From Candidatus Eiseniibacteriota bacterium (lineage in GTDB: Bacteria > Eisenbacteria > RBG-16-71-46 > CAIMUX01 > VGJL01): a stretch of 64,000 nucleotides of DNA. Under the pieces are notes generated by a model. That model saw only the letters and a list, made by a program, of their open reading frames with translations. It had not been told where the DNA came from and made no database searches. Positions 1 through 64,000 of the stretch are shown here, in pieces. Within the stretch, counting starts at the first letter, position 1, and each line of letters begins with the position of its first letter. The stretch spans positions 32,001-96,000 of the forward strand of contig JBHGAY010000001.1 of the NCBI GenBank assembly GCA_041946735.1, written 5' to 3'. The translations under genes and the position numbers were made by a program.

Positions 1-1872
1 ATCCTCGGCGCCGTGGGCCTCGGCGGCCGGATCCACTTCCCCGGTCAGATGCAGGCGCAGCTCGCCCTCTCGTCCATCGTCTATTTCTATGGCGGCTGGC
101 CGTTCCTGCGCGGCATCGCGGGCGAGCTGCGGCGCGTCCGCCCCGGGATGATGACCCTGATCGCCGTCGCGATCAGCAGCGCCTACCTCTACAGCGCGGC
201 GGTCGCGCTCGGGCTGCCCGGCAAGGACTTCTTCTGGGAGCTGGTGACGCTGATCGACGTCATGCTCCTCGGCCACTGGATCGAGATGCGCTCGGTCCTC
301 GGCGCATCCGCGGCGCTGCAGAGCCTCGCCGCTCTCCTTCCCGCCGAGGCGCACCGGATCGGGCCCGGCGGCGTCGACGACGTCCCGCTCGCCGAGATCC
401 ACCCGGGCGACCGGCTCCTCGTCAAGCCGGGCGAGAAGATTCCCGTGGACGGAGCCGTCGTCGAGGGATCGAGCTGGATGAACGAGGCGATGCTGACGGG
501 CGAGAGCCGCCCGGTGGAGAAGTCCGCGGGCAGTCCCGTCATGGGAGGATCGATCAACGGCGACGGGTCGGTCACGATCGAGGTGTCGCGCACCGGGGAG
601 CAGACCTATCTCGCGCAGGTGATGGAGCTGGTGCGGCGCGCGCAGGAGAGCCGCTCGCGCACGCAGGATCTCGCGAATCGCGCGGCGATGTGGCTCACGA
701 TCGTCGCGCTATCGGCCGGCGCGATCACCCTCGCCGCATGGCTTGCGGCGGGCCGGCCGTTCGTCTTCTCGCTCGAGCGGATGGTGACCGTCATCGTGAT
801 CGCGTGCCCCCACGCCCTCGGGCTCGCCGTGCCGCTCGTCGTCGCGGTGTCGACAGCGATCTCCGCCCGCAACGGCCTCTTGATCCGCGATCGCTCCGCG
901 TTCGAGCGGGCGCGCGAGGTCGGCGCGGTCCTCTTCGACAAGACCGGCACGCTCACCGAGGGACGCTTCGGCGTCACGGACATCGTCGGCTTCGACCACC
1001 GGTCCGATCCGGACCTTCTCCGTCTCGCGGCGTCGATCGAGAGCCGGTCCGAGCATCCGATCGCGGCCGGCATCGTCGAGGAGGCGCGGCGGCGCGGTCT
1101 CTCGATCCCGGAGCCGGCGGAGTTCCGCGCGCTCCCGGGGCGCGGCGCCGAGGGAGTCGTGGAGGGGACGGCGACGGCGGTCGTCGGCCCCGGCTGGCTT
1201 CGCGAGCGCGCGAAGGACCGCGAGCTGGAGCGGGCGGCGCCGCTCGCCGCCGCGAGCAAGACGCTCGCTTTCGTCGTCGTCGCAGAGCAGCCGGTCGGGG
1301 TGCTCGCGCTCGCCGATCGGGTGCGCGAGGAGTCGCGGGAGGCGATCGCGCAGCTGAAGGCGATGGGGGTGCGCGTGATGATGTTGACGGGCGACTCCGC
1401 GGCGGTCGCGCGCTCGGTCGCCGCGGAGCTGGGCGTCGACGAGGTCTTCGCCGAGGTGTTGCCGGCCGAGAAGGCTTCGAAGGTGCGCGAGGTGCAGCAG
1501 CGCGGACTGGTCGTCGCGATGACCGGCGACGGGGTCAACGACGCGCCGGCACTCACGCAAGCCGACGTCGGGATCGCGATCGGCGCCGGCACGGACGTCG
1601 CGATCGAGTCGGCCGACGTCGTGCTCGTCCGCTCCGATCCGCGCGACGTTCCGGCGATCCTCCAGCTCGCCCGCGCGACGCACCGCAAGATGGCGCAGAA
1701 CCTTCTCTGGGCGACCGGCTACAACGTCGTCGCCCTTCCTCTGGCCGCCGGAGTCCTGTACGGCGAAGGGATCGTGCTCTCGCCCGCGATCGGGGCGGCG
1801 CTGATGGCGCTGTCGACCGTCATCGTCGCCGTGAACGCCCGTCTCCTGCGCTTCCGGCGATCCGCCGCCTGA
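1..1872 (+). CDS. copB: Copper-transporting P1B-type ATPase (CopB/P1B-3 type), 5' end outside window
   Basis: TGES actuator motif, CPH intramembrane motif, DKTGTLT phosphorylation site, HP motif, GDGVNDAP, YN and MALSTVIV C-terminal motifs of P1B-3 ATPases; frame open from window start. Confidence 0.9.
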   Translation: MLGAVGLGGRIHFPGQMQAQLALSSIVYFYGGWPFLRGIAGELRRVRPGMMTLIAVAISSAYLYSAAVALGLPGKDFFWELVTLIDVMLLGHWIEMRSVLGASAALQSLAALLPAEAHRIGPGGVDDVPLAEIHPGDRLLVKPGEKIPVDGAVVEGSSWMNEAMLTGESRPVEKSAGSPVMGGSINGDGSVTIEVSRTGEQTYLAQVMELVRRAQESRSRTQDLANRAAMWLTIVALSAGAITLAAWLAAGRPFVFSLERMVTVIVIACPHALGLAVPLVVAVSTAISARNGLLIRDRSAFERAREVGAVLFDKTGTLTEGRFGVTDIVGFDHRSDPDLLRLAASIESRSEHPIAAGIVEEARRRGLSIPEPAEFRALPGRGAEGVVEGTATAVVGPGWLRERAKDRELERAAPLAAASKTLAFVVVAEQPVGVLALADRVREESREAIAQLKAMGVRVMMLTGDSAAVARSVAAELGVDEVFAEVLPAEKASKVREVQQRGLVVAMTGDGVNDAPALTQADVGIAIGAGTDVAIESADVVLVRSDPRDVPAILQLARATHRKMAQNLLWATGYNVVALPLAAGVLYGEGIVLSPAIGAALMALSTVIVAVNARLLRFRRSAA

Positions 1873-2069
1873 CTGCGCGCTTGCGGACCTGCCCGCCCGA
1901 GCGGGCTCGATCCCCGGTCGAGCCGGACGATCCCCGGTTGCCGGTATCACCGGCCGCGCCGGACGCGACCGTCCTTTGGCCGCCAGCGTCCCAGCGACAG
2001 AAGCGGGTTCCGCGCCCCCCTTCCGGCGCCATCGGTGTCCATGACTCTCGAGCTTGTGGAGGAACTCCC

Positions 2070-3503
2070 GTGAGAAGCGTTGCGCGCCTCGTCCTCGCTC
2101 CTGGCCTCGCTCCCGCCCTTGCTCCTGTCCTCGCTCCCGTCCTTGCTCTCGCTCTCTGCTCGATCCTCGCCGCCCCCTGCCTCTCGCAGCCTGCCTTTAC
2201 GCCGCTCGGATTTCTCGATGGCGACTTCGGTCCTTCGATCGCGTTCGGCGTCTCGCCCGACGGCTCGACCGTCGTCGGAGAGTCGAACTCCAGCCAGGGG
2301 ATCCAGGCGTTCCGCTGGCGCCGCGCGGAAGGGATGATCGGCTTGGGCGACATCCCAGGCGGACCGTTCGCGAGTTTCGCCTACGCGTGCTCGGCCGACG
2401 GCTCCATCGTCGTCGGGGCAAGCGACGACGCGACGTCGGGTGAAGAGGGCACCCCGTTCCGCTGGACCGAGGAGACGGGAATGGTCCCGCTCGGCACCCT
2501 CGGCGGCCCGACGTCCTACGGGCAGGCCGACGCGATCACACCCGACGGCTCCGTGATCGTCGGCGCGAGCCAGGCTCCCGACGGCATCTTCGCGTTCCGC
2601 TGGACGGAGCAGACGGGGATGGCAAGCCTCGGCGACTTCGCGGGCGGACCAGCGCTGAGCCGCGCCGCCGGGGTCGACGCGGCCGGCCAGTTGGTCGTCG
2701 GCACAGGCTCGAAGATCTCCGGCTACGACCAGGCATTCCGCTGGACGTCCGGCGGAGGCATGGTGGCGCTCGGCTCGAACAACTTCGCCACCGCTGTGAC
2801 TCCCGACGGGACGGTGATCGTCGGCTCGGACTTCCAGGGCGTCTATCGCTGGACGCAGCAGACCGGATTCGTGCATCTCGGCAGGCTCTACGGCAACCTC
2901 GGCATCGATCGTGCGGGGGCGGTCAGCGCGGACGGATCGGTGATCGTCGGGCTCGCGAACTACGACGCGACGCTCGGAACCGGCGCCGCCTTCGTCTGGG
3001 ACTCGGGCCACGGCATGCGCGATCTCAACCTGGTGCTGGCGAACGACTACGGTCTCGACCTGCAGGGGCTCTACCTGCTCTGGGCGCTCGGAATCTCTGC
3101 GGACGGGAAGGTGATCTCCGGCTATGGCTTCAACCCCGGCGGCGAGCAGGAGGCGTGGGTGGCCGACCTGCGCGAGTCGACCGGCGTCGCGAACGGCGGC
3201 CCGTTCGGAGTGGACGCCGCCGCTAGGCCGCACCTGACGTGGAGCCGGCCGAACCCGTTCACCTCCTCGACGACGATCGCGTTCCGGCTGCCGCGCGAGA
3301 CGCCGGTGTCCCTCCGCATCTTCGACAGCGCCGGGCGCCTCGTGAGGACGCTGCTCGACGGGGAGTCGCTCCAGCCGGGCGTGCACGCAAGCACGTGGGA
3401 CGGAAGCGGCACGGATGGGCGGACCGTGCCGGCCGGCACCTACTTCTACCGGCTGGAAGCGGACGGCCGGATCGAGACGGGCAAAACGATCGCCGTGCGC
3501 TGA
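2070..3503 (+). CDS. Secreted HAF-repeat beta-propeller protein with C-terminal FlgD-Ig/T9SS-like domain
   Basis: GTG at 2070 after GGAGGA; signal peptide; repeats of (V/I)S(P/A)DGSxxVG...AFRWT..GM..LG; C-terminus PNPF..TTIAFRLP..VSLRIFDSAGRLVRTL..WDG..GTYFYRL. ORF-track start 690 is a frame extension overlapping copB. Confidence 0.82.
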   Translation: MRSVARLVLAPGLAPALAPVLAPVLALALCSILAAPCLSQPAFTPLGFLDGDFGPSIAFGVSPDGSTVVGESNSSQGIQAFRWRRAEGMIGLGDIPGGPFASFAYACSADGSIVVGASDDATSGEEGTPFRWTEETGMVPLGTLGGPTSYGQADAITPDGSVIVGASQAPDGIFAFRWTEQTGMASLGDFAGGPALSRAAGVDAAGQLVVGTGSKISGYDQAFRWTSGGGMVALGSNNFATAVTPDGTVIVGSDFQGVYRWTQQTGFVHLGRLYGNLGIDRAGAVSADGSVIVGLANYDATLGTGAAFVWDSGHGMRDLNLVLANDYGLDLQGLYLLWALGISADGKVISGYGFNPGGEQEAWVADLRESTGVANGGPFGVDAAARPHLTWSRPNPFTSSTTIAFRLPRETPVSLRIFDSAGRLVRTLLDGESLQPGVHASTWDGSGTDGRTVPAGTYFYRLEADGRIETGKTIAVR

Positions 3504-3514
3504 GGACCGGGCAT

Positions 3515-4273
3515 CTAGGAACGGATGCGGGAAGAGCCGCGAAGTTCAGGCGCGGCGGAGCCGCGCCAACTCTCCAGCAGCCGGGCGGCGAGAGCCGGGC
3601 CGGCCCCCGCTTCCTCGTGCTTGAAGAAGACGAAGGCCTGGTTCCATGCCTGCGTCGCGATCCGTTCGCACCACGCCTCGAGGTCCCGCTCGTCGTAGTC
3701 GGGACGGCGCAGCCGCAGGTACCCCCAGGTGGAGGTCGCGGTGAAGGGGATCTCCAGCCCCTCCTCGCCGCCGTCGACGAAGCAGAGCGAAACTCCGTGG
3801 GACGATAGCAGGTCGAGGACGTCCGGCTCGAACCAGCTCGCGTGGCGGAACTCGAACGCCACCGGAGGAGCGGGGGTCGCGCGGGTGGCGAGGTGGTCGA
3901 GGAACGACTCGAGCCGTTCGCGATCCTTCGGAAGGTTTGGCGGCAGCTGGAACAGGATGGCTCCAAGCTTTTCGCCGAGGCAGGCCGCGGTCGCGAGGAG
4001 GTAATCCGTCTCGTCCTGCGCGCCCTTCAGGCGCTTGAAGTGCGTGATGCGCCGCGACGCCTTCAGGGTGAAGCGGAAGCGGTCGGGAACCTCCTGCGCC
4101 CATGCCTCCAGCACGCTGCGGCGCGGCAGGCGGTAGAAGGTGTTGTCGATCTCGACGGCCGGGAGCCTCTCGCCGAAGTAGCGGAGCATCTTCGCCGCGG
4201 GGAGGTCGCCCGGATAGAAGCTCCCCTTCCATTCCTTGTAGCCGTAGCCGCTCGTGCCGACCCAGAGGTCCAT
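3515..4273 (-). CDS. DUF72 (YecE-like) protein
   Basis: N-terminus MDLWVGTSGY.YKEWKGSFYP, VEIDNTFYRLP, FRFTLKASRRITH, LFQLPP, AFEFRHASW, YLRLR; ATG at 4273. Confidence 0.88.
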   Translation of the reverse strand: MDLWVGTSGYGYKEWKGSFYPGDLPAAKMLRYFGERLPAVEIDNTFYRLPRRSVLEAWAQEVPDRFRFTLKASRRITHFKRLKGAQDETDYLLATAACLGEKLGAILFQLPPNLPKDRERLESFLDHLATRATPAPPVAFEFRHASWFEPDVLDLLSSHGVSLCFVDGGEEGLEIPFTATSTWGYLRLRRPDYDERDLEAWCERIATQAWNQAFVFFKHEEAGAGPALAARLLESWRGSAAPELRGSSRIRS

Positions 4274-4441
4274 CGTCGTCCTCGAGGTCTCGCCCGTCTC
4301 CCGGGGCGGACCGATGCATGTCGGTGGACGATCGGCGGCCGCGAGGAGACCCATGAGGCTAGCGGGTCCCCCTCGCCTTCCTCCACCTCGAACGGGTAGC
4401 ATGGTCCGTCCGCCGGGACCGGGGCCCCGGGGCGGAGGAGC

Positions 4442-6163
4442 ATGAGCAGCGCGCAGAACGACCCGTCCACCGCGGCCGCCTCTCCCGCGGCGATCGCCGC
4501 CGCGCCGCAATCGCCGGAATCGGCGCAGGCCGCCGCCGGCGCCCCTCGCGTGCGAACGATCCTCGGCATCCATCCGCTGAAGCTCGTCTTCGCGCTCGAG
4601 TACGTGCTGCAGGGACTCGCGAATCCGTTCCAGGGGATCACCTATCAGCCGTTCTTCCGGCACTTCCGCTTCGACTACGGAATGAGCGAGGCGGCGACCC
4701 AGGGGCTCTTCGCGAAGTCGTATCTCGCCTGGAGCTTCAAGCCACTCCTCGGCTTCCTCATCGATGCCTACGGCCGGACGAAGACGATCCTGATCGGTCT
4801 CTTGTCCGCCGCGATCCTCGGCTACGTGCTCACCCCGCTCCTCGACAAGACCGCGATGATGTTCTTCTGGTTCATGTTCGGGTTGTCGATCATCCTCGCC
4901 GCGACCGACGTCTCGGTCGACCGCGCGACGGTGATCGCGGGGGACGAGGAAGCGAGGGCGACCGGAAGATCGAAGTCGACGACGGTCGGACTCAACCAGG
5001 CGATCTGCTGGACCGCGATCTACGGGACCGGGATTCTCGCCGCCGTGCTTGGCGGCTACTTCTCGGAGCACGTGCCGTTCGACGGGCTGATGGTCGGGCT
5101 CGCCCTCGTGCCGCTGCTGGTCCTCGCGGTCGTCCTCCTGCTTCCGCGCGACCGCGCGAATCCGATCCCGCTCAAGCGGTCGGTCCTGGGCTTCTGGACC
5201 GGCCTGAACTCGGGACCGATCCTGGGCGTCATGCTCTTCTACTTCATCTTCCACTTCCAGCCCGCGATGGGAGCGCTCTGGAACAACTATCTGATCGAGA
5301 CGCTCGGCTTCACCCAGACGCAGATCGGAATCTCCGACGGCGTGACCTATGTCGGCTACTTCGCGGGGGTGCTGCTGTTCGCCTGGAAAGGGGTGCGGTG
5401 GCAGGATCGCTTCGGGCTGCGGAAGATGTTCCGGATCTACATCCTCGTGAGCATCGGGATCAACCTGACGCAGTACGTGATGGTCGATCCCTGGTTCAGC
5501 ACGATCGCCGGGGGCGTCCATCGGGTCCTGCCGTTCTGGAGCGAAGCGACGACGAGGCTGCTGACGCTCGCCGTCTACAACGGGCTGATGGCGATCGGCA
5601 TCGCGTCGATCCGCATGAGCACCTACTCGCTGGTCGGCGCGATCATCCCGGTCGCCGCGGCGGGAAGCCTCTTCGCCGGATTCATGTCGGTGGCGAACCT
5701 CGCCTACTCGTTCTGCTATTCGAGCGGCGCGTGGCTCTACGACCATGGAATGCGCTTGGGAGCGCTGCGCGGACTCCAGGCGACGCTGTTCGGTCTGCCG
5801 GGCAGCGCGGCCGATCACCTCTCCGTGAACATGCTGATCCTGGTGGGCTCCCTCGCCTACCTGCTGAGCTTCGTCACCGTCCATCTGCTGCCCGACCGCA
5901 AGCAGACGCTGGCGACGGCAGACGAGGAGGAGCGCTACCCGGGTCCGGAGCGCTGGGACGTGCTTCCGGCCGGTCCACGCCGCGCGATCGACGCCGGGAC
6001 GATCGTGGCCGGCGCCGCCACCTTCCTGATCGCCTGGCGCTGGGCGAACCTCGACTTCATCTCGGGGGTGATGGTCAGCTTCTTCGGCTTCACGCTGATC
6101 CGGAAGGTGATCCTCGACACGCTGCTCCGATCGGGCGCGGGAGGAATGCGGACGGCCGGATAG
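4442..6163 (+). CDS. MFS transporter, folate-biopterin (BT1/FBT)-like
   Basis: GGAGGAG RBS; about 14 hydrophobic segments; (A)WSFKPLLGFLIDAY and ATDVSVD motifs resemble the BT1 family. Confidence 0.7.
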   Translation: MSSAQNDPSTAAASPAAIAAAPQSPESAQAAAGAPRVRTILGIHPLKLVFALEYVLQGLANPFQGITYQPFFRHFRFDYGMSEAATQGLFAKSYLAWSFKPLLGFLIDAYGRTKTILIGLLSAAILGYVLTPLLDKTAMMFFWFMFGLSIILAATDVSVDRATVIAGDEEARATGRSKSTTVGLNQAICWTAIYGTGILAAVLGGYFSEHVPFDGLMVGLALVPLLVLAVVLLLPRDRANPIPLKRSVLGFWTGLNSGPILGVMLFYFIFHFQPAMGALWNNYLIETLGFTQTQIGISDGVTYVGYFAGVLLFAWKGVRWQDRFGLRKMFRIYILVSIGINLTQYVMVDPWFSTIAGGVHRVLPFWSEATTRLLTLAVYNGLMAIGIASIRMSTYSLVGAIIPVAAAGSLFAGFMSVANLAYSFCYSSGAWLYDHGMRLGALRGLQATLFGLPGSAADHLSVNMLILVGSLAYLLSFVTVHLLPDRKQTLATADEEERYPGPERWDVLPAGPRRAIDAGTIVAGAATFLIAWRWANLDFISGVMVSFFGFTLIRKVILDTLLRSGAGGMRTAG

Positions 6164-6181
6164 TCGGGACGGCGGAATGGC

Positions 6182-8743
6182 CTAGAGAGCAGCGAGCTTC
6201 TCGCGCACCTCCGCCGCCTCCGGCCGGTCGGGATAGAGCGCGAGGAACCGGCCCCACATCGAACGGCATCGCTCGCGATCGCCGGAGGAGAAGGCGAGCC
6301 CGCCGAGGTTCAGGAGGGCGAGCGGGTGGTCGGCCCTCTCCTCGAGGAGCATCTGCCAGATCGCCGCCGCCGCGTCGCCACCTGTTTCGCCCGCGCCGAC
6401 TTCGCCACCGTCTTCAGCGCCGCCTGCGCCGCCGTCTGCCACGCCGCCTCCACTGCCGTCTCCCGAGCCTCCCGCCTGCAGGATGCGCACCGCCTGATGG
6501 TTCAGATCCTCGGGCGTGAGCTGCCCGGCGCGCAGCAGACCGCGCCAGAGCGGAAGGCCGCGCGATGCCCGCCCGGTCGCGGCGAAGAACGACGCGAGGT
6601 CGCGGGCGATCGCGGCCGCGGCTGGCGAAGCGCGGAGCGCCTGCTCGGGCGCCGGGGGGGACGGCGACAGCGACGGCGACAGCGACGACGACAGCGAGGA
6701 CGACAGCAGTCGCACTGCCGGCTCGTACGTCTCGCGATCCTCCGTCATCGCCTCCCACGCCCGCGTCGCTTCCGGCAGCTCGTCGAGCCGGAGAAGCTCC
6801 TCGAGTCGGAGGCGTCGGACCTCGGCGAGCCGCTCGGTCCCTGCCTGTTCCAACGCGGCGTGCATGCCTGCCGCAAGGCGCAGCGCCTCCTCGCGCCGCT
6901 GCCAAGCGAGGCCCGACCGCAAGTCGATCGCGGCCTCGTGGAGCGAGCGCGCCCGGTCGAGGATCCCGGCGCTCGTCGTCCCTCCGCGCGCGAGGGTGTC
7001 CCGGTAAAGGACGACCGCCTCCCCTTCCTCGCCGCGGCGCAGGAGCATGTCGGCCAGGCTCAGCCGCGCTTCGTCCGATTCGGGATGGAACGCCATCTCG
7101 CGGCGGTAGGCGGCCTCTGCCGAGTCGGCCCGGCCGCTCAGGTCGAAAAGATTCCCGAGAGTGAGCTGCGCGCCGCGCAGGCGCGGATCGCGGCGAAGCG
7201 CCTCGCCGATCGCGCGCGTCGCCTCGGGAAGGCGTCCCGAGCTTCCGTATTCCGTCGCGAGACTGACCCAGGACTCGACGCGGTCCGGGTCGGCCTCCAC
7301 CTGGCGCGTGAGAAGCGCCTCCTCGGAGACGAGCGGGGCGGCGCGCGCCGGGACGCGGAAGAGCCCGATCAGGGCGAGCAGGAAGACCGCCGCCGGAATC
7401 GCGGGAGCCGGAAGCCTGCGGCGCACCGCGAAGGAGCCCGCGAGCGACTGCGCGCCGGCGGCGACGGCGAGCGCGAAGCCTGCGGACGGGACGTAGAGCC
7501 AGTACTCCGTCACGATCGCCCGGAAGACGAGAGGCGCGAGATGCGATACCGGCAGCAGGCTCACGACGATCCAGCCGAGGCCGAGACCGGCCGCATGCCC
7601 CCGCCGGATCAGCAGGATCGCGCCGGCGATCGTCGCGCCGAGCACAGGCAGTCCCAACAGAACGCGCGGATCGAGAAAAGAGGCGACCGGCGGGAACGAG
7701 ACCTCGAGCGCCAAGGCTCCGGGCAGCAGCAGAGCCTTGGCGTACCAGAGGAAGGCGGCCGGCAGGATCGCGGGCCGCAGCGAGCCGCTCGCCGACCGCG
7801 CCCCCGCCTGCAGATCGGGCAGGCCCAGGATCGCCGCGCGGAAGACCAGCAGGAGAACAGCGGCGGCTGCCGTAGCGGCAAGCTCCGCCCACGGCCAGGC
7901 GGGGACGGCGGCTGGGACCGTGGCGGAGGCGGCGCGGCCCTCCCGCTTCTCGCCCGCGGGCGCCCGCCGCGCCTGCGAGCGCCGCAGCCACGCGTGCAGC
8001 AGGAGCAGCCCCGGCAGCGAGAAGGCCATCTCCTTCGAGAGCAGGGCGAGGACGAACGCGACGAGCCCGACGGCGAGATCCGCCCTCGCCTTCCATCGGC
8101 CGGCAGCCTGGCCCTCCGACGCCCGCGAGGCGGCTCCGGCGTCCATCGACCGGTCGATCGCGACCGAGAGGCGGTCGTAGGCGAGGAGCAGGAAGACGGC
8201 GCAGAGCAGGTCGGTCCGGCCCGAGATCCAGGCGACGCTTGCGACATGGACCGGGTGTGTCGCGAACAAGAGAGCGCCGGCGAGCGCGAACGGCCGGCGG
8301 AGGCCGAGGCGCAAGAGGATCGAGCAGACGAGAAGGCTCGCCAAGGCGTGCAGCAGCAGGTTCGTGGCGTGAAAGGCCCGTGGGCTGCCGCCGCCGATCC
8401 GCGCGTCGAGCGCGTAGGAAAGAGTGACGAGCGGGCGGTAGTAGTCCTTCTCCTCGCCCGGCAGAGCGCCGTACGCGCCCCCCTTCCAGAACGGCGACGT
8501 GAACGCGTCCGCGACGGGGAGGCTGCGCGTGTAGGACGGCAGGCGGTCGACGATCAGATGGCGGTCGTCGCTGACGAACCCGTAGCGAAGCGATCCGCCG
8601 AAGGCGAGCAGGCAGGCCAGGAGGATCGAGCCGGTCGCGATCCAGCGGAACGCTCGCGCCCCTCCGTCGACGGCCGCGCCCGCCCCCTTCCCCGCTTCCC
8701 TCGCTTCTTCAGCCGCCGGCGGGCGGCCCTTCGCCCGTGCCAT
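6182..8743 (-). CDS. TMTC-like GT-C membrane glycosyltransferase with C-terminal TPRs
   Basis: FVSDD acidic loop, YYRPLVTLSYALD, FHATNLLLH, LFATHPVHVASVAWISGRTDLL, ALLSKEMA, EYWLYVPSAG, then TPR helices. Confidence 0.8.
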   Translation of the reverse strand: MARAKGRPPAAEEAREAGKGAGAAVDGGARAFRWIATGSILLACLLAFGGSLRYGFVSDDRHLIVDRLPSYTRSLPVADAFTSPFWKGGAYGALPGEEKDYYRPLVTLSYALDARIGGGSPRAFHATNLLLHALASLLVCSILLRLGLRRPFALAGALLFATHPVHVASVAWISGRTDLLCAVFLLLAYDRLSVAIDRSMDAGAASRASEGQAAGRWKARADLAVGLVAFVLALLSKEMAFSLPGLLLLHAWLRRSQARRAPAGEKREGRAASATVPAAVPAWPWAELAATAAAAVLLLVFRAAILGLPDLQAGARSASGSLRPAILPAAFLWYAKALLLPGALALEVSFPPVASFLDPRVLLGLPVLGATIAGAILLIRRGHAAGLGLGWIVVSLLPVSHLAPLVFRAIVTEYWLYVPSAGFALAVAAGAQSLAGSFAVRRRLPAPAIPAAVFLLALIGLFRVPARAAPLVSEEALLTRQVEADPDRVESWVSLATEYGSSGRLPEATRAIGEALRRDPRLRGAQLTLGNLFDLSGRADSAEAAYRREMAFHPESDEARLSLADMLLRRGEEGEAVVLYRDTLARGGTTSAGILDRARSLHEAAIDLRSGLAWQRREEALRLAAGMHAALEQAGTERLAEVRRLRLEELLRLDELPEATRAWEAMTEDRETYEPAVRLLSSSLSSSLSPSLSPSPPAPEQALRASPAAAAIARDLASFFAATGRASRGLPLWRGLLRAGQLTPEDLNHQAVRILQAGGSGDGSGGGVADGGAGGAEDGGEVGAGETGGDAAAAIWQMLLEERADHPLALLNLGGLAFSSGDRERCRSMWGRFLALYPDRPEAAEVREKLAAL

Positions 8744-8773
8744 CTGTCCGTCCCCTCCGTCCTTCGACGCGCC

Positions 8774-10480
8774 TCAGCGCGAACCGGCCGTCGCCCGGCC
8801 GCCGCCGCCCGGGGCGGCGGACGCGCGGCGATCGAGCCGCACGCGCACGAGCGCCACGCCGACGAGGTAGAGGGCGAGCAGGATCAGCGCGATCGCAGCC
8901 AGTCCATTGACCATCTCGAGGTTCAGGCCACGGGCGGCGCGGAAGTTCGCGATCCCGAGCCGCAGGAGAGCGGTCAGCGTCGCGGCCAGCACGAAGAGCA
9001 TCGGCAGCAACGTGAACGCGATCCGCTTGCGGGCGCGATGGAGCCAGTAGGTGACGGCGAGCAGCGTCAGCGCCGCGAGGAGCTGGTTCGAGGCGCCGAA
9101 GAGCGTCCAGAACTTCGCCCAGCTCCCCGCGCTCGTCGCGAGCAGGAAATAGAGCGGCAGTGCAGCGGTGATCAGCGTGCCGGCGAGCGCGCCCCACCGT
9201 CCCCGCCATCCGGTCAGCTCCTGCAGAATGTAGCGGCCGAGCCGCATGCAGACGTCGAGCGTGTCGAAGACGAACGTCGAGAACGCCATCGCGCCGAAGG
9301 TGACGGCGAACGCCAGGTTCTTCTCGCCGACCAGGAGCGTGAGGAAGCGGCCGATTCCGTTGCCGTAGATCGTTCCGGGAGCCAGGCCGGCCAGATTCCG
9401 GGGCGCGACGATCATGATCGTCACGAGCGCGATCAGCGCTACGAACCCTTCGGCCAGCATTGCGCCGTAGCCGATCGGCTTCATGTGGCTCTCGCGCGCG
9501 ATCTGCTTCGACGTCGTCCCCGAGCAGACGAGGCCGTGGAATCCCGAACAGGCGCCGCAGGCGATCGTCACGAACAGGAACGGGAAGAGCGCGCCGGTCA
9601 TTCCCCCCACGTCCCAGGAGCGGAAGGCCGGCTGCTGGATCGAGTAGCCGCCGAAGAGCACGCCGATCACGCCGGCCGCGAGCGCGGAGTACAGGACGAA
9701 CCCTCCGAGATACCCGCGCGGCTGCAGGAGCGACCAGACCGGGACGACGGAGGCGACGCAGCAGTAGGCGAGGATCAGCAACGCCCAGGTGCGATGGTCG
9801 AGAAGCAGCACGTGGGAGACGTGCGTCCCGAGCCATGCAAGCCCGAAGGTGGCGGGCACGAAGACGAGGGTGGCCAGCCAGAGAGGCGGCTTCAGGAAAC
9901 GGTTGACGATCCCCAGGACGACGGCGAGGGCGAGGTAGAGCACGCTCGCCGCCGCGACCGCGCCGCCGGGATGGAAGGAAACGCCTCCTTGCCGCAGCTC
10001 TTCGGTCCCGGCGACGAAACTGCCCGCCGTGATGTCGGAGAACGCGACGATCACGTAGACCAGGGCGATCCAGATGAAGACCAGGATTGCGCGTCCCGCT
10101 CCGGTCCCGAGGTGCTCGCGCGTGATCTCGGCGATCGATTGCGCGCCGTGCCGCACGGAAGCCGCGAGGCTCGTGAAGTCGTGGACCGCGCCGATCAGCA
10201 CGACTCCGAAGCCGATCCAGATCAGACACGGCAGCCACCCGAAGGCCTGGCAAGCGAGGATCGGGCCGGCGATCGGCCCGGCGGCGGCGATGGCGGAGAA
10301 GTGCTGGGCGAAGAGGTAGAACGGAGGGGTCGGCACGAAGTCCACTCCGTCGTTCACGGTCCGCGCCGGGGTCGTGCGCGCGTCGTCGACCGCGAGTTGC
10401 CGCGCGATCCAGCGCCCATAGAGCTGGTAGGCAAGGACGAGGACGACGAGGAATCCCACCGCGAGAATCGTCAAAGACAT
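8774..10480 (-). CDS. cstA: Carbon starvation protein A (CstA-family peptide/pyruvate transporter)
   Basis: TPA..NDGVDFVPT, HFSAIAAAGPIAGP, GAVHDF, FPFLFVTIACGACSGFHGLV, YGAMLAEG, WTLFGASNQLLA; ATG at 10480. Confidence 0.92.
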   Translation of the reverse strand: MSLTILAVGFLVVLVLAYQLYGRWIARQLAVDDARTTPARTVNDGVDFVPTPPFYLFAQHFSAIAAAGPIAGPILACQAFGWLPCLIWIGFGVVLIGAVHDFTSLAASVRHGAQSIAEITREHLGTGAGRAILVFIWIALVYVIVAFSDITAGSFVAGTEELRQGGVSFHPGGAVAAASVLYLALAVVLGIVNRFLKPPLWLATLVFVPATFGLAWLGTHVSHVLLLDHRTWALLILAYCCVASVVPVWSLLQPRGYLGGFVLYSALAAGVIGVLFGGYSIQQPAFRSWDVGGMTGALFPFLFVTIACGACSGFHGLVCSGTTSKQIARESHMKPIGYGAMLAEGFVALIALVTIMIVAPRNLAGLAPGTIYGNGIGRFLTLLVGEKNLAFAVTFGAMAFSTFVFDTLDVCMRLGRYILQELTGWRGRWGALAGTLITAALPLYFLLATSAGSWAKFWTLFGASNQLLAALTLLAVTYWLHRARKRIAFTLLPMLFVLAATLTALLRLGIANFRAARGLNLEMVNGLAAIALILLALYLVGVALVRVRLDRRASAAPGGGGRATAGSR

Positions 10481-10488
10481 GACGCGCC

Positions 10489-10518
10489 AGTATGCGCTTC
10501 GCTCCCGGGGACGGTCAA
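10489..10518 (-). promoter_or_regulatory. sigma70-type promoter for cstA (leaderless-type)
   Basis: Minus strand TTGACC-N18-CATACT-N8-ATG; no Shine-Dalgarno before the start codon. Confidence 0.5.
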
Positions 10519-10671
10519 CGAACAGAAACCCGATGACGGGCGCCGGCCGGTGTGCGACGATCCCGGCGCCGGTCGTGACCCCGGCGCTCGACCTTCGGTC
10601 TTGGTGCGAAGCTCCTCGAGACGGGAGAGGAGGCCGGAGGGAGAGGCGGCCGGCATGAGGTCGGTGCACGC

Positions 10672-12249
10672 ATGAGACTCGAGGCTCGCCTCGCCCTGAT
10701 CCTGGTCGGTGTCGTCGCACTCGCCGGCCTCGGCGCGCTCACCGCCCTGCTCGCCGCCCGCTCGCTCGGAGAGACGATGGAGGAGATCATCACCTCCAAC
10801 GTCTCCAGCGTGCGAGCCGCCGAGGAGCTGGAGATCTCCCTGCTCGAGCAGCGCGGTCTCACCTCCGCTTTCCTCCTGGACGACGGCAACGAGGCGTGGC
10901 TCCAGGAGCTCGAGACCCGCCGGGCCGAGTTCGAGAAGTGGCTCGCCCGCGCCCGCGCGGCCGCCCGTGAGCCGGAGGAGCATCGGATCCTTGCGGATCT
11001 CGGCACGACCTACCTGCGCTACGACGCGGTGCGCGACAGGGTGCTGGAGACCTACCGGAGAGGGGAGAAAGACCAGGCGCGCCGGCTGCAGCTCGGCTCC
11101 GTCAAGGAGCTGTCCGAGGCGACCTACCAGCTTTCCGAAGCGCTCATCGCGACGAACGAGCGGGCGATGGACCGGAGCGTCCAGGCGGCCCGCCGGAAGA
11201 TCGCCCGCACCACGCTTCTCGTCTCGGGATCGCTGGGCCTGACGATCCTCGGAAGCCTGGCGCTCCTCCTCGCGTTCGTGCGAGGCGTGCTCAATCCGGT
11301 CCGCCGTCTCGCTCGTGAGGCGCGGGAGGCGCGCGGCGAGGAGGCGCCTTCCCGGCTCGCGGGTCCCGAGGACGAGCTGCGCGAGGTCGGCCGCTACCTG
11401 CGCGATCTCGTCAGCGACGTGGAGGAGTCCCGCGAACAGATCGAGCGAAGCCGGGTCCATCTGGAGAGCGCCGAGAAGCTGGCGAGCGTCGGCAAGCTGG
11501 CGGCGAGCGTGGCGCACGAGATCCGCAATCCCCTGACCTCGATCCGCATGCGGCTCTACACGCTTCGCCATCAGATCGGCAGCGGTGGTAGCGGCGGAGG
11601 AGGCGGCAGCGCTGGGGGAAGTGGCGGTCGTGGCGGCGGCGGCGGGATCGATGGGGCCGGCGGAGTCGACCTCGCCGATCAAGCGGAGGACTTCGAGGTC
11701 ATCGACTCGGAACTGCGGCGGCTCGAGTCGATCGTGCACAACTTCCTCGAGTTTTCCCGTCCCCCGCAGCTCTCGCCTCGCGTCGAGCCGATCCCCCCGC
11801 TGATCGAACAGACGCTCGAGCTGATGGAGCCCTGGCTCGAGTCCCGTCGCGTCCGCGTCCACTGCGATCTCGAGACGGACCTTCCCCGCGTCTTCGCCGA
11901 CGCCGCGCAGATCCGCCAGGTCTTCGTGAACCTGATCCGCAACGCGGTCGAGGCAATGCCCGAGGGAGGGGAGCTGACCGTGACCGGTTGCGCCGCACGC
12001 AATCCGTCCGGATCGGACGGCGTCGCGCTGCGCTTCGAGGACACCGGGCCGGGGATCGCGGACGAGGCGCGGGAGCGTATCTTCGATCCGTTCTTCACGA
12101 CGAAGGCGGAGGGAACCGGCCTGGGGTTGACGATCGCCGCCTGGATCGTCGCCCGGCACGAGGGTCGCCTGGACCTCGAGGGGACCGGGCCGCGCGGAAG
12201 CCGATTCTCCCTTTGGCTGCCCTCCGCAGCCGCGCATCGGGAGGGATGA
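10672..12249 (+). CDS. Membrane sensor histidine kinase (four-helix-bundle sensor, HAMP, HisKA, HATPase)
   Basis: Two TM helices flanking a helical periplasmic domain; H-box AHEIRNPL; NLIRNAVEAM; DTGPGI, FDPFFTTK, GTGLGL. Confidence 0.92.
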   Translation: MRLEARLALILVGVVALAGLGALTALLAARSLGETMEEIITSNVSSVRAAEELEISLLEQRGLTSAFLLDDGNEAWLQELETRRAEFEKWLARARAAAREPEEHRILADLGTTYLRYDAVRDRVLETYRRGEKDQARRLQLGSVKELSEATYQLSEALIATNERAMDRSVQAARRKIARTTLLVSGSLGLTILGSLALLLAFVRGVLNPVRRLAREAREARGEEAPSRLAGPEDELREVGRYLRDLVSDVEESREQIERSRVHLESAEKLASVGKLAASVAHEIRNPLTSIRMRLYTLRHQIGSGGSGGGGGSAGGSGGRGGGGGIDGAGGVDLADQAEDFEVIDSELRRLESIVHNFLEFSRPPQLSPRVEPIPPLIEQTLELMEPWLESRRVRVHCDLETDLPRVFADAAQIRQVFVNLIRNAVEAMPEGGELTVTGCAARNPSGSDGVALRFEDTGPGIADEARERIFDPFFTTKAEGTGLGLTIAAWIVARHEGRLDLEGTGPRGSRFSLWLPSAAAHREG

Positions 12250-13781
12250 TGAGCCGTATCGTAGTCGTCGACGACGAGCCGCAGATCCTCGCCTCGTTCG
12301 CGAAGCTGCTGCGCAGCCGCGGCCACGAGGTCGAGACGTACCGGCGGGCCGAGGAGGGAATGGAGGCGATCTCGCGCGAGGTCCCCGATCTGCTCGTGAT
12401 GGACATCCGTCTGCCGGGGATGAATGGGCTCGACGCCCTTCGCCGAACGCACGAGATCCATCCGCGCCTCCCCGTGATCTTGATGACCGGCTACGGGACG
12501 ATGCAGACGGCGGTCGAGGCGACGAAGCGCGGCGCGTTCGACTATCAGCTGAAGCCGTTCGATCCGGAGAAGCTGATCGAGGCGATCGATCGCGCGCTGG
12601 CCGGAGCGCGCCTGATGCGCCGGCCGGTCGAGCTGGATCCGGTGGCGCCGCCGGAGCAGGGAGACGCGTTGATCGGCCAGTCGGCCGCGATGCAGGAGGT
12701 GTACAAGACGATCGGCCGCGTCGCTCCCACCGACGCGACGGTGCTGATCCGCGGCGAGACCGGCACCGGGAAGGAGCTGGTCGCGCGCGCGATCTACCAG
12801 CACAGCCGGCGCAGCGCGGCGCCGCTCGTCGCGGTCAACTGCGCCGCGATCCCGGAGACCCTGCTCGAGAGCGAGCTGTTCGGGCACGAGCGCGGGGCCT
12901 ACACCGGAGCGGTCGCCAGCCGCATCGGCCGCTTCGAGCAGGCGCAAGGAGGCACGCTCTTCCTCGACGAGATCGGAGAGCTGCCCTCGCTCGTGCAGGC
13001 GAAGGTGCTGCGCGTGCTCCAGGAGAGAAGCTTCGAGAGGCTCGGCGGGACGGACACCGTGCGGGTCGACGTACGGCTCCTCGCCGCCACCAACCGCGAT
13101 CTCGAGAAGGCGATCCCCCAGGGGGAGTTCCGCGAGGACCTCTACCATCGCCTCCACGTCGTCACGATCCACCTGCCGCCGCTGCGGCAGCACCGGGAGG
13201 ACATCCCGCGCCTCGCCGCCTACTTCCTCGACCGCTTCTCGCGCGAGTTGGCGGTGGAGCGGCCGATCCTCGCGCCCGAGGCGCAGGAGACGCTGCTGGC
13301 CCATCCCTGGCCGGGCAACGTCCGGGAGCTGGAGAACGCGATCCAGCGCGCCGTGATCTTCACCCGGGGCTATCCGATCCAGAAGGCGGACATCCTGCGC
13401 GCCCTCGAAGGGGCTGCAACGCCCGGTGGGCCAACGACGGGAACGGGGACGGGGACGGGGACGGGAACGGGGACGGCGGAGGATGGGGGACGAGTGGCGA
13501 GGCCGGCTGGGACTGCCGCGGCGGGATCGGGACCGGCGCAGGCGAACGCGCCCGGCGAGGAGCCGATGCGCGCCATCGTCCGCGCGCATCTCGAAGCCCA
13601 CGCAGGGAACGAGGCGCATGAGAAGCTCCTCGATCTCGTCGACCGCCTGCTCGTCGTCGAGGCGATGCGGATCGCCGGAGGCAACCAGACGCGCGCCGCG
13701 AAGCTCCTCGGGCTCTCTCGCCCAAGCCTCCAGACGCGGCTGCAGAAGCACGGCATCAGGATGGAGCCTCGCGAGGGGTAG
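12246..13781 (+). CDS. sigma54-dependent response regulator (REC-AAA+-Fis HTH, NtrC family)
   Basis: VVDDE/DIRLP receiver; GETGTGKE Walker A; ESELFGHERGAYTGA (GAFTGA variant); FLDEI; WPGNVRELEN; GNQTRAAKLLGLSR; start overlaps the kinase stop. Confidence 0.93.
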   Translation: MMSRIVVVDDEPQILASFAKLLRSRGHEVETYRRAEEGMEAISREVPDLLVMDIRLPGMNGLDALRRTHEIHPRLPVILMTGYGTMQTAVEATKRGAFDYQLKPFDPEKLIEAIDRALAGARLMRRPVELDPVAPPEQGDALIGQSAAMQEVYKTIGRVAPTDATVLIRGETGTGKELVARAIYQHSRRSAAPLVAVNCAAIPETLLESELFGHERGAYTGAVASRIGRFEQAQGGTLFLDEIGELPSLVQAKVLRVLQERSFERLGGTDTVRVDVRLLAATNRDLEKAIPQGEFREDLYHRLHVVTIHLPPLRQHREDIPRLAAYFLDRFSRELAVERPILAPEAQETLLAHPWPGNVRELENAIQRAVIFTRGYPIQKADILRALEGAATPGGPTTGTGTGTGTGTGTAEDGGRVARPAGTAAAGSGPAQANAPGEEPMRAIVRAHLEAHAGNEAHEKLLDLVDRLLVVEAMRIAGGNQTRAAKLLGLSRPSLQTRLQKHGIRMEPREG

Positions 13782-13933
13782 CGCCGGATTCCCTGCGATC
13801 CGCCGGAAACCCGGCACCCGGCACGCGCACCGGCGGAAGGTTCCGCTCAAGTCGCGCGGGCGACTTCGTCGTTCGTTCGCGAAAGCTTCGTGGCTGAAGC
13901 ATCTTGCCGTTGCTCGCCCCGCATCCGCTCCTC

Positions 13934-13949
13934 TGGCACGAGGCGTGCT
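13934..13949 (+). promoter_or_regulatory. sigma54 (-24/-12) promoter
   Basis: TGGCACGAGGCGTGCT: GG-N10-GC with perfect TGGCACG; short palindromes at about 13802-13866 are candidate activator sites. Confidence 0.65.
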
Positions 13950-13960
13950 TCTTCCGGGAC

Positions 13961-14165
13961 GTCCTTGGTCGGCAACGACCTCGTGACGGCTCGTGGAAAC
14001 GGCCACTCCCCGGGAGCAGAAGAACCGCTGTTTCCGGGGAGGCGCCGGCGGCGAAGGCGAAGGCGGGCGTCCCGATCAGCGCGCTCGGCCCTGGGTTCGC
14101 CGCCGGCGCGTTCGTTCGTATCGGCTCGGCACCGGACTCCGAGGGGGAGAGTTTCCGAGCCCCGC
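13961..14165 (+). ncRNA. Candidate sigma54-dependent structured small RNA
   Basis: Five consecutive stem-loops directly after the sigma54 motif, two with GNRA tetraloops, and G-U pairs that only work on the + strand; no RBS-supported ORF; ends approximate. Confidence 0.5.
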
Positions 14166-14196
14166 TCCCACCCGTGGTTCCCGCGACCGTGCCTGC

Positions 14197-15087
14197 CTAA
14201 TCCCCCTGCTCCCCGAGCAGCCCCCGGTGGATCGCCAGATGGCGCAACGCGAGCCGCGGGCGCCCCAGCTCCTCGTAGACCAGCGCGAGATTCATGTGCG
14301 CGTCGGCGAGATTCGGATCGAGCGTGATCGCGTGCCGGTAGTAGCGGACCGCCCGCTCGCCCCGGCCTCGGTCCTGCTCGCAAACGCCGAGATTGAACCA
14401 GGCGGTCGCGTCCTCCGGCCGGGAGCGAGCCGCCTGCCGGTAATGAGCCGCGGCCGCGGAGAGATTGCCTTCCTCGTGAAGCAACCTTCCGAGATTCAGA
14501 TGGGCGTCGGCATGGTCGGGATCGAGCTCGAGCGCGCGGCGATACGCGTCACGCGAAGCCTCCGGCTCGCAGCTCTCAAGGTCGCAGGCCAGCTCGTACC
14601 AGTCGGACGCCTCGAGGCGGCGATCCTCCGCGATCGCCTCGCGCGCGGCCCGGCGCACGAGGGGAGCGACCTCGGCCGCGATCTCGGAGACTTCGAAATC
14701 GAGGATCGTCTGCCCCGAGGCCGGATGCCAGGCGTCCCGGCCGTCGTGAACGACGAGATCCTCACCTTCCGCCGTGATGCGAACCGCGGTGAGATCGCGG
14801 CCGACCGGGAGCTGCTCGCGCAGGCGCGTGAGCGCGGCGCGGAGCCGGCGGGGCGGAACGGTCCGCGAGAGGTCGCGCGCCGTCCGCAGAAGGACGAGGT
14901 CCTGGAAGGAGAAGCGCAAGGCGCCGCGCGCGCCGCGGCGCGGCTCGAGGAGCCCGGCGCGCACGAAGGCGCGGATCTGCTGCTCGGTAAGCCCGAGCGC
15001 GGCCGCGGCCTCGCGGATTCCGTAGCCACTCGGGAAGCTGAGGCGGGCGAGATCGTCCGGACGTCCCTGGCGCTCGATCGTCGTCAT
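14197..15087 (-). CDS. MerR-type HTH + TPR protein
   Basis: YGIREAAAALGLTEQQIRAFVRAGLLEP...FSFQDLVLLR (MerR-like HTH), then about 4 TPRs (DAHLNLGRLL, AWFNLGV, DAHMNLALVY). Confidence 0.8.
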   Translation of the reverse strand: MTTIERQGRPDDLARLSFPSGYGIREAAAALGLTEQQIRAFVRAGLLEPRRGARGALRFSFQDLVLLRTARDLSRTVPPRRLRAALTRLREQLPVGRDLTAVRITAEGEDLVVHDGRDAWHPASGQTILDFEVSEIAAEVAPLVRRAAREAIAEDRRLEASDWYELACDLESCEPEASRDAYRRALELDPDHADAHLNLGRLLHEEGNLSAAAAHYRQAARSRPEDATAWFNLGVCEQDRGRGERAVRYYRHAITLDPNLADAHMNLALVYEELGRPRLALRHLAIHRGLLGEQGD

Positions 15088-15129
15088 GACTCTCCGTTAC
15101 CAGATCCGGAGCGAGAACGAAAGCGCGCG

Positions 15130-16170
15130 TCAAGCTCCTCCGCCGGCGCCCGAGCGCCTCGCCTTCCCCTTTCCATTCGACGAGCCTCTCCCGGCGGCGC
15201 CGGTGCCCGTCTTCTTCTCGTCCGGTAGGGCGGCCGAGCGAGGCGGCCGGCGCGTCGCGGCGCCCGCGCGTCCCCGAGAAGCGGCGGCGGCCCCTTCCGC
15301 TTCGCGCTCGGCGTCCCGGCGCGGGGAGGCGCCCCTGCGCGGGGAGGCTGCGCCGCCGGTGCGCGAGGCGGATCCCTTCCCGCCGCCGGCCGCCGGCGCC
15401 TCCGCGAGGCTCGCCTTCAACGCTTCCATCAGGTCGATCACCTTCGGCGGAGGCGCCTCGCTGGAAGCGATGGTGAACTGCTGCCCCTCGATCTTCTTCT
15501 GCAGGATCTCTTGGAAGCGCTTGCGGCTCTGGTCCTCGTACCGCTCCGGATGGAACTCGTCCGAGGCGGACTGGCGCAGGAGCTGAAGGGCGAGAGCGAG
15601 CTCGGCGTCCTTCACCTCGCCGCCGTTGCCGACGGGGACCTCCGAGATCGGCCGCACCTCCTCCGCGTGACGCAGCTGCTGCATGACGAGACCGCCGTCG
15701 AGCGGCCGCACGAGGACGATGTACTCCTTACCGCGCGCCGCGTAGCGCGCGAGGCCGCCAAGCCCGGTGTCGGCCATCGCCCGCGCGAGGAGCTTGTACG
15801 CGCGATCCCCTCCCTTGTCGGGCCCGAGGTAGTACGCCCGGTCGAAGTAGACGGGATCGATCGTGTCGAGCGGCACGAACTCCTCGATCGCGATCGCCTT
15901 CGTCGCCTCCTCCTCGAGCGCCTCGATCTCCTCCTGGGAGAAAAGGACGAACTGATCCTTGGCGAACTCGTAGCCCTTCACGATCTGGTCCCGATCGACC
16001 TTCTCGTTGTCGGCCGGGCAGACGTACTGCTGTCGGATCGGCGTGCGGCACTTCGCGTGCAGCATCCGGAAGGAGATCCCCTCGCTCGACTGCGCGGTCG
16101 AGAACAGCTTGACGGGGATCGAGACGAGCCCGAAGGACACGGTAGCGGTCGCGATCGATCGGGGGGCCAT
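15130..16170 (-). CDS. ku: NHEJ Ku protein with basic low-complexity C-terminal tail
   Basis: RSIATATVSFGLVSIPVKLF, IVKGYE, IDPVYFDRAYYLGP, AYKLL, VIDLMEALKASL; AGGAGG RBS before ATG 16170. Confidence 0.93.
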   Translation of the reverse strand: MAPRSIATATVSFGLVSIPVKLFSTAQSSEGISFRMLHAKCRTPIRQQYVCPADNEKVDRDQIVKGYEFAKDQFVLFSQEEIEALEEEATKAIAIEEFVPLDTIDPVYFDRAYYLGPDKGGDRAYKLLARAMADTGLGGLARYAARGKEYIVLVRPLDGGLVMQQLRHAEEVRPISEVPVGNGGEVKDAELALALQLLRQSASDEFHPERYEDQSRKRFQEILQKKIEGQQFTIASSEAPPPKVIDLMEALKASLAEAPAAGGGKGSASRTGGAASPRRGASPRRDAEREAEGAAAASRGRAGAATRRPPRSAALPDEKKTGTGAAGRGSSNGKGKARRSGAGGGA

Positions 16171-16541
16171 GAGAGCTTCCTCCTGTCCGGAGCAACCGGT
16201 GCGGGCCTCCCGGTTCTTCTCGACGAACCGGTTCATTCTATCGACTCGGCCCGCCGCCTGAGGAGTCGCAAGTCGACGCGCGGCCGGAGGAAGGGGCGCC
16301 GGGAGCCGGTTCATGGGGCGCCGAAGCGATCGATCGATCGGGAGTGCGGCCCGTTCGAGGGCTCCGTCTGCCCCGCCTCGCTGCGGCGACGGCGGCGACG
16401 CATCGATGGAATCGGATCGAGGTCCGATCCCGTGGCGAAGCTCGAGGCTCGATCCCCGAATCGGCGCGCGCCACACGCGACGCCCCGGTTCGATGCTCGA
16501 TGCTTCGAGACTTTGGACTGCTGGCCTCGCTCGGGAAGAGC

Positions 16542-16581
16542 AGACGCGGAAAAGGAGACACAGAAAAGAGACACAGAAAAG
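16542..16581 (+). repeat. Three near-tandem 13-14 bp A-rich repeats
   Basis: AGACGCGGAAAAGG, AGACACAGAAAAG, AGACACAGAAAAG in the ku/GT2 divergent intergenic region. Confidence 0.7.
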
Positions 16582-16731
16582 CGGTGACGATCCGGGAGCC
16601 GATCGCGCTACCCTCTCCCGGGACGGTCTGGGATGGCGCAGGGGGGGATCCCGGACCGTCGCCTTTCCTTCCCGGAGAAGCCGATTGCGGGGCGCCAGCG
16701 AGATCGGAAGCATGTCTGCAGAAGTCGATCG

Positions 16732-17571
16732 ATGATTACCGAGCATGAGGGTCTCTCGGTCGTCGTGCCGGTGCACGACGAGCAGGACGCGCTCCCGGCC
16801 CTTTGTGAGAATCTGCTCGCGACGCTCGCCCCCCTCGGCCGGCCCTTCGAGATCCTCCTCGTCGACGACGCCAGCCGCGACGCAAGCCCCGAGGTGGCGC
16901 GATCCCTCTCGCGATCCGAGCCGCGTATCCGCAGCCTTCGCCTCTCGCCGCACGCCGGCCAGTCGGGCGCGCTCGCGGCCGGTTTCCGCGCCGCCCGGAT
17001 GCCGGTCATCGTCACCCTCGACGCGGATCTGCAGAACGATCCAGCCGACATCCCGCGCTTGCTCGATGCGCTGCGCGACGCGGACGCGGTCTGCGGAATC
17101 CGCGCGGAGCGGCGCGACACCTGGGTACGACGCGCCTCGAGCCGCATCGCGAACCGCATCCGAGACGGCGTGACCGGCGATCACGTGACCGACACCGGCT
17201 GCGGTTTGAAGGCGTTCCGCGCCGAGTTCCTTCGCGAGATCAAGATGTACCGCGGGCTCCACCGCTTCCTGCCGACCCTGCTGCGCCAGGAGGGGGCGCG
17301 CGTCGTCGAGATCCCCGTCGCGCATCGCCGGCGCACCTCGGGCCGCTCGAAGTACGGCATCCGCAACCGCGCGCTCCCCGCGTTGCGCGACTGCTTCGCC
17401 GTCCGCTGGATGCGCGATCGATCCTTGCGCTACGAGGTGCACGAGGATGCCCCGCCGCCACCGCCTGGATCGCCCGGACCGCCCGGGCCGGCTGGACCGG
17501 CCGGACCCGGGCAGGCAGAGGCGGCCGGCGGCGCGACGGGCGATCAGAGGAGCCGGCGCAGCCTCTCGTAA
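16732..17571 (+). CDS. GT2 polyprenol-phosphate glycosyltransferase (DPM1/ArnC-like)
   Basis: LSVVVPVHDE, LLVDDAS.D, GQSGAL.AGF, TLDADLQNDP, DTGCGLKAFR, HRFLP, R..GRSKY. Confidence 0.88.
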   Translation: MITEHEGLSVVVPVHDEQDALPALCENLLATLAPLGRPFEILLVDDASRDASPEVARSLSRSEPRIRSLRLSPHAGQSGALAAGFRAARMPVIVTLDADLQNDPADIPRLLDALRDADAVCGIRAERRDTWVRRASSRIANRIRDGVTGDHVTDTGCGLKAFRAEFLREIKMYRGLHRFLPTLLRQEGARVVEIPVAHRRRTSGRSKYGIRNRALPALRDCFAVRWMRDRSLRYEVHEDAPPPPPGSPGPPGPAGPAGPGQAEAAGGATGDQRSRRSLS

Positions 17572-18371
17572 CCGGTTCGGCTGACCGGCAGCTGCGTGCC
17601 GTCGCGAAGCACCGCGACGCGGCTGTCCTTGGTGAACGGCTCGATCCGGGCGAGGAAGGAGAGGTTCAGCAGGAACGACCGGTGAATCCGGACGAAGCGG
17701 CGCGGGTCGAGCGAGGCTTCCAGATCGTTCAGCGTCTGTTGCTTCAGGTGGCTTTCTTCGGCCGTCACGATCCGGACGAAGTCGTCCTGCGCCTCTGCGA
17801 AGAGGATCGCATCGGCCGGGACGACCGACACGCGCGAGCCATCCCGGATGAGCACGCGCTCGAGCGGCCGCGCCGACCTGCGGATCTCGCGCGCCGCCTG
17901 CGTCTCGGGAAGCGGCGGGATCGATTCCCCCGCCGCCGGCACGGCGTCCTTCGCCTCGCCACCGCCGCCGGGGCCACGGCTCGCGCGCATCTCGCGCAGC
18001 ATCGCGGCCCTCTGCCGTCCCCTCTCCACCGCCTCGCGCAGCCGGTCGAGGCCCACCGGCTTCAGCAGGTAATCGACCGCGTGCACTTCGAAGGCGCGGA
18101 TCGAGAAGCTGTCATGCGCCGTCACGAATACGGCCGGCACCTCGCGGTCGAGCAGCTCGATCACCTCGAAGCCGTCGAGCTTCGGCATCTGGATGTCGAG
18201 GAGAATCAGATCCGGATCCTTTTCGCCCACCGCCTTCACCGCCTCGAAGCCGTTCGCGCACTCCCCGACCACGACGACTCCGTCGATCTCCGCCAGATAT
18301 TCGCGGAGCAGCGAGCGGGCCGGCTCCTCGTCGTCGACGATCAGAACGCGCAGGGGGTCGGGCGGGATCAT
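17544..18371 (-). CDS. LytTR-family response regulator
   Basis: IVDDEEPAR, LDIQMP, FVTAHD, AVDYLLKP; LytTR domain FVRIHRSFLLNL...LPVSR; start overlaps the kinase stop. Confidence 0.93.
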   Translation of the reverse strand: MIPPDPLRVLIVDDEEPARSLLREYLAEIDGVVVVGECANGFEAVKAVGEKDPDLILLDIQMPKLDGFEVIELLDREVPAVFVTAHDSFSIRAFEVHAVDYLLKPVGLDRLREAVERGRQRAAMLREMRASRGPGGGGEAKDAVPAAGESIPPLPETQAAREIRRSARPLERVLIRDGSRVSVVPADAILFAEAQDDFVRIVTAEESHLKQQTLNDLEASLDPRRFVRIHRSFLLNLSFLARIEPFTKDSRVAVLRDGTQLPVSRTGYERLRRLL

Positions 18372-19537
18372 GGGGCCTCCGAGCTTTCGGCTGGCGTCGA
18401 GCTCTCCGCCGGCGTATCGCAGATCGCCGGCAGCCGGATCTCGACGCGGAACCGCCCCGGCGAGCGGCGGACCGACACGCGCGCCGCGGCGCCGTAGATC
18501 GCGGCGCACCTCCGGCGGACGTTTGCCAGGCCGAGCCCCTGCCCCGGCCGCGGCGCCGAATCGGGATCGACCGGATTCTCGACCGAGATCGCGAGGTCCG
18601 GCCCCTGGCGCGCCACATCGATCTCGACCGTGCCCCCGTCGATCCGCGAGGCGATCCCGTGTCGCACTGCGTTCTCGACGAGCGGCTGCAGGATCATGGG
18701 CGGCACGAGGCACTCGCGCGTCTCCTCCGGCGCCGCAATGGCGACCCGCAGGCGATCGCCGAAGCGGATCCGTTCGATCTCGAGGTAGTCGCGCGCGAGC
18801 GCCAGCTCGTCCGCGAGCGCGATCCTCTCCCGGTTGCCGACCGACGCTCCCTCGCGCAGGAAGCCTCCCAGGCGGAGACAGACGGAGCGCGCCGCTTCGG
18901 GATCGGCTCGCACGAGCCCCGCGATCGTGTTCAGCGAGTTGAAGAGGAAGTGCGGGTCGAGCTGCGCCCGCAGGAGCTTCAGCTCCGCGTCTCGCCTCGC
19001 GATCTCGAGATCGAGCGCGCGGCGCGCGGCCGCCCGGCTCCGCTCCGACGCCTGGATCAAGAGATGGAGGCTCGCGGCGAGCAGGTAGACGAGCACGCCG
19101 AAGCCGCCGAGAGCCGGGACGATTCGCGCGAATCCATCGTGGAGCGCGCGCGCCGCCGGCCAGAGGGCGGCCAGCGCCTCCGTCCCGACGCGAAGGATTC
19201 CGAGACCGAGCGCGCTCGCGACGACGGCGCCGGCGAGCTGCACGAAGAACCAGCGCTCCCAGGTGTCGGGACCCGCGGGAAGGCTTCGCGCCGGGTACCG
19301 GGCGACGAGGCAGATTCCTCCTTCGAGAAGCGCGGCGGGGATGGCGAAGGCGAGCGAGGCCGGCCATCCCGCTCCGGTCGAAAGCCGCACAAGCGCCGCG
19401 AGGAGGACGCCCGGCGCGAGCCAGGCGGCGAAGTAGAGGACGCGCAGCGTGCGCCGGCTTCGCGCGGGAGGGGGACGGCCCGCGGCCGGCGCAAGCTCGT
19501 CGCCGGCGTCGCGCGGCTCCGTGGCTCGTCCCGTCAT
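18368..19537 (-). CDS. LytS/YehU-family sensor histidine kinase
   Basis: About 4 TM helices, then ELKLLRAQLDPHFLFNSLNTI, YLEIERIRFGDRL, LQPLVENAVRHG, GLGLANVRRR. Confidence 0.92.
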   Translation of the reverse strand: MTGRATEPRDAGDELAPAAGRPPPARSRRTLRVLYFAAWLAPGVLLAALVRLSTGAGWPASLAFAIPAALLEGGICLVARYPARSLPAGPDTWERWFFVQLAGAVVASALGLGILRVGTEALAALWPAARALHDGFARIVPALGGFGVLVYLLAASLHLLIQASERSRAAARRALDLEIARRDAELKLLRAQLDPHFLFNSLNTIAGLVRADPEAARSVCLRLGGFLREGASVGNRERIALADELALARDYLEIERIRFGDRLRVAIAAPEETRECLVPPMILQPLVENAVRHGIASRIDGGTVEIDVARQGPDLAISVENPVDPDSAPRPGQGLGLANVRRRCAAIYGAAARVSVRRSPGRFRVEIRLPAICDTPAESSTPAESSEAP

Positions 19538-20400
19538 CCGTTGCTGATCTCCACGCCGCCGAGGATGACCTGCCCCGTGATCCAGCAGCGCTTCGCCCCT
19601 TCGTCGGCCGGCTTCAGCGTCTTGTCCTCGATCCCTCCCAGGACGGCGCTCACCCGCACGATCACCCTCCATTCGCGAGGCACCTTGATCTCGATCCCTC
19701 CGAAGGCGGCGAAGACCTCGAGCGACGCCTCCTCTCCGGCGATCGTGCTCTCCCGCAGGTCGATCTCCGCGCCGCCGAACACGGCGCTTACGCGCCCTCC
19801 CCGGAACTCGCGGGAACCGAAGCGGCGCTCGTCGCCGCCGAGGAAGCTGAAGGAATCGATCGTCGACTCGGGATCCTCCGCGCCCGGCCCGCCCGGTGAG
19901 CCCGGTGAGCCCGCCGAAGCCCCAGCCGAGCTTGCCCCCGCGCTGGGGATCCCACCTTCGCTGGCGGCGCGGAAGTGCACTCCGCCGCCGCGCGTAGCGA
20001 AGCCGCCGCCGTGGGGATCCAGGCGGTGCCGGCGCCGCCAGCCCCGGCGCCCCCTCCCCGTCATCGCCTGCCACACGATGCTCAGTCCGACAAGGATCAG
20101 GACGACCGGCCAGAGATCCCAGACCCTCCAGGTGATCGCTCCGAGGTTCTCCAGCAGCAGGAGGACTCCGAAGCCCGCGACCGTGAGACCGAAAAGCCTC
20201 CGGCCGCCGTGCCCCGGATCGATCAGCTTGCCGAGCCCGAAGGCGATCAGCAGCACCGGCCAGTAACGAAAATAGTCTCCCGCTTCGATCACGTGGAGGT
20301 TGTCGAGGGTGAAGATCACGCCGAGCGTGAGGATCGACAAACCGAACAGCAATCGCGCCACCATCGACCTGCCCTCCTCGATAGTCCGTTGCCTGTGCAT
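19534..20400 (-). CDS. LiaF-like membrane protein
   Basis: Four TM helices with WP motifs (YWPVLLI, LWPVVLI); C-terminal FGGAEIDLR...AFGGIEIKVP..W.V...LGGI; start could instead be ATG 20364. Confidence 0.82.
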   Translation of the reverse strand: MHRQRTIEEGRSMVARLLFGLSILTLGVIFTLDNLHVIEAGDYFRYWPVLLIAFGLGKLIDPGHGGRRLFGLTVAGFGVLLLLENLGAITWRVWDLWPVVLILVGLSIVWQAMTGRGRRGWRRRHRLDPHGGGFATRGGGVHFRAASEGGIPSAGASSAGASAGSPGSPGGPGAEDPESTIDSFSFLGGDERRFGSREFRGGRVSAVFGGAEIDLRESTIAGEEASLEVFAAFGGIEIKVPREWRVIVRVSAVLGGIEDKTLKPADEGAKRCWITGQVILGGVEISNG

Positions 20401-20457
20401 CCGCCGCTCCTTTCCGGCCGGGAACCTCCCGGTCGAACCCGATCCTCGGCCGGTTGG

Positions 20458-20508
20458 CTTCGACCGGCCAGGCCGGGTCGGCGAACGGCGGCTGCGCGCC
20501 GGCGAACG
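20458..20508 (-). promoter_or_regulatory. LytTR-type direct-repeat operator (three 9-bp boxes, 12-bp spacers)
   Basis: Minus strand CGTTCGCCG (20500-20508), CGTTCGCCG (20479-20487), CGGTCGAAG (20458-20466); exact 21-bp period upstream of liaF-lytS-lytTR. Confidence 0.7.
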
Positions 20509-20574
20509 ACGGATGCTCCCCTCTCCGTCGCCCGCGCGCGCGCATCCGCGCCCCTTCTCCCCCTTCGGGTCCCC

Positions 20575-21444
20575 TCAGAAAGCGAACCGGACGGTGAGCA
20601 TCGCCGGCGGCGACTCGCTTCCCGGGCGATCGCCGCTCCCGCCGCCTTCGTGATGGACGAGCGGAATCAGGATCCCGGCGGCGGCGCCGAGCGCCGCGCC
20701 GGCCACGACGTCGGACGGGAAGTGCTCCCCTGAGACCACCCGAAGCAGGGCGGTCGACGTTGCGACGGTCAGCGACCCGGCCCAGATCCAGCCGCGGGCG
20801 CGGGAGTCGGGAGCGAGATCGGCGCCGACCGTCCCGAGGAATGTGGCGGCCGCGAACGCGTTCGCGGCGTGGCTGGAAGGCAACGAGCGACGCGCATCCG
20901 CGGAGAGCTTCTCGCCTTCCGGAATGGCGGGGTCGGTCGAGTAGACGAACGGGCGGGGCCGCGCGAAGCAGGCCTTGAGGAGCTGCGCGCTCGCGTTCGT
21001 CCAGAGCATCGTCTCGGCGTACATCGTGATCGGCGTCAGGGGCTCGTCCCGTCCTTCGGGAAGCAAGGGGGAAACGAGCGGCGCGAGCGCCAGGCTCCAC
21101 ACGAGAAGGTTGCTCGCGTCCGAAGCGCGTGGCGACCAGAAACGGGTCGCGAAGCGGTCGAGATCGTGGAGGCCGGCGGCATCGAGCCGCGCGATCCTCG
21201 CGCTGTCCAGCGGAGCGCGCTCGCGATCGATCTCGAGCGCGATCGCCCCGAGCAGCAGTCCGCTCGCCAGGATCGCCGTCTCCCGCGCCGACTGGAGCCG
21301 GTACGGCCCCGCGCGGTCCGACTCCGCGGAGGCGCTGCCGGCGGCCTGCGGCACGCGGCCGGCCGCGAGCGCGAGCACCAGCACAAGCACGAGCACGAGC
21401 AGTTGGGCGAGGACGGCGAACCGGCAGCGGCCGCGGCGGATCAC
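20575..21444 (-). CDS. PAP2-family phosphatase, exported or membrane-associated
   Basis: K....RPRP, SLPSSHA and LRVVSGEHFPSDV motifs; N-terminal hydrophobic signal; GTG overlaps the upstream stop. Confidence 0.85.
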   Translation of the reverse strand: MIRRGRCRFAVLAQLLVLVLVLVLALAAGRVPQAAGSASAESDRAGPYRLQSARETAILASGLLLGAIALEIDRERAPLDSARIARLDAAGLHDLDRFATRFWSPRASDASNLLVWSLALAPLVSPLLPEGRDEPLTPITMYAETMLWTNASAQLLKACFARPRPFVYSTDPAIPEGEKLSADARRSLPSSHAANAFAAATFLGTVGADLAPDSRARGWIWAGSLTVATSTALLRVVSGEHFPSDVVAGAALGAAAGILIPLVHHEGGGSGDRPGSESPPAMLTVRFAF

Positions 21445-22322
21445 TCGCGCACCTCCTCCGGCGTCCTCACCTCGGCGGCAGGATTGCGGAAGACGGACCA
21501 TACCGGGAAGTGGTCGCTCGCGGTCGCCGCGCGCGAAACGCCCGCGTCGTCGAGGACGAGCCCTCGATAGAACAGGTGGTCGAGTTGCGCGACCGTGCCG
21601 GGGAGCGTGAGCCAGCGGCTTCGCGAGGTCCCTCCCCTTCCCGCCAGCGCGTCGCGGAATCCCGCGCCACGAAAGAGCCGAAGCACACGGAGGGTGTCGT
21701 CCCGGCTCGCCGTGTTGAAGTCCCCGCCAATCACGATCGGCCCGCCGAGCGCGGCGAGGCTGTCGAGCACGGTCGCAGCCTGCCGCAGGCGCTCGCGCAG
21801 CGGCAGCGCGGGGGTGGAGGAATGGACGCTCACCGCGCGGATGCGCCCGGCCGCGGTCGTGACCTCGGCCACCACCGCGATCCGGTTCGTCCCCGCTAGC
21901 GCTTCCTGCTGCGGGAGCCGGAGAAAGCGAGGCCGTTCGATCGTCCCGCGCGCGAGGATCGCATTGCCGAAGAGACGGTGATGATGGGGATGGATCGTCG
22001 CCGGGTAGTAGACGAACGAAAGCCCGAGAGCGCGCGCGATCCGCTCGACGCCGGCCGGATCCATCTCCTGCAGCAGCAGGACGTCGGCGCGCGCGAGCCG
22101 CGGGTCGCGCCGCAGGTCCTCGATCGCCTGCTCGATCTTCTCTCCGTAGCGGATGTTGTAGGAGGCGACGAACAGCCTCTCGCGCGTCTCTTCCTGCGCG
22201 GGCGCGAGGGAGCGGAAGTCGCCGCGGACGAGATCGCCCATCCGTGTCTGAAAACGGGAGGAGCAGGCGGCGACGACGAGGAGCAGGACGAGCGCGCCCG
22301 CGAATGCGACTTTGCGAATCAT
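21441..22322 (-). CDS. Endonuclease/exonuclease/phosphatase (EEP) family lipoprotein
   Basis: Lipobox VAAC; VASYNI, DVLLLQE, FGNAILA, SVH, GGDFN, LDHLFY, SDHFPV. Confidence 0.88.
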   Translation of the reverse strand: MIRKVAFAGALVLLLVVAACSSRFQTRMGDLVRGDFRSLAPAQEETRERLFVASYNIRYGEKIEQAIEDLRRDPRLARADVLLLQEMDPAGVERIARALGLSFVYYPATIHPHHHRLFGNAILARGTIERPRFLRLPQQEALAGTNRIAVVAEVTTAAGRIRAVSVHSSTPALPLRERLRQAATVLDSLAALGGPIVIGGDFNTASRDDTLRVLRLFRGAGFRDALAGRGGTSRSRWLTLPGTVAQLDHLFYRGLVLDDAGVSRAATASDHFPVWSVFRNPAAEVRTPEEVRE

Positions 22323-22329
22323 CGCCGGG

Positions 22330-22358
22330 ATTCGACCAGAGCGGGGCCGGACTGTCAA
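22330..22358 (-). promoter_or_regulatory. sigma70 promoter for the EEP gene (leaderless-type)
   Basis: TTGACA-N17-TCGAAT-N7-ATG; the -35 hexamer contains the murJ stop codon. Confidence 0.55.
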
Positions 22359-23986
22359 CGTCCCGCTCCCCGTCGCCCCACGCCGGGAGCGAACGCGCGA
22401 CTCAGTCCGCGCGCCTGCTCGACCCCGAGGAGCCGCGCGAGCGCCAGGTAGCACGCGGCATGCAGGAGCAGCGCCGCCCCGGCCGGGACGATCCACGGCA
22501 GCGCGAGATGGGCCGCCAACGCGCGCCGCAGGACGAACGCGGTGCCGGCGCTCGCGATCGCCGCCCCCCACAGGCGGGCCGCAAGAGGTCCGGGCAATCC
22601 GGTCGAGCCGACCCGCCGCCCGAGCGCCGCCCGCAATAGCGCGAACTCGAGCCACCCGGCCACGCCCGCCGAAAGGGTCAGGCCGGCGACCGCGAAGCCT
22701 TGGGGTACGCCCGCCGCACGGGCGAGGGGGAACGACAGAAGCCACCCGAGCCCCCCGGTCAGGACCACGCGCGCGGCCGCGAACCGGAGCGGGGTGCGCG
22801 TGTCCCCGAGCGCCCAGAACGCGGAGGCGTAGAGGCGGCCGAGCGTCGTGGCGAGCAGTCCGACGGTCGAGCCGGCCAGGACCGCCCAGACGCGAATCGA
22901 GTCTTCGCGGCCGAACCGTCCCGTCTGGAAGACGATCGCGGCGATCGCGTCGCCGAGCAGCAGGAACGCCGCCGCCGACGGGATCACGAAGAAGGCGATG
23001 CGCGCGCTCGCGCCGTTCAAGCGGGCGCGCAACGTGCGGGAACGCTCCTCGCCGGAGCCCAGGGCGCCGGACATCTCCGGCAGCTCCGCGCTCGATACGG
23101 CCATTCCGAACAGGCTGACCGGAAGGAGGTAGAGCGTCTGCGCGTAGGCGAGCGTCGCCACCGCGCCGGTGGGGAGGAACGAGGCGAGGATCTGGTCGAC
23201 GTAGCTCGAGATCTGGTTCACCCCTCGCGTGCCGGCGCTCGGGACGAAGTTGTGGATGACAGTGCGGACGGTCGGGCGCGCGGCGTCGAGCGAGGGGCGA
23301 AGCCTCCCCGCCAGCCGGAAGACCGACGGAAGCTGAACACCGAGCTGCAGGGCGCTGCCCGCGACCGATCCCCACGCGACGATCTCCGCGAGCCGGTATC
23401 CCGAGGCGCGCGGACCGAAGCCCGCCATCGCGCCGATCATCGCCGCGTTCCACAGAACGGGAGCCGCGTAGGGCAGGAAGAACCGGCGGTGGCTGTTCAG
23501 GATGCCGAGGCACCACGCGGACTGGACGAGGATGCCGATCCCGGGGAAGAGGATTCGCACCATCCGGATCGTCTCCGCCCGCTTCTCGCCCTCGAAGCCC
23601 GGCGCGATCAGGTCGATCAAGAGAGGCGTCGCGAGCACTCCGATCAGGACGAGGATCGCGATCGACAGGGCGAGTATGGAGCCGACCGCGCGGGCGACGC
23701 GGTTCGCCTCCTCGGTCTCCCCCTCCGCGAGCAGGCGCGCATAGACCGGGATGAAGGAGGCGGAGAGCGCCCCTTCGCCGAAGAGGTTCTGCAGGAGGTT
23801 CGGAATCTTCAGCGCCGCCTTGAAGGCGTCGGCCGCCTCGGAGCTGCCGAAGTAGTGAGCGAAGATCCTCTCACGGACGAGGCCGACCAAGCGGCTCAAC
23901 AGGATTCCGGCGCCCACCAGGATCGCGTTGCGCGAGGAGCGAGGAGGCTTGCCCCTCGAGGCACCATCGCGCGCGGACGACGCCAT
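22355..23986 (-). CDS. murJ: Lipid II flippase MurJ (MviN)
   Basis: LSRLVGLVRE, ADAF..A..IPNLLQNLFGEGALSASFIPVY, LYLLPVSLFG, FWALGDTRTP. Confidence 0.95.
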   Translation of the reverse strand: MASSARDGASRGKPPRSSRNAILVGAGILLSRLVGLVRERIFAHYFGSSEAADAFKAALKIPNLLQNLFGEGALSASFIPVYARLLAEGETEEANRVARAVGSILALSIAILVLIGVLATPLLIDLIAPGFEGEKRAETIRMVRILFPGIGILVQSAWCLGILNSHRRFFLPYAAPVLWNAAMIGAMAGFGPRASGYRLAEIVAWGSVAGSALQLGVQLPSVFRLAGRLRPSLDAARPTVRTVIHNFVPSAGTRGVNQISSYVDQILASFLPTGAVATLAYAQTLYLLPVSLFGMAVSSAELPEMSGALGSGEERSRTLRARLNGASARIAFFVIPSAAAFLLLGDAIAAIVFQTGRFGREDSIRVWAVLAGSTVGLLATTLGRLYASAFWALGDTRTPLRFAAARVVLTGGLGWLLSFPLARAAGVPQGFAVAGLTLSAGVAGWLEFALLRAALGRRVGSTGLPGPLAARLWGAAIASAGTAFVLRRALAAHLALPWIVPAGAALLLHAACYLALARLLGVEQARGLSRAFAPGVGRRGAGR

Positions 23987-24007
23987 CGACTTCCTCCGCT
24001 CGTGCGC

Positions 24008-24072
24008 TGCGGCCGCTGCGGCCGCTCCGGCCGCACTGGCCGCTCCGGCCGCTCTGGCCGCTCCGGCCGCTC
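24008..24072. repeat. 9-bp tandem repeat (GGCCGCTCC consensus), about 7 copies
   Basis: gcggccgctgcggccgctccggccgcactggccgctccggccgctctggccgctccggccgctc just upstream of the murJ start. Confidence 0.85.
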
Positions 24073-24251
24073 ACCGCCGCGCATGCCGCGCGTCGCAGGC
24101 GAGCCGCCGGCCCCGCCCCGGCCCTCTGGGGCCCTTCACGCCAAGCGCCACGGCCGTACGGTCGGCACGCTACCGGCTCCCTCCCGACCCGCGCAAGAAA
24201 GGGATCGCGCCGGGCGCGCGCGCGGCGCCGCTTCCCGCTATGCTTCGGCCC

Positions 24252-25853
24252 ATGCGCATCCCGCTCTTCCGGCGCCCCGTGGCGGCGCGCGTCGCGTTTG
24301 CCGTCGCGGCGGCCCTCTGGTTCGCAGCGTCCGGCGCGCCGCCGGCCTCGTTCGCGCAGAGGCCGCAGGCGCAGGCGCAGCCGGCCTCGTCTGCGCAGGC
24401 GCCGCAGCCGCAGGCGCAGGAGCAAGCGCGCGCACCGCGCGCGGCGGCCGCCGCTGCCCAGGAGTTCGCCCGCGTGCCGTGCGCCGACTCGAGCCTCACC
24501 TACGCCCTGTTCCTCCCCTCCACCTACACGCCCGACCGGCGCTGGCCGATCCTCTATTGCTTCGACCCGGCGCGCGACGGCCTCCGTCCCCTGCGCCTCT
24601 TCGAGCGCGCGGCGGAGCGGCTCGGCTTCCTGATCGCAAGCACGAACGATTTCGACAGCTCCGATTCCTCGCCCGAGCGCATCGGCGCGATCCTCGCCGG
24701 CGTCTGGAACGACACACAGTCCCGCCTCTCGATCGATCCCGACCGCGTCTACGCGGCCGGTTTCTCCGGCGGAGGACGGATCTGCTGGTCGTTCGACCGG
24801 GTGACGCCGGGCATCGACTTCGCGGGGATCCTCGAGACCGGCGCCGGCCTCCCGGCCGACGAGCAGACCGACGATCTCGCCCCCGGCTTCTGCTTCATCG
24901 GCGTCGAGGGACGGAGCGACTTCAACTACTACGAAATGCGGGCGCTCGAGCAGGCTCTGTCGAGGAGCGCCGTGTGCCATCGCATGCTCTACTTCGATGG
25001 CGGGCATCAGTGGCCGCCGGAGGAGGACTGCGCCTGGGCGCTCACCTGGCTCGCGCTCCGCTCGAAGCGCGCCGGAAGGCCTCCGATCGCGCGCGACGAT
25101 TCCTGGATCGACGATCTCCTCACGACGGAGCGGGAGCGAGCGCGCCGGCTGCTCGCCACGGACCGCCCGCTCGAAGCCCTCGCGTCGCTGCGACAAACCT
25201 GCGACGACTTCGACGGACTGCGGGACGTCTCCGATCTCCGGGCGCAGCGGGATTCCCTCGCCGGCGATCGGCAAGTCGAACGTCGCGCGGATCGCGAACG
25301 CGGGCTCGCGCGCACGGCGAGCCGCCGCATCCGCGAGGCGATCGACGTGCTCGAGGAGGTGCGCCGCTCGCCGGAGGGGCGCCCGGTCCCGGGGGCGGAG
25401 GACCTGTGCCGGCGCCTGGAGTGCGACTCCCTGCTCGCGCAGGCTGCCTCGAGCGACCCCGAAGAGCGCCTTGCCGCCGAGAGGGTCATCCAGTCGATCT
25501 ACGTGCGGGCGGCGAATGTCTTCCCGGTCCGGCTCCTCAAGGAAGGCAGGGTCGATCACGCGATTCCGATGCTGCTGGCCGCGACCTTCCTGCGGCCGGA
25601 GCGCCCCGTCGGGTGGTACAACCTCGGCGCCGCTCTCGCGCGCCAAGGGGACCGAGAGGCGGCGATGCGCGCGCTGCGGCGCGCCGTCGACCTCGGCTTT
25701 CGCGACTGGGAGCGGATGCAAAGCGATCCCGACCTGGAATCCCTACGGGGAAGCGAAGCGTTCGAGGAGCTGCTGCGCAATCGAAGCGAGGCGGCGCCGG
25801 CGCCGGCGCCGGAGGAGAGCGGCTCACCCGAGGAGGAGCGACTCTCGCCGTGA
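24252..25853 (+). CDS. Exported alpha/beta-hydrolase with C-terminal TPR
   Basis: Signal peptide; YALFLPS.Y.PDRRWPILYCFDP; nucleophile elbow AGFSGG; FDGGHQWPP; WYNLGAALA...A..ALRRAVDLGF...DPDL TPR. Alternative start ATG 24240. Confidence 0.75.
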   Translation: MRIPLFRRPVAARVAFAVAAALWFAASGAPPASFAQRPQAQAQPASSAQAPQPQAQEQARAPRAAAAAAQEFARVPCADSSLTYALFLPSTYTPDRRWPILYCFDPARDGLRPLRLFERAAERLGFLIASTNDFDSSDSSPERIGAILAGVWNDTQSRLSIDPDRVYAAGFSGGGRICWSFDRVTPGIDFAGILETGAGLPADEQTDDLAPGFCFIGVEGRSDFNYYEMRALEQALSRSAVCHRMLYFDGGHQWPPEEDCAWALTWLALRSKRAGRPPIARDDSWIDDLLTTERERARRLLATDRPLEALASLRQTCDDFDGLRDVSDLRAQRDSLAGDRQVERRADRERGLARTASRRIREAIDVLEEVRRSPEGRPVPGAEDLCRRLECDSLLAQAASSDPEERLAAERVIQSIYVRAANVFPVRLLKEGRVDHAIPMLLAATFLRPERPVGWYNLGAALARQGDREAAMRALRRAVDLGFRDWERMQSDPDLESLRGSEAFEELLRNRSEAAPAPAPEESGSPEEERLSP

Positions 25854-25896
25854 GCGCTTCGCTCGGCGCTCGGCTCCTCCCTGCCCTTCCCGCCGG

Positions 25897-26544
25897 TCAG
25901 CCGATCGCGGAGCCGTAGTCGCTCGAGCCGTCCCCCCTTCGATCCGCATCGTTCGCGCCCGGCCGGCCCGCGCCCGCGTCGCCCGCTTCCGTCCCGTTCC
26001 CGTCCGCCGCGCCCGCGTCCGCCGCGCTCGCAGCCCGCTTCCTGCGGAAGAACCGGCGCAACCTCGCTGCGGACTCCTCTTCCTCGATTCCCCCGACGAC
26101 GCGAAGACGATGGTTCCACCCCGGAATCGCAGGGATGTCGACGACGGAGCCGCAGGCGCCGAACTTCGGCTCGCGGGGACCGAACCAGACGGTGCCGATG
26201 CGTGCGAGGAGCATCGCGCCGGTGCACATGACGCAAGGCTCGAGGGTGACGTAGACTTCCGCCCCCTCGAGCCTCCAGCTCTCGACCGTCGCGGCCGCGG
26301 CCGTCAGCGCGATCATCTCCGCGTGCGCGGTCGGGTCCTGAAGCGCGGCCGTCCGGTTGTGTCCCCTCCCAATCACGCGACCGCCGAGGACGACGACGCA
26401 TCCGATCGGAACCTCGTCCTCCTCCTCCGCCCGCTCTGCCTCGCGCAGCGCCTGCCGCATCCAGTGCTCCGGCTCCGACGCGAACCGCAGCATCCCTTCC
26501 TCGGGATTGCGTGGCGGCCGTTGCTCGGGCGGGATCGCGTTCAC
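25897..26544 (-). CDS. tadA: tRNA-specific adenosine-34 deaminase
   Basis: WMRQAL, EVPIGCVVV, DPTAHAEM, WRL, YVTLEPCVMC.GA, PKFGACGS, NH, FFR; start may be GTG 26544 or ATG 26493. Confidence 0.93.
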   Translation of the reverse strand: MNAIPPEQRPPRNPEEGMLRFASEPEHWMRQALREAERAEEEDEVPIGCVVVLGGRVIGRGHNRTAALQDPTAHAEMIALTAAAATVESWRLEGAEVYVTLEPCVMCTGAMLLARIGTVWFGPREPKFGACGSVVDIPAIPGWNHRLRVVGGIEEEESAARLRRFFRRKRAASAADAGAADGNGTEAGDAGAGRPGANDADRRGDGSSDYGSAIG

Positions 26545-26554
26545 GATCCGCGGA

Positions 26555-27298
26555 TCAAGGAAGTGGCGCGCCGGCCGGCTTGTCGGGCAGGCCGGCGACG
26601 AGGTTCTTCACGACACTCTCGGCGACGTCCTCGGCCGGCGGCGGAGCAGGCGCGATCTTGTCGCCGCGCTCGGTCCGCTCGGCCGTTCCGCCCGACTCGG
26701 AGTAGATCCCGGTCCCCGATTTCTCGTGGCGATAATGGACCGACTCGCGCCGCTCCATCTTCTCCCCCTTCCAAGCGAGGATTCCGGTATTCGACTCGTA
26801 GATCTGGACGTCGATCCCGACTTCGGTGAAGGAGCTCCCCTCGCTCGTCCAGTCGACCTGCTCCTCGCGCCAGGTGCCGAGGCTCCCGGCGACCACGCCG
26901 TCGATGCCGAGCTTGTCCCCGAGCGACTTCAGGATCGAGCGGTCGATGCTCCCCTTGTCCTTCCACAGCTGGACGATCCGCGCCAGCTCACCCGAGACGC
27001 CTTGCTGCATCGCGCGCGACCGCAGCGTCGACTCGTCGACGATCAGGAACTTCTGCTGCTGCCCGGTCAGATAGGAGCGAAGCAGCCCATCGGTCGTCTG
27101 GATCGCGACCGCGTCGGGGACGAGGCTGTGGAGACCGAGATAGGCGAGGCTCTCGAGATGGAGGTTCGGATACTCGGGCGCGAGCAGGACCGCGTCGGGT
27201 CCGGTGAGAGCGGTCGAGGAGCCGGTCGTCGCCTTGCACCCGGGGAGCAGGGCGAGCAGGAACGCGAGTGCAGCCGCGTGCCGCGCGAGGCGCTTCAT
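26555..27298 (-). CDS. Lipoprotein, possible LpoB/CsgG-like alpha/beta fold
   Basis: AGGAGG RBS; lipobox LPGC; LGDKLGIDGVVAGSL...V.IDVQIYESNTGILAW pattern. Fold assignment is tentative. Confidence 0.65.
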   Translation of the reverse strand: MKRLARHAAALAFLLALLPGCKATTGSSTALTGPDAVLLAPEYPNLHLESLAYLGLHSLVPDAVAIQTTDGLLRSYLTGQQQKFLIVDESTLRSRAMQQGVSGELARIVQLWKDKGSIDRSILKSLGDKLGIDGVVAGSLGTWREEQVDWTSEGSSFTEVGIDVQIYESNTGILAWKGEKMERRESVHYRHEKSGTGIYSESGGTAERTERGDKIAPAPPPAEDVAESVVKNLVAGLPDKPAGAPLP

Positions 27299-27376
27299 CG
27301 CATCCTCCTGTCGAAAGCGGATCCTGGAAACGACAGGGCCGCGGCGGCCTGCCGCGGCCCGACAAAGAAGAGGGTG

Positions 27377-27450
27377 TGCGCCCAGGAGGAGTCGAACCCC
27401 CAACCTTCTGATCCGTAGTCAGACACTCTATCCAATTGAGCTATGGGCGC
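27377..27450 (-). tRNA. tRNA-Arg(ACG)
   Basis: GCGCCCATAGCTCAATTGGATAGAGTGTCTGACTACGGATCAGAAGGTTGGGGGTTCGACTCCTCCTGGGCGCA; anticodon stem TCTGA/TCAGA; no encoded CCA. Confidence 0.97.
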
Positions 27451-27462
27451 ACCAACCACTGC

Positions 27463-27553
27463 TGGCGGAGAGGGGGAGATTCGAACTCCCGGTAGGCTTT
27501 TGACCTACAACACATTAGCAATGTGCCGCCTTCAGCCACTCGGCCACCTCTCC
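27463..27553 (-). tRNA. tRNA-Ser(GCT)
   Basis: GGAGAGGTGGCCGAGTGG...CACATTGCTAATGTG, long variable arm, GTTCGAATC...GCCA. Confidence 0.97.
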
Positions 27554-27580
27554 AGGAACATCCCGCCTCGCCGAGTCTCT

Positions 27581-27663
27581 CGGAGGGAGTAGGATTCGAA
27601 CCTACGGGTCTTTCGACCTGCGGTTTTCAAGACCGCCGCCTTCAACCACTCGGCCATCCCTCC
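27581..27663 (-). tRNA. tRNA-Ser(TGA)
   Basis: GGAGGGATGGCCGAGTGG...GCGGTCTTGAAAACCGC, variable arm GGTCGAAAGACC, GTTCGAATCC; -10-like TATCAT at 27672-27677. Confidence 0.96.
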
Positions 27664-27963
27664 CGGCCGCGATGATACCGCGGATCGGAACGGCCGGCCC
27701 GACGAATCCCCTTCGCCCCTCTCTGCGGGCTCCTCGTGGCCGAACGCCGCGAGGGCCCGAAGCGGCCGAAGCGGGCTCAACGTAGCATCCCGGTCCGGGC
27801 AAGCGCAAGGGGGGCGGCCGCTCCGGCCCGCGGGCCGCCGGCCCCGACCGGCCCCGCCGACGGCGTGCCATCCCGCCCACGAACCGATCGTGAGATCATC
27901 CGCGAAACGCTGCGTCTCGCGGCGCCGGCCATGAGCGACGCGGCGGCGGAGGGACCGAGGCAC

Positions 27964-29016
27964 GTGCCTGAGTTACCCGACATCGTCGTCTATATCGAGA
28001 GCCTCGAGGCGCGCATCGCGGGTGGCCCCCTCCTCGGGGTCCGGCTTCGCCATCCCTTCGTGCTGCGCTCGTTCGATCCTCCGATCGAAGAGGCCGTGGG
28101 AAGGCCGGTCGGGCCGCTCCGCCGGCTCGGCAAGCGCATCGTCCTGCCGCTCCCGCCGGACCTGTTCCTGGTCGTGCACCTCATGATCGCCGGGCGCCTG
28201 CGCTGGCTGCCGCCCGGCGCCGCGATCCCCGGACGGCTCGGCCTCGCGGCTCTCGACTTCCCGGCCGGGACCCTCGTCCTGACCGAAGCGGGAACGCAGA
28301 AGCGCGCGTGGATCCGGCTCGTGCGCGGCGAGGAAGGTCTCGCCGATCTCGATCCGGGAGGACTCGAGGTGCTCGACTCCGACCTCGCCTCCTTCCGCAG
28401 CGCGCTCCTCGCTGAAAACAGGACGTTGAAGCGTGCTCTCACCGATCCGCGTCTCTTCAGCGGCATCGGCAACGCCTACTCCGACGAGATCCTCCACCGC
28501 GCCCGCCTCTCCCCAGTCCGCCTGACGGAGCAGCTCACCGCGGCGGAGATCGCGCGCCTGCGCGAAGGATGCCTGGCGGTGCTGACGGAGTGGACGGAGC
28601 GACTGCGTCAAGAAGCGGCGGCGGCCGGCGGCTTTCCGAAGGAGGTGACGGCCTTCCGAAAGGAGATGGCGGCCCACGGCCGCTACGGCCTGCCGTGCCC
28701 GGTTTGCGGGACGCCGATCCAGAGGATCGTCTACGCGGCGAACGAGACGAACTACTGCCCCGGCTGCCAGACCGGCGGCCGCCTTCTCGCCGACCGCGCC
28801 CTCTCGCGCCTGCTGAAGAAGGACTGGCCGCGCACCCTCGAGGAACTCGAGGAGCTCCGAGGCGAGCGCGACGGAGGCGGCACGCGCGGCGAGCGAGGCG
28901 GAGGCGGCACGCGCGGCGAGCGCGGCGGAGGCGGCGAGCGCGGAGCGGGCGGCGAGCGGGGCGAGGGCGGCGAGCGTGGAGCGGGCGAAGCGCCGCCGCG
29001 AACGCGGCGGCCCTAG
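27964..29016 (+). CDS. Fpg/Nei-family DNA glycosylase/AP lyase with Gly/Glu/Arg repeat tail
   Basis: N-terminal PELPD, RRLGK, HLMIAG, H2TH GIGNAYSDEILH, zinc finger CPVC...CPGCQ; GTG 27964. Confidence 0.9.
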   Translation: MPELPDIVVYIESLEARIAGGPLLGVRLRHPFVLRSFDPPIEEAVGRPVGPLRRLGKRIVLPLPPDLFLVVHLMIAGRLRWLPPGAAIPGRLGLAALDFPAGTLVLTEAGTQKRAWIRLVRGEEGLADLDPGGLEVLDSDLASFRSALLAENRTLKRALTDPRLFSGIGNAYSDEILHRARLSPVRLTEQLTAAEIARLREGCLAVLTEWTERLRQEAAAAGGFPKEVTAFRKEMAAHGRYGLPCPVCGTPIQRIVYAANETNYCPGCQTGGRLLADRALSRLLKKDWPRTLEELEELRGERDGGGTRGERGGGGTRGERGGGGERGAGGERGEGGERGAGEAPPRTRRP

Positions 29017-30167
29017 CCTTCGAACGGAATCGTCTCGTCGATCCGCGCGCCGCCCAGCATCCGGTCTCCGAGGAAGAAGACGACCGACTGTCCCGGCGTG
29101 ACCGCCTCCTCCGGCGTCACGAACCGCACCTCGCAGCGGTCCGCTTCCAGCAGGCGGACCATGCACGCGGATCCCGGATGCCGGTAGCGGATCTGGGCCG
29201 TGACGCCGGGCCCTTCGAGCAGCGACGCGGGGGCGAGCAGATTCCGTCCGGACGCCCGGAGCCCGGCGCTCCGCACCTCTTGCTTCCGCCCGAGGTACAA
29301 CGTCGCGCTGGACGGTTCGATTCTCGCGACGTAGAGCCGCTCCGCTCCCGGGACTCCGACGCCCCGGCGCTGTCCCAGCGTGTAGCCGATCAGGCCGTCG
29401 TGCTGACCCAAGGGGCGTCCCTCGACCGTGCGAATCGTCCCGGGCCGGAGCATCGGATGCTCGGCCGGCAGCCGCTCCCGAAGGAACGCGGCGTGCTCCC
29501 CGCTCGGGACGAAGCAGATGTCCTGGCTCTCCGGACGGTCCCACGCCGGCAGCCCCAGCCGGCGCGCCAGACGCCGGACCGCCGCCTTGCGGGCGCCACC
29601 GAGCGGGAAGAGGCAACGAGAGAGCCGTTCGCGCGGCAGCTCCCAGAGCACGTACGACTGATCCTTCGCGCGGTCGCGCGCGCGGCGGAGCGCGAAGCTC
29701 GCCTGCTCGCTCGCGCCGTCGTCCACCGGCTCGCACCGCACGTAGTGGCCGGTCGCGATCGCGTCGAACCCCATCCTCTGCGCCTTCTCGAGGAGCGGTC
29801 CGAACTTCACGTGCGTGTTGCACCGGACGCACGGATTCGGTGTGCGTCCGCGCGCGTACTCCGACACGAAGTCCTCCACGACCTGCGATCGGAACGCCTC
29901 CTCCATGTCGACGACCGTGTGCGGGATTCCGAGGATCGCCGCGCTCCTCCGCGCCTCCCGGACCGCTTCCATGTCGCAGCAGGGACGGGGAGGGCCGTCC
30001 TCCTTCCCATAGCAGAAAAGCTTCATCGTCGCCCCCGCCACCTCGTGCCCCGCCCTGCGGAGCAAATGCGCCGCCACGGCGCTGTCGACCCCGCCGCTCA
30101 TCGCGACGAGGACGCGCAGCTGCCGCGCGGGACGCGACCCAACGGTGCGAAGACTCTCCCGATCCAT
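29013..30167 (-). CDS. mnmA: tRNA 2-thiouridylase MnmA
   Basis: AMSGGVDS, GRTPNPCVRCN..VKF, IATGHY, KDQSYVL, ESQDICF, YTLGQRRG, AVTPGQSVVF. Confidence 0.96.
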   Translation of the reverse strand: MDRESLRTVGSRPARQLRVLVAMSGGVDSAVAAHLLRRAGHEVAGATMKLFCYGKEDGPPRPCCDMEAVREARRSAAILGIPHTVVDMEEAFRSQVVEDFVSEYARGRTPNPCVRCNTHVKFGPLLEKAQRMGFDAIATGHYVRCEPVDDGASEQASFALRRARDRAKDQSYVLWELPRERLSRCLFPLGGARKAAVRRLARRLGLPAWDRPESQDICFVPSGEHAAFLRERLPAEHPMLRPGTIRTVEGRPLGQHDGLIGYTLGQRRGVGVPGAERLYVARIEPSSATLYLGRKQEVRSAGLRASGRNLLAPASLLEGPGVTAQIRYRHPGSACMVRLLEADRCEVRFVTPEEAVTPGQSVVFFLGDRMLGGARIDETIPFEG

Positions 30168-30313
30168 CACGCATCGACTCCTGACCATGAAGCCGTGATC
30201 CTCGAACGCGAAGCCCGGCATGCCGGGAAGGCAGGTCGGGCTCCTTCGCGAACCGTCGAATGTCTCAGAGCGGCGCGGCCGTGGTCAACGCCTCCCGGGG
30301 AACGATCCGTCCA

Positions 30314-31081
30314 TCAGTCCCCCGAGTTCGATGAACTCCCCTGGGTCGACGAGGAGCCCGAACCGGGGGCGGCGGGGGCCGACGGTGCGGCCGGCGTCGT
30401 GGGCGAAGTGGACTTCGCCGCCGGATCGTCCTTCGGAAGGAGGCTCTGGAGCACGCCGATTCCCTCCAGCGCCGTCTGCGCGGCATCGCTCTTCGGATCG
30501 ATCTCGACCACCTTCTGCCACTCGCGGATCGCCTCCCGGTAGATCCCCGCGTCCGCGAACGCGACGCCGAGCAGGTAGTGCGGCAGCTGGCTCTTGGGAT
30601 CGGCCTGGATCGCCTGCTGGTAGAGGCCGATCGCGTCGGAGTACTTCTTCAAGCCATACAGCGCCTGACCCTTGTTGCACAGGACGGTCACGTCGTTGGG
30701 AGCGAGCGGCAGCGCGCGATCGAAGAGCGCGAGCGCCTCCTCGCTCTTCCCGTCCTCGTTCAGCACGACGCCGAGGTTCACCATCGCCTTGACGAAGTCC
30801 GGCTTCTTCGCGATTGCGTCACGGAACGCTTGCTGCGCTTCGGTCCGCCGCCCCTGGTCGTACAGCGCGTTGCCAAGCTGGAACAGGAGGTCCGGATCCT
30901 CCGGCGATTTCTGCAGCGCGACGCGGATCTCCGCCTCACGGGCGGCAGGATCCTTCTGAACCTCCGCAGTCTGCGCCGTCACTGCCCCCGGGGCATCCGC
31001 CCCGAATCCTGCCGTCGCCGCCGATGCGAGCACCATCCCGCTCAGCAGGAGCCATCTTCCCAGATTCCGTCCTCCCGACAT
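30314..31081 (-). CDS. Exported TPR protein
   Basis: Signal peptide then about 5 TPRs (LFQLGNALYDQG, AMVNLGVVL, LCNKGQAL, HYLLGVAF). Confidence 0.85.
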   Translation of the reverse strand: MSGGRNLGRWLLLSGMVLASAATAGFGADAPGAVTAQTAEVQKDPAAREAEIRVALQKSPEDPDLLFQLGNALYDQGRRTEAQQAFRDAIAKKPDFVKAMVNLGVVLNEDGKSEEALALFDRALPLAPNDVTVLCNKGQALYGLKKYSDAIGLYQQAIQADPKSQLPHYLLGVAFADAGIYREAIREWQKVVEIDPKSDAAQTALEGIGVLQSLLPKDDPAAKSTSPTTPAAPSAPAAPGSGSSSTQGSSSNSGD

Positions 31082-31154
31082 TGGACCGCTGATCCCTCCT
31101 GATCGAGCGCGCTCCGCTTGGGCCGCCCGGCCCGCGTTCGCGATCCCGATCGGT

Positions 31155-32654
31155 TCAAACCCGGAAGCGATCGGTTCGCGACAGGTACTGTCGGATCCTC
31201 TCCCGCTCCCTTTCCATGCCCGACCGACCCATGGCTGCGTGGGTGAGACGTTTGCCCTCCTCCACGCCAGGCTGATCGAACGGACTGACATGATACAGCA
31301 TTCCGGCGGCGATCGTAGCCCACTCGTAGAGCTGGAAGAGCTGTCCGAGAGCGAACGGACCGATCGACGGAACATCGAGGACGATCACCGGACGCTCCTC
31401 CGCGAGGAGCGCCATCTCGGTCGCGCTGCGCTCGAGCGCGAGCAGCTCGCCCACGCCATGCCCCGCGACGTGGTCGAGCCCGGCGTCGGCAAGGCCGGGC
31501 AGATCGGCCTGCGGGATGCGCACCTCGGTTCTCGGCGATCGAACGGCGATGGTCGTGATCAACTTGTCGTTCGGCCCCTGGACGTAGAGCTGGAGTTGCG
31601 AATGCTGGTCGGTCGCTCCCACCGCGCGGACCGGAGTCTGGCCGACGGGCGCCCGGCTCGTGCCGGTCGGCGTCTCTCTTTTTCCGAGGCTCTCCGCCCA
31701 GAGCTGGCAGAACCATTCGGCGAACGACCGGAGAGCGTCGGCATAGGGCATGAGAACGGCGATCTGCTTTCCCTTGATCCGGTCCATCCATACGTGGACG
31801 CCGGCGAGCGCGAGCGCCGGATTCTCCTGCCAGCGATGCGAGCGGCAGCGTTCGTCCATCCGCGCCGCTCCTTCCAGAAGCTGCTCAGGGTCGATGCCCG
31901 CCACGGCGGCCGGCAGCAGTCCCACCGCCGTCAGGACGGAGAACCGCCCGCCCACGCCAGAAGGGATCGGAAGCGAGCGCGCCCCGGTCTCGCGAGCGAG
32001 CTGCCGGAGGAATCCGTGTTCCGGATCTGTCGTCAGCACCAGCCGTTCCGCCGCGCGAGGACCGAGCTGCGAGCGAAGCCGGTCCCAGATGACGAGGAGC
32101 TGCGCGAGCGTCTCGATCGTCGTGCCCGACTTGCTGACCACGTTGTAGATCGACTCCTCGGGCGGAGCCACGGCAAGGAGCGCATCGAGGCTCTCCGGGT
32201 CCACGTTCTCGGCGACGAACACGCGTGGCGCGCTGCGCGTCGAATCCGGGAGCAGGTTGTGCATCGGAGGAAGGCACGCGTCGAAGATCGCGCGCGCGCC
32301 GAGAGCCGAGCCGCCGATCCCGAGGATGACGAAGTTCCTCTGCTCCCGGCAGGCGCGCGCCGCCTCCCGGATTGCGTCGAGTCCCTCCACCTGGAATGGG
32401 AGATCCAGCGGCTCGAGATCTCCCGCGTCGCGCTCGGCGCGGATCCCTTCCGCCACGCGCTGGAGATCCGGCTCCATCCCGGCGACGTCGGCGCGGGTCA
32501 GTCCGTGCGCCGGGCCGATCTCGTCCGCGAACACCCCGGTCAGGTCGACCCGGACGTCCTCCGTGCTTTGCGAAGCGTTTCGCAGAGCGCCCTGCGAGGC
32601 GCTCTGCGGAGCGCTCTCCCGCGAGTCGTTGCGATCCTGGTCCATGCGGTCCAT
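31155..32654 (-). CDS. pgi: Glucose-6-phosphate isomerase
   Basis: LGIGGSALG, VVSKSGTTIET, VGGRFSVLT, QLWAESLGK, DQHSQLQLY, PFDQPGVEEGK. Confidence 0.96.
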   Translation of the reverse strand: MDRMDQDRNDSRESAPQSASQGALRNASQSTEDVRVDLTGVFADEIGPAHGLTRADVAGMEPDLQRVAEGIRAERDAGDLEPLDLPFQVEGLDAIREAARACREQRNFVILGIGGSALGARAIFDACLPPMHNLLPDSTRSAPRVFVAENVDPESLDALLAVAPPEESIYNVVSKSGTTIETLAQLLVIWDRLRSQLGPRAAERLVLTTDPEHGFLRQLARETGARSLPIPSGVGGRFSVLTAVGLLPAAVAGIDPEQLLEGAARMDERCRSHRWQENPALALAGVHVWMDRIKGKQIAVLMPYADALRSFAEWFCQLWAESLGKRETPTGTSRAPVGQTPVRAVGATDQHSQLQLYVQGPNDKLITTIAVRSPRTEVRIPQADLPGLADAGLDHVAGHGVGELLALERSATEMALLAEERPVIVLDVPSIGPFALGQLFQLYEWATIAAGMLYHVSPFDQPGVEEGKRLTHAAMGRSGMERERERIRQYLSRTDRFRV

Positions 32655-32682
32655 GGCTGCTCGTCCTCCGAATCCGGGAAGC

Positions 32683-33636
32683 CTATCCCTTCCCTTTGCG
32701 GCGCTGATTCCAGGCAAGTCTACGCTGCTGCTTCCGTAGGCCCTTCTCCTTCTTCGCCCTCGTTCCGGCGGGCTTCTGTTCGGCTGGGCGAACGCCGGGA
32801 CGGGCGGCGGCCGGCTCGGGTGGACGCGCGGCGCTCGAGTCGCGCGGCACTCGGGCGGGTCCGGCGGCGGAGTCGGGCACGGAGGCGGCGGGTGGCTCGC
32901 GGCCAGCCGCGGGGGCGGCCGGCGAAGGCGACGGTTTCTGCGGGACGGTCTCACGTCCTGCCTTCGCCTGTGTCCTCGAAGCGGTCCCCGCTCTCCCCTG
33001 GTCTCGCCCCCGCGCCTGCGCCCGCTCTCGCTCCCGCTCTCGCTCTCGCGCTCGTGCTCGCTCCAGCTCCGCCGCTTCCGCCGCCTTCTCCGCCTCCAGG
33101 AAGTGCTTCTCGATGTCGGAGAAGTCTCCGGGAGGACGGCCCTTCACGCGCGACTCCTCGGCCGCCTCGACCACCCGGTCGATCTCGTCCTGTTCGACCT
33201 GCCGGAACATCTCCGATGGCTCGATCTGCAGCGCCCCTCCGGGCAGGCGGCTCCCGAGCGTCGACCGGTCGGAGCTGACGACGGCGACGCGTCCTCCCTT
33301 GCGGATCGCATCGAGCGCGTGGAAGAGAATCCGGTCGTCCGCCTCCTCGGGAGGCAGGCTGTACTCGGTTCGAATCCGTCCCTCCCCGCGAGCGTCGGGG
33401 TTCCTCTCCATCCGGTTGCCGTCGTAGACGATGAGGATCTCGATTCCCTTGCGCACGGCCAACCGCTCGAGCATCCCTTCAAGGCGGCGCCTCGCTTCGG
33501 CGCGCTGCTCGTGCGTCTGCAGCGCCTCGAGGCCCGGGTGCGAGAAGATGACGTTGTGCCCGTCGACGATCCAGCGGAATCGTCGAGGATCGGACGGCCA
33601 GCTTCCCCTCTTCGCGGATGGTCCGGCGCGTGGCAC
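32683..33636 (-). CDS. NYN-domain (YacP/Rae1-like) ribonuclease with long charged tail
   Basis: WIVDGHNVI, IVYDG, EADDRI, VVSSDR acidic NYN motifs; GAGGAGG RBS; C-terminal ERARARERE and Pro/Ala/Lys-rich tail. Confidence 0.8.
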   Translation of the reverse strand: MPRAGPSAKRGSWPSDPRRFRWIVDGHNVIFSHPGLEALQTHEQRAEARRRLEGMLERLAVRKGIEILIVYDGNRMERNPDARGEGRIRTEYSLPPEEADDRILFHALDAIRKGGRVAVVSSDRSTLGSRLPGGALQIEPSEMFRQVEQDEIDRVVEAAEESRVKGRPPGDFSDIEKHFLEAEKAAEAAELERARARERERERERAQARGRDQGRAGTASRTQAKAGRETVPQKPSPSPAAPAAGREPPAASVPDSAAGPARVPRDSSAARPPEPAAARPGVRPAEQKPAGTRAKKEKGLRKQQRRLAWNQRRKGKG

Positions 33637-33772
33637 GACTCAGCCTCCTCGCAGCGGGATGGTAGCCCGGCCGGCCCTTCCGTTGCATCGCCAGCCAAAA
33701 GGAAGCCGCCGCGGATCCTTGCAGGAAGGCATGCGCCCGGTTCGCAGTCCCTCGCCCGAGCCGCACGGGGGC

Positions 33773-33812
33773 AAAAAAGTTTGGAGGGAACCTGCGCGGG
33801 CAGGTTCCCTCC
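33773..33812 (-). terminator. Intrinsic terminator
   Basis: 13-bp perfect stem GGAGGGAACCTGC/GCAGGTTCCCTCC followed on the minus strand by AAACTTTTTT, downstream of the 33893..35005 gene. Confidence 0.75.
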
Positions 33813-33892
33813 GGCCGGACCGTCCGTGATCCCGAGGGGCGTTGAGATCGTCGACCGGTCCAGCTACCTCGCTTTCTTCTGTTCGCGCCGCC

Positions 33893-35005
33893 CTAAGGCC
33901 GGCAGCCTTTCGCCCAGCGGCCTTCGAAGGCGCCTTCCTCGGCGCCATCGCGCACCCGCCAGTGTCCGCGCAGCATCCCCGCGGTCCGCTCGTCGCGGTC
34001 CAGCCAGTCCGCGCGGAACCAGCCGCCTTCACCGTTGCGGATCGACTGTCCGGGGGCGCCGGGCTCGTTGCCTTGACCCCACTCCCCGCGGACGATCCCT
34101 TCGAAGCGGCCGCTCTCGTCGATCACTTTTCCGAACAGCACCTGGTGGCCCGATTCGTCGACGCCGAAGTAGCCGCGGACGAAGCCGGCCAGCGAGCCGT
34201 CCCGATTCACCCAGCGCCCGCGGAAGGTGCCGACGCTGTCGGGGTTGGCCGGAAGCTTCCACTCGCCGCCGAGAAAACCGCTCAGCGTGCAGAGCGCCGG
34301 CTTGACGAGGAAGGACCGAAGCGCGAATGCGTTACCCGCATCGTCGACTTCCTCCTCGAACTCGAGGTCCTTCAAGGAGAGCAGCGGGAAGCTGTACTCG
34401 TGGCCGCCGGCGACGATGGTCAGTACGTCCTGGGCGGGGTCGCGTCCATCGACGAACGGCTGCACGACCATGAACCGGATCCCGTCGAGATCGCCGGCGG
34501 TGTGGCTCACCCAGTCGACGCTCGTGCGGTCGGTGCGCGGCTGCTGCAGATGGTCATCCGACTCGAAGGCGATCACGGAACGCACGACGATCGCCCCATT
34601 GTTCACCTCCGCCCGGCCACTCCAGTCGACGACCGGCTGCTGCCCTTCTCCGCCTTGACCCGTGCGGATCGTCGGATCGGACTGCAGCATCCCCCACAAG
34701 ACGGTGACGGCGTAGACGTGCGTGGAGTCGCGATCCTGCCAGTGGCCGATCGTCGCGTCGGAACCGAATGGATCTTCGACAGGCAGCTCGGTGCCCGCGC
34801 TACGCGCCAGATCGTCGTCGCCGAAGGCCGGAAGCTCGTCCTGAGTCGTCAGGCCGCCGAGCGGATCGTCGAGATTGGGAGTTTCGGTGGTAGGGGAGGA
34901 AGGATCTCCGGGCCGCGTCGCCTGGTCCTTGGAGCAGCCCACGAAGCCGATCAAGAGGAGGGCGATTCCCCAGATGAGAAGACTGGTGCCGAGTCTGCGA
35001 TGCAT
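33893..35005 (-). CDS. Lipoprotein of unknown function, beta-rich C-terminus
   Basis: AAAGGAG RBS; lipobox FVGC; repeated G.F.G.W / G..RG.W strands in the C-terminal part. Confidence 0.75.
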   Translation of the reverse strand: MHRRLGTSLLIWGIALLLIGFVGCSKDQATRPGDPSSPTTETPNLDDPLGGLTTQDELPAFGDDDLARSAGTELPVEDPFGSDATIGHWQDRDSTHVYAVTVLWGMLQSDPTIRTGQGGEGQQPVVDWSGRAEVNNGAIVVRSVIAFESDDHLQQPRTDRTSVDWVSHTAGDLDGIRFMVVQPFVDGRDPAQDVLTIVAGGHEYSFPLLSLKDLEFEEEVDDAGNAFALRSFLVKPALCTLSGFLGGEWKLPANPDSVGTFRGRWVNRDGSLAGFVRGYFGVDESGHQVLFGKVIDESGRFEGIVRGEWGQGNEPGAPGQSIRNGEGGWFRADWLDRDERTAGMLRGHWRVRDGAEEGAFEGRWAKGCRP

Positions 35006-35075
35006 CTCTGACTCCTTTGCCGCCCCTCTCTGTCCTTCTTCGCCTGAAACCTGGCCTTGCCCTGGCTCTGCCATT

Positions 35076-35213
35076 ACCAAGAGGCGTGCCATTCGGAGCG
35101 AAGCGCGCTCGCCCGTCCGCATCTTATTCTGCGTATTGGACTTATGGCGCACCGTCGCGAACGCGCGCCACGCCCCCGCTCCCGGCCATCCCGTGTATGT
35201 ACGTATCGGGACA
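35076..35213 (-). promoter_or_regulatory. Putative sigma54 promoter module (-24/-12, AT-rich IHF-like block, TGT-N10-ACA UAS)
   Basis: TGGCACGCCTCTTGGT (35076-35091, -12 GC replaced by GG); AT-rich block 35121-35145; TGTACGTATCGGGACA 35198-35213. Confidence 0.55.
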
Positions 35214-35340
35214 CCAGATCGGGGCGGGCCTGTACGAAGCGGTCCTGCACGCGCGGGCGCCGGTCGCCCGCCTGGGGGCGAGGGCGAGTATCGGCCGGCG
35301 ATCGCTGGCGATGCCCGGCGGCGTATGGCAGGCTCGCCTC

Positions 35341-36042
35341 ATGTTCCCCATCGGTGACGAGAACCCGACACTCACCACTACCTGGATGGCGATCCTGCTG
35401 ATCGTGGGGAACGTCGTCGTCTGGTTCTGGCAGCTCGCCCTGCCCGCTCCCGCGACGGAACGGCTGATCTGGAGCGCGGCGCTCGTCCCGGCCCGCCTGG
35501 CGGGGATCGTCACCACCCCGGGGATCCCACCGGCGTGGACGCTCGTCACGTCGCAGTTCCTCCACGGCAGCGTCTTGCACCTCGGCGGGAACATGCTCTT
35601 CCTCTGGATCTTCGGGAACAACGTCGAGGACCGCTTGGGCTCGATTCGCTTCCTGTTCTTCTATCTGCTCTGCGGTGTCGCGGCGGGCCTCGTCCACTTC
35701 GCCACCGACCCGGCCAGCCGGATCCCGACGATCGGGGCCTCGGGCGCGATCTCCGGCGTGCTCGGCGCCTACGCGGTCCTCTTTCCGCGCGCGCGCATCC
35801 GCACCCTCGTGATCCTGATCTTCTACATCACGATCGTCGAGCTGCCGGCGTTGCTGTGGGTCGCGCTCTGGTTCCTTGCGCAGCTCTTCGGCGGTTTCGC
35901 GAGCCGCGGCGCCGGCGGCGGGGTCGCGTGGTTCGCCCACATCGGAGGGTTGTTCGCCGGCATCGCGCTGCTCGTCCTGTTCCGGCCGATTCGGAGACCG
36001 GTGCCGCGACAGGAGCCGTTCAGCCACACCTGGAGGGTCTGA
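35341..36042 (+). CDS. Rhomboid-family intramembrane serine protease
   Basis: MFPIGDENP, TSQFLHGSVLHLGGNMLFLWIFGNNVED, GASGAISG, VAWFAHIGG. Confidence 0.95.
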   Translation: MFPIGDENPTLTTTWMAILLIVGNVVVWFWQLALPAPATERLIWSAALVPARLAGIVTTPGIPPAWTLVTSQFLHGSVLHLGGNMLFLWIFGNNVEDRLGSIRFLFFYLLCGVAAGLVHFATDPASRIPTIGASGAISGVLGAYAVLFPRARIRTLVILIFYITIVELPALLWVALWFLAQLFGGFASRGAGGGVAWFAHIGGLFAGIALLVLFRPIRRPVPRQEPFSHTWRV

Positions 36043-36116
36043 GCCGGCGAGTCTCCGCCGCTCCGCGAATCTCCGCGGCTCCGCGGTTCTTCGGGCTTCG
36101 AGAGTCCCCGCCGCTC

Positions 36117-36434
36117 TTACGAGAGGATCATCGAGAGGAGCTTTCGACGCAGGCGCTCGCGCCGCTGGAGAAGCTCGCGATCGGGCTCCACGAGCCGGTC
36201 GAGCAGCGCGAGCATCGCCCGGAGGTCCGCCCTCGCGACCGATTCCGATGGGACGAGGCGGCCGTAGAGCTTGAGCGCCCGATCGATCCCGCCTGCCAGG
36301 AACGCCTCCCTCGCCCGTTCGATTTCGCTCGCCGCCGGTGGCCTCGGTGCCTGCGCCGGCGCGGGCGCGTCGTTGAGACTCGGCTGCCTTCTTGGCGGCC
36401 GCTTGCGGGTTTGACGATCGATCGTCCTGTGCAT
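36117..36434 (-). CDS. Small helical hypothetical protein (105 aa)
   Basis: GGGGAGGG RBS and a sigma54 motif directly upstream; amphipathic TPR-like helices (AREAFLAGGIDRALKLYGRL). Confidence 0.55.
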   Translation of the reverse strand: MHRTIDRQTRKRPPRRQPSLNDAPAPAQAPRPPAASEIERAREAFLAGGIDRALKLYGRLVPSESVARADLRAMLALLDRLVEPDRELLQRRERLRRKLLSMILS

Positions 36435-36460
36435 GGCGGAGCCCTCCCCGCAGCCGCCTG

Positions 36461-36476
36461 TGCAAGAGACAGGCCA
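36461..36476 (-). promoter_or_regulatory. sigma54 (-24/-12) promoter
   Basis: TGGCCTGTCTCTTGCA (GG-N10-GC, intact TTGCA); IHF-like TCAA-N4-TTG at 36502-36512. Confidence 0.65.
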
Positions 36477-36674
36477 GATACGGGAGAGCCTGCGATCGCC
36501 GTCAAGTCGTTGCGCAGAAAGACAGGGGAGCTTCGCGCCAGGCGCGGGCGCCCAGCGGCCCGCGTCGCCGGCGACACGATCCGTGTCGCCGCGCCAGGAT
36601 CCTTGCCGGCGAGGTCACGTCGATGCAGCGGGCGGGACCGATCCTGTCGGCGCTGCGGGCGGGATCGTTCCATG

Positions 36675-39600
36675 TCATCGTAGTCGGATCAGCCTCCGAG
36701 TCGCCTCCCGGTCCTGCCAGCGGAGGTGGAGCAGATACACGCCGCTCGCGACCGGATGGCCTCGATCGTTGCGACCATCCCACACCTCGCTGTGCCGTCC
36801 CGCCTGCATCGTCTCGTCGCGGAGGGTGCGCACACGGCGCCCCGTTGCGTCGAAGACAGCCAGCTCGACCTTCCCTGCCTTCGGGATGTCGAACCGGAGC
36901 GAGGTCGAGGCCCCGCGGAACGGATGCGGAGCCGGCGGGAGGAGCGAGAAGCGAAGGGTCCTCGCGGTCGCGGTGACGGGGCCGTAGAGCATCGTTCCGC
37001 CGTCGGGCAGCAGAGCTTCGATGCGATAGGAGTAGAGAACCTCGGGCTCGGCGGTCTCGTCGAGATACTCGAACGGGCCCTCCCTCGGGACCGGGCGGTC
37101 GGGATTGAGCGCGACGTACTCGCCGTCCGCCGGATCGAGCCCCTCGGCGCGCTCGAGGACGTATCCCTCGAATGCCGCCTCCCCCACCTGCCATGTCAGC
37201 AGCACACCGGCGTCCCCGGCGAGCGCCTCGAAGGCGGTCAGGTCGATCGGCGTCAGCGGCTCATAGAGGAAGAAGCCGCTCGGCGCACGGAAGCGCGAGA
37301 GACCGGCCAGCAGCTGGAGGTCGTCGGAGAAGGTCTCCTTGCGGAAGACGGCCCCGGGCGAGCCTCCCGTATGGTTCGCGTCAGCGTCGCTGTCGCTGAT
37401 CACCATCCTCCCCACCTGGTCGAAAGCGATCGAATGGGGACGGCGGAGCTTGCGCGACTTCAGGACGGAGACGACGTTCCCCTTGGAATCCAGGCGGAAG
37501 ATCGCGCCGCGCGAGCCATCGTCCGGGATCGGCACGACGTCGCGATCCACGACGTACAGATCGCCTTCCGGCCCGATCGCTCCGCCGATCGGCCCGCGGA
37601 AGTCGGCCGACGCCGCATAGGTCTGCACCTGGCGGGTCGCCAGATCGACGCGGAACACCGCGCCGTTGCGCAGGCGGAAGGCGAGAGGATCCGCATCGGC
37701 GTCGATGACGAAGACGTGGTTCTCGTCCTGGCGCACGATCGCCCTCGGGCTCGCGAAGGCGGTGTCGGAAACGACCGTCTCCACCCTCTTCGTGGCGAGA
37801 TCGACGCGGAAGATCGCGCCCGGACCGGAGGCCGCCGTCAGGTGGTTCGGATCTGCCTGCGCGTCGAGCAGCAGAATCGTGTGGTCATCGACGGCCACGG
37901 CGGAGCGAGGACTGCGGAAGAGGCTGTCCGCGACGAGCAGCTCGAAGCCGCTCGTCTCCGGGATCCACCGGAAGATCGCGCCCTTCGCTTCCGGGTGGCC
38001 TCCCGGATTCGCTTCGCTGTCCACCATCAGGATCGTCGGCGGCTCGGACGGCAGAGCGATGGTGGCGACGGGCTGCACGAGTTGCGAGTCGCTCCCCATC
38101 GCGGTGGTCTGCCCGGAACTCAGGTGGATCTTCCACAGAGCGCCGGGGGTGTTGCCGAGCTCGTAGGGATCGGCATCGCCGTCGGCCAGGTAGAGGAAGC
38201 CTTCCTGGTAGTACACCGGCAGGCGGGCGGTCAGTTTGCGCATGCGATGCACCCCTTCGGAGGTCCGGAGGTGCGAGCGCAGGTTGAGCACGCCCCCCTG
38301 TTGGAGCGTCTGACGCATGCGGCCGCCGTAGTGGATCTGGAGCTGGTCGCCTTGCTCGAGGTCGACTGTCCAGACGAGGCCGTTCAATCCCGTCGGGAGC
38401 GAGACTGTGCCACCCGGCGTCTGGATCGAACCCGGATCGAGGTTGATGGACGGAGGCAGCGTGTCGGAGTAGACGGCGGCCAGCGTCTCGACCGGTCCGA
38501 TGTTGGCGATCTCCGCGGTGACCTGCACCTCGTCGTCCCCCTCGAGCGGGGGCCCATCCAGGTCCTCGAACGTGTACGAGCGGAGTCGCGGGTTCGGGCC
38601 CGGGAAGGAGTAGATCTCCATCGGCGTCGCCAGGGAGGGATCGGCCGCGACCGCTTCCAGCTGGTCCGTTTCCGGATCCCAGCGAAAGAGGGTGCGCGGC
38701 TGGCCGGGCTTCGTCTCGTCGCGCGCGAGACGATCGACGATCCACAGCTCGCCACTCGAGGAGAACGCTCCATTGCGCAGCTGGCGGAAGCGCGGGTCGG
38801 AGAGAAGGAGCGACAGGCTGCGCTGATCGGGATCGATCAGGAACACCGCTCCCCGTCCCTCTCCCCCGGCGTCGCTCGCCTCGTCGATCAGGACGAGACC
38901 GTTGTCCGTCCAGGGGACCACCGAAGCCGGAGACTGCATTTCCGGAAACTGCAGCGTGTCGAGAACCGCGCCGCTCTGCGGGTCGATCTGGAACAGGGCA
39001 CCGCGACCGGTCTGCGGGTCGCCGTCCGGATCGGCCAGCCGGTCGGCGCACCACAGGCGGCCGCTCTCGTCTTCGGCGATCTGGGCGGGATGACGGAACG
39101 CCGGGTTCTGCGAGAAGACTTCGAGCGGTCCGCTCCCCCCGCGCTGCACGAAGATCACCGGTCCAGGCGAATCCCCGGGATGCAGGGTCGCGAGCGGATC
39201 CGTGATCAAGAGATCCCCCGCGCGCGTCCGCAGCAGGTCGGTCGGATAGCCGAGACGGGGATCGGCGATCGTCGTCTCCGACGTCGCGCGAAGGTAATCG
39301 ACCGTCCGGATCACCGCCGGCGCGCCCCCCATCGGATCGGCGAGGAGGAAGCGGCCCTCCTCGATCGGCTCGATCGGCTCGATCGCCAGTGGATCGACCC
39401 AGCTCGAGTCGGCGAGCAGCAAGCTCTCGAACTGTTTCTGGACGGCGTCGACGAAGAACAGCGCTCCCCGATTCCTCCCGTCGCCGATCTCGTCGGCGTT
39501 CATGTCCACGACGACCAAGTCTCCCGAGCCGAGCGGCGCGACCACGCGCGCGCCCGCGCTGTCGGGGTTCGGCGAGTGCGGTCCCGAGATGCGGAGCACA

Positions 39601-42296
39601 CCGAAGACCGGATCGCCGAAGTCGAGCCCCGGCCGCACCCGCGCCTCGAGGTCGATCTCGACCGACCGGCCGAGCGGGACGGGCCCGAGCCACGAGACCG
39701 CTCCAAGCGTGGCGTCCATCTCCGTCCCCTCCGGCCCCTCGGCGTCGAGAAGCTGCAGGTCGCCGGAGAGCAGGACGGTCGCGAGAGCTTCGGGAACGAC
39801 CGCGCGGCCCATGTTGCGGACCGTCGCCCGGAATCGAAGCGTGTCGCCCGACAGGACCGGCGGCTCGCCTCCCTCCACGATCGACAGGGAGCTGAGCGCG
39901 AGGTTGCCCTCCTCGAAGATCGCCACGGCCTCCGGGCCATCGAGGCTCGAGTGCGCCGAGACGATCGAGACGCCCGGAATGTAGGGCCGGGCGGAGTAGA
40001 CCGCGCCATGATCTCCGGGGGGAAGGTGGAAGGGGTTGCCGTCGCGGTCGGTGATGATCAGCCGGCCGTCGCGCGTGAAGGCGACGTCGGTGGGATCGAC
40101 GAGGACAGAGTCGGCCGCCGCAACCTGGATCGTCGCGTTCGCCCGGCGCACCTCGAAGATCGCCCCGGTGTTCGTCCCCAGCCCGAGCGGATCCGCCGTC
40201 AGGTCGGCGATGAAGATCCGTCCTCCCGGGCTCACGGTGATCCCGATCGGATCGACGAAGGAACCGCCCGGCAGCGGAACCGGCTCGACGGAGCCGCTCG
40301 CGCGATCGATCGTGAAGAGCGCTCCGTCGCGCGGGTTCGACCCGCTCGGATCCGCGTCGTAGTCGATGAGCAGCAGAGTTCCGTCGTCCTCGGAGACAAC
40401 GTCGGAAGGCTCCGAGAAACGGGAATCGGAGGCGACGAGGTCGAGAGCGCCGCTCTTCAGGTCGAGCGCGAAGACCGCGCCCGGTCTCCCCGCGAAGCCG
40501 CGCGGGTTGGCGTCCTTGTCGACGAGGAGGAGCTCGTCCGCCCTGCCGTTGGCGATGCCGAGGGGCACGCTCAACTCCGGATGATCGGCGAAGGCGAGCA
40601 GCGTCTCGATCTCTCCGGTCAGCGGATCGAGGCGGAAGATGCCGCCGAGCGGACTCCCCGGCCCGCCCGTCACCCCTCGCCGGTCGAGGATCGCGATCGT
40701 GCCGTCGGAAAGGAAGGCGACGTCGCTCGGCTGCTCGAGCGGCGGCCCCTCGAAGACCACCTGGGGGCGAGGCCCTTCGCCAGGAGGCTCGAGGATGCGG
40801 CCGACCGATGTGCCGCCCACGTTCTGATAGTCGGCCCATACGATCCGGCCGACCTCCGAGCGGCGCGCGACGTCGGCGTTGAGGTCGAACGTGCTCGCGG
40901 CCCGCTGCACGCGCAGGACGATCCGCTCGGAGATCCCGCTCCCCTCCGCGACGTCGTTGCGCAGCCGGAGGTCGTAGGCGATGTCGACCTCTCCCTGCAC
41001 CTCGACGTCCCCGCTCCAGACGATCGAGCGCGTCGCCGGAATGTAGCTGAACGCGCCGGCGGAGACGGAGTCGGAGCCGATGCGGAAGTCCCATGCCTCG
41101 CTCAGGCGATGCTCGAGCGTCACCGGGCGGCCGGCCGTCTGGCCCGTGTTGCGCACCCGCACGCGCACGCGCATCCGATCGCCCGGCTGCAGGGGCGCGC
41201 CGTTCTCGTCCTCCCACCGGACGAGGGAGGAGTCGAGCGCGGTTCCCTGGAACTGGGAGATCCCCGAGAGCGAGCGGAAGAATCCCGAGCCGATCGTCTG
41301 CGTGATCGTCCCGGTGGAAAGATCGCACTGGAAGAGCGCGCCGCTCGCGTTCGGGATCTGAAGCGGATTCGCCTGTTCGTCGAGCACCCAGATCCGTCCG
41401 CTCGGATCGCGGAGCATGTCGTACGGCTCGACGAAGTCGGGAGGGGCGAAGGCCGCCTGCACCGAGAGGTCCGATCTCCGCACCCGGTAGATCGCGCCGG
41501 GCGCTCCTTCGTGGCCGTTGGGGTTCGCGTCCCGGTCGAGGATCAGGTAGTCCCCGTTCGAGTCGAGACAGATCGCGTACGGCGTCACGAACGCCGGTTG
41601 CGAGAAGACGACCGTGACCTCGCCGGTCGTCGCGTCGACCCGGAAGAGCGCGCCGGGAACGAGACCGGTCCCGAGCGGATCGGCGCGGTAGTCCCAAACG
41701 AGAATCGAGCCGTCGAGGTCGTAGACCATCGAGCGAGGCTCGACCCACAGCGGACTCGTCGCAAACGGAGCGGCGATGCGGGTCGTCCCGTCGATCCGGT
41801 AGAGCGCGCCCGGCCGGGTGCCGAGCTGCGTCGGGTCCGCGTCGGAGTCGAGGAGCAGGACGTCCCCGGACGGTTCGAGCAGGATGTCGACCGGGTCGAC
41901 CCAGCTCCGGCTCCATGCGAAGAGCGTCGCCTTGCCGGGAAGCGGGTCGTTGGGATCGATGAGCCAGACCGCGCCGCGGTTCTGGCCGAGACCGTCGATG
42001 TCCGCGTTGGCGTCGACGACGAGAACACGGGCGTCTTCCATGGGGGCCGTGGCGACGGGATCGACGAAGCCGACGGGCGTGGCGAGGAGCCGCACGCGAA
42101 CGGGACCGCCCGGATCTCCGAGGAACAACGACCCCCGGAAGTCTCCCGTCGAGAAGGGGTTGGCGTTCCGGTCGGTGATGAGCAGATTCCCGCTACGGAT
42201 CTCCACCGCGGCGGCGGGGCGCAGGATGAGCAGGACGAGCGTCGCCAGAAGCACCAGCTCGTGGGCTCCCCATCCCCGGGGACGGGACATCCGCAT
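36675..42296 (-). CDS. Large secreted protein: four six-bladed beta-propellers, three DUF11-like Ig domains, C-terminal FlgD-Ig/T9SS-like domain
   Basis: GAGGAG RBS; signal peptide ending AAA; 24 repeats of D-x-x-A-(D/N)-P...GA(I/L/V)(F/Y)R(V/I)D; spacers such as PGDRMRVRVRVRNTG; C-terminal PHPF...LRFDIP...VFDATGRRVRTL...WDGRNDRG..VASGVY. Confidence 0.82.
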   Translation of the reverse strand: MRMSRPRGWGAHELVLLATLVLLILRPAAAVEIRSGNLLITDRNANPFSTGDFRGSLFLGDPGGPVRVRLLATPVGFVDPVATAPMEDARVLVVDANADIDGLGQNRGAVWLIDPNDPLPGKATLFAWSRSWVDPVDILLEPSGDVLLLDSDADPTQLGTRPGALYRIDGTTRIAAPFATSPLWVEPRSMVYDLDGSILVWDYRADPLGTGLVPGALFRVDATTGEVTVVFSQPAFVTPYAICLDSNGDYLILDRDANPNGHEGAPGAIYRVRRSDLSVQAAFAPPDFVEPYDMLRDPSGRIWVLDEQANPLQIPNASGALFQCDLSTGTITQTIGSGFFRSLSGISQFQGTALDSSLVRWEDENGAPLQPGDRMRVRVRVRNTGQTAGRPVTLEHRLSEAWDFRIGSDSVSAGAFSYIPATRSIVWSGDVEVQGEVDIAYDLRLRNDVAEGSGISERIVLRVQRAASTFDLNADVARRSEVGRIVWADYQNVGGTSVGRILEPPGEGPRPQVVFEGPPLEQPSDVAFLSDGTIAILDRRGVTGGPGSPLGGIFRLDPLTGEIETLLAFADHPELSVPLGIANGRADELLLVDKDANPRGFAGRPGAVFALDLKSGALDLVASDSRFSEPSDVVSEDDGTLLLIDYDADPSGSNPRDGALFTIDRASGSVEPVPLPGGSFVDPIGITVSPGGRIFIADLTADPLGLGTNTGAIFEVRRANATIQVAAADSVLVDPTDVAFTRDGRLIITDRDGNPFHLPPGDHGAVYSARPYIPGVSIVSAHSSLDGPEAVAIFEEGNLALSSLSIVEGGEPPVLSGDTLRFRATVRNMGRAVVPEALATVLLSGDLQLLDAEGPEGTEMDATLGAVSWLGPVPLGRSVEIDLEARVRPGLDFGDPVFGVLRISGPHSPNPDSAGARVVAPLGSGDLVVVDMNADEIGDGRNRGALFFVDAVQKQFESLLLADSSWVDPLAIEPIEPIEEGRFLLADPMGGAPAVIRTVDYLRATSETTIADPRLGYPTDLLRTRAGDLLITDPLATLHPGDSPGPVIFVQRGGSGPLEVFSQNPAFRHPAQIAEDESGRLWCADRLADPDGDPQTGRGALFQIDPQSGAVLDTLQFPEMQSPASVVPWTDNGLVLIDEASDAGGEGRGAVFLIDPDQRSLSLLLSDPRFRQLRNGAFSSSGELWIVDRLARDETKPGQPRTLFRWDPETDQLEAVAADPSLATPMEIYSFPGPNPRLRSYTFEDLDGPPLEGDDEVQVTAEIANIGPVETLAAVYSDTLPPSINLDPGSIQTPGGTVSLPTGLNGLVWTVDLEQGDQLQIHYGGRMRQTLQQGGVLNLRSHLRTSEGVHRMRKLTARLPVYYQEGFLYLADGDADPYELGNTPGALWKIHLSSGQTTAMGSDSQLVQPVATIALPSEPPTILMVDSEANPGGHPEAKGAIFRWIPETSGFELLVADSLFRSPRSAVAVDDHTILLLDAQADPNHLTAASGPGAIFRVDLATKRVETVVSDTAFASPRAIVRQDENHVFVIDADADPLAFRLRNGAVFRVDLATRQVQTYAASADFRGPIGGAIGPEGDLYVVDRDVVPIPDDGSRGAIFRLDSKGNVVSVLKSRKLRRPHSIAFDQVGRMVISDSDADANHTGGSPGAVFRKETFSDDLQLLAGLSRFRAPSGFFLYEPLTPIDLTAFEALAGDAGVLLTWQVGEAAFEGYVLERAEGLDPADGEYVALNPDRPVPREGPFEYLDETAEPEVLYSYRIEALLPDGGTMLYGPVTATARTLRFSLLPPAPHPFRGASTSLRFDIPKAGKVELAVFDATGRRVRTLRDETMQAGRHSEVWDGRNDRGHPVASGVYLLHLRWQDREATRRLIRLR

Positions 42297-42504
42297 GTCT
42301 CTCTCCTCGCAAGGCACCGGCGCTCTCGCGCCGCCGGGGCCACGGAAAACGATCGGCGGGATCGGCTCGGATGCTGAGCACGAAGGTTCTTCCGGCCGAT
42401 CCATCTTGGCCCCGCTACGCAGCTTTCGTCAAGGATCGGGGCCCTTGCGGACGACACGTTCCGTGATAGTTTCGGACCACGGGAGACAACCGAGGGAGGC
42501 GCCG

Positions 42505-43338
42505 ATGAGCCGCTCCGAAGGATTCCGGGAACCGGTGGTCGCCGGCTACTTCTACCCGGCGGACCGGGAGGTCCTGGCGAGGAGGATCGAGACCTTCACG
42601 CGGGGCGAGCCGGTCCTCCCGGAGCCCGGCCCACGAGGGCTCATCTGTCCGCACGCCGGGTACGACTATTCCGGTCCAACGGCGGGAGTCGCCTACCGCG
42701 AGATCCGGGGCCGCCGCTTCGACGCCATCCTCGTCCTCGCTCCAAGCCACTACGACCGCTTCCATGGCGCGACCATCTGGCCCGGGGCCGGGTACCGCAC
42801 CCCGCTGGGAGAGGTCAGCGCGCCCGCCGACATCGTCGAGGCCCTGAGCCAGCTCGCGGTAGGGATCCAGCCGGATCTCCGGGGACATCGCGAGGAGCAC
42901 GCGGCCGAGGTGCAGATCCCGTTCCTGCAGGTGGTCGCTCCCGGCGCGCCGGTCCTTCCGATCGTCCTCGCCGATGACCGGCGGGAGACTTGCGAGCGGA
43001 TCGGCGAGGCGATCGCCGCCGCCACGGCGGACCGGACAGTCCTGCTGGTCGCTTCCTCGGATCTCTATCACGGTCATTCGGGCAAGGATTGCCGGGAGAC
43101 CGACGCCCGCACCTTGGGAGCGATCGAGCGCAACGATCCCGACGACCTGGCCGAGGGGTTCGCTTCGGACCGTTACCAGGCGTGCGGGCGCGGGCCGATC
43201 CAGGTCCTTCTGCACGCGTGCCGCCGGGCAGGGGCCGAGAAGGTGCGCATCCTCAGCCGGACGAACTCCGACGAGGTCGTGGGACGGCCGGGCTCCTACG
43301 TCGTCGGGTACGCCGCCGTCACGGTCGCCGCCTCCTGA
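42505..43338 (+). CDS. amrB: MEMO1-family protein (AmmeMemoRadiSam protein B)
   Basis: REPVVAGYFYP, ICPHAGYDYSG, APSH, TPLG, EHAAEVQIPFLQ, ASSDLYH, ACG, VVGYAA; GGGAGG RBS. Confidence 0.9.
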   Translation: MSRSEGFREPVVAGYFYPADREVLARRIETFTRGEPVLPEPGPRGLICPHAGYDYSGPTAGVAYREIRGRRFDAILVLAPSHYDRFHGATIWPGAGYRTPLGEVSAPADIVEALSQLAVGIQPDLRGHREEHAAEVQIPFLQVVAPGAPVLPIVLADDRRETCERIGEAIAAATADRTVLLVASSDLYHGHSGKDCRETDARTLGAIERNDPDDLAEGFASDRYQACGRGPIQVLLHACRRAGAEKVRILSRTNSDEVVGRPGSYVVGYAAVTVAAS

Positions 43339-45656
43339 TCCCTCGCCCCGCGTGGCGACGGAACGCGGACGCAGAGCAGCGTCATATCGTCCTGCATCTC
43401 TTGCGAGCCGGTGAACCGGATCACCTCGTCGCGCACGCTCTCGACCACCTCGCGCGCGCTCGTGCAGATCCGCCCCCGGCCCTCGAGGAGCGAAATCAAG
43501 CGCTCCTCGCCGAACTCCTCGCCGGCGCGCGAGCGCGCTTCGGTCGCGCCGTCCGTGTAGAGGAGCAGGCAATCGCCGGGATGGAGCCGGAGGCGCTGCT
43601 CCGAATAGACCGCCTCCTCCATCACGCCCAGCAGGAGGTCGGAGGGTTCGAGCAGCGCGCACGTCGCGTGGTCGAAGCGCACCGGGTAGTTGTGTCCCGC
43701 GTTGCAGAAGGTGAGCACCATCTCCCTGGGATCGATGTGAGCGAGGAAGAGGGTCACGAACTGTTCCGGTCCGGTCGACTCGTAGAGCAGCTGATTCACT
43801 CGCGCGCAGGCGCGCGCGGTATCGGGGTCCTCCCGCAACAGAGTCCGTAGCGAGGCCTGGAGCATGCTCGCCAGCAGAGCCGCTCCGACTCCCTTGCCGG
43901 CGACGTCGGCGATCGCGATCCCGTAGCCACCGCCCTTGACCGGAAAGAAATCGAAGGAATCGCCCCCCACCTGCTTGCTCGGCAAGCTCAGGCCGTGCAC
44001 CTCGAACGGGAGCCCCTCCGGGAAACGAGAGGGGAGGAATGTCTGCTGGATCTTCCGCGCGACCGCCAGCTCCTCCTCGAGGACCGCCTTCTCGAGATTG
44101 TCTCGGTGGAGCAGGGAGTTGCGGAGCGCGATCCCCGCCTGGCCGGCCAGGGAGGCGAGGACTTGGATCTCCTCCCCGCGATAACGCATTCCGGAAAGCT
44201 TCGTGCCGAGGACGAGAAGCCCGAGACGCTCGCCTCCATGGCGCAACTCGTAGGACAGCGGGGGCAGCGGCGAGAGGACCGGACGGGCGGCGACCGGCGC
44301 GTCCGCTTCGGCCGCCGCTCGCAACCCGGCGGCCGCGAGGACGCCCGAATGCGGGTCCTGCGCGGCGCGCATCGCCTCCCTCCACTCGCGCGCCGTGAAG
44401 GGACGGCCGGCGCCGAGCGGCTCCGGGAGATAGGGCGCGAGCGAGGCGAGCCGCTCGACCATCTCGCCATCGAAGCCGGTGGCGCGAAGCGGGCGGTAGC
44501 GGCCGCCCGGCGGAGGCCCGTGCCGCTCCCCGGGAAGGAGGAGAATCGCCGCGCCGCTCGCCCCGAGCGTCTCCGGCAGCTGGCGGACCAGGTCCTCGGC
44601 CAGCGGCTCGAACTCGAGGGACTGCGAGATCCGGTCGCCGACCCGAAGCGAGAGCGCTCGAAGCTCGCTCCCGCTCTTCAGGATCCATCCCTCAAGCGAT
44701 TCCTCGATCCGGCTCATCAGAGGCTGGAAGAGGAAGACCGGCACGAGCAGCACCGCCCAGTCGATCACTCCGGGATCGATAGGCAGCGCGCCGGTCAGCA
44801 CCCGCGCTACCCGCCTCGCGATCTGCAGGTAGATGGCGATCAACAGGGCTCCGGCGGTCGCGTAGAGGATCGTCCGCCTGACGATCCAGCGGACGTCGAG
44901 GAAGCGGTGGCGGACGATCGCGTAGGCGATCGTCCCTGCGCAGGCGGCCAGCGATCCGACGAGGAGCGTCGAAGCGGCCGCCCCCCCGAGGCGCAGCCCG
45001 AGCAGGACGTTCAGGGGTCCCCCGAGGCTGTACAGGACGAGGCCGATTCCCATGCCGACCAGGATCGTCCGCATCTGGTTGCGCAAGCTCGACACGCGCA
45101 CGCGCGCGTGGTTGCGGAAGATCAGGAAGATCGAGATGCCGATGTAGGTGAGGTTCACGAGCGAGAAGAGGTAGCGGTGCCAGCGGAAGAAGAGCGAGAG
45201 GAGCACGCGCACCGGATCGAGGACGGCGGCCAGAAGCGGCAAGCGCGCGGACAGCCGGTCCAGCCCGAAGCTCGGTCCCCAGACCATCGCGAAGAACATG
45301 AGGAAGAAGTGAATCAGGTGCGGGACGAAGATCGCCAGCTCTCCCGATCCCCCCTTGTGAAGCCAGCCCGCTTCATGCGGGAACGACGCGGCGAACAGCA
45401 ACAGCGCCGGGAAGAAGAACTCCCAGAGCCAGGCGTACTGCGTGACGAGCGAGGCGGGAAAGCCGGCGCGCGAGGAGGCGGGGACAAAGAGCGAGCCGGC
45501 GCCGAGAAGCGATCCGACCCCGGCGAAGAAGAGCATCAGCGCCGTGACGCGGTTGATTCGGGCGCTGGTGTCTTCGCGAAAGATGACGAGCCCGAGAAGG
45601 GTCGTCAGGACCCCGACCAGAAGGTAGGCGGTCGCCAGAAGGCTCGCGTAATCCAT
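43296..45656 (-). CDS. Membrane PP2C/SpoIIE phosphatase (7TM-type sensor, GAF-like, PP2C; RsbU-like)
   Basis: About 9 TM helices, GAF-like region, then ARKIQQTFLP, VGGDSFD, IADVAGKG, NAGH, YTDGATEA, DDMT; ATG 45656. Confidence 0.88.
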   Translation of the reverse strand: MDYASLLATAYLLVGVLTTLLGLVIFREDTSARINRVTALMLFFAGVGSLLGAGSLFVPASSRAGFPASLVTQYAWLWEFFFPALLLFAASFPHEAGWLHKGGSGELAIFVPHLIHFFLMFFAMVWGPSFGLDRLSARLPLLAAVLDPVRVLLSLFFRWHRYLFSLVNLTYIGISIFLIFRNHARVRVSSLRNQMRTILVGMGIGLVLYSLGGPLNVLLGLRLGGAAASTLLVGSLAACAGTIAYAIVRHRFLDVRWIVRRTILYATAGALLIAIYLQIARRVARVLTGALPIDPGVIDWAVLLVPVFLFQPLMSRIEESLEGWILKSGSELRALSLRVGDRISQSLEFEPLAEDLVRQLPETLGASGAAILLLPGERHGPPPGGRYRPLRATGFDGEMVERLASLAPYLPEPLGAGRPFTAREWREAMRAAQDPHSGVLAAAGLRAAAEADAPVAARPVLSPLPPLSYELRHGGERLGLLVLGTKLSGMRYRGEEIQVLASLAGQAGIALRNSLLHRDNLEKAVLEEELAVARKIQQTFLPSRFPEGLPFEVHGLSLPSKQVGGDSFDFFPVKGGGYGIAIADVAGKGVGAALLASMLQASLRTLLREDPDTARACARVNQLLYESTGPEQFVTLFLAHIDPREMVLTFCNAGHNYPVRFDHATCALLEPSDLLLGVMEEAVYSEQRLRLHPGDCLLLYTDGATEARSRAGEEFGEERLISLLEGRGRICTSAREVVESVRDEVIRFTGSQEMQDDMTLLCVRVPSPRGARDQEAATVTAAYPTT

Positions 45657-45736
45657 CGTCGGGGGCCCCCTCGTCCATCGCCCGCACCAGGCGGCGGCGG
45701 CGGCTGCGGCGCCGGCCCCCCTCGATCGACGCGAAG

Positions 45737-46249
45737 CTAGGAGGAGCTCACGTCCTCGTTCGGCTCCGGCGGCGAGACGTTGGGAAGAGCGAGGAGCTCG
45801 ACGGCCCTCGCGACCAGTCGTTCCGCAGCGGCGAGGATGACACGGGTATCCTTCTTCCCGCAACGCGCCCCTTCGTGGACCAGGTCCTTCTGATCCTTGG
45901 CGATTCGCAACAGGTCGACGAGTTTCGGATCGAGAGCGCCCGGCTCCACGTAGAGCCTCTGGACGCCGGCCGTGAGGCTGTAGAGGTTCGAGTCGCGGTA
46001 TCCGCCGGCAAGCAGGAGGCTCTTGGCAGCGCGATACATCGCGAAATAGGCCTGAACGACGGTTTCCTCGAACCGGCCGTTGTGGAAGCAGTTTCGGGCC
46101 TTCACCAGCTCGTCGATCCCCGTCTGGATCTCACGGGCAAGTGTCGCGTCGTCGACTTCCGCTGGCTTCAGTCTTCCGTTGCGGATGCAGGACTCGAAAG
46201 GATTCACGAACCCGGGCTCCCTCGTACTTGGCTCGCTGCGAACAGCCAT
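45737..46249 (-). CDS. HEPN-domain protein, standalone, apparently degenerate active site
   Basis: AYFAMYRAAKSLL helix typical of HEPN/UPF0332 proteins; GGGGAG RBS; TTGTGG-N17-TACATT upstream. Confidence 0.7.
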   Translation of the reverse strand: MAVRSEPSTREPGFVNPFESCIRNGRLKPAEVDDATLAREIQTGIDELVKARNCFHNGRFEETVVQAYFAMYRAAKSLLLAGGYRDSNLYSLTAGVQRLYVEPGALDPKLVDLLRIAKDQKDLVHEGARCGKKDTRVILAAAERLVARAVELLALPNVSPPEPNEDVSSS

Positions 46250-46364
46250 CTCACTCCCCAAGAATGTATACAGAACAACCAACTGCCACAAGGCCCGATC
46301 AGCGATCGCAGGAAAAACCGGCCCATAGCGGAGCCGTTTCGCGGCCAGCGGGCGGCGCGGGCGA

Positions 46365-47498
46365 TCAAGAGAACGCCTGCTCCAGGTCGGCCCGCAAGTC
46401 CTCCACGTCCTCGATGCCGACCGACAGGCGCAGCAAGCCGTCCTCGAAACCGCGGGCGGCGCGCTCTCCCGCCGGCATCGAGGCGTGCGTCATCGTTGCC
46501 GGGTGGCAGAGGAGGCTCTCGACGCCCCCCAGGCTCTCGGCAAGGGCGAAGAGATGGGTGCGTCCGGCGAAACGGGCGGCCGCCTCGAGGTTCTCCAGGA
46601 CGAACGAGACCATCCCCCCGAAGCCGCTCGCCTGGCGCGCGCAGAGGGCATGGCCCGGATGCTCGGGGAGGCCGGGATAGAGCACGCGCTGGACCTCCCG
46701 CCTCTCCTTCAGCCACCGCGCGATCTCGCCGGCGTTCTGCTCGTGCCTCGCCATGCGGAGAGGCAGGGTCTTGATCCCCCGCAGCGCGAGCCAGCAATCC
46801 ATCGGGCCCGGAACTGCGCCGACCGCGTTCTGCAGGAACGCGAGCCGCTCGGCGAGGTCGGCGCGCCGCACGACCACGATTCCGCCGACCATGTCCGCGT
46901 GCCCGTTGAGGTACTTCGTCGTCGAATGCAGGACGATGTCGGCGCCGCGCTCGAGCGGTCGCTGGAAGAACGGCGTGAGGAAGGTGTTGTCCACCGCGAG
47001 GAGCAGCCCTCCCGCGCGGCACACGGCGGAGACCGCTTCGAGGTCGACGATCTTCATCAGCGGGTTCGTCGGCGTCTCGACGAAAACCATCCGGGTCTGC
47101 GGCCGGCGCGCTCTCGCAATCGCCTCGGGATCGGTCTCGTCGACGTAGGTGAAGGCCAGGCCGAGGCCCCGAAAGACCTTCTCGAAGAGGCGGTAGGTGC
47201 CGCCGTACATGTCGTCCGAGGCAATGACGTGGTCTCCCGCCTGGAGGAGCTGCAGGACGGTGGAGATCGCGGCGAGACCCGACGAGAAGGCAAACCCTCG
47301 TTCTCCCGCCTCCAGCCTCGCTACGCACTTCTCCCACGCTTCGCGCGTCGGATTCTGCGTGCGCGCGTACTCGTAGCCCTTGTGCTTCCCCAGTCCCTCC
47401 TGGACGTAGGTCGACGTCTGGTAGATCGGAACCGTGATCGCCCCGGTGGAGGGATCGGGGTGTTGGCCGGCGTGCACCGCGTCGGTCGCGAATCCCAT
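46365..47498 (-). CDS. Cystathionine gamma-lyase/synthase (Cys/Met PLP family)
   Basis: PIYQTSTY, YARTQNPTR, FSSGLAA, DDMYGGT, ETPTNP, VDNTF, HSTTKYLNGH (PLP Lys), LAESLGGVESL, RLSVGIED. Confidence 0.93.
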   Translation of the reverse strand: MGFATDAVHAGQHPDPSTGAITVPIYQTSTYVQEGLGKHKGYEYARTQNPTREAWEKCVARLEAGERGFAFSSGLAAISTVLQLLQAGDHVIASDDMYGGTYRLFEKVFRGLGLAFTYVDETDPEAIARARRPQTRMVFVETPTNPLMKIVDLEAVSAVCRAGGLLLAVDNTFLTPFFQRPLERGADIVLHSTTKYLNGHADMVGGIVVVRRADLAERLAFLQNAVGAVPGPMDCWLALRGIKTLPLRMARHEQNAGEIARWLKERREVQRVLYPGLPEHPGHALCARQASGFGGMVSFVLENLEAAARFAGRTHLFALAESLGGVESLLCHPATMTHASMPAGERAARGFEDGLLRLSVGIEDVEDLRADLEQAFS

Positions 47499-47631
47499 CG
47501 AAAACCCGCCTTTCCTCTGTTCCGTGCCCGTCCGTTCTTCCGCCGTTCCTCACAGGTCCGCCGGACCGCGGGGCGACCGGGCGTGACCGCACGGTCGCGC
47601 TCGCGCCGTGCCGGGCGGGAGCGCCGGCGTT

Positions 47632-49044
47632 CTAGCGAGCGATGTACTCGATCAGGTCGAACCGGGTGAGGATGCCCACGATCTCGCCTCGCTCCTCCAC
47701 GAGGAGCGCGGGGAGCCGGTCGGCCAGCATGCGCGCCGCGTCCCTCACGGGAGCGTCCGAAGGAATCCGTGGCAAAGGAGCCTCAGCGAGCCGGGTCACG
47801 GGATCCTCGAGATGCGCCTCTCCTTCGAGGAGCTTCTTCAGGAGCGTTCCCTCGACCAGCGTCCCCTCGACGCGCCCCTGATCGTCGACGATCGGAAGCT
47901 GGGAGACGTTGTGAGCCTGGATCAGCGCGAGCGCGTCGCGCATCGTGCCGCCTTTTCGCACGGAGACGACCGGCGGAAGGCCGACCTTCTTCGCGCGGAC
48001 CACGTCGGCGACGCGCAGCAGCTCGGGATCGAGCATGCCGTTGTCGCGAAGCCACTCCTCGTTGTGGAGCTTGCTGAGGTAACGCTCGCCGGTATCGGGG
48101 ATCAGCGCGACGATCGTCTGATCCTCGCGCATCTCGCGCGCGAGCTGCAGGGCCGCCGCCACGGCCGTTCCCGCCGACCCGCCGCACAGCATCCCCTCCT
48201 CCCGCGCGAGCCGCCGGGAGACCGCGAACGAGTCGCGGTCGGAGATCGTCAGGATGCGGTCGAGAACCGAGAAGTCGAGGGTGCCCGGGATCATGTCCTC
48301 TCCGATCCCCTCGACCAGATAGGTGTGGGCGCCCGAGTGGCGCCCCGTCTCGAACTGCTCGCGCAGGATCGATCCTTCCGGGTCGGCGCCGACGACGAGG
48401 ACCGATGGGTTCTTCTCCTTCAGGAAGCGTCCGGTCCCGCTGATCGTCCCGCCGGTCCCCATTCCTGCCACGAAAGCGTCGACCTTGCCGCCGCACTGCT
48501 GCCAGATCTCCGGCCCGGTGGTGCGGTAATGGATCTCCGGATTGTCGGGATTGAAGTACTGGTTCGCGTGGAAGGCGCCCGGCGTCTCGCGAACAATTCG
48601 CTTCGCGACCTCGTAGAAGCTCTCCGGGGAGTCGGGAGGGACCGACGTGGGGGTGACGACGACCTTCGCGCCGTAGGCTTTCAAGAGGTTGATCTTCTCG
48701 CGGCTCATCTTGTCGGGCATCGTGAAGATGGCCCGATAGCCCTTGACCGCCGCGACCATCGCGAGGCCGACGCCGGTGTTGCCCGAGGTCGACTCGACGA
48801 TCGTCCCGCCGGGCTTCAATAGCCCCGCCCGCTCGGCCTGCTCGATGATGTGGACGCCGATCCTGTCCTTGACACTGCCGCCGGGATTGAAGAACTCGAC
48901 CTTCGCGAAGAGGGCCGGGCGCACGTCGCGCCCGACGCGTTGGAGTCGGACCAGGGGGGTGCCGCCGATCGTCTGGAGGATGTCGTCGTACCGGGCGTTC
49001 TTCTGGTCCAAGCGAGAACCCTCCTCCGCGAGCGGCTGCGGCAT
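47632..49044 (-). CDS. cbs: Cystathionine beta-synthase with C-terminal CBS-domain pair
   Basis: IGGTPLVRL, NPGGSVKDRIG (PLP Lys), TSGNTG, NQYFN, GMGTGGT, VEGIG, PDTGERYLSK, then two CBS domains. Confidence 0.92.
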   Translation of the reverse strand: MPQPLAEEGSRLDQKNARYDDILQTIGGTPLVRLQRVGRDVRPALFAKVEFFNPGGSVKDRIGVHIIEQAERAGLLKPGGTIVESTSGNTGVGLAMVAAVKGYRAIFTMPDKMSREKINLLKAYGAKVVVTPTSVPPDSPESFYEVAKRIVRETPGAFHANQYFNPDNPEIHYRTTGPEIWQQCGGKVDAFVAGMGTGGTISGTGRFLKEKNPSVLVVGADPEGSILREQFETGRHSGAHTYLVEGIGEDMIPGTLDFSVLDRILTISDRDSFAVSRRLAREEGMLCGGSAGTAVAAALQLAREMREDQTIVALIPDTGERYLSKLHNEEWLRDNGMLDPELLRVADVVRAKKVGLPPVVSVRKGGTMRDALALIQAHNVSQLPIVDDQGRVEGTLVEGTLLKKLLEGEAHLEDPVTRLAEAPLPRIPSDAPVRDAARMLADRLPALLVEERGEIVGILTRFDLIEYIAR

Positions 49045-49078
49045 GGGCTGAGGCCTCGGCCTCGCGCTTCGCGCCGCG

Positions 49079-50476
49079 CTAGTGGGTCACGCGAGCTAGA
49101 TACGTCTCGTAGTCGTACCCCTTCGCCTTGCCCCATTCCCCGGTATGGCAGGTCTCGCAGATCGCCGAGGCGGCGTGCTTGCGGAAGCCGTTGTTGGCCG
49201 ACGCGGCGACCATCTGGAGGGGGGTGGAGCCTCTCGAGTGCATCGTCCCCAGCCCATGGCAGGCTTCGCACTGGACGTTCTTCATGTCCGGCTCGGAGAC
49301 GTTCTCCGCGAAACCGCCCACAGTCTCCCAGCCGGTCACGTGGCAGCTGACGCAAGCCGGGTCCTTCTCCTTGCCCGCCTTGACCAGCGTCTCGTAGGCG
49401 TGGGCGTGCGGCGTGCTGGCCCACTGCGCCGTCTGCGTCGCGTGGCACCGCTGGCACTTCTCTCCCCCGATCATCTTGTCGGAGGCGAGCTGTCCCTCGA
49501 CGTCCGAGAGCTTCTTCTGCTGCTCGGCGCGCAGCATCTGCTTCGCCTGGTCCTCGATCTGCTTGATCTCCGCGGAGACGGCGGTGTTCTCAGGGAACTG
49601 CTCGTCGAGAGGGGCGTTGCGCGTGCCCCAATCGGTGATCCGGCCTTCGGGATCGACGATCAGGACGAGCTGGCCGATGTATTGCCCGCGCATTCCGGTC
49701 TGCTGGACGATCGTCGAACCGAGCTTCTCGCCATGGTCCTTCCAGCCCGGATCCCGCCCGTAGAGAGCCACGTCGATCCCGGGGACCTTCGTGATCAGGT
49801 CCTCCGACTCCTGCTGCGACATCTGCGACATCAGGACCACGAGCTCCGCCTTCTTGTGAAGCTCCGGCACCAGCGCCTGGGCCGTCTTCAGCGGATCCTC
49901 GGTCCGGAACTCGAGGCCGCCCTTCGGCTGCGAGCGAGCGACCTCGCTCGGACTGATCAGCGAGAAGAACGCGACCTTGACCCCGCCGACTTCGGTGACC
50001 ATGTACGGGTCTCCGCCCGGCTGCTCGGCGCCGTTGCGCAGCACCTTCAGGTTGCTCGCGACCGAATGGATGGGGCTGTTCGCGAAGAGCTGGCGATAGA
50101 GGTCCCAGTCGTTCATTTCGCGGTAGCCGGGCGTCGAGGCCAGGTACCCCATCTTCTCCATCTGCTGCCAGATGAAGCGGCTCTTCAGTTCGCCGACGGT
50201 CTGCTCGTTGTTGAGGAAGTTCCCCAGATCGACCAGCGCCAGGCTCTTTCCCGAAGCTCGAAGCGAATCCACCACGCCGGCCCGCCGGGCCAGCCCGCCC
50301 TTCTGGCTAGCGTGTCACCCACATGGAGCCAGCTCGCCATTCGTGGATCCGAGCGAGAGGAGCATCACCTCGCTGTTCGACTCCCGGTGCCCGCTCCCCT
50401 TCATGCCGGCGCATCCCGGCAACAGGGCGATCGCGAGAGCCAGGCTCAGGATCGCCAGGCTGATCTTCTGGAACAT
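49079..50476 (-). CDS. Predicted selenoprotein: lipoprotein, UshA/5'-nucleotidase-like domain with C-G-U motif fused to a tetraheme cytochrome c
   Basis: GGAGG RBS, ATG 50476, lipobox LPGC (Cys22), GELAPCG-TGA-HASQKGGLARRA continuing in frame into ORF 49079..50275; TGA at 50315-50317 is codon 54; heme motifs CQRCH, CVSCH, CEACH, CETCH. Confidence 0.85.
50273..50314 (-). promoter_or_regulatory. Candidate bacterial SECIS stem-loop
   Basis: Directly 3' of the UGA: CACGCUAGCC pairs with GGCCGGCGUG (one mismatch), enclosing CGGG-CUGG-CCCG whose loop begins about 21 nt after the UGA. Confidence 0.55.
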
Positions 50477-50805
50477 TCCCCAAGTCCTCCAAGAGAAGGG
50501 ATCCCATCCCGTTGCACGGCCACACCATGCCCGTTGAGGTTACCACCCGGGCAAACGTCGCAGCAACAAACCCTTCGGTTCCGTTTCTGCTCCGTTGCTT
50601 TCCCCCTTATCGGCCGGCCGGTCCGTCCGCTCGCGCTCCGCGTCAGCCTACCCCGAGCGCCCCTCACCGGACGAATTTCGGCTCCTTGGGCCTCCGGCGA
50701 CCGGTCCTGTCGGACGGCGCGCACCTCGCCGCGGGCACCGGCCGGGAGGAGTTCGCTCTTGATCATCTCCGCGATCCTCCGCCCCCGAGCCTCTCCTCGG
50801 CCGTC

Positions 50806-53800
50806 TCAGCGCTGCTCGCGCTCGTACTTCACGTCGGGGAGCGACTTGATCGAGATACGGAAGTAGTAGGACGTGTCGGATCCCCGGACCTGGCGGTCGA
50901 ACGACGCCTCCCAGCAGTGCAGGTCGCGGTAGAGCGAGAGCCCCTCCGAGCGGATCTCCCGATCCTGGAGATCGAAATAGATGCTGTAGGTGACCCGCCA
51001 GCTGGTGGTCGGCACGATGCTCGCCGTCACGTTCATCGCATTGGCGATCGAGCGGCGGGGCGCGCTGCGCGAGAAGCTGTGCCCGATGCTCACCGACCAG
51101 TTGCCGATCGCCGACGCCCTGCGCTCCCCCGGCCGGTTCCTTCCCGAGACCGCCTGCCCGAAGCCGCTGTAGGCGCCGGTCAGGCTGTCGCCGGGCGCCG
51201 CGGCCGAGCCACCGCCTCCGCCACCGCCGCCTTGGAAGCGGAGGCTCGTCTGCACGGAGAGGTTGCGGAGGCGCCGCGAGTAGGGATCGTGGCTGACCGT
51301 CCAGGAGTTGTCGATCCAACGGGACGGGCTCAAGCGAAGGTTGTTCGTGATCGGACCCCAGGCGCGGTTCTCGTCGCGGCGCTCGAAGTCGTAGCTGGTC
51401 GTCGTCGTCCAGAGGATCAGGTTGTCGATCTTGATCGGGGTCTTCGGATCGGCGCCGCGGAACTTCGCGTGCACGCGCTGCGTGAGGCTCAGCGAGACCG
51501 CGCTCGCGCGCGCGCCCGAGAGCGAGATCCCGCCGACCGACGGGAAGCGAGAGCGCTCGACGCCCGCCGAGTCGGCGTAGGTCAGGCTGGGGAAGTCCGG
51601 GGAGTAGCGCCAGGATGCGGAAGGCTCGATCACGTGGCGCAATCCCGTCAACGGTCCGACCGGAACGGCGAACGTCCCGTAGAGAGCGGTCCGCGCCGAG
51701 ATCCCCGCGTTCCAGACCGCCCCGACCGCATGCTGCTTGCCGAGGGCGTCGCGCCGGAACCAGGCCGCAGTGCCGTTGACCGACGGCTGGACCTTCAGGT
51801 ACGGCCCGAGCGTCCGGTTGTCGGAGAGTCCGCTGGAAACCTGCGCGGCCTGGTCGTCGCGCGTCGGCTCCCCCCACTCCTTCGTGAACGTGCTGCGGAA
51901 GCGGGAGGAGAAGGTGGCGTAGACGGTCGAGAGGGCGGGAAGCCTCCCGCCGCGGCCCCGGTCGTCCGGCTTGACGCCGACCGGGAAGCTGTTCATGGAG
52001 AAGTCGAGGCTCGGCAGGTTCTGCTGCACCTGGATGTCCGAGGCGTTCCGGTCGAGGTATTCGGTGCGGTCCGCGGTCAGCGAGAGGCTGGCGCTCGACC
52101 AGGCCTTCCGGACGTCGACGTTCGACTTGAGGATGCGGTTCAACACTTCGTCGACCGACCCGCCGAAGGCGCGGTCATCGCGGAAGTTCTGGTCGCTCAC
52201 GAAGTCCGCGCGCGCGCGCAGGCTGGCGCGCTCGCCGAGCTGCTGCTCGTGGCCGCCGCGCAGGTCCCAGCGCGTCCTTCTCGACCCGAACTGCGTCTCG
52301 CGCGCGAACGATCCGAAGAGATCGCCGCGAAGCGAGTAGCGGACGTTGTAACGCAGCTGGCTGCTGATGACGGTCCGGGGAACCCCTTCGTAGTAGTCGG
52401 CCCAGACCATCGCGTCGGCATAGTCGTTGGGCGCCCAGTAGTAGCCGAGGTTGCGCAGGAACCGCCCGCGCGTCCGGTCGAAGCCGAACTCGACATCGGG
52501 CATCAGCACGCCGGAGTGCCGTCCCCGCTTGATCGGGAACACCCAGTACGGAAGCGCCAGCAGCGGAATGTCGTGCAGGTAGAGGACGATCGGGCGCGCG
52601 ATCACGCGATCCCCGAGCCGGATCTTCATGCGAGACGAATGGAAGTGGTAGTGGTGCGTGTCGGCGAGGCAGGTGGTGTAGTCCCCGCCGCGGACGAGGA
52701 GGATCTTGTCGTCGACCCGCTTGATCTCCTCCCCTTGGTAGACTCCTCCCTCGAACTGCGTCTCCCCCGAGTAGACGAACCCCTGCCGCTCGTCGAGGCG
52801 GTAGATCATTCGCTCACCGACGAGCGCGCTCTGCTGATCCTGCAGCTTCGGCTCCCCCGTCGCGACGACCCGGTCGCGCGACGCCTCGTAGTCGACGTCC
52901 TTCGCCTGCAGCTCGAGGTTCTGGTAGTGAACGGTCGCGCTCCCTTCGATCCGGATCTTCTTCTCCCCGACGAAGAAGACGACCTTGTCGCCCGAGTAGG
53001 CGACCCGCTCCGCAGGATCGAACGGCCCGGCGCGCTCGAGCGAATCCGGAAGCGGCTGATCCGGTGCCGCGAGGAACTGCGCGACCGCGCGCGCGACGTA
53101 GAGGGAATCGGCCATCCTCGCGACCGTCGTGTCCGGCTTCTCGCGCGGCAGGACGTAGGCGCCGCTCGCCGCCCCTTCGAGATCGACCTGCTTCGCCTCC
53201 CCGCCCTCGAGAGAGATGCGGATGCGGCGGCCATGGGCGAGGTTCGACCCGACGTCCCCTTCGCGCCGGTCCTCGGGCGAGGGGAGGTAGAGGCTGCGCG
53301 CCTCGCCGCGCACCTCGATCTCGCGCACGCCGGTCGAGTCGAGCCGCGCGATCAGGGTGTCCCCCAGGATGACGTTCACCTCGCCCGGTTTCTGCTCGGG
53401 TCTGTAATCGACATGCGCGTGGCCAAGCACCTCGAGCCGCTCGGCTCGTCCCTCGTGCAGGACGATCGCCATCGAGTCGCCCCGCACCTCGCCGTCCTCC
53501 TCGATCGTCATCGGATGGTCGCGCAAGAGAAGGACGTCCCGATCGAAGTCGAGATCGGCCGACCCGGCGCGCGCCTCCACCTCCTCGCGATCGATCCGGA
53601 CGTCGCCGTAGGCGCGCCCGCGCCGCCCGCCGGAGAGCAGGACGAGCGTGTCGGCGTGCACGACGACCGGCGCCTCGTTCCCCTTTCCCGGGGAACGCAG
53701 CACCGGTGAGCCGGTAATCACCGCGCGATCGGCCACGCGGTCCATTTCCGCCCGTTGGCCGGTGATGCGCACGCTGTCGCGCAGATCGAGGATTCGCACG

Positions 53801-54387
53801 TCCCCGGTCGCGATCGCTTCGCGCGGCCCGCTGCGGTAGACGACCTCGTTGGCGTCGACGATCGACCGGTCGTCCTGCAACCGCACGTCGCGGCGAAGAT
53901 CGACGATCCCCCTGCCGCGCTGGTAGGTCAGCTCGCTCGCGGCGAGCCGCCCCTCCGGACCGTTCCCCGTCACTCCGCCGGTCAGGATCGCGCGCCCGCT
54001 CGCCCTCTCGTAGGTCGCCTGGGCGGACTGCAGCGTGCGCGTCGAATCGCGCAGGACGACGTTGCCGGTCAAGAGCAGCCGGTCCTCCGCCCGCCACCAG
54101 ATTCCCTGGTCCGCCGTGACGACCGTCGATCCCTGCACGGCACGCGGCTGGACGATCCGCGTCTCTCCGGCCGGCGTTCCCTCGAGCGACTCGCCCGTGA
54201 TCGTCCACGGCTCTCCCCCATCGGACGGAGAAGGCGCGGGCGCTGCATCTGCGGATGGCGGGGCGGGCACGGCCGGCTGCTGGCCGCCCGCAAGTCCCGC
54301 CAGCACGGAAAGCGATAGGAGGAGCAGGAGCGCGAAAGAGAGCGCGAGGGCAAGCGGGCGGTCGCGACGGCGGCGGCCGGAACGCAT
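50806..54387 (-). CDS. lptD: LptD-like outer-membrane protein with extended OstA/LptA-like N-terminal region
   Basis: Signal peptide; long run of beta-jellyroll-like repeats (LTGNVVLRD, LTGGVTG, ATGDVRI, AYGDVRI, ATGEPKL); YTTC, ARPIVLY...PLLALPY..FP....RHSG.LMP, LGYYW, LYRDLHCWE. Confidence 0.85.
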   Translation of the reverse strand: MRSGRRRRDRPLALALSFALLLLLSLSVLAGLAGGQQPAVPAPPSADAAPAPSPSDGGEPWTITGESLEGTPAGETRIVQPRAVQGSTVVTADQGIWWRAEDRLLLTGNVVLRDSTRTLQSAQATYERASGRAILTGGVTGNGPEGRLAASELTYQRGRGIVDLRRDVRLQDDRSIVDANEVVYRSGPREAIATGDVRILDLRDSVRITGQRAEMDRVADRAVITGSPVLRSPGKGNEAPVVVHADTLVLLSGGRRGRAYGDVRIDREEVEARAGSADLDFDRDVLLLRDHPMTIEEDGEVRGDSMAIVLHEGRAERLEVLGHAHVDYRPEQKPGEVNVILGDTLIARLDSTGVREIEVRGEARSLYLPSPEDRREGDVGSNLAHGRRIRISLEGGEAKQVDLEGAASGAYVLPREKPDTTVARMADSLYVARAVAQFLAAPDQPLPDSLERAGPFDPAERVAYSGDKVVFFVGEKKIRIEGSATVHYQNLELQAKDVDYEASRDRVVATGEPKLQDQQSALVGERMIYRLDERQGFVYSGETQFEGGVYQGEEIKRVDDKILLVRGGDYTTCLADTHHYHFHSSRMKIRLGDRVIARPIVLYLHDIPLLALPYWVFPIKRGRHSGVLMPDVEFGFDRTRGRFLRNLGYYWAPNDYADAMVWADYYEGVPRTVISSQLRYNVRYSLRGDLFGSFARETQFGSRRTRWDLRGGHEQQLGERASLRARADFVSDQNFRDDRAFGGSVDEVLNRILKSNVDVRKAWSSASLSLTADRTEYLDRNASDIQVQQNLPSLDFSMNSFPVGVKPDDRGRGGRLPALSTVYATFSSRFRSTFTKEWGEPTRDDQAAQVSSGLSDNRTLGPYLKVQPSVNGTAAWFRRDALGKQHAVGAVWNAGISARTALYGTFAVPVGPLTGLRHVIEPSASWRYSPDFPSLTYADSAGVERSRFPSVGGISLSGARASAVSLSLTQRVHAKFRGADPKTPIKIDNLILWTTTTSYDFERRDENRAWGPITNNLRLSPSRWIDNSWTVSHDPYSRRLRNLSVQTSLRFQGGGGGGGGSAAAPGDSLTGAYSGFGQAVSGRNRPGERRASAIGNWSVSIGHSFSRSAPRRSIANAMNVTASIVPTTSWRVTYSIYFDLQDREIRSEGLSLYRDLHCWEASFDRQVRGSDTSYYFRISIKSLPDVKYEREQR

Positions 54388-54389
54388 TC

Positions 54390-55736
54390 TCACCCCTCCG
54401 CCGGGTCGTTCCCGGCGGCCGCGCCGTTCCAGAGCGGATCGCGAGGCCCGATGCCGAGTCGCTCGAAGACCGGCCCGACCGTGTAGAAGGAGCCGGTCAC
54501 GAGGATGCCCTCCCGATCGGTCCGAGCTTGCTCCGCCGCGTCGAACGCCTCGGCCGGCGAGGCGTGGGCGGAGGCGGGCAGCCCTACCGTCCCGCAGATT
54601 TCGGCGAGCGCCTCTGCGGAGACGGCGCGGTCGGTCGGCGGCGTGCAGGCGTGGACGAACGTCAGGCGCGGCGCGAGCGCGCGCAAGAACGCGGTATGGT
54701 CCTTCCCTTCGACCATTCCGACGACCGCGCGCATCGCCGTCGCTCGCCGCACGAGGAGCTGCGCGAGGAGCCGGGAGAGGCTCTCGGCCCCCTCGGGATT
54801 GTGACCGACGTCGCAGATCACGAGCGGGTCCTGCCGCACGACCTCGGCGCGTCCCGGCCATCGGGCCCGCGCGGCGCCGGCGCGGATCGCGCGCGCGTCG
54901 ATCCCCATCTCGGCGGGCAGCAGCGAGAGGGCGAGAATCGCGGTCGCGGCGTTCGAGACCTGATGCGCGCCGGCGAGGGCGAGATCGATCTCGAGCGGTT
55001 CGCGCGGCCCGGGCTGGCCGGGGCGGGCCTGGACGAGGAACCGCGATCCGCGTGGCGTGAGAGCGATGTCGGAGACCCGCAGGCAACGGCGCCGTTCGTA
55101 GATCGGGATGCCGATCAGGCGAGCGCGAGCATCGAGGACGGCGAGCGCGTCGGAGTGGCGGACGGAGACGACGGCCGGAGCGCCCGCGCGAAAGATCCCG
55201 GCCTTCTCGCCGGCGATCGCCCCGCGGGTTTCTCCGAGGATCTTCACGTGATCGAGGTCGATCGTCGTCACCACCGTCACCAGGGCGCGAACCGGCCGGC
55301 TCGCATCGAGCCGGCCGCCGAGCCCGACCTCCACCGCCGCCGCGTCCACTCCGCGTTCGCGGAACCACAGGAACGCGAGCAGCGTCGTCGCCTCGAAGAA
55401 GGATAGCTCCCATCGGTCGACCGTGGGGCGGATCGCGCCCGCCAGGGCGACGACGTCCCCCTCGGGAATCATCCGGCCGTCGATCCGGATCCTCTCGCGG
55501 AAGTCGATCAGGTGGGGCGAGGTGAAGAGGCCGGTGCGGCGGCCGGCCGCCTGCAGGCAGGAGGCGACGATCGCGCTGGTCGATCCCTTGCCGTTGGTGC
55601 CCCCGATCAGGACCGACGGGAAGGTGAGCTGCGGATCGCCGTGCTCGCGCAGCGCCCCCACGATCCGGTCCAGGCCGAGGCGCACGCCGCGCCGCTCGAG
55701 GGAGAAGAGCCAGGCGCAGGCGTCGGCGTAGGTCAC
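54390..55736 (-). CDS. folC: Folylpolyglutamate/dihydrofolate synthase
   Basis: LGLDRI, GTNGKGST, FTSPHL..FRERI, EVGLGGRLDA, IDLDH, EKAGIF, WPGR, DVGHNP, VTGSFY. Confidence 0.95.
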   Translation of the reverse strand: MTYADACAWLFSLERRGVRLGLDRIVGALREHGDPQLTFPSVLIGGTNGKGSTSAIVASCLQAAGRRTGLFTSPHLIDFRERIRIDGRMIPEGDVVALAGAIRPTVDRWELSFFEATTLLAFLWFRERGVDAAAVEVGLGGRLDASRPVRALVTVVTTIDLDHVKILGETRGAIAGEKAGIFRAGAPAVVSVRHSDALAVLDARARLIGIPIYERRRCLRVSDIALTPRGSRFLVQARPGQPGPREPLEIDLALAGAHQVSNAATAILALSLLPAEMGIDARAIRAGAARARWPGRAEVVRQDPLVICDVGHNPEGAESLSRLLAQLLVRRATAMRAVVGMVEGKDHTAFLRALAPRLTFVHACTPPTDRAVSAEALAEICGTVGLPASAHASPAEAFDAAEQARTDREGILVTGSFYTVGPVFERLGIGPRDPLWNGAAAGNDPAEG

Positions 55737-56599
55737 GTGCGCGCGAGCCGCCCCGGCCGGCTGTCGGCGAAGTGCCGCAGGATGCGCGCGACGGTGGCGC
55801 GCATCTCGGGGCGCGGCACGATGCGGTCGACCATCCCGTGGTCGAGAAGGAACTCGGCGCGCTGGAATCCCTTCGGCAGCTCCTGCTTGATCGTCTGCTC
55901 GATGACGCGCGGGCCGGCGAAGCCGATCAGCGCGTTGGGCTCGGCGAGGATGATGTCCCCGACAGCCGCGAAGCTCGCGGTCACTCCTCCGGTCGTCGGA
56001 TCGAGGATGATCGAGAGATAGAAGATCCCCTTCTCGGCGAGCCGCGCGAGCTGCACCTGGATCTTGGCGAGCTGCATGAGCGAGAGGACCCCTTCCTGCA
56101 TGCGCGCGCCTCCGGAGGCGGAGACGAGAACCAGCGGGATCTCCTCCTGCATCGCGATGTCGCAGAGGCGGGCGATCCTCTCCCCGACGGCGGAGCCCAT
56201 GCTGCCGCCGAGGAAGTGGAAGTCCATGGCCCCGAGAGCGAGAGGGAGCCCCTCGATCCGCGCGCGCCCCGTCACGACCGCCTCGCCGTGCTTGTGCTTC
56301 GCCCGCGCCTCGCGGATGCGATCCGGGTACGGCTTGGAGTCCTGGAATCCCAGCGGATCGACCGAGACGACGTCGTCGAAGAGAACCTCGAAGCTCCCCG
56401 GATCGGTCAGGATCGCGATGTAGTCGTCGGCGCTGATCCGGAAGTGATGGCGGCAGAGGATACAGGTCCAGAAGTTGCGCTCGACCTCCTTGCGGTAGAG
56501 GATCTCGCCGCAGCCGCCGCACTTTACCCAGATCCCATCGGGGATCTCCCTCTTCTCCTGCGTCTTCGGTCCTTCGCGCCGATTCGTCAGCCAGCTCAC
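55733..56599 (-). CDS. accD: Acetyl-CoA carboxylase carboxyltransferase beta subunit
   Basis: WVKC..C...C..C zinc finger, DPLGF.D, GGSMGSAVGE, SGGARMQEG, PTTGGVTASFA, GFAGPRVIEQT. Confidence 0.96.
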   Translation of the reverse strand: MSWLTNRREGPKTQEKREIPDGIWVKCGGCGEILYRKEVERNFWTCILCRHHFRISADDYIAILTDPGSFEVLFDDVVSVDPLGFQDSKPYPDRIREARAKHKHGEAVVTGRARIEGLPLALGAMDFHFLGGSMGSAVGERIARLCDIAMQEEIPLVLVSASGGARMQEGVLSLMQLAKIQVQLARLAEKGIFYLSIILDPTTGGVTASFAAVGDIILAEPNALIGFAGPRVIEQTIKQELPKGFQRAEFLLDHGMVDRIVPRPEMRATVARILRHFADSRPGRLART

Positions 56600-57105
56600 T
56601 CGCTCGTCCCCTTCCACCGCAGGGAGCGGACCATCACGATCGCATCCTCCCGCGGACGGCTGTAATAGTTCTTTCGCACCCCGCCCGGAACGAAACCGTT
56701 GCGCTCGTAGAGCTGGATCGCCCCCTGGTTGGACGCGCGCACCTCGAGCACCAGGATCGCGCTGCCCCGCAGATACGTCTCATGGAAGAGGCGATCGAGC
56801 ATCCTCTGCGCGTAGCCGCGCCGCCGGCCCCAGGGCGCGACGGCGATGTTCGCGAGATGCGCCTCGTCCTCGACGAACCAGGCGATCATGTACCCGGCGA
56901 GCTTCTCGTCGAGCCGCAGCACCGAGCACCAGCTTACCGGCGCGGCGGACAGCTCCGCCTGGAAGCTCCCGAGCGACCACGGGTCGCGGAAACAAACCTT
57001 CTCGAGAGCGGCGACCTCCTCGAGATCCCCGGCCTCCATCGGCCGGAAGACCGGCTCGGCTCCGGGCTCAGCCCGATCTTCCCGATCTTCCCGGTCTTCT
57101 TGCAT
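56596..57105 (-). CDS. rimI: Ribosomal protein S18 alanine N-acetyltransferase
   Basis: F.DPWS, EAHLANIAV...RRRGYA, LEVRASN..AI.LY...GF...G.RKNYY..PREDAIVM. Confidence 0.92.
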   Translation of the reverse strand: MQEDREDREDRAEPGAEPVFRPMEAGDLEEVAALEKVCFRDPWSLGSFQAELSAAPVSWCSVLRLDEKLAGYMIAWFVEDEAHLANIAVAPWGRRRGYAQRMLDRLFHETYLRGSAILVLEVRASNQGAIQLYERNGFVPGGVRKNYYSRPREDAIVMVRSLRWKGTSE

Positions 57106-57814
57106 CTGCGTCCCGCAGGTAGAGAGGGTTTCGCCCCTCCAGTTCGGTCTTCGTCCAACGCGGCCGTGCGGGATCGAGAGCGAGACGGGCCACGTGGGCG
57201 GCCCGCGGCGGCTCCGTCCCGCCGAGACGCGCGCGATCACCGAACGAGCGTTGGATCGAGTCCGCGAGGGAATCTAGCGCATCCCCCACGAAAAGCAAAC
57301 GCTCCCCCGTCCCGCCGCCTGCCGCGCGGCCCGCGCACGCGTCGAGGAACTCCTGGTCGGGGCGGGAGACGGGCTCGATCTCCGCGTGGAAGCGATCGTC
57401 CATCGTCCAGCGATAGAGCGCTCCGTAGACCTGGCCGCGCCGATGCCCGCTCACGACCACGAGCGGTCCGGGCCAGAGCCGCCAGGGGAACGCGATCGTC
57501 TCGAGCGTCGGTACCGGGACGGCCGGGATTTCGCGGGCGGCGGCGAGCGCAAGGGCCGCCGCCATCCCGACCCGGAGTCCCGTGAAGGAGCCGGGCCCCT
57601 CCGAGAAGGCGACGAACGCGACTCTCTCGATGCCGAGGGAGAGTTCGTCGAGCAGCCGCCGCGCGTCTTCGAGGAGCCTCTCGGTGCGCGCGCGGCGCGC
57701 GTCGACCTCCACTTCGCCGAGCAGATCGGTCCCCGCCGCAACCGCGGCTCCGGCGAGCCGGCCGGAGGTCTCGAGCGCCAGCACGATCGGCGCAAGGCGC
57801 GCCCCCGTGCTCAC
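57068..57814 (-). CDS. tsaB: t6A biosynthesis protein TsaB
   Basis: LALETS, GPGSFTGLRVG, VPTLE, RRGQVY, PLYLR; located between tsaE and rimI. Confidence 0.92.
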   Translation of the reverse strand: MSTGARLAPIVLALETSGRLAGAAVAAGTDLLGEVEVDARRARTERLLEDARRLLDELSLGIERVAFVAFSEGPGSFTGLRVGMAAALALAAAREIPAVPVPTLETIAFPWRLWPGPLVVVSGHRRGQVYGALYRWTMDDRFHAEIEPVSRPDQEFLDACAGRAAGGGTGERLLFVGDALDSLADSIQRSFGDRARLGGTEPPRAAHVARLALDPARPRWTKTELEGRNPLYLRDADARRPGRSGRSG

Positions 57815-58275
57815 GGGAGCCTCCAGAAGCCGATCGATCCGTTCGGCAGGCGCATCGACACGACGACCCGGCGCCTCGATTCCCCGCGCGGCTCGAGCGT
57901 GACCCAGACCGCCTCCTCGGGAAGCAGCTCCGGGTGGCGGTCCGCCCACTCCACCATCGAGATCCCCTCGGTGTCCATCGCCTCCTCCCACTCCCCTGCC
58001 GTCCCCGCGTCGAGCGCGTCGAGTCGGTAGAGGTCGAAGTGTCGCAACGGCACCGGACCGCGGTAGAGATGCAGGAGCGCGAAGGTCGGGCTGCGAACGC
58101 GACCCGCGTAGCCGGCGCCGCGCGCAATCCCCTGGGCGAGTCGCGTCTTCCCCGCTCCGAGAGGACCGACCAGGCCGACGACGGCGCGCGAGCGCAGCGC
58201 CGCGCCCAGGCGCTCACCGAAGCGGACGGTCTCGGTCTCGGAGTCGGTCACGACCTCGACGACGAGCGATCTCAT
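57811..58275 (-). CDS. tsaE: t6A biosynthesis ATPase TsaE
   Basis: GPLGAGKT, VRSPTF, HFDLYRL, VEWA. Confidence 0.93.
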   Translation of the reverse strand: MRSLVVEVVTDSETETVRFGERLGAALRSRAVVGLVGPLGAGKTRLAQGIARGAGYAGRVRSPTFALLHLYRGPVPLRHFDLYRLDALDAGTAGEWEEAMDTEGISMVEWADRHPELLPEEAVWVTLEPRGESRRRVVVSMRLPNGSIGFWRLP

Positions 58276-59837
58276 CCGGACCGGGGGAGCAGGGTCGCGA
58301 TCGGCAGGACCATCTCCTCGAGCGAGATCCCGCCGTGCTGGAAGCTGCCCCGGAAGTGCTTCTCGTACTGATGGAAGTTCGTCGGATAGACGAAGTAGTA
58401 GTTCTCCCGGGCGAGGATGTAGTTCTTCGTGAGGGTGTCCATCGGGAGCTGGTATTCCTGAGGCTTCTTCACGTGCAGCGCTTCGCGCTCGTCGCAGACG
58501 AGGTTGTCGCCGAACTTGTAGCGCACATTCGTCGACGTCTCGCGATTGCCGTAGACGAGCGAGGACTTCTTGCACTGCACGGAGCCGTGGTCGGTCGTGA
58601 GCACGACGACCACGTCCTGCCGGGCGTACATCTTCAGCGTCTCGAACAGGGTCGAATGCGTGAACCAGGAGATCAGCAGCGACCGGAGCGCCTGCTCGTG
58701 CGGCGCCAGCTCGAGCAGCAGGTCGCTCTCCGAGCGGCCGTGCGAGAGCAGGTCGAGGAAGTTGATCACGATCGTGACGAGATCGGCCGTCATCTGCGAC
58801 GTGACCTTCTTCTTCAGCTCGGCCGCCTCGTCGGCCGTGTACACCTTCAGATAGCGCACGCGATCGAGCTTCATCCCCTCGCGATCGAGCAGTCCGCGCA
58901 GCAGCGCCTTCTCGAACCGGTTCTTCCCCGACTCGCTTCCCACGTTCTCGAGCCACCACTCCGGATGCTGGCGCGCGATCTCGAGGGGATAGAGCCCCGA
59001 GAAGATCGCGTTGCGGCTGTATGGGGTCGCCGTCGGTAGAATCGAGTAGTACAGGTCGCGCTTCATGTGGAAGTAGGGAGCGAGCAGCGGCTCGAGCGCG
59101 AGCCACTGATCGAGCCGCATGCAGTCGATCACGACGAAGACGACGCGCTTGCCCTGGCGGAGATGCGGCAGCACGAACCGCGGCACGACGTCGACCGACA
59201 GCGGCGGCCTCTTCCCCCGCTGCGCGTGGATCCACTCCACGTAGTTCGCCTCGATCGCCCGGCCGAACTCGCGGTTGATCTGCGCCATCTGATCCTGGTG
59301 GGACTGGTAGAGCCCCTCGTCGGACTCCGAGAGGTCGAGGTCGAGGTTGGAGAGCCGCAGCGCCAGATCGAGCCAGTCGTCGGGCGAGAGGCGTCCCTGG
59401 CGCAGATCGCGGATCCGGTGGAACTCCTCGACGTAGTCGCGGGTCTTCCTGTCCCGGACGAGCCGCTCCGACTCGAACACCTTCTTGCAGGCGAGCCAGA
59501 TCTGGCTCGGGTTGACAGGTTTCGTCAGGTAGTCGGCGATCTGGCGGCCGAGCGCCTCGTTCATGAGGTGCTCTTCTTCGCTCTTGGTGATCATGATCAC
59601 CGGCACCTGCGGATCGGTGTCGCGGAGCGCCTCGAGCGTCTTCAGCCCCCCCATCCCCGGCATCTGCTCGTCCAAGAGGATGACGTCGAACTCCTGCTCG
59701 CCGGCGAGCGCGATCGCATCCTCGCCGTTCGAGACCGGGGTCACGGAGTACCCCTTCCCCTCGAGGTAGAGGATGTGGGGCCGCAAGAGGTCGATCTCGT
59801 CGTCGGCCCAGAGGATTTTTCGGGTCGCGATGCTCAT
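58272..59837 (-). CDS. porX: PorX-like response regulator (REC + PglZ/alkaline-phosphatase-superfamily domain)
   Basis: KILWADDEIDLLRPHILYLE, LDEQMPG, ITKSEEE, DYLTKPVNPSQI, IDCMRLDQW, LPTATPYSRNAIFSG, TTDHG, FQHGGISLEEM; adjacent to tsaE. Confidence 0.88.
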   Translation of the reverse strand: MSIATRKILWADDEIDLLRPHILYLEGKGYSVTPVSNGEDAIALAGEQEFDVILLDEQMPGMGGLKTLEALRDTDPQVPVIMITKSEEEHLMNEALGRQIADYLTKPVNPSQIWLACKKVFESERLVRDRKTRDYVEEFHRIRDLRQGRLSPDDWLDLALRLSNLDLDLSESDEGLYQSHQDQMAQINREFGRAIEANYVEWIHAQRGKRPPLSVDVVPRFVLPHLRQGKRVVFVVIDCMRLDQWLALEPLLAPYFHMKRDLYYSILPTATPYSRNAIFSGLYPLEIARQHPEWWLENVGSESGKNRFEKALLRGLLDREGMKLDRVRYLKVYTADEAAELKKKVTSQMTADLVTIVINFLDLLSHGRSESDLLLELAPHEQALRSLLISWFTHSTLFETLKMYARQDVVVVLTTDHGSVQCKKSSLVYGNRETSTNVRYKFGDNLVCDEREALHVKKPQEYQLPMDTLTKNYILARENYYFVYPTNFHQYEKHFRGSFQHGGISLEEMVLPIATLLPRSG

Positions 59838-59856
59838 GGGTTGGAGGGGTGGAGGA

Positions 59857-61128
59857 TCAAACCGGGAAGGCGATGATGAAGGTGGTGCCCTTCCCGGGCT
59901 GGCTTCGGTCCACCCAGATCCTGCCGCCATGATAGTCCTCGACGATCCGCTTCGCCAAGGTGAGGCCGAGCCCCCACCCCCGCTGCTTCGTCGTGAACCC
60001 GGGAGAGAAGACATGACGCATCTCCCGCGGCGTCATCCCCTTGCCCTGGTCGGTGATCCGGACCTCGACGCACTCGGTCTCGTGCCGGCGCGCCAGCTCC
60101 ACGTCGATGACGCCGTGCTTCGTGTCGGTGGCGTCGATCGCGTTCTTCAGGACGTTCTCGACGACCCACTCGATCAGCTCCTTGTTGACGTTCACCGGAG
60201 GAACGAGGTCGTAGCGCTCCCGGATCTCCACGTCCTTGCGGAGATTCGGAAGTCGCCGGCGGAAGTAGCGAATGGCCTCGCTGACGATCGGGGCGAGGTC
60301 CTGCGGTTCCAGGCGCGGCAGGCTGCCGACGTGGCCAAAGCGGGTCGCGACCTTCTGCAGCCGCTCCGCGTCGTTCTCCATCTCCTCGACCACCTCGCGG
60401 AAGAACGGCTCCGGAATCGCAATCTTCCCCTGCACGCTCCCGCCGTCCTCTCCACGCTCCTTCAGAAGCTCGACCCATCCCAGGAGCGAGGAGATCGGGG
60501 TGCCGAGCTGGTGCGCCGTCTCCTTCGCCAGGCCGATCCAGATCGCCCGCTGCTCGCTCGTCTTGATCGAGCGGTAGCCGACATAGCCGAGGCCGATGAA
60601 GCCGATCAGCGCGAAGAGCTGGATGATCGGGATCCAGCGGAGCTGGTGCACGATCGGCGGCTCCCCGTAATGGACGTAGCCGAACACCGTCGCTTCCCCG
60701 GGTCGGCGAATCGGCACCGGAACGTGACGGCTGTCGAACTCCTGCACCTTCGCGATGAGACGGGAAATCGCTCCGGGGGGCGGGTTCTTCACGTCGACGT
60801 CCGCGATCGCCGCGATGCCGAGCGTGTCGGGACCGACGTCGATCCCTCGCCACACGAACGGCCTTCCCTCCCGGTCGGTCAGGATCATCGGGAAATTCGC
60901 CGGCTTGATCACGCGGTTGAACACGTCCCGCAGCTCGGGGCTCTGCATCGCCGGGAATGTCGTCACGGCGCAGAACTCCGCGAACAGCTCCGAGAGCGCC
61001 TTCGACTGCTCGTTCAGGCGATGGATCAGGTTGTAGGTGTAGACCGAGGCGGCGGCGACGAGGATCAGCCCGCCCAGGAAGAGATAGGCCCGCAGCAACG
61101 CGGGTAGGTTCGTCCGGGAAAGAGCCAT
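59857..61128 (-). CDS. Sensor histidine kinase
   Basis: Two TM helices; WIGLAKETAHQLGTPISSL H-box; WVVENVLKNAIDA, DQGKG, FSPGFTTK.RGWGLGL. Confidence 0.92.
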   Translation of the reverse strand: MALSRTNLPALLRAYLFLGGLILVAAASVYTYNLIHRLNEQSKALSELFAEFCAVTTFPAMQSPELRDVFNRVIKPANFPMILTDREGRPFVWRGIDVGPDTLGIAAIADVDVKNPPPGAISRLIAKVQEFDSRHVPVPIRRPGEATVFGYVHYGEPPIVHQLRWIPIIQLFALIGFIGLGYVGYRSIKTSEQRAIWIGLAKETAHQLGTPISSLLGWVELLKERGEDGGSVQGKIAIPEPFFREVVEEMENDAERLQKVATRFGHVGSLPRLEPQDLAPIVSEAIRYFRRRLPNLRKDVEIRERYDLVPPVNVNKELIEWVVENVLKNAIDATDTKHGVIDVELARRHETECVEVRITDQGKGMTPREMRHVFSPGFTTKQRGWGLGLTLAKRIVEDYHGGRIWVDRSQPGKGTTFIIAFPV

Positions 61129-61168
61129 GCCCCTTTAGGATCCCTCCCGTGGAGCGCGGCGGGCCCGC

Positions 61169-62455
61169 TCAGGCGCCCGGCCGGCCGATCTCCGAAAGCC
61201 CTCGCATGTAGGGCCGGAGCGCCTCGGGAATCCGGATCGTCCCCCGGGGCGTCTGGTACAGCTCGAGGATCGCCGCCACGACGCGCGGCAGCGCCGTCCC
61301 GGAGCCGTTCAATGTATGGACGTGCTCGACCTTCCCCTGGTCGTTGCGGTAGCGCGTTCCGAGCCTCCTTGCCTGGAACGCTTCGAAGTTGCTGCACGAG
61401 GAGACCTCCAGCCATCGATCCTCCGCCGGCGCCCACGCTTCGAGGTCGTAGCAGCGGGCCGCGGCGAAGGAGAGATCCCCCGTGCACAGCTCCATCACCC
61501 GGTAGGGGATTCCCAGCGCTTGGAGCACGTCTTCGGCGTCGCGAACGAGCGACTCAAGCTCGTCATAGGAGGTCTCGGGCCGGACGATCTTGACCATCTC
61601 GACCTTGTCGAACTGATGCACCCGGATGATGCCGCGCGTGTCGCGTCCGGCCGCGCCCGCCTCCTTCCGGAAGCAGGCGGAGTAGCCGACGAGCCGGATC
61701 GGCAGGCGGGTCGCGTCGAGGATCTCCTCGCGGTAGAGGTTCGTGATCGGGACTTCGGCCGTCGGGATCAGGTAGAGGTCCTCATCGGCGAGCCGGTACA
61801 TGTCCGCTTCGAGCTTCGGCAGCTGGCCGGTCGCCTGCAGCGACGGGGTGCGGACGAGAAACGGCGGCCAGACCTCCGTGTAGCCGTGGCGGACTACGTG
61901 CATGTCGAGCATGAACTGGATCAGGGCCCGCTCGAGCAGCGCCCCGAGGCCGGTCAGCAGGATGAAGCCGGAGCCGGAGACCTTCGAGGCTCGCTCGAGA
62001 TCGAGAAGGCCGAGATCGGCGCCGATCTGCCAATGCGGGAGAGGACGGAAGTCCCCCTCCCAAGCGGGAAGGTCACCCCAGCGGCGCACCTCGCGGTTGT
62101 CGCTCGAGTCCTTGCCGCGGGGCGCCGCCGGATGGGGAATGTTTGGGAGCCAGAGGAGCGCGTCGTTCCATTGCTGTTCGAGCGCACGAAGCGCGTCGTC
62201 GCGCTCGGCGATCTCCTTCGCCAACGTCTTCATCGCCGCGAGGATCTCGTCAGCCGGCTCCCCGGCCTTCTTGCGGCGGGCGATCTCCTCGCTCGCGCGG
62301 TTGCGCTCCGCCTTCTTCTGCTCGACCTCCACCAGAATCTTCCGGCGCTCCTCGTCGAGCGCCAGGATCCGGTCGAGGTCCGCGGACTCCCCCTTGTCGA
62401 GGATCGCCTGGCGCACACGGTCCGGCTCCGCGCGCACCAGCTTCGGATCGAGCAT
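61169..62455 (-). CDS. serS: Serine--tRNA ligase
   Basis: MLDPKLVR, LPNIPH, LIPTAEVP, CFRKEAG..GRDTRGIIRVHQFDKVE, EVSSCSN, HTLNGSG. Confidence 0.97.
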   Translation of the reverse strand: MLDPKLVRAEPDRVRQAILDKGESADLDRILALDEERRKILVEVEQKKAERNRASEEIARRKKAGEPADEILAAMKTLAKEIAERDDALRALEQQWNDALLWLPNIPHPAAPRGKDSSDNREVRRWGDLPAWEGDFRPLPHWQIGADLGLLDLERASKVSGSGFILLTGLGALLERALIQFMLDMHVVRHGYTEVWPPFLVRTPSLQATGQLPKLEADMYRLADEDLYLIPTAEVPITNLYREEILDATRLPIRLVGYSACFRKEAGAAGRDTRGIIRVHQFDKVEMVKIVRPETSYDELESLVRDAEDVLQALGIPYRVMELCTGDLSFAAARCYDLEAWAPAEDRWLEVSSCSNFEAFQARRLGTRYRNDQGKVEHVHTLNGSGTALPRVVAAILELYQTPRGTIRIPEALRPYMRGLSEIGRPGA

Positions 62456-62524
62456 GCTCCCCCCACCGCGATTGCCAAAATGCCACAGCAAGCGGCGCCA
62501 ATCTATCACGCGCTCCGGCCGCGG

Positions 62525-63643
62525 TCAAACCGATCCCGACATTCGTCGCCTGTCGGGGCCGCCTCGCGCGCGACCGCCGCGCGCTTGCCCCGGCGCCGGG
62601 ATGGTGGCAAGGGCGGCGGCGAGCGCGCCGGCCGCAGCGGCGTGCACCGCCAGCGCAAGCGGGATGCCGAGGCCGAGGCGCCCGGCCAACCAGGCGATCC
62701 CGCCCAGCGCCGCGGAGGCGAGTAGCGGCGGAAGCGGCGCAACGGCCGCGCCCCATCGCGCCGCGATCCGGTGCCCGGAGTGCTCGCAGCCGCCAAGGAA
62801 GGGGTTGCGCCCCTCGCGAAGGCGGACGGCGGAAACGAGAAGCATCTCCGCGAGCGGCACCGCCTGCGCGGCGATCGAGAAGCCGGCGCGCCCCTCCGGC
62901 AAGCGATCGAACGCGAGCAACGACGCGCTCACGAGCAGGCAGCCGAGCGAGAGGCTTCCCGCGTCCCCTAGAAAGATCCTCGCGGGGGGACGATTCCACG
63001 CGAGGAAGCCGGCCGCGGCTCCGAGCGCGGCGAGCGGCAGCGGCAAGAGATCCGGCGCCGCTCCCGCGGCCCCGGCCACGAGCAGGGCGGCCGATCCGAT
63101 CGACGCCGATGCGAAGACGCCGTCGGCATGATCGAGATAGTTCCACGCGTTGACCAGGACGATCGCGGCGGCGAGCGCGGCGCCGCGCGCGGGCAACCCC
63201 GCCAATCGTCCCTCGAACGGCAGCAGGACGATCCACGCCGCGAGGATCGCCGCCTCCGCCGCCGCCTTGGGCAGCGCGCGCAGCGCCGCGCGGTCGTCGC
63301 GCAGGCCGAGCGCGAAGAGGCCGAGGACACCGGCCGCCAGCGCCGCGGCGAGACGGCGATCGCCCGCGATGCCGCCCGGCCCGGCCAGAAGCAGCCCGCA
63401 GGCCGCCGCGGCGAGGCACGCGGCGCCTCCCAGGAGCGGGACGGCCCGGCGATGATGGCGATCGTCACGCGGGAGGTCGAGGAAGCCGATCGCCCCCGCG
63501 AGGCGAGCGGCGAGCGGGGTGAGGAGCAGGGCCGCCGCGAGCGAGACGATCGCCGGGCGCGCGGCGGCGAGCGGGCCGGTCAAGCTCCCGGCAGGCCGAA
63601 GGCGGGCAGAGGCGCGCCCGGCGTCTCGCGCAGCCAGCGCCAT
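62525..63643 (-). CDS. MraY/WecA-family (glycosyltransferase 4) polyprenyl-phosphate HexNAc-1-P transferase
   Basis: D.P..RHH..AVPLLGG, GLRDD, NAWNYLDHADG, WNRPPARIFLGDAGS, EHSGHR. Confidence 0.85.
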   Translation of the reverse strand: MALAARDAGRASARLRPAGSLTGPLAAARPAIVSLAAALLLTPLAARLAGAIGFLDLPRDDRHHRRAVPLLGGAACLAAAACGLLLAGPGGIAGDRRLAAALAAGVLGLFALGLRDDRAALRALPKAAAEAAILAAWIVLLPFEGRLAGLPARGAALAAAIVLVNAWNYLDHADGVFASASIGSAALLVAGAAGAAPDLLPLPLAALGAAAGFLAWNRPPARIFLGDAGSLSLGCLLVSASLLAFDRLPEGRAGFSIAAQAVPLAEMLLVSAVRLREGRNPFLGGCEHSGHRIAARWGAAVAPLPPLLASAALGGIAWLAGRLGLGIPLALAVHAAAAGALAAALATIPAPGQARGGRARGGPDRRRMSGSV

Positions 63644-64000
63644 GTGAGCCGCAGCAGATCCTCCAGCCCGACCCGTGGCGCGTAGCCGATCGTCGACTGG
63701 ATCTTCCCGAGATCCGGGATACGTCGCGGCACTTCCTCGAACCCGGGGCCGTACGCCTCGTCGTACGGGACGAAACGGATCGGCGAGCGGGAGCCGGTGA
63801 TCTCGCGGATCGCTTCGGCGAGCTCGAGGATCGACACCTCGCGATCGTTGCCGATGTTGTACACCTCGCCGCGCGCCGCCGGCGTTCGGGACAGCGTGAG
63901 GACTCCCCGGACGACGTCCCCGACGAAGGAGAAGCAGCGCGACTGCGTCCCGTCGCCGTAGACGGTGATCGGCTCCCCCTTGGCCGCCTGATCGAGGAAG
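63580..64000 (-). CDS. NAD-dependent sugar-nucleotide epimerase/dehydratase (C-terminal part only)
   Basis: GEPITVYGDGTQSRCFSFVGDVV, GEVYNIGN..EVSILELAE, RRIPDL.KI; 5' end beyond the window. Confidence 0.88.
   Translation of the reverse strand, partial: FLDQAAKGEPITVYGDGTQSRCFSFVGDVVRGVLTLSRTPAARGEVYNIGNDREVSILELAEAIREITGSRSPIRFVPYDEAYGPGFEEVPRRIPDLGKIQSTIGYAPRVGLEDLLRLTWRWLRETPGAPLPAFGLPGA

Follow-up and report, generated by a model that had tools for sequence, protein, structure and literature searches.

A candidate sigma-54-dependent small RNA encoded after a two-component activator gene in Candidatus Eiseniibacteriota

We lean, with moderate confidence, towards a reading in which a lineage-specific RNA of ~160 nt is transcribed in a sigma-54-dependent manner from the + strand of the DNA between an NtrC-type activator gene and its convergent neighbour in Candidatus Eiseniibacteriota bacterium. 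We favour it because a good promoter match lies in a non-coding gap, the + strand carries excess predicted structure from the predicted start onwards, a T-rich tail is found on that strand, and neither an Rfam family nor a credible small ORF was detected. From the sequence we infer that the promoter fires and that the neighbouring activator is its driver.

Results

Organisation of the locus

The locus is on contig JBHGAY010000001.1 of assembly GCA_041946735.1 (4.89 Mb in 72 contigs, 94.8% complete). Positions refer to the window, the whole 64 kb stretch of DNA that was analysed, which has a G+C content of 70%, compared to 68% for the genome. The features are:

10672..12249, + strand, sensor histidine kinase gene
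12246..13781, + strand, gene for an NtrC-type response regulator (sigma-54 enhancer-binding protein) of 511 aa
13799..13837, no strand assigned, candidate enhancer (putative activator-binding site)
13849..13881, + strand, probable terminator of the kinase-activator operon
13934..13949, + strand, sigma-54 (-24/-12) motif TGGCACGAGGCGTGCT
13960..14121, + strand, predicted small RNA of ~160 nt with four hairpins
14123..14161, - strand, fifth hairpin
14197..15087, - strand, convergent gene for a protein of 296 aa with a MerR-type HTH and then TPR repeats

The kinase contains a 4HB_MCP/TarH-type periplasmic sensor, HisKA and HATPase_c, as assigned from Pfam, the ORF list and the translation, and its stop codon overlaps the start codon of the activator gene (ATGA). 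All four domains of a sigma-54 activator are matched by Pfam in the product of the second gene: Response_reg (E 1.6e-28), Sigma54_activat (E 1.3e-73), AAA_lid_14 and the Fis-type HTH_8 (E 1.3e-8). Its translation has GAYTGA as the loop contacting sigma-54. The MerR-TPR gene was assigned from Pfam matches and codon periodicity.

A gap of 415 nt (13782-14196) separates the activator gene from the convergent gene. The original prediction had placed the promoter motif about 150 nt after a sigma-54 activator gene and in front of a convergent one; the distance from stop codon to motif is 153 nt, and the neighbour does run on the opposite strand. The median convergent gap in the genome came out at 136 nt, but the crude ORF filter used for this comparison kept only 2567 genes, making it unreliable.

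Beyond the convergent gene, a 770-aa ORF (15130-17442, - strand) is matched by Pfam only at residues 436-601, as a Ku beta-barrel, which leaves its first 435 residues without a match; it may be over-extended in this GC-rich DNA, or a fusion. Three tRNA genes are clustered at 27377-27663 on the - strand.

The gap does not encode a protein

The gap is non-coding. Codon-position G+C is flat over 13780-14170, in contrast to the genes on either side, where the third position has its usual excess. Five ORFs extend across the gap; none of them is matched by Pfam at an E-value cut-off as loose as 1. Among the ORFs of at least 10 codons after the predicted start, none has a ribosome-binding site, and their codon bias is inverted, with GC2 above or near GC3. 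A small protein was therefore rejected, and the absence of a credible small ORF in the gap supports an RNA gene. A repeat or mobile element was likewise rejected, since the stretch has no additional copies in its own genome.

The sigma-54 promoter motif

The sequence TGGCACGAGGCGTGCT is present at 13934-13949 exactly as originally reported, with the GG at 13935-13936 and the GC at 13947-13948, and places the predicted start at about 13959-13961. It differs from TGGCAC-N5-TTGCW by one mismatch, the -12 element beginning with G instead of T; GG and GC are intact, as is the T that precedes the GC. For about 2 kb beyond the motif the + strand is free of gene-like ORFs, and a consensus scan of the gap for sigma-70 promoters called none. 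The genome has one rpoN gene.

Allowing one mismatch, the window contains two matches where 0.40 are expected, and 7 of 100 dinucleotide shuffles also reach two. The other match, TGGCACGCCTCTTGGT at 35076-35091 on the - strand, has lost the GC of its -12 element; a 370-aa gene-like ORF begins 86 nt downstream of it.

The principal alternative to a small RNA gene is that the motif is a chance likeness to a sigma-54 promoter and that the hairpins simply terminate the two convergent transcription units and stabilise their 3' ends. We regard this as unlikely, though as deserving weight. It draws support from the shuffle expectation of about 0.4 matches per 64 kb, which means that some intergenic matches must be due to chance. 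The genome-wide distribution of the motif argues the other way: low-codon-periodicity windows hold 32 of the 44 matches in the 4.89 Mb genome, against 19% for random windows, so matches are enriched in non-coding DNA. For at least 19 of these 32, a gene-like ORF begins 37-140 nt downstream, and two further matches, missed by the crude filter, precede a ribosome-binding site identified by eye and a signal-peptide-like ORF. In this genome the motif is therefore a marker of genuine promoters. The position of the site directly after an activator gene, a published pattern, also speaks against chance.

A position weight matrix was trained on the 19 gene-proximal sigma-54 sites of this genome. It gives the motif a score of 16.3 bits, fourth from the bottom of the range spanned by the training sites themselves (13.0-26.5 bits), a value that just 28 sites reach when both genome strands are counted. 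The motif is among the minority (about 11-13 of the 32) that have no gene nearby.

The -12 variant seen here recurs. Intergenic TGGCAC-N5-GTGCT sites number four: C1 45934 (the present locus), C12 38275, C45 172327 and C72 6882. None of the four has a co-directional gene-like ORF within 1 kb, while for most TTGCW sites one is found within 140 nt. These sites may be due to chance or may be a set of RNA promoters. A fifth GTGCT site, C8 125714, is in coding DNA. A second orphan sigma-54-like motif, TGGCACTGCGCATGCT, with an ATGCT variant of the -12 element, was noted at C45 33038 on the + strand (locus L204, about 3539-3700). Upstream of it lies a divergent gene; downstream, a 617-aa gene converges on it, its 3' end facing the motif, and no co-directional gene-like ORF appears for about 2.1 kb. 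The 160 nt downstream of the motif fold with -98.7 kcal/mol (residual z -3.23), as extreme a fold as that at the present locus.

Fold and strand of the predicted RNA

The predicted RNA consists of four hairpins, all on the + strand:

13967-13980, + strand, hairpin 1, GGTCG-GCAA-CGACC, with an outer helix from 13961
13988-14004, + strand, hairpin 2, GGCTCGT-GGAA-ACGGCC; hairpins 1 and 2 together fold with -19.5 kcal/mol (+) and -16.9 kcal/mol (-)
14006-14041, + strand, hairpin 3, 14-bp stem (14006-14019/14028-14041) with two G-U pairs and the 8-nt loop AAGAACCG; -26.5 kcal/mol (+), -21.1 kcal/mol (-)
14042-14109, + strand, hairpin 4, perfect 14-bp base (14042-14055/14096-14109), followed by the tail GUUCGUUCGUAU; -46.3 kcal/mol (+), -44.7 kcal/mol (-)

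These four stems and a fifth had been described at the outset, and sequence and inverted-repeat checks recover all five in place. The assignment of the four to one RNA is based on the folds, the window rank, the tail and the non-coding nature of the segment.

The + strand of 13961-14120 has a folding energy of -96.2 kcal/mol and a z-score of -4.19, and none of 200 shuffled controls folds as well. After regression on G+C it ranks first of the 1597 windows of 160 nt in the 64 kb. The - strand of the same segment reaches -84.0 kcal/mol (z -3.09, rank 42 of 1597), making the + strand the more stable by 12 kcal/mol. The longer stretch 13961-14200 has a z-score of only -2.39, because the last 80 nt contribute little. 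For the 144 nt preceding the motif the value is -0.18, indicating that the excess structure starts at the predicted start.

This sharp onset right after the motif counts against a chance motif next to ordinary terminators. The significant fold of the - strand speaks for such terminators, since an inverted repeat can form its stem on either strand, and a long hairpin between two convergent genes is normally just a terminator. Long GC-rich inverted repeats are also mostly non-coding in this genome (128 of 209 are in low-periodicity windows). Perfect inverted repeats of at least 14 bp with a loop of 3-60 nt, like the base of hairpin 4, number only 49 genome-wide.

On the + strand, both 4-nt loops are of the GNRA type, compared to a genome background of 3.7% of hairpins with a 5-bp stem and a 4-nt loop, a check made after the loops had been seen. 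The proposal that the GNRA loops and G-U pairs are strand-specific and agree with the direction of the promoter is thus consistent with a + bias in both loops and stability.

The end of the predicted RNA and the fifth hairpin

The 12 nt after hairpin 4 on the + strand, GTTCGTTCGTAT, contain six T residues, while the corresponding tail on the - strand contains one. At least six T residues occur in 0.6% of random 12-mers of this genome. As only the + strand has a T-rich tail, hairpin 4 reads as a terminator for that strand, unlike a terminator of the convergent gene; this counts against the hairpins being mere 3' ends of the two converging units, and a bidirectional intrinsic terminator can be discarded on the same grounds. 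The most likely unit, judged from these features, is therefore one of four hairpins and ~160 nt, in which the 14042-14109 stem and the tail GUUCGUUCGUAU form the end.

The original prediction had included the fifth hairpin (GGCTCGG/CCGAGCC, 14123-14161) in the RNA. Its description as a structured segment is upheld for the four hairpins in 13960-14121 but not for this one, which lies past the + strand terminator and is better folded on the - strand (-18.8 kcal/mol, z -2.73) than on the + strand (-17.8 kcal/mol, z -1.46). This hairpin is probably outside the small RNA, and the mRNA of the convergent gene may include it at its 3' end.

If the promoter is real, its main role could also be exerted on the convergent MerR-TPR gene, through an antisense RNA or transcriptional interference, with the hairpins modulating read-through. 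The promoter does face the 3' end of that gene, 236 nt away. The U-tract GUUCGUUCGUAU after hairpin 4 is imperfect, so termination may be leaky, and a consensus scan of the gap called no terminator, neither at hairpin 4 nor at 13849-13881. Four stable hairpins in series and a T-rich tail specific to the + strand are, however, a better fit to a terminated, stable RNA, and we judge interference with the convergent gene to be improbable as the main role.

The word CGTTCGTTCG follows two + strand hairpins in this one gap, at 13867-13881 and 14108-14122. The core 9-mer of the tail, GTTCGTTCG, has 64 occurrences in the genome, both strands counted, and was rejected as a terminator-specific word, although both copies in the gap trail + strand hairpins.

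DNA upstream of the motif

Between the activator gene and the promoter motif, an inverted repeat, TCCGCCGG-N23-CCGGCGGA, spans 13799-13837, which corresponds to about -162 to -124 relative to the predicted start. The arrangement occurs in two places in the genome, the other being inside coding DNA. A direct repeat, CGCCGGAWWCCC, is present at 13782 and 13801. We offer the inverted repeat as a lead for the putative enhancer. The segment 13681-13840, covering the 3' end of the activator gene and the candidate enhancer, is the most stable 160-nt window on the - strand of the 64 kb when G+C is corrected for by regression (-94.8 kcal/mol, z -3.21).

A hairpin with a 7-bp stem (AAGTCGC/GCGACTT) and a GCGG loop, followed by TCGTCGTTCGTTCG, occupies 13849-13881, ahead of the sigma-54 motif. 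Its tail resembles that of hairpin 4, and on the basis of its T-rich tail it probably ends the kinase-activator operon. That the operon already has a T-tailed hairpin before the motif makes it less plausible that the hairpins after the motif are there to terminate it.

The least probable reading, and a very doubtful one, is that the segment is the long, structured 3' untranslated region with which the kinase-activator mRNA ends, that any release from it takes place by processing, and that the -24/-12 match is incidental: the segment shares its strand with the operon, the + strand tail would allow hairpin 4 to be the last operon terminator, and a comparable processing is described for crcZ of Pseudomonas putida (PMC5113210), but a T-tailed hairpin directly follows the activator gene before the motif and the promoter match is good by the standard of the genome's own sites. 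As both routes coexist for CrcZ, such processing would be compatible with the promoter.

Search for known families and homologues

At the gathering score, a covariance-model search of the window with Rfam 15 found three tRNAs only. With E up to 10, the region 13700-14300 gave only mir-598 (14.4 bits versus 69) and speF (14.1 versus 37), both on the - strand. We take Rfam 15 to include CrcZ, Pxr, NrsZ, GlmY, Qrr, 6S, SRP, tmRNA and RNase P. The segment was therefore rightly not recognised as 6S, SRP, tmRNA or RNase P in the original prediction, as it was assigned to no family at all.

BLAST of the gap against 40 relatives returned nothing credible. Three short, GC-rich matches in these genomes (32-39 nt, E 3e-4 to 1e-3) were judged to be chance, as was one match of 45 nt at 80% in the genome itself. 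A single-sequence covariance model of the predicted RNA was then applied to 34 other genomes of the order and, under stricter filters, to a sample of the phylum. It gave no credible match in the order, where the best foreign E was 0.017 per genome, and none in the 150 phylum genomes. Two of the four foreign matches in the order were full-length (E 0.017 and 0.313) and were rejected as coding-like DNA without a promoter; the remaining two (E 0.18 and 0.58) were partial. The lack of a homologue in the BLAST and covariance searches is a further point in favour of a chance motif flanked by terminators.

The proteins of the operon are similarly isolated. The best foreign matches of the activator have 45-52% identity, no better than its paralogues in the same genome (47-49%), so no orthologue is recognisable in the order. 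The kinase matches proteins of the order through its catalytic core alone, its sensor domain remaining without a match. Contigs from metagenomes and genomes reach at best about 50% identity to the kinase-activator proteins. Five Desulfobacterales-like contigs carry the pair at full length, the nearest with 33% and about 49% identity, and the DNA downstream of these pairs differs from that found here. Two other metagenomes (X2 and X3) contain a near-identical locus; among the differences listed, none is in 13782-14196 and three are in the flanks (13548, 13608 and 14200), which makes the comparison uninformative on conservation or covariation.

Activator genes were also surveyed for promoters following them. 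A sigma-54 motif within 400 nt of the activator stop codon was found at 11 of the 170 loci with at least 150 nt of downstream sequence. Four of the 11 are from this order, with the motif preceding flagellar rod genes (three) or a secreted-protein-like ORF (one); they were therefore set aside as belonging to different regulons. At L011, L021 and L026 (in relatives G028, G023 and G012, respectively), the motif is 129-178 nt past the activator and is followed by rod genes, FlgB-like by eye. This layout demonstrates that canonical sigma-54 promoters do follow activator genes in this lineage.

Discussion

Comparison with known small RNAs next to activator genes

The arrangement resembles that of NrsZ, an NtrB/NtrC-RpoN-dependent RNA of Pseudomonas aeruginosa. 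Its gene lies between ntrC and a tail-to-tail neighbour, has its own promoter of the TGGCAC-N5-TTGCW type and gives a transcript of about 140-226 nt with a row of stem-loops (PMC4253122). The likeness thus includes a gap after a two-component sigma-54 activator gene, a convergent neighbour, an own promoter and stem-loops in series. NrsZ is made of repeated, near-identical modules sharing one loop motif, is processed and is kept across pseudomonads; the four hairpins described here are mutually unlike, and the RNA was found in one genome only by the searches of relatives and phylum. The sensor for NrsZ is NtrB, while here it is a 4HB_MCP kinase, and there is no sequence or Rfam similarity between the two RNAs.

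CrcZ is about 400 nt long and sequesters Hfq/Crc via several A-rich motifs, whereas the RNA predicted here is ~160 nt, GC-rich, has a single AGAAGAAC loop and matches no Rfam family. The likeness to CrcZ and CrcY of Pseudomonas and Azotobacter, which depend on CbrA/CbrB and RpoN, is in the order of kinase, activator and sigma-54-promoted small RNA on the same strand; crcZ is directly downstream of cbrB, and in P. putida is also obtained from a processed cbrB-crcZ read-through transcript (PMC5113210). The same text places an activator site upstream of the promoter, to which the candidate site at 13799-13837 would correspond (PMC5113210).

In Myxococcus xanthus and relatives, pxr has a sigma-54 promoter in the gap after nla19 (PMC5568312). 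Like Pxr, the RNA predicted here would be a small RNA with multiple stem-loops, encoded in a high-GC genome in the gap after the gene for a sigma-54-dependent response regulator (PMC5568312). Pxr has 108 nt and three stem-loops and is kept in the Cystobacterineae; no similarity to the RNA predicted here was detected. The flanking gene is an NADH dehydrogenase gene at pxr and that of a MerR-TPR regulator here. For DVU0653 and DVU0679 of Desulfovibrio vulgaris, the listed target is a non-coding RNA downstream of the activators themselves (PMC4641369). DVU0679 has a GAYTG-type loop, where the activator described here has GAYTGA (PMC4641369). These non-coding RNAs are likened to the one predicted here by gene layout, not by sequence.

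Judged by these analogies, small RNAs with sigma-54 promoters next to activator genes are well documented, and the RNA predicted here is not of a new kind. The designation as a novel small RNA can be kept in so far as no Rfam family matches and the intrinsic features fit, but not for the type, which NrsZ, CrcZ, Pxr and the Desulfovibrio RNAs already represent.

A proposed mechanism

In the mechanism we propose for the small RNA, the kinase, sensing through its periplasmic four-helix bundle, would phosphorylate the NtrC-type activator. The latter would then bind an enhancer within 13782-13840, the candidate site being TCCGCCGG-N23-CCGGCGGA, and remodel sigma-54 RNA polymerase at 13934-13949. 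Transcription would start near 13960 and stop at the 14042-14109 hairpin with its U-rich tail, giving the four-hairpin RNA of ~160 nt. We infer both the ends of this RNA and all of its downstream action.

The RNA would most likely act post-transcriptionally, by base pairing that would involve its 5' end, the GNRA loops or the exposed 8-nt loop AAGAACCG; it might also pair with the mRNA of the convergent MerR-TPR gene, at the 3' end. Of the whole account, this mode of action is the least secure. A search of the 94.8%-complete genome found no Hfq. CsrA is encoded; however, a CsrA/RsmA-sequestering RNA of the CsrB or RsmY/Z type is unlikely, since GGA is present in one loop only (GGAA of hairpin 2), its other occurrences being within stems.

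More speculatively, and with doubt on our part, an orphan two-component system, possibly gained by horizontal transfer, may have this RNA as its only target; the RNA would then be genus-restricted and Hfq-independent, and maybe be made from one of a few RNA promoters with a GTGCT or ATGCT element.

Significance

To our knowledge, no small RNA has been characterised in the Eisenbacteria phylum. If real, the RNA described here would be the first concrete riboregulator, together with its controlling signalling system, for this uncultured and poorly known lineage. It would also be another independent case of a two-component sigma-54 activator with an adjacent small RNA as a target, perhaps its only one. 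As such it would support a repeated origin of this activator-adjacent wiring, rather than introduce a new principle.

Follow-up and report, generated by a model that had tools for sequence, protein, structure and literature searches.

Pairs of genes for cystathionine beta-synthase (cbs) and a cystathionine gamma-lyase (cgl) form operons in other bacteria. In the Rv1077-type pairs, a CBS with a CBS-domain pair is encoded beside a gamma-lyase-type PLP enzyme, and the M. tuberculosis CBS Rv1077 has solved structures (7xnz and others). In flavocytochrome c sulfide dehydrogenase (FccAB), a periplasmic redox-active chalcogen pair passes the electrons of sulfide to c-type haems. The thiosulfohydrolase SoxB belongs to the 5'-nucleotidase superfamily, and cytochrome c554 (PDB 1bvb/1ft5) carries four CxxCH sites in a c554-type domain. 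The family NF041198 ('UshA_like_PCGU') corresponds to the 'COG0737, UshA-like, CxU' family, which was listed in 2008 in the selenoproteome from Global Ocean Sampling (PMC2398784; Zhang & Gladyshev 2008). Its proteins are exported, have a 5'-nucleotidase-type N-terminal domain with a P-C-G-U motif, and have relatives with Cys in place of selenocysteine (Sec).

Here, we analysed a locus of a Candidatus Eiseniibacteriota bacterium, within a 64,000-nt stretch of contig JBHGAY010000001.1 (the window), in which a gene of this kind is followed directly by cbs and cgl. Unlike in the known bacterial pairs, an exported Sec/tetrahaem gene heads the unit. The trio is a real, lineage-specific and apparently undescribed cluster of known parts; the literature passages and searches covered here gave no mention of a cbs-cgl context for the UshA-like CxU family. 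Of the originally predicted new module, the trio is apparently new; the selenoprotein itself is not, its family having been on record since 2008.

Gene layout of the cluster

As predicted, the three genes are co-oriented on the minus strand, and both their coordinates and their spacing were reproduced. The UshA-like Cys-Gly-Sec tetrahaem gene occupies 49079..50476 (ATG at 50476, TAG at 49079) and encodes a probable lipoprotein of 465 residues; its description as a Sec-containing tetrahaem lipoprotein agrees with one in-frame TGA, four CxxCH sites and an LLPGC signal peptide. It is followed after exactly 34 nt by cbs (47632..49044; ATG 49044, TAG 47632) and, after a further gap of exactly 133 nt, by the gene for a cgl-type PLP enzyme (46365..47498; ATG 47498, TGA 46365). 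On the other side, accD, folC and lptD are tightly packed, overlapping or spaced by only a few nucleotides, whereas 329 nt separate lptD from the selenoprotein gene.

This gap contains a promoter-like sequence, TTGCTG-N18-TAACCT (extended TGGTAACCT; 50537..50566, minus strand), approximately 60-90 nt before the selenoprotein start codon. The string had been put forward as sigma70-like; it is present as described, but its match to the consensus is weak (6/12 positions), and a promoter scan of 45500-51000 listed no site. It coincides, however, with a conserved block, TTGAAC-N17-TGGTAnnCT, which lies approximately 60-70 nt ahead of the start codon and was found in all six of the six aligned genera of the family. 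The TGGTAnnCT element lies ahead of 15 of 110 distinct homologue genes, where 0.0065 would be expected per 320 nt; the window contains just two copies and the whole 4.9-Mb genome 62. Judging from this conservation, the block probably acts as a promoter. At the other end of the trio, a terminator-like hairpin followed by GTTTTTCC (46319..46336, minus strand) lies 29 nt past the cgl stop codon; since the three terminator-like sites in the region are not above chance (2.7 expected), it is position alone that speaks for this hairpin. We infer that the promoter-like block, the 34-nt gap and the terminator-like hairpin together fit a single transcription unit.

The identity of the cbs product is well supported by profile comparison (TIGR01137, 556.1 bits against a cut-off of 510.25), by its PALP (2.2e-84) and CBS (1.6e-18) domains, the latter as a C-terminal pair, and by its closest solved chain, M. 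tuberculosis Rv1077 (E 1.9e-125). The cgl-type product matches PF01053 (2.1e-151) but reaches no NCBIfam equivalog cut-off: the best model, the gamma-lyase equivalog NF005810, scores 519.2 against 594, and the gamma-synthase model NF005871 scores 512.3 against 513. Because its closest solved chains are named as cystathionine gamma-lyase or a gamma-lyase-like protein (E ~8e-150), and because it is paired with cbs, we read it as a gamma-lyase.

The cbs-cgl pair recurs beside UshA-like genes

The original prediction allowed that the adjacency might be a chance feature of one genome. A neighbourhood survey argues against this: cbs and/or cgl directly follow the UshA-like gene in 24 of 61 Candidatus Eisenbacteria (class) genomes surveyed, spanning 8 of 16 family labels, and in 20 of 80 loci from public genomes. 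These counts include related genomes and are not independent samples. The selenoprotein itself is present in 60/61 class genomes, the adjacency being absent in 33/61 (in 0 of 15 for family f3), and in four genomes a cbs-cgl pair lies 14-16 kb from the selenoprotein gene. The linkage was not seen in Acidobacteriota, Fibrobacteraceae, Nitrospirota, Sumerlaeota, Rokuibacteriota or the other loci examined; in the tree, linked rows fall into one Eisenbacteria clade and one small Krumholzibacteriota/unnamed clade. In one clade the selenoprotein-cbs distance, measured between aligned segments, is approximately 290-350 nt, which leaves room for a separate promoter.

On this basis we favour, tentatively and at somewhat below even confidence, the view that the locus is a conserved, probably co-transcribed trio typical of Candidatus Eisenbacteria that links transsulfuration to periplasmic sulfur redox. 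The strongest competitor, to which we assign a sizeable though smaller probability, is that lptD - ushA-like - cbs - cgl is gene order inherited from an Eisenbacteria ancestor and slowly decayed, with no biochemical link between the products. Inherited order is strong in this region: the unrelated accD, folC and lptD keep their order in several loci, and in 23 of 30 and in 32 of 80 loci, Fibrobacteraceae included, the selenoprotein gene comes after lptD, so that UshA-like genes are linked to lptD more widely than to cbs-cgl. The confinement of linked rows to one Eisenbacteria and one small clade is also what one would expect had the linkage arisen once and then been lost repeatedly. The selenoprotein is retained in 60 of 61 genomes, the adjacency in only 24. 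Genome G002 and locus L076 lack exactly cbs-cgl between the selenoprotein gene and its next neighbour, a clean loss; at this locus the pair behaves as a present-or-absent cassette. Under such inheritance a shared transcript would be possible, as in mixed housekeeping operons, for products without joint work.

What inherited synteny accounts for less readily is that the trio stays intact where lptD and all other flanks differ. Its flanks are a copper ATPase/rhodanese/MauE group in locus L068, peptidase S9 and bactofilin in L089, and glycosyl hydrolases and DUF520 in L101. Moreover, the internal order shuffles while the membership stays. Denoting UshA-like genes as U and their paralogues as U', U-CBS-CGL occurs alongside U-U'-CBS-CGL (L067), U-CBS-CGL-U' (L089, L094, L108) and U-CGL (genomes G006, G009, G017, G040), with UshA-like paralogues on either side of cbs-cgl. 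Finally, the adjacency holds down to approximately 30-35% selenoprotein identity.

Other neighbourhoods of UshA-like genes also point toward sulfur redox chemistry. In 6-7 loci of a paralogous clade, genes for DUF1573, a rhodanese and MauE/DoxX come, in this order, before the UshA-like gene, and one for a NapH-like 4Fe-4S protein comes after it; the one rhodanese read there (L112) is membrane-anchored. In L068 a rhodanese/MauE pair lies divergently beside the trio; in L069 a MauE/DoxX-type ORF is found approximately 1.4 kb upstream.

The original prediction was that the exported protein may act on sulfide, persulfide or selenide from CBS and CGL, by oxidising, reducing or sensing it. In the reading favoured here, CBS and CGL are ordinary enzymes of cytoplasmic reverse transsulfuration, which make cysteine from homocysteine and are also able to release H2S. 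Neither has a signal peptide, whereas the selenoprotein is exported; any coupling therefore needs a diffusible compound. Upon co-expression, sulfide, persulfide or cysteine would cross the inner membrane during sulfur amino-acid conversion, and these small reduced sulfur compounds would be oxidised at the periplasmic Sec/Cys centre, with electrons passing to the haems. Electron flow could also be the reverse, with oxidised sulfur reduced by the selenoprotein to sulfide that CBS would fix.

A pseudo-phosphoesterase domain fused to a tetrahaem cytochrome

The signal peptide of the selenoprotein (50411..50476, minus strand), read from the translation, ends in a lipobox-like LLPGC (Cys22). The lipobox Cys, with a preceding G or S, is conserved in close relatives (alignment A1) and is not universal in the family, L068 being an example. 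For the mature protein we relied on an AlphaFold2 model (pLDDT 89), whose top Foldseek matches are 5'-nucleotidases (E 6.5e-21, ~310 aligned columns); no thioredoxin fold was found with Foldseek. Profile comparison of the N-terminal domain with solved chains likewise gave 5'-nucleotidases (E 1.6e-37). SoxB chains also match this domain (profile E 2.7e-22), and the SoxB model TIGR04486 gives 40.7 bits (E 9.5e-11; cut-off 550); the match to ordinary 5'-nucleotidases is better than that to SoxB, and the superfamily's first metal-binding motif is replaced.

Metallophosphoesterases bind their metals through the motifs DxH, GD and GNHE. The family consensus 'ilstgdvkG' aligns to HTNDVH of 5'-nucleotidases, and the selenoprotein has S, S and N in place of H, D and H, which we take to be metal ligands. 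The second and third phosphoesterase motifs, where it reads DLGNF and PGYRE, are presumably altered in the same sense. On this reading of the motifs, an active 5'-nucleotidase or metallophosphoesterase was rejected as a candidate.

The C-terminal domain (49082..49480, minus strand) is cytochrome c554-like (Pfam Cytochrome_C554, 2e-16; 1bvb, E 6.9e-22), with CxxCH haem sites at residues 341-345, 375-379, 403-407 and 440-444. All four are unchanged across 40 sequences, as are H357 and H413; beyond CxxCH there are only these two further invariant His and one that is nearly invariant. As in cytochrome c554, four CxxCH lie in a c554-type domain; here, however, this domain is fused to a Sec-bearing pseudo-phosphoesterase domain. 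The loss of the metal-binding residues, the Cys-Gly-Sec loop in their stead and the tetrahaem fusion indicate a redox protein rather than a phosphoesterase.

Both hallmarks of the UshA-like CxU family, homology to UshA/5'-nucleotidases and a C-x-U motif with Cys in some homologues, were found here. The protein scores 209.5 bits (E 7.8e-62) against NF041198, in two stretches and below the cut-off of 275, which makes it a divergent relative of that family; on the genome, the gene shows as two matches (107.6 and 90.7 bits). The C-terminal multihaem part falls within the model, whose positions 355-511 (of 519) cover it.

A fuller proposal for this protein is that it is a flavin-free periplasmic oxidoreductase that takes electrons from sulfide, persulfide or cysteine and delivers them to cytochrome c. 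Its selenol would attack or carry sulfur beside a haem that lacks an invariant sixth-ligand His, and in Eisenbacteria the operon would tie it to the H2S-releasing transsulfuration enzymes, with the breakdown of sulfur amino acids feeding the respiratory chain; in this complete form we consider the proposal unlikely. The likeness to FccAB is a functional analogy only: no flavin domain was found in the selenoprotein, nor any relation to FccAB in sequence or fold.

Slightly less probable still, in our estimate, is a role in the envelope, with the selenoprotein acting as a haem-linked oxidoreductase on the thiols and disulfides of exported or outer-membrane proteins and the cysteine made by cbs-cgl serving as a periplasmic redox buffer. 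The neighbourhood lends this some credit: lptD adjoins the gene in Eisenbacteria, Krumholzibacteriota and Fibrobacteraceae loci, and genes for DciA, an ABC ATPase and LolA lie beside it in loci whose titles name Blastocatellia, Chloracidobacterium or Acidobacteria. The probable lipoprotein anchor and a Cys-x-Sec motif like that of thiol oxidoreductases agree with it as well. The conserved promoter-like block and the 329 nt that set the gene apart from lptD speak against it, as does the missing thioredoxin fold. In addition, of 91 Sec forms 85 have the Cys two residues ahead of Sec, and the six that lack it fit simple dithiol/selenenylsulfide exchange poorly.

A covarying hairpin follows the in-frame selenocysteine codon

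The in-frame TGA at 50315..50317 (minus strand) encodes residue 54, in the motif APCGU (A-P-C-G-U). At the aligned position, 91 of 114 distinct homologues have TGA and 19 have Cys (4 not covered). G53, U54 and Gly 60-61 are invariant across 40 sequences, and K59 and the whole of GGLARRA (60-66) among 12 closer ones. The same genome encodes the Sec machinery, with selB (349.1 bits; cut-off 242.25), selA (478.9; 267.9) and tRNA-Sec (72.1; 47) all on contigs other than that of the trio. A SECIS-type hairpin whose 7-bp stem closes a G-rich loop of 3 nt (50277..50293, minus strand; columns 25-31/35-41 of alignment A3) starts 21 nt past the TGA, inside the L-A-R-R-A-G codons. In 84 sequences, 95.4% of cells can pair, versus 28-50% with the partner columns slid, and 28 cells carry double-sided changes, a number that none of 500 shuffles reached. 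At least six of the seven pairs are kept in 77/83 Sec forms versus 2/17 Cys forms. Folding of the single sequence after the TGA did no better than shuffles (z -0.48), and the single-sequence MFE fold lacks support, its 58.1% pairing not exceeding that of shuffles. Given the Sec machinery, the TGA and Cys homologues and the covarying hairpin, we conclude from comparative sequence analysis that the TGA is a real selenocysteine codon.

With selenocysteine in the first gene, the neighbours could have a selenium-specific role, CBS and CGL turning selenomethionine or selenocystathionine into selenocysteine and selenide for the adjacent selenoprotein. A 2026 review (PMC13188914) describes the processing of selenium analogues by CBS and CGL in yeasts and treats prokaryotes as an open question. 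This reading is nevertheless very improbable, as selA, selB and tRNA-Sec lie elsewhere, Cys-form paralogues are also linked to cbs-cgl (L067, L089, L094, L108), and a single selenoprotein needs no dedicated pathway. Scarcely credible is a true stop at the TGA, giving a peptide of 53 residues and, from GTG 50275, a separate haem protein of 398 residues: translation table 11 yields exactly those two ORFs and the single-sequence fold equals shuffles, but frame and conservation run through the TGA, the residues around it are invariant, and both the hairpin and the Sec machinery are in place.

Significance for the UshA-like selenoproteins

UshA-like CxU selenoproteins are widespread, with 555 relatives from one public-genome scan and a member in nearly every genome of the class, yet they have been catalogued since 2008 as uncharacterised proteins. 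The cbs-cgl cluster offers a first concrete and testable direction for the family, namely periplasmic redox chemistry of low-molecular-weight sulfur compounds. If the proposed link does not hold, the analysis still corrects the annotation of a gene that gene callers split at the TGA. If it does, the trio would represent a selenium- and haem-based route from sulfur amino-acid metabolism to electron transport in an uncultured phylum.

The ushA-like–cbs–cgl cluster recurs in Candidatus Eisenbacteria

On the minus strand of the window, the three genes stand in the co-oriented arrangement originally predicted, and the coordinates confirm both gaps. The UshA-like selenoprotein gene runs, when translated with read-through, from ATG 50476 to TAG 49079 (465 residues); cbs (49044..47632) starts exactly 34 nt past it, and a gene for a Cys/Met-metabolism PLP enzyme of the cystathionine gamma-lyase type (cgl; 47498..46365) follows exactly 133 nt past cbs. 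The original prediction depended on the linkage reaching beyond this genome, and it does: adjacency was found in at least 24 of 61 genomes of the class and linkage in 20 of 80 public loci.

For the 61 class genomes, the window's own included, the positions of matches to the selenoprotein, CBS and CGL were collated by hand. Among the matches listed, CBS lay directly after the UshA-like gene in 20 genomes, followed by CGL where the contig allowed, and CGL lay directly after it in four (G006, G009, G017 and G040). Four other genomes (G036, G041, G054 and G060) carried the cbs–cgl pair 14-16 kb away on the same strand and contig, and in 33 adjacency was absent or not judgeable, again among the matches listed. 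On the same basis, the 24 adjacent genomes span 8 of 16 family labels (f1, 5/6; f2, 8/13; f7, 1/1; f9, 2/2; f10, 2/3; f12, 3/3; f15, 2/2; f16, 1/1); adjacency was 0/15 in f3, and none appeared among the listed matches in f4, f5, f6, f8, f11, f13 and f14.

The closest public records also carry the name Candidatus Eisenbacteria. Eighty public loci were kept from 555 relatives, leaving out 475, and overlap in part with the class genomes; in 20 of them the 6-kb flank contained CBS and/or CGL in the same orientation, in three cases (two from Krumholzibacteriota) at a distance of about 2 kb with other genes in between. Among the 80 loci, the pair was absent from those of Acidobacteria, Acidobacteriota, Blastocatellia, Chloracidobacterium, Fibrobacteraceae, Nitrospirota, Sumerlaeota, Rokuibacteriota, Thermodesulfobacteriota, Armatimonadetes and Cytophagia. 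A FastTree phylogeny of 111 homologues, the deep forks of which are weak, placed the linked rows in one Eisenbacteria clade (33 of 59 rows) and in a small clade containing Krumholzibacteriota (3 rows). No description of an ushA-like gene clustered with cbs–cgl came up in full-text literature searches. The novelty is the conserved cluster itself, which is lineage-specific and not obligatory.

Inherited gene order and selection both find support

Such a distribution could reflect selection holding the three genes together, or a gene order that has merely been inherited, and each explanation has support. Selection is favored by three loci (L068, L089 and L101) that retain the trio though all their flanks differ and lptD is not adjacent, by adjacency that holds at only 30-35% selenoprotein identity, and by variation in internal order, with a Cys-form paralogue standing ahead of cbs (L067) or past cgl (L089, L094 and L108). 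Simple inheritance is favored by the upstream neighbor, since lptD is found ahead of the selenoprotein gene in more loci than have cbs after it (23 versus 15 of 30; 32 versus 20 of 80), in an arrangement that includes Fibrobacteraceae loci and, in several cases, has folC and accD ahead of lptD. It is further favored by loci (G002 and L076) where the next conserved gene comes after the selenoprotein gene and cbs–cgl is cleanly missing from between them.

In the window, accD, folC and lptD are tightly packed upstream of the trio on the minus strand (50806-56617): the candidate folC start, GTG 55736, overlaps the accD stop, the probable lptD start, ATG 54387, lies 2 nt past the folC stop, and 329 nt separate lptD from the UshA-like gene. 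As listed, the lptD ORF (1535 residues, to 55413) is too long at its N terminus, where about 342 residues are spurious and overlap folC. Elsewhere, lptD is found upstream of the UshA-like gene on the same strand in, for example, L099, L103, L132 and L135 (Fibrobacteraceae) and L080 and L081 (Krumholzibacteriota), and the two are in some cases separated by an HU-like DNA-binding gene. On the other side of the trio, the next gene encodes a HEPN-domain protein (45737-46291, minus strand); a HEPN gene directly follows the selenoprotein gene in loci without cbs–cgl (G002, G011, G019, G023 and G027). Farther on come a SpoIIE/GAF phosphatase gene (43296-45863) and, downstream of it, a very large minus-strand ORF (36675-42404) whose 1909-residue product combines NHL repeats with an FlgD-Ig-like domain at the C terminus.

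The in-frame TGA is a selenocysteine codon

Read with translation table 11, the UshA-like gene is interrupted by a TGA at 50317-50315. The read-through product has a signal peptide ending in LLPGC, an A-P-C-G-U motif (Sec54) and a long N-terminal domain. The same genome encodes the decoding machinery, with selB at 349.1 bits (cut-off 242.25), selA at 478.9 bits (cut-off 267.9) and tRNA-Sec at 72.1 bits (gathering score 47). Across 114 distinct homologous sequences from 110 loci, the position is TGA in 91 and Cys in 19, and is uncovered in 4. G53, U54 and G60-G61 do not vary across 40 diverse sequences, and K59 together with G60-A66 (GGLARRA) is invariant in 12 closer ones. Because Cys forms retain GGLARRA and true 5'-nucleotidases have the related GGVARRAT in the profile alignment, this conservation marks a protein motif and not an RNA constraint alone.

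An RNA signal is nevertheless present. In an alignment of 84 sequences, a 7-bp hairpin beginning 21 nt past the TGA has 95.4% of its cells paired, versus 28-50% when the partner columns are slid, and both sides have changed in 28 cells, a number reached by 0 of 500 shuffles. At least six of the seven pairs form in 77 of 83 Sec forms versus 2 of 17 Cys forms. These 17 are what remained of 25 script-labelled Cys rows after removal of eight whose peptide did not match the motif after Cys-Gly-Cys; in six of the eight the script had picked up its pattern at another place in a Sec-form protein, and two (L073 and L094) were true Cys forms out of register. The longer SECIS fold predicted from the window sequence alone was not significant, and the alignment speaks against it, with 58.1% of cells paired, which is no more than shuffles give. 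We conclude that the TGA is a selenocysteine codon.

A divergent UshA-like selenoprotein

Four CxxCH motifs lie within the last 130 residues of the protein, for which Pfam reports a cytochrome c554 domain only (2e-16). The best NCBIfam model, NF041198 'UshA-like (seleno)protein', scores 209.5 bits, below its cut-off of 275. A profile built from a 40-sequence protein alignment, which also served for residue conservation, matched solved chains of 5'-nucleotidases (1.6e-37), SoxB (2.7e-22) and cytochrome c554 (6.9e-22). AlphaFold2 produced a confident model on this alignment (mean pLDDT 89, pTM 0.71), in which a long helix (residues 298-332) precedes the haem domain, and Foldseek aligned about 310 columns to the 5'-nucleotidase N-terminal domain. 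From this model we infer that the haem domain probably occupies the place of the 5'-nucleotidase C-terminal domain.

In the profile alignment, the H, D and H of HTNDVH, the first metal-binding motif of 5'-nucleotidases, line up with S, S and N in the window protein, and DLGNF and PGYRE stand at the second and third motifs. The N-terminal domain is therefore a scaffold rather than a phosphoesterase. PDB chain 6r2q_A, named 'Cystathionine beta-synthase', was rejected as a sign of a CBS–cytochrome link: it matches the haem domain of the profile only, and is presumably a decahaem cytochrome with a misleading name, which could mislead name-based searches.

The family appears in a 2008 ocean selenoproteome as 'COG0737, UshA-like, CxU' (PMC2398784) and in tables of two reviews (PMC9312934; PMC13188914); its entries in these three sources give no function. 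The family is known but functionally uncharacterised, and the selenoprotein is one of its divergent members.

The two partners are ordinary enzymes. CBS passes the curated TIGR01137 model (556.1 bits versus 510.25), and among solved structures it comes closest to M. tuberculosis Rv1077 (1.9e-125). The product of the third gene belongs to PF01053 and reached no NCBIfam equivalog cut-off (best 519.2 versus 594); the solved chains nearest to it bear the name cystathionine gamma-lyase or cystathionine gamma-lyase-like protein (~8e-150). No signal peptide was found in the ORF translation of either.

A conserved upstream element and a putative transcription unit

The promoter originally proposed ahead of the selenoprotein gene, TTGCTG-N18-TAACCT, is weak as a consensus site (6 of 12 positions matched), and a consensus promoter scan of 45500-51000 returned no site. 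Only comparison with relatives brought the element out, showing that it lies on a conserved block, TTGAAC-N17-TGGTAnnCT, kept in all six genera of the family some 60-70 nt ahead of the start codon. Of 110 distinct homologue genes, 15 have TGGTAnnCT in the 300 nt upstream, versus 0.0065 expected per 320 nt, and the 4.9-Mb genome has only 62 copies, which argues for a specific element rather than the organism's general promoter form. No regulon for the motif emerged from a genome-wide search, which returned one other TTG-N-TGGTAnnCT site (contig C7), ending ~7 nt ahead of a glyoxalase-family ORF and probably due to chance.

At the other end, a terminator-like hairpin with a T-run (46336..46319, minus strand) lies 29 nt past the cgl stop codon; such sites are not above chance in the region (3 found versus 2.7 expected). 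Taken together, the conserved block, the 329-nt and 34-nt gaps and the hairpin past cgl would fit an ushA-like–cbs–cgl unit. The 133-nt cbs–cgl gap held no riboswitch in an Rfam search of 45000-52000 and folded no better than shuffles (z 0.62). The same database gave a sub-threshold 'gyrA RNA' match inside the selenoprotein coding sequence (49844-49951, minus strand; 26.7 bits versus a gathering score of 45), most likely by chance. In the clade with H-TPKGGLARRA, ~290-350 nt lie between the aligned segments of the UshA-like gene and those of cbs, leaving room for a separate promoter.

Genomic context hints at sulfur and redox chemistry

In a paralogous UshA-like Sec clade (L074, L083, L086, L087, L091, L112 and L115), the neighborhood is fixed: DUF1573, rhodanese and MauE/DoxX genes come, in that order, ahead of the UshA-like gene, and a NapH-like 4Fe-4S (Fer4_5) protein comes next in 6 of 7 loci; the single rhodanese read, that of L112, has a hydrophobic stretch ahead of its domain. 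Such a neighborhood suggests a sulfur or redox module linked to the membrane. Similar genes also occur near the cluster, with a divergent rhodanese/MauE pair beside the trio in L068 and a MauE/DoxX-type ORF ~1.4 kb upstream in L069. These contexts, whose source is paralogues, point to a family role in sulfur transfer and membrane-linked electron flow, in accord with the original proposal that the protein may oxidise, reduce or sense sulfide, persulfide or selenide. A different setting, of outer-membrane lipoprotein trafficking, is found in loci of Blastocatellia, Chloracidobacterium or Acidobacteria (L093, L113, L127-L130 and L134), where DciA, ABC-transporter ATPase and LolA genes follow the UshA-like gene.

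The protein itself offers further hints. In six Sec forms, all from f3 (L045, L046, L047, L052, L054 and L055), the position two residues ahead of Sec is occupied not by Cys but by T, V or S (PTGU, VVGU, AVGU, TVGU and ASGU), so a Cys–Sec bond cannot be the whole mechanism everywhere. Against four CxxCH motifs stand two further invariant histidines (H357 and H413; 40 sequences) and one nearly invariant (H465; 12 closer sequences), which suggests that one haem may lack a histidine as sixth ligand. At the level of gene order, the recurrent cluster supports, rather than shows, a possible link of this orphan selenoprotein to small sulfur compounds.

Follow-up and report, generated by a model that had tools for sequence, protein, structure and literature searches.

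UshA-like selenoproteins with a CxU motif have been tabulated since 2008 (PMC2398784) and were tabulated again in 2026 (PMC13188914), in agreement with the initial annotation of the present locus, which had treated them as a recognized class. In the literature that could be searched, the family appears in tables only. The curated NCBIfam model NF041198 (UshA_like_PCGU) describes proteins in which P-C-G-U precedes GGLARR, selenocysteine (Sec) and Cys alternate at the same position, and an UshA-like N-terminal domain is joined to a C-terminal four-heme domain, with the profile covering both. All of these features are shared by the protein analyzed here, which is encoded on the minus strand of a 64,000-nucleotide stretch of DNA from a Candidatus Eiseniibacteriota bacterium (hereafter the window, to whose numbering all positions refer).

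NF041198 was the best NCBIfam match of this protein, with a score of 209.5 bits (E 7.8e-62) against a cut-off of 275. The match covered profile positions 10-269 and 355-511, the latter corresponding to the heme domain, and left about 270-354 unmatched. Because the score is below the cut-off, the protein falls outside formal membership. The cut-off was passed by 2 of the 27 relatives tested (L065 and L067), each with four CxxCH motifs and the same layout, and long forms from the same order scored between 178.7 and 249 bits. The sub-threshold score and the unmatched profile stretch suggest a sister clade that lies outside the reach of the curated model, and by profile comparison the protein is a new, divergent and sub-threshold member of a (seleno)protein family already catalogued as UshA-like PCGU. 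The initial annotation therefore overstated the novelty of the locus, since the four-heme fusion is already represented in NF041198, both in the profile (355-511) and in L065 and L067. As far as the available sources extend, the UshA-like CxU family including this fusion is already known, and what is new is the sub-threshold sister clade with its truncated public gene calls.

Gene structure and predicted export signal

The full coding sequence (49079..50476, minus strand) encodes 465 amino acids when TGA is translated as Sec. The TGA at 50317-50315 (U54) is the sole in-frame stop codon ahead of the terminal TAG (49081-49079), and a Shine-Dalgarno-like GGAGGA, read directly at 50485..50490, lies 8 nt ahead of the ATG at 50476. 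The initial annotation had traced the frame upstream through one TGA to this ribosome-binding-site-backed ATG, and our coordinates and translation agree with it. Under translation table 11, the same region is divided into an ORF of 53 aa starting with ATG (50315..50476) and one of 398 aa starting with GTG (49079..50275), the latter beginning where the annotation had noted that the ORF track places the gene start. The motif around U54 reads A-P-C-G-U-H-A-S-Q-K-G-G-L-A-R-R, with Cys52 (TGT, 50321..50323) near-invariant in the homolog alignment. Four CxxCH motifs, the number originally reported, were located in the 465-aa product at residues 341-345, 375-379, 403-407 and 440-444 (codons at 49442-49456, 49340-49354, 49256-49270 and 49145-49159, minus strand).

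The translated sequence begins with a putative signal peptide ending in a lipobox (50411..50476, minus strand), in which residues 19-22 (L-P-G-C) follow a hydrophobic stretch; Pro at position -2 of the lipobox is unusual. A hydrophobic stretch with a lipobox-like Cys was found in 25 of 42 homologs using a loose pattern, and by the same kind of pattern class-level relatives carry plain signal peptides without a lipobox. The product is predicted to be exported and, in its own lineage, putatively lipid-anchored via Cys22. The lipoprotein anchor proposed earlier would apply to the protein's own order and would not extend to the class-level relatives. In line with the accompanying observation that only the read-through product carries a lipoprotein signal, the 398-aa reading lacks an export signal despite its four CxxCH motifs.

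Fold, heme domain and loss of the metal site

The AlphaFold2 (AF2) model of the protein had a pLDDT of 89.2, and its top Foldseek matches were 5'-nucleotidases (5h7w, E 3.8e-21 over about 315 columns; 1ush, E 6.4e-18). The 5'-nucleotidase/UshA-like N-terminal fold spans residues 35-297 (49586..50374, minus strand) and is followed in the AF2 model by a long linker helix of residues 298-332 (49481..49585, minus strand). Profile matches and motif positions place a cytochrome c554-like domain with the four CxxCH motifs at residues 333-465 (49082..49480, minus strand), where the Pfam model Cytochrome_C554 (PF13435) scored 61.1 bits against a gathering score of 20.8. Heme maturation genes were found in the genome.

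Metallophosphoesterases bind their metals through the canonical motifs DxH, GD, GNH[E/D], H and GH. In a profile alignment to the 5'-nucleotidase 2z1a, D is replaced by S44, H by N46, GD by GN86, GNHE by GYRE (118-120), H by Q218 and GH by GR241, so that, judged by this alignment, none of the phosphoesterase metal ligands is retained. The same alignment places the C-G-U motif in the loop after motif I, adjoining the former metal site.

Proposed function

The best overall explanation, in which we have high confidence, is a recoded, exported UshA-like Cys/Sec protein with replaced metal ligands, a heme domain and a presumed redox role, and the most likely function is that of a periplasmic Cys/Sec redox center wired to a heme chain. 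In this reading, SelB and tRNA-Sec recode the UGA under the guidance of the GGC-loop hairpin (8 bp) in the GGLARRA codons, and the product would be exported and, in its own lineage, lipid-anchored at Cys22. A loop near the former metal site of the metallophosphoesterase fold presents Cys52-Gly-Sec54, and a long inter-domain helix of the kind seen in 5'-nucleotidases leads to a four-heme c554-like domain, which has replaced the nucleotide-binding C-domain. The Cys/Sec pair could alternate between the selenol/thiol and selenenylsulfide states and trade electrons with the heme chain, giving a periplasmic heme-wired thiol/selenol oxidoreductase that may act on a small sulfur/selenium compound or on a protein thiol. 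The recoding, the architecture, the loss of metal ligands and the family relationship are established by the present analysis, whereas the redox cycling, the way in which electrons flow and the nature of the substrate are inferred.

A hint of a thiol redox role comes from fusions to DsbA-like domains. Three representatives of about 1200 aa combine two UshA-like CxC modules with a DsbA-like domain and four hemes; the DsbA-like domain carries CPHC in one and CIHC in another and has no CxxC in the third, and the domain matches were borderline (23.1-25.8 bits against 25.6). Together with the loss of the metal site and the hemes that replace the C-domain, these fusions yield a specific, experimentally testable hypothesis. 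Extended to the whole family, the hypothesis would describe a new type of oxidoreductase in the periplasm whose scaffold is a dead 5'-nucleotidase, and in which a strained Cys-x-Sec or Cys-x-Cys center replaces the dimetal site, a four-heme wire faces this center across the old active-site cleft, and selenenylsulfide/disulfide chemistry is thereby linked directly to respiratory electrons; we put this forward tentatively, with slightly less than even confidence.

In the same selenoprotein, Cys-x-Sec could instead form a soft-ligand metal site (e.g., for Fe, Ni, Cu, Mo or W) in the position once taken by the dimetal site, or serve as an axial ligand to one heme, with no selenenylsulfide couple. 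The position of the motif beside the former metal site is compatible with this, as are the conserved acidic residues nearby (E120 is near-invariant and D83 is present in the homolog alignment) and the apparent presence, read from the relatives' sequences, of only three conserved non-motif His residues for four hemes; moreover, metal binding by CxC motifs is known from other proteins. However, heme-less short paralogs in relatives retain CGU/CGC, which indicates that the motif is independent of heme in the same chain, the CPHC-containing DsbA-like fusions point to thiol-disulfide chemistry, and one relative (L048) reads T-G-U, retaining Sec without the Cys. We therefore regard a metal site or axial ligand as unlikely and prefer the Cys/Sec redox center.

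It is very improbable that the protein is a working periplasmic 5'-nucleotidase/phosphodiesterase, or a SoxB-type thiosulfohydrolase, in which Sec is incidental. Its fold and sequence do resemble those of 5'-nucleotidases, there is a weak match to SoxB (40.7 bits), and the source names include "2',3'-cyclic-nucleotide 2'-phosphodiesterase"; against this, the canonical metal-ligand positions are all replaced, the protein matched neither Pfam Metallophos (PF00149) nor a 5'-nucleotidase C-domain at E<=0.01, and the SoxB score is far below the cut-off of 550 bits. A role as a periplasmic disulfide generator substituting for DsbB was also considered; no match to DsbB was found in the genome (completeness 94.8%), but one open frame combines VKOR with two DsbA-like domains, and the idea was dropped.

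Decoding of the UGA codon

By comparison with homologs and with an independent metagenome run, the gene is a genuine selenoprotein gene, and its TGA (50317-50315) is decoded as selenocysteine and not as a stop. This conclusion is based on the Sec machinery of the genome, TGA or Cys in the same column in homologs, a conserved hairpin and an identical independent sequence.

Profile searches of the same genome identified selA (479 bits), selB (349 bits) and selD (388 bits), the last with an in-frame TGA of its own, together with tRNA-Sec (72 bits, anticodon tca). All four components (selA, selB, selC and selD), which the initial annotation had proposed as a check, exceeded their curated cut-offs. 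TGA ends 7 of 10 neighboring Pfam-supported genes, indicating that it is otherwise a stop in this genome.

We sampled 41 genomes, comprising that of the window and 40 family, order and class relatives. A homolog was found in all 41, the best match contained one in-frame TGA in 39 of the 40 relatives, and 76 of the 92 homolog match rows contained exactly one. From these matches, 42 distinct genes were extracted (the top 20 loci and 20 hand-chosen regions, including TGA-free ones). At codon 54, 31 of these genes have TGA, 10 have Cys and one has Gly, and the TGA aligned with position 54 in every one of the 31 TGA-bearing genes. Among the best 150 library representatives, 81 had C-x-C at this position and 63 started beyond the motif; the remainder were four heme-less proteins with other residues and two that matched the heme domain only. 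Where these sets cover codon 54, it is Cys or TGA, as the initial annotation had expected, with Trp never seen and exceptions confined to the single Gly and the four heme-less representatives.

The GC-rich stem-loop previously seen after the UGA is present as a SECIS-like hairpin, GCUGGCCC-GGC-GGGCCGGC (50276..50294, minus strand), within the G-L-A-R-R-A-G codons. It has an 8-bp stem and a GGC loop, the stem beginning 20 nt and the loop 28 nt after UGA. Among the 31 Sec forms, pairing was maintained in 89.1% of pair cells, and one position showed six pair types; the proportion was 28-51% when the partner was slid as a control and 60.2% for the 11 Cys/Gly forms. The structure had been derived from the same, related sequences on which pairing was counted. 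By this comparison, the hairpin is kept with compensatory changes in Sec forms and not in Cys forms. Codon usage follows the same division: in all 27 Sec forms encoding GGLARR[AS], GCC encodes the first Ala and CGG or AGG the second Arg, and Cys/Gly forms with the same peptide (n=3 only) use GCG and CGT/CGC instead. In addition, the UGA of selD in the same genome is followed by an 8-bp stem, here capped by a GGA triloop.

Taken alone, the hairpin shows no gain in stability over shuffled sequence. A 76-nt fold reached -38.2 kcal/mol (z -1.87), a value matched by 11 of 200 shuffles, and a 63-nt segment gave z -0.4. Single-sequence stability is not significant, and the support for the bacterial SECIS that had been sought comes from the homolog comparison. 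No SECIS was among the Rfam matches in 49000-50700 at E<=10, which consisted of four weak matches, none near its gathering score; one of them, to gyrA-RNA inside the coding region (26.7 bits against 45), was taken as chance.

If the TGA were an ordinary stop, the locus would encode a 53-aa signal-peptide ORF and a separate 398-aa cytochrome starting at GTG 50275, as it is read under table 11 and in the public gene call (P0152). We consider this extremely improbable, because the 398-aa product would carry four CxxCH sites without an export signal, the in-frame amino-acid sequence is conserved before and after the TGA in 31 genes, others having Cys in its place, GTG 50275 directly follows the hairpin, and the genome encodes the Sec machinery. 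An error in sequencing or assembly, or a pseudogene in which TGC/TGT has mutated to TGA, can practically be dismissed even though the source is a metagenome-style assembly of 72 contigs, since a contig from an independent metagenome run (X2) spans 49848-50900 with 0 differences (runs X4 and X5, with short or divergent pieces only, were left out of the sequence comparison), 39 of 40 related genomes have homologs with the same TGA, and the frame contains no other in-frame stop.

Genomic context, distribution and annotation

The downstream gene (47632..49044, minus strand), 35 nt past the stop codon, encodes a cystathionine beta-synthase-like PLP enzyme with CBS domains and is probably co-transcribed with the selenoprotein gene. 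Upstream, a conserved neighbor encodes a 1535-aa LptD-family protein (50806..55413, minus strand), which ends 329 nt ahead of the ATG. A scan of 48900-50950 detected no promoter-like site and one weak terminator-like site (50510-50498), with 1.0 expected by chance. The presence of the gene in 41 of 41 sampled genomes, kept beside lptD and transsulfuration genes, looks like a core function in its own lineage. A related-locus search with the single protein returned 5 loci. Among the public gene calls, relatives at 36-48% identity carry the source name "Candidatus Eisenbacteria bacterium". The family comprises 403 clusters at 50% identity (E<=1e-30).

The initial annotation had predicted that automated pipelines would split or truncate the gene. 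The window's own public call (P0152) is indeed 398 aa long, the calls are truncated in 72 of the 120 homologs listed, and every close public call in the clade lacks at least the first 56 residues. The in-frame TGA causes gene callers to drop the export signal and the active-site motif, and the missing N-terminus in turn leads to names such as "hypothetical", "multiheme cytochrome" or "phosphodiesterase". As NF041198 scores the clade below its cut-off, its members would be recovered by lowering that cut-off or by adding a sister model.

Comparison with known systems

Relative to NF041198, its closest described system, the protein differs in its score, in the unmatched profile stretch and in the truncated public calls of its clade. 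UshA-like (seleno)protein family 2 (NF049981) shares an UshA-like fold with Sec and is similar in length to the heme-less short paralogs of the relatives. However, its 262-position profile has no heme domain, the protein scored 37.2 bits against a cut-off of 140, and the motif is tabulated as CxxU, compared with CxU here.

UshA, CD73 and T. thermophilus 2z1a, which are calcineurin-like metallophosphoesterases, share the fold of the N-domain and a long linker helix, and 2z1a also has the GG-x-ARR helix and the S-x-N motif. In the present protein, by contrast, the metal ligands and the catalytic His are replaced, Cys-x-Sec has been gained, and the nucleotide-binding C-domain has been swapped for a tetraheme domain. 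The thiosulfohydrolase SoxB (TIGR04486) belongs to the same superfamily and is likewise linked to the periplasm and to sulfur chemistry. SoxB requires a dimanganese site, which is absent here, and against the 550-bit cut-off even the relative L065 reached only 98.1 bits. Finally, residues 6-96 of Nitrosomonas cytochrome c554 (1bvb) align with residues 336-411 of the protein, including three CxxCH motifs. Both would be tetraheme electron carriers, as predicted by sequence for the domain described here, but cytochrome c554 is a free carrier, whereas here it forms the C-terminal domain of a larger, enzyme-like protein.

An in-frame TGA in the gene and its relatives

We examined the minus-strand gene at 50476-49079 as a single read-through frame. 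A GGAGGA at 50490-50485, read directly from the sequence, is followed after an 8-nt spacer by the start ATG at 50476, and the frame runs to a TAG at 49081-49079 with a TGA at 50317-50315 as its sole break. With TGA as a stop (table 11), two ORFs result, one of 53 aa from ATG 50476 and one of 398 aa from GTG 50275. With TGA read as U, the product has 465 aa and carries U at position 54, within A-P-C-G-U-H-A-S-Q-K-G-G-L-A-R-R. Its N-terminus is hydrophobic and closes with L-P-G-C (Cys22), and four CxxCH motifs start at residues 341, 375, 403 and 440. Frame, start, product and lipoprotein-type N-terminus were all present as the initial annotation had described them. The TGA is not an assembly error for TGC or TGT, which the initial annotation had named as a refuting outcome: a contig from the independent public run X2 spans 49848-50900 with 0 differences; run X1 is likewise identical and may be the source of the window's DNA.

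In a six-frame search, each of 40 related genomes (family, order and class relatives) yielded a homolog, with exactly one TGA in 76 of 92 match rows and in the best match of 39 relatives. We extracted 42 distinct genes, from the 20 best loci and 20 regions picked from the table to take in TGA-free ones; at the codon aligned with position 54, 31 of them have TGA, 10 have Cys and one has Gly. The in-frame peptide was kept on either side (consensus ...SFGSxxGELxPCG[U/C]HSxxKGGLARRA). In a library of 1.84 billion proteins with 8632 matches, the best 150 had C-x-C at the columns of Cys52 and position 54 in 81 cases, started only past position 54 in 63, matched the haem domain alone in two, and had other residues in four, all of them haem-less. 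Cys or TGA had been expected at this codon, and no Trp occurred among the 42 genes or these 150 matches.

With 72 contigs and a completeness of 94.8%, the window's genome encodes the full set of selenocysteine genes that the initial annotation had proposed to look for: selA (479 bits), selB (349 bits), selD (388 bits, with one in-frame TGA of its own) and a tRNA-Sec (72 bits; anticodon tca by ARAGORN). TGA terminates seven of ten neighboring Pfam-supported genes, so it has not been reassigned in this genome. Taken from sequence comparison, decoding of the TGA at 50317-50315 as selenocysteine is supported.

Several further matches were recorded in the same genome. The selD gene, outside the window (G000:C2:108941-109867), is itself a selenoprotein gene with the motif A-C-A-G-U-A-S-K. 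A second match to the tRNA-Sec model, also outside (G000:C15:47139-47228; 48 bits against a gathering threshold of 47), is probably a long-arm tRNA, and sub-threshold matches on the minus strand of the window at 27582-27663 and 27376-27452 (40.9 and 30.6 bits) presumably come from normal tRNAs that have a long variable arm. A PF01578 (cytochrome c assembly family) match of 111.5 bits, outside the window at G000:C41:9202-9759, has one in-frame TGA, which could lie where two genes meet or be a further case of recoding.

A conserved hairpin downstream of the UGA

The GC-rich stem-loop noted past the UGA is present as GCUGGCCC-GGC-GGGCCGGC at 50294-50276 (minus strand), 20 nt past the UGA and within the G-L-A-R-R-A-G codons. 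Its stability is not exceptional: 11 of 200 shuffles folded equally well (z -1.87), and a 63-nt segment gave z -0.4. By folding energy alone the hairpin is unremarkable in GC-rich sequence; the comparison of homologs carries the case. In the 31 Sec forms, 89.1% of pair cells are formed, counted on the same, mutually related sequences from which the structure was derived, and sliding the partner by 1-3 columns lowers pairing to 28-51%. One pair position varies among Sec forms as GC, CG, GU, AU, UA and UG. For the 11 Cys/Gly forms, pairing at these columns is 60.2%, a value matched by 67 of 500 shuffles. All 27 Sec forms whose peptide reads GGLARR[AS] spell its first Ala as GCC and its second Arg as CGG or AGG; the Cys/Gly forms with this peptide, only three sequences, have GCG and CGT/CGC in all three. 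In selD, too, a hairpin lies downstream of the UGA, with 8 bp in its stem and GGA as its triloop. An Rfam scan matched no family to the hairpin.

Family, fold and the former metal site

The top NCBIfam match was NF041198 (UshA_like_PCGU, 'UshA-like (seleno)protein'; E 7.8e-62), at 209.5 bits below the cut-off of 275, with profile positions 10-269 covering the N-domain and 355-511 the haem domain. Pfam returned Cytochrome_C554 (61.1 bits), and neither Metallophos nor the 5'-nucleotidase C-domain in the 465-aa product. An AlphaFold2 model from 39 homologs (mean pLDDT 89.2, pTM 0.73) has a beta-rich domain at 35-297, a helix at 298-332 and a C-terminal part mostly helical or loop. Foldseek placed 5'-nucleotidases on top over about 315 columns, led by the cobra venom enzyme (E 3.8e-21), then CD73, the Thermus thermophilus enzyme 2z1a and Escherichia coli UshA.

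Calcineurin-like phosphoesterases bind metal through motifs of the HTNDTH, GD, GNHE, SH and GH type. In a profile-to-sequence alignment with 2z1a (E 2.7e-28), every one has other residues: HTNDTH corresponds to S41-N46 (Asp to S44, His to N46), GD to G85-N86, GNHE to G117-Y-R-E120, SH to S217-Q218 and GH to G240-R241. Since all are replaced, the window's protein is, judging from its residues, not a phosphoesterase.

Of 27 relatives tested, 26 had NF041198 as their best NCBIfam match, but only two passed the cut-off, L065 with 283.8 bits and L067 with 276.2 bits; these are class-level relatives of the same architecture. Long, four-haem forms from the order of the window's genome reach 178.7-249 bits, so these scores place the window's protein in a sister clade that falls narrowly outside the curated model. 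Long forms make up 26 of the 42 genes (448-477 aa, four CxxCH; 25 Sec, one Cys), and short forms the other 16 (267-363 aa, no CxxCH; six Sec, nine Cys, one Gly). One short Sec form, L045 (G025:C2:306226-307541), is split in two overlapping frames, the N-domain with the TGA in one and the haem domain in the other, and looks like a frameshift or assembly error. The tandem arrangement of long and short forms in several relatives (L035, L043, L046, L047) suggests that they work together. The window's genome has the long form only, with no short form at E<=1e-20. Tandem paralogs, in L062 as well as these four loci, consist either of a long four-haem Sec form beside a short haem-less one, which has Sec or Cys, or of two short forms that both have Sec. 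In the library, P0050, P0068, P0078, P0048 and P0149 fuse a Cys-form UshA-like tetrahaem module to DUF1573 or HYDIN-type Ig-like domains (680-900 aa).

Gene neighborhood

Upstream, an LptD-family gene (1535 aa) ends at 50806; the 329-nt gap from lptD to the start codon (50477-50805) has no promoter-like match. Downstream, a PLP-plus-CBS-domain gene begins 35 nt past the stop, followed by a Cys/Met-metabolism PLP enzyme gene. In tblastn searches of 19 relatives' loci with flanks of 1.5 kb only, LptD was found upstream in 16, the CBS-like gene downstream in eight plus one weak edge match, and the lyase-like gene in four. The neighborhood is conserved, but a stable stretch of housekeeping genes would account for this just as well; the gene is probably co-transcribed with those for transsulfuration, and we draw no further functional conclusion from context. 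A weak hairpin with a T-run lies directly ahead of the ribosome-binding site (50510-50498). A 1909-aa ORF at 36675-42404 (minus strand) carries NHL repeats, DUF7133 and, at its C-terminus, a FlgD Ig-like domain; with LptD, it is typical of the window's large envelope proteins.

Possible function

The sequence shows a signal for export, recoding of the TGA to Sec, a metal site that has lost its ligands and four motifs for haem binding, and haem-maturation genes are present in the genome. Cys52 and Sec54 might form a redox couple, alternating between selenenylsulfide and thiol/selenol and trading electrons with the haem chain, a mechanism for which we consider the chances evenly balanced. Several features hint at it. 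In proteins with haems the two residues hardly ever depart from C-x-U or C-x-C, and the four representatives lacking both lack haems too. L048 retains Sec with Thr in place of Cys, as would be expected if Sec is the reactive residue. Three representatives of about 1200 aa combine two UshA-like CxC modules, a DsbA-like thioredoxin domain of borderline Pfam score (23.1-25.8 bits against 25.6) and four haems; the DsbA-like motif is CPHC in P0021 and CIHC in P0046, and P0013 has no CxxC. Cys-Gly-Sec sits beside the former metal site, in the loop joining motif I to the conserved GG-x-ARR helix, and the pair might bind a metal or haem rather than act as a redox couple, which we regard as unlikely. 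For a redox couple, the substrate is a guess: a small sulfur or selenium species, because the protein shares a superfamily with SoxB and lies next to transsulfuration genes. A role as DsbB stand-in was dropped: the genome, 94.8% complete, gave no DsbB match, but a 679-aa VKOR-DsbA-DsbA open frame, a fused disulfide-forming system, exists outside the window (G000:C45:176323-178134).

A known kind of protein, hidden by annotation

The public call of the gene (P0152) is a 398-aa truncation, and 72 of the 120 homologs listed, all with at least three CxxCH motifs, start past position 54 under names such as 'hypothetical protein', 'multiheme c-type cytochrome' or '2',3'-cyclic-nucleotide 2'-phosphodiesterase'. 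Automated pipelines do truncate the gene, as had been anticipated, and that it is hidden in this clade is real. The initial annotation's hidden selenoprotein was confirmed as an observation and supported in its interpretation, but its novelty is modest, the family being already catalogued. UshA-like CxU proteins are indeed a recognized class: the family list of a 2008 ocean-metagenome survey has 'UshA-like, COG0737, CxU' (PMC2398784), a 2022 review too lists a UshA-like selenoprotein (PMC9312934), and a table of a 2026 paper again gives UshA-like with CxU (PMC13188914). Listing and abstracts mentioning 'UshA-like' give no function for it, and our full-text literature search found no paper combining selenocysteine, multiheme and nucleotidase. 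The well-supported selenoprotein call offers an annotation fix for the whole clade and a sharper, testable hypothesis for the uncharacterized UshA-like family.

The kind is already known, and the window's protein is a further member below the curated threshold, not a new kind of system. It has the scaffold and inter-domain helix in common with 5'-nucleotidases; where these carry a nucleotide-binding domain, the window's protein has a tetrahaem module in the same place.
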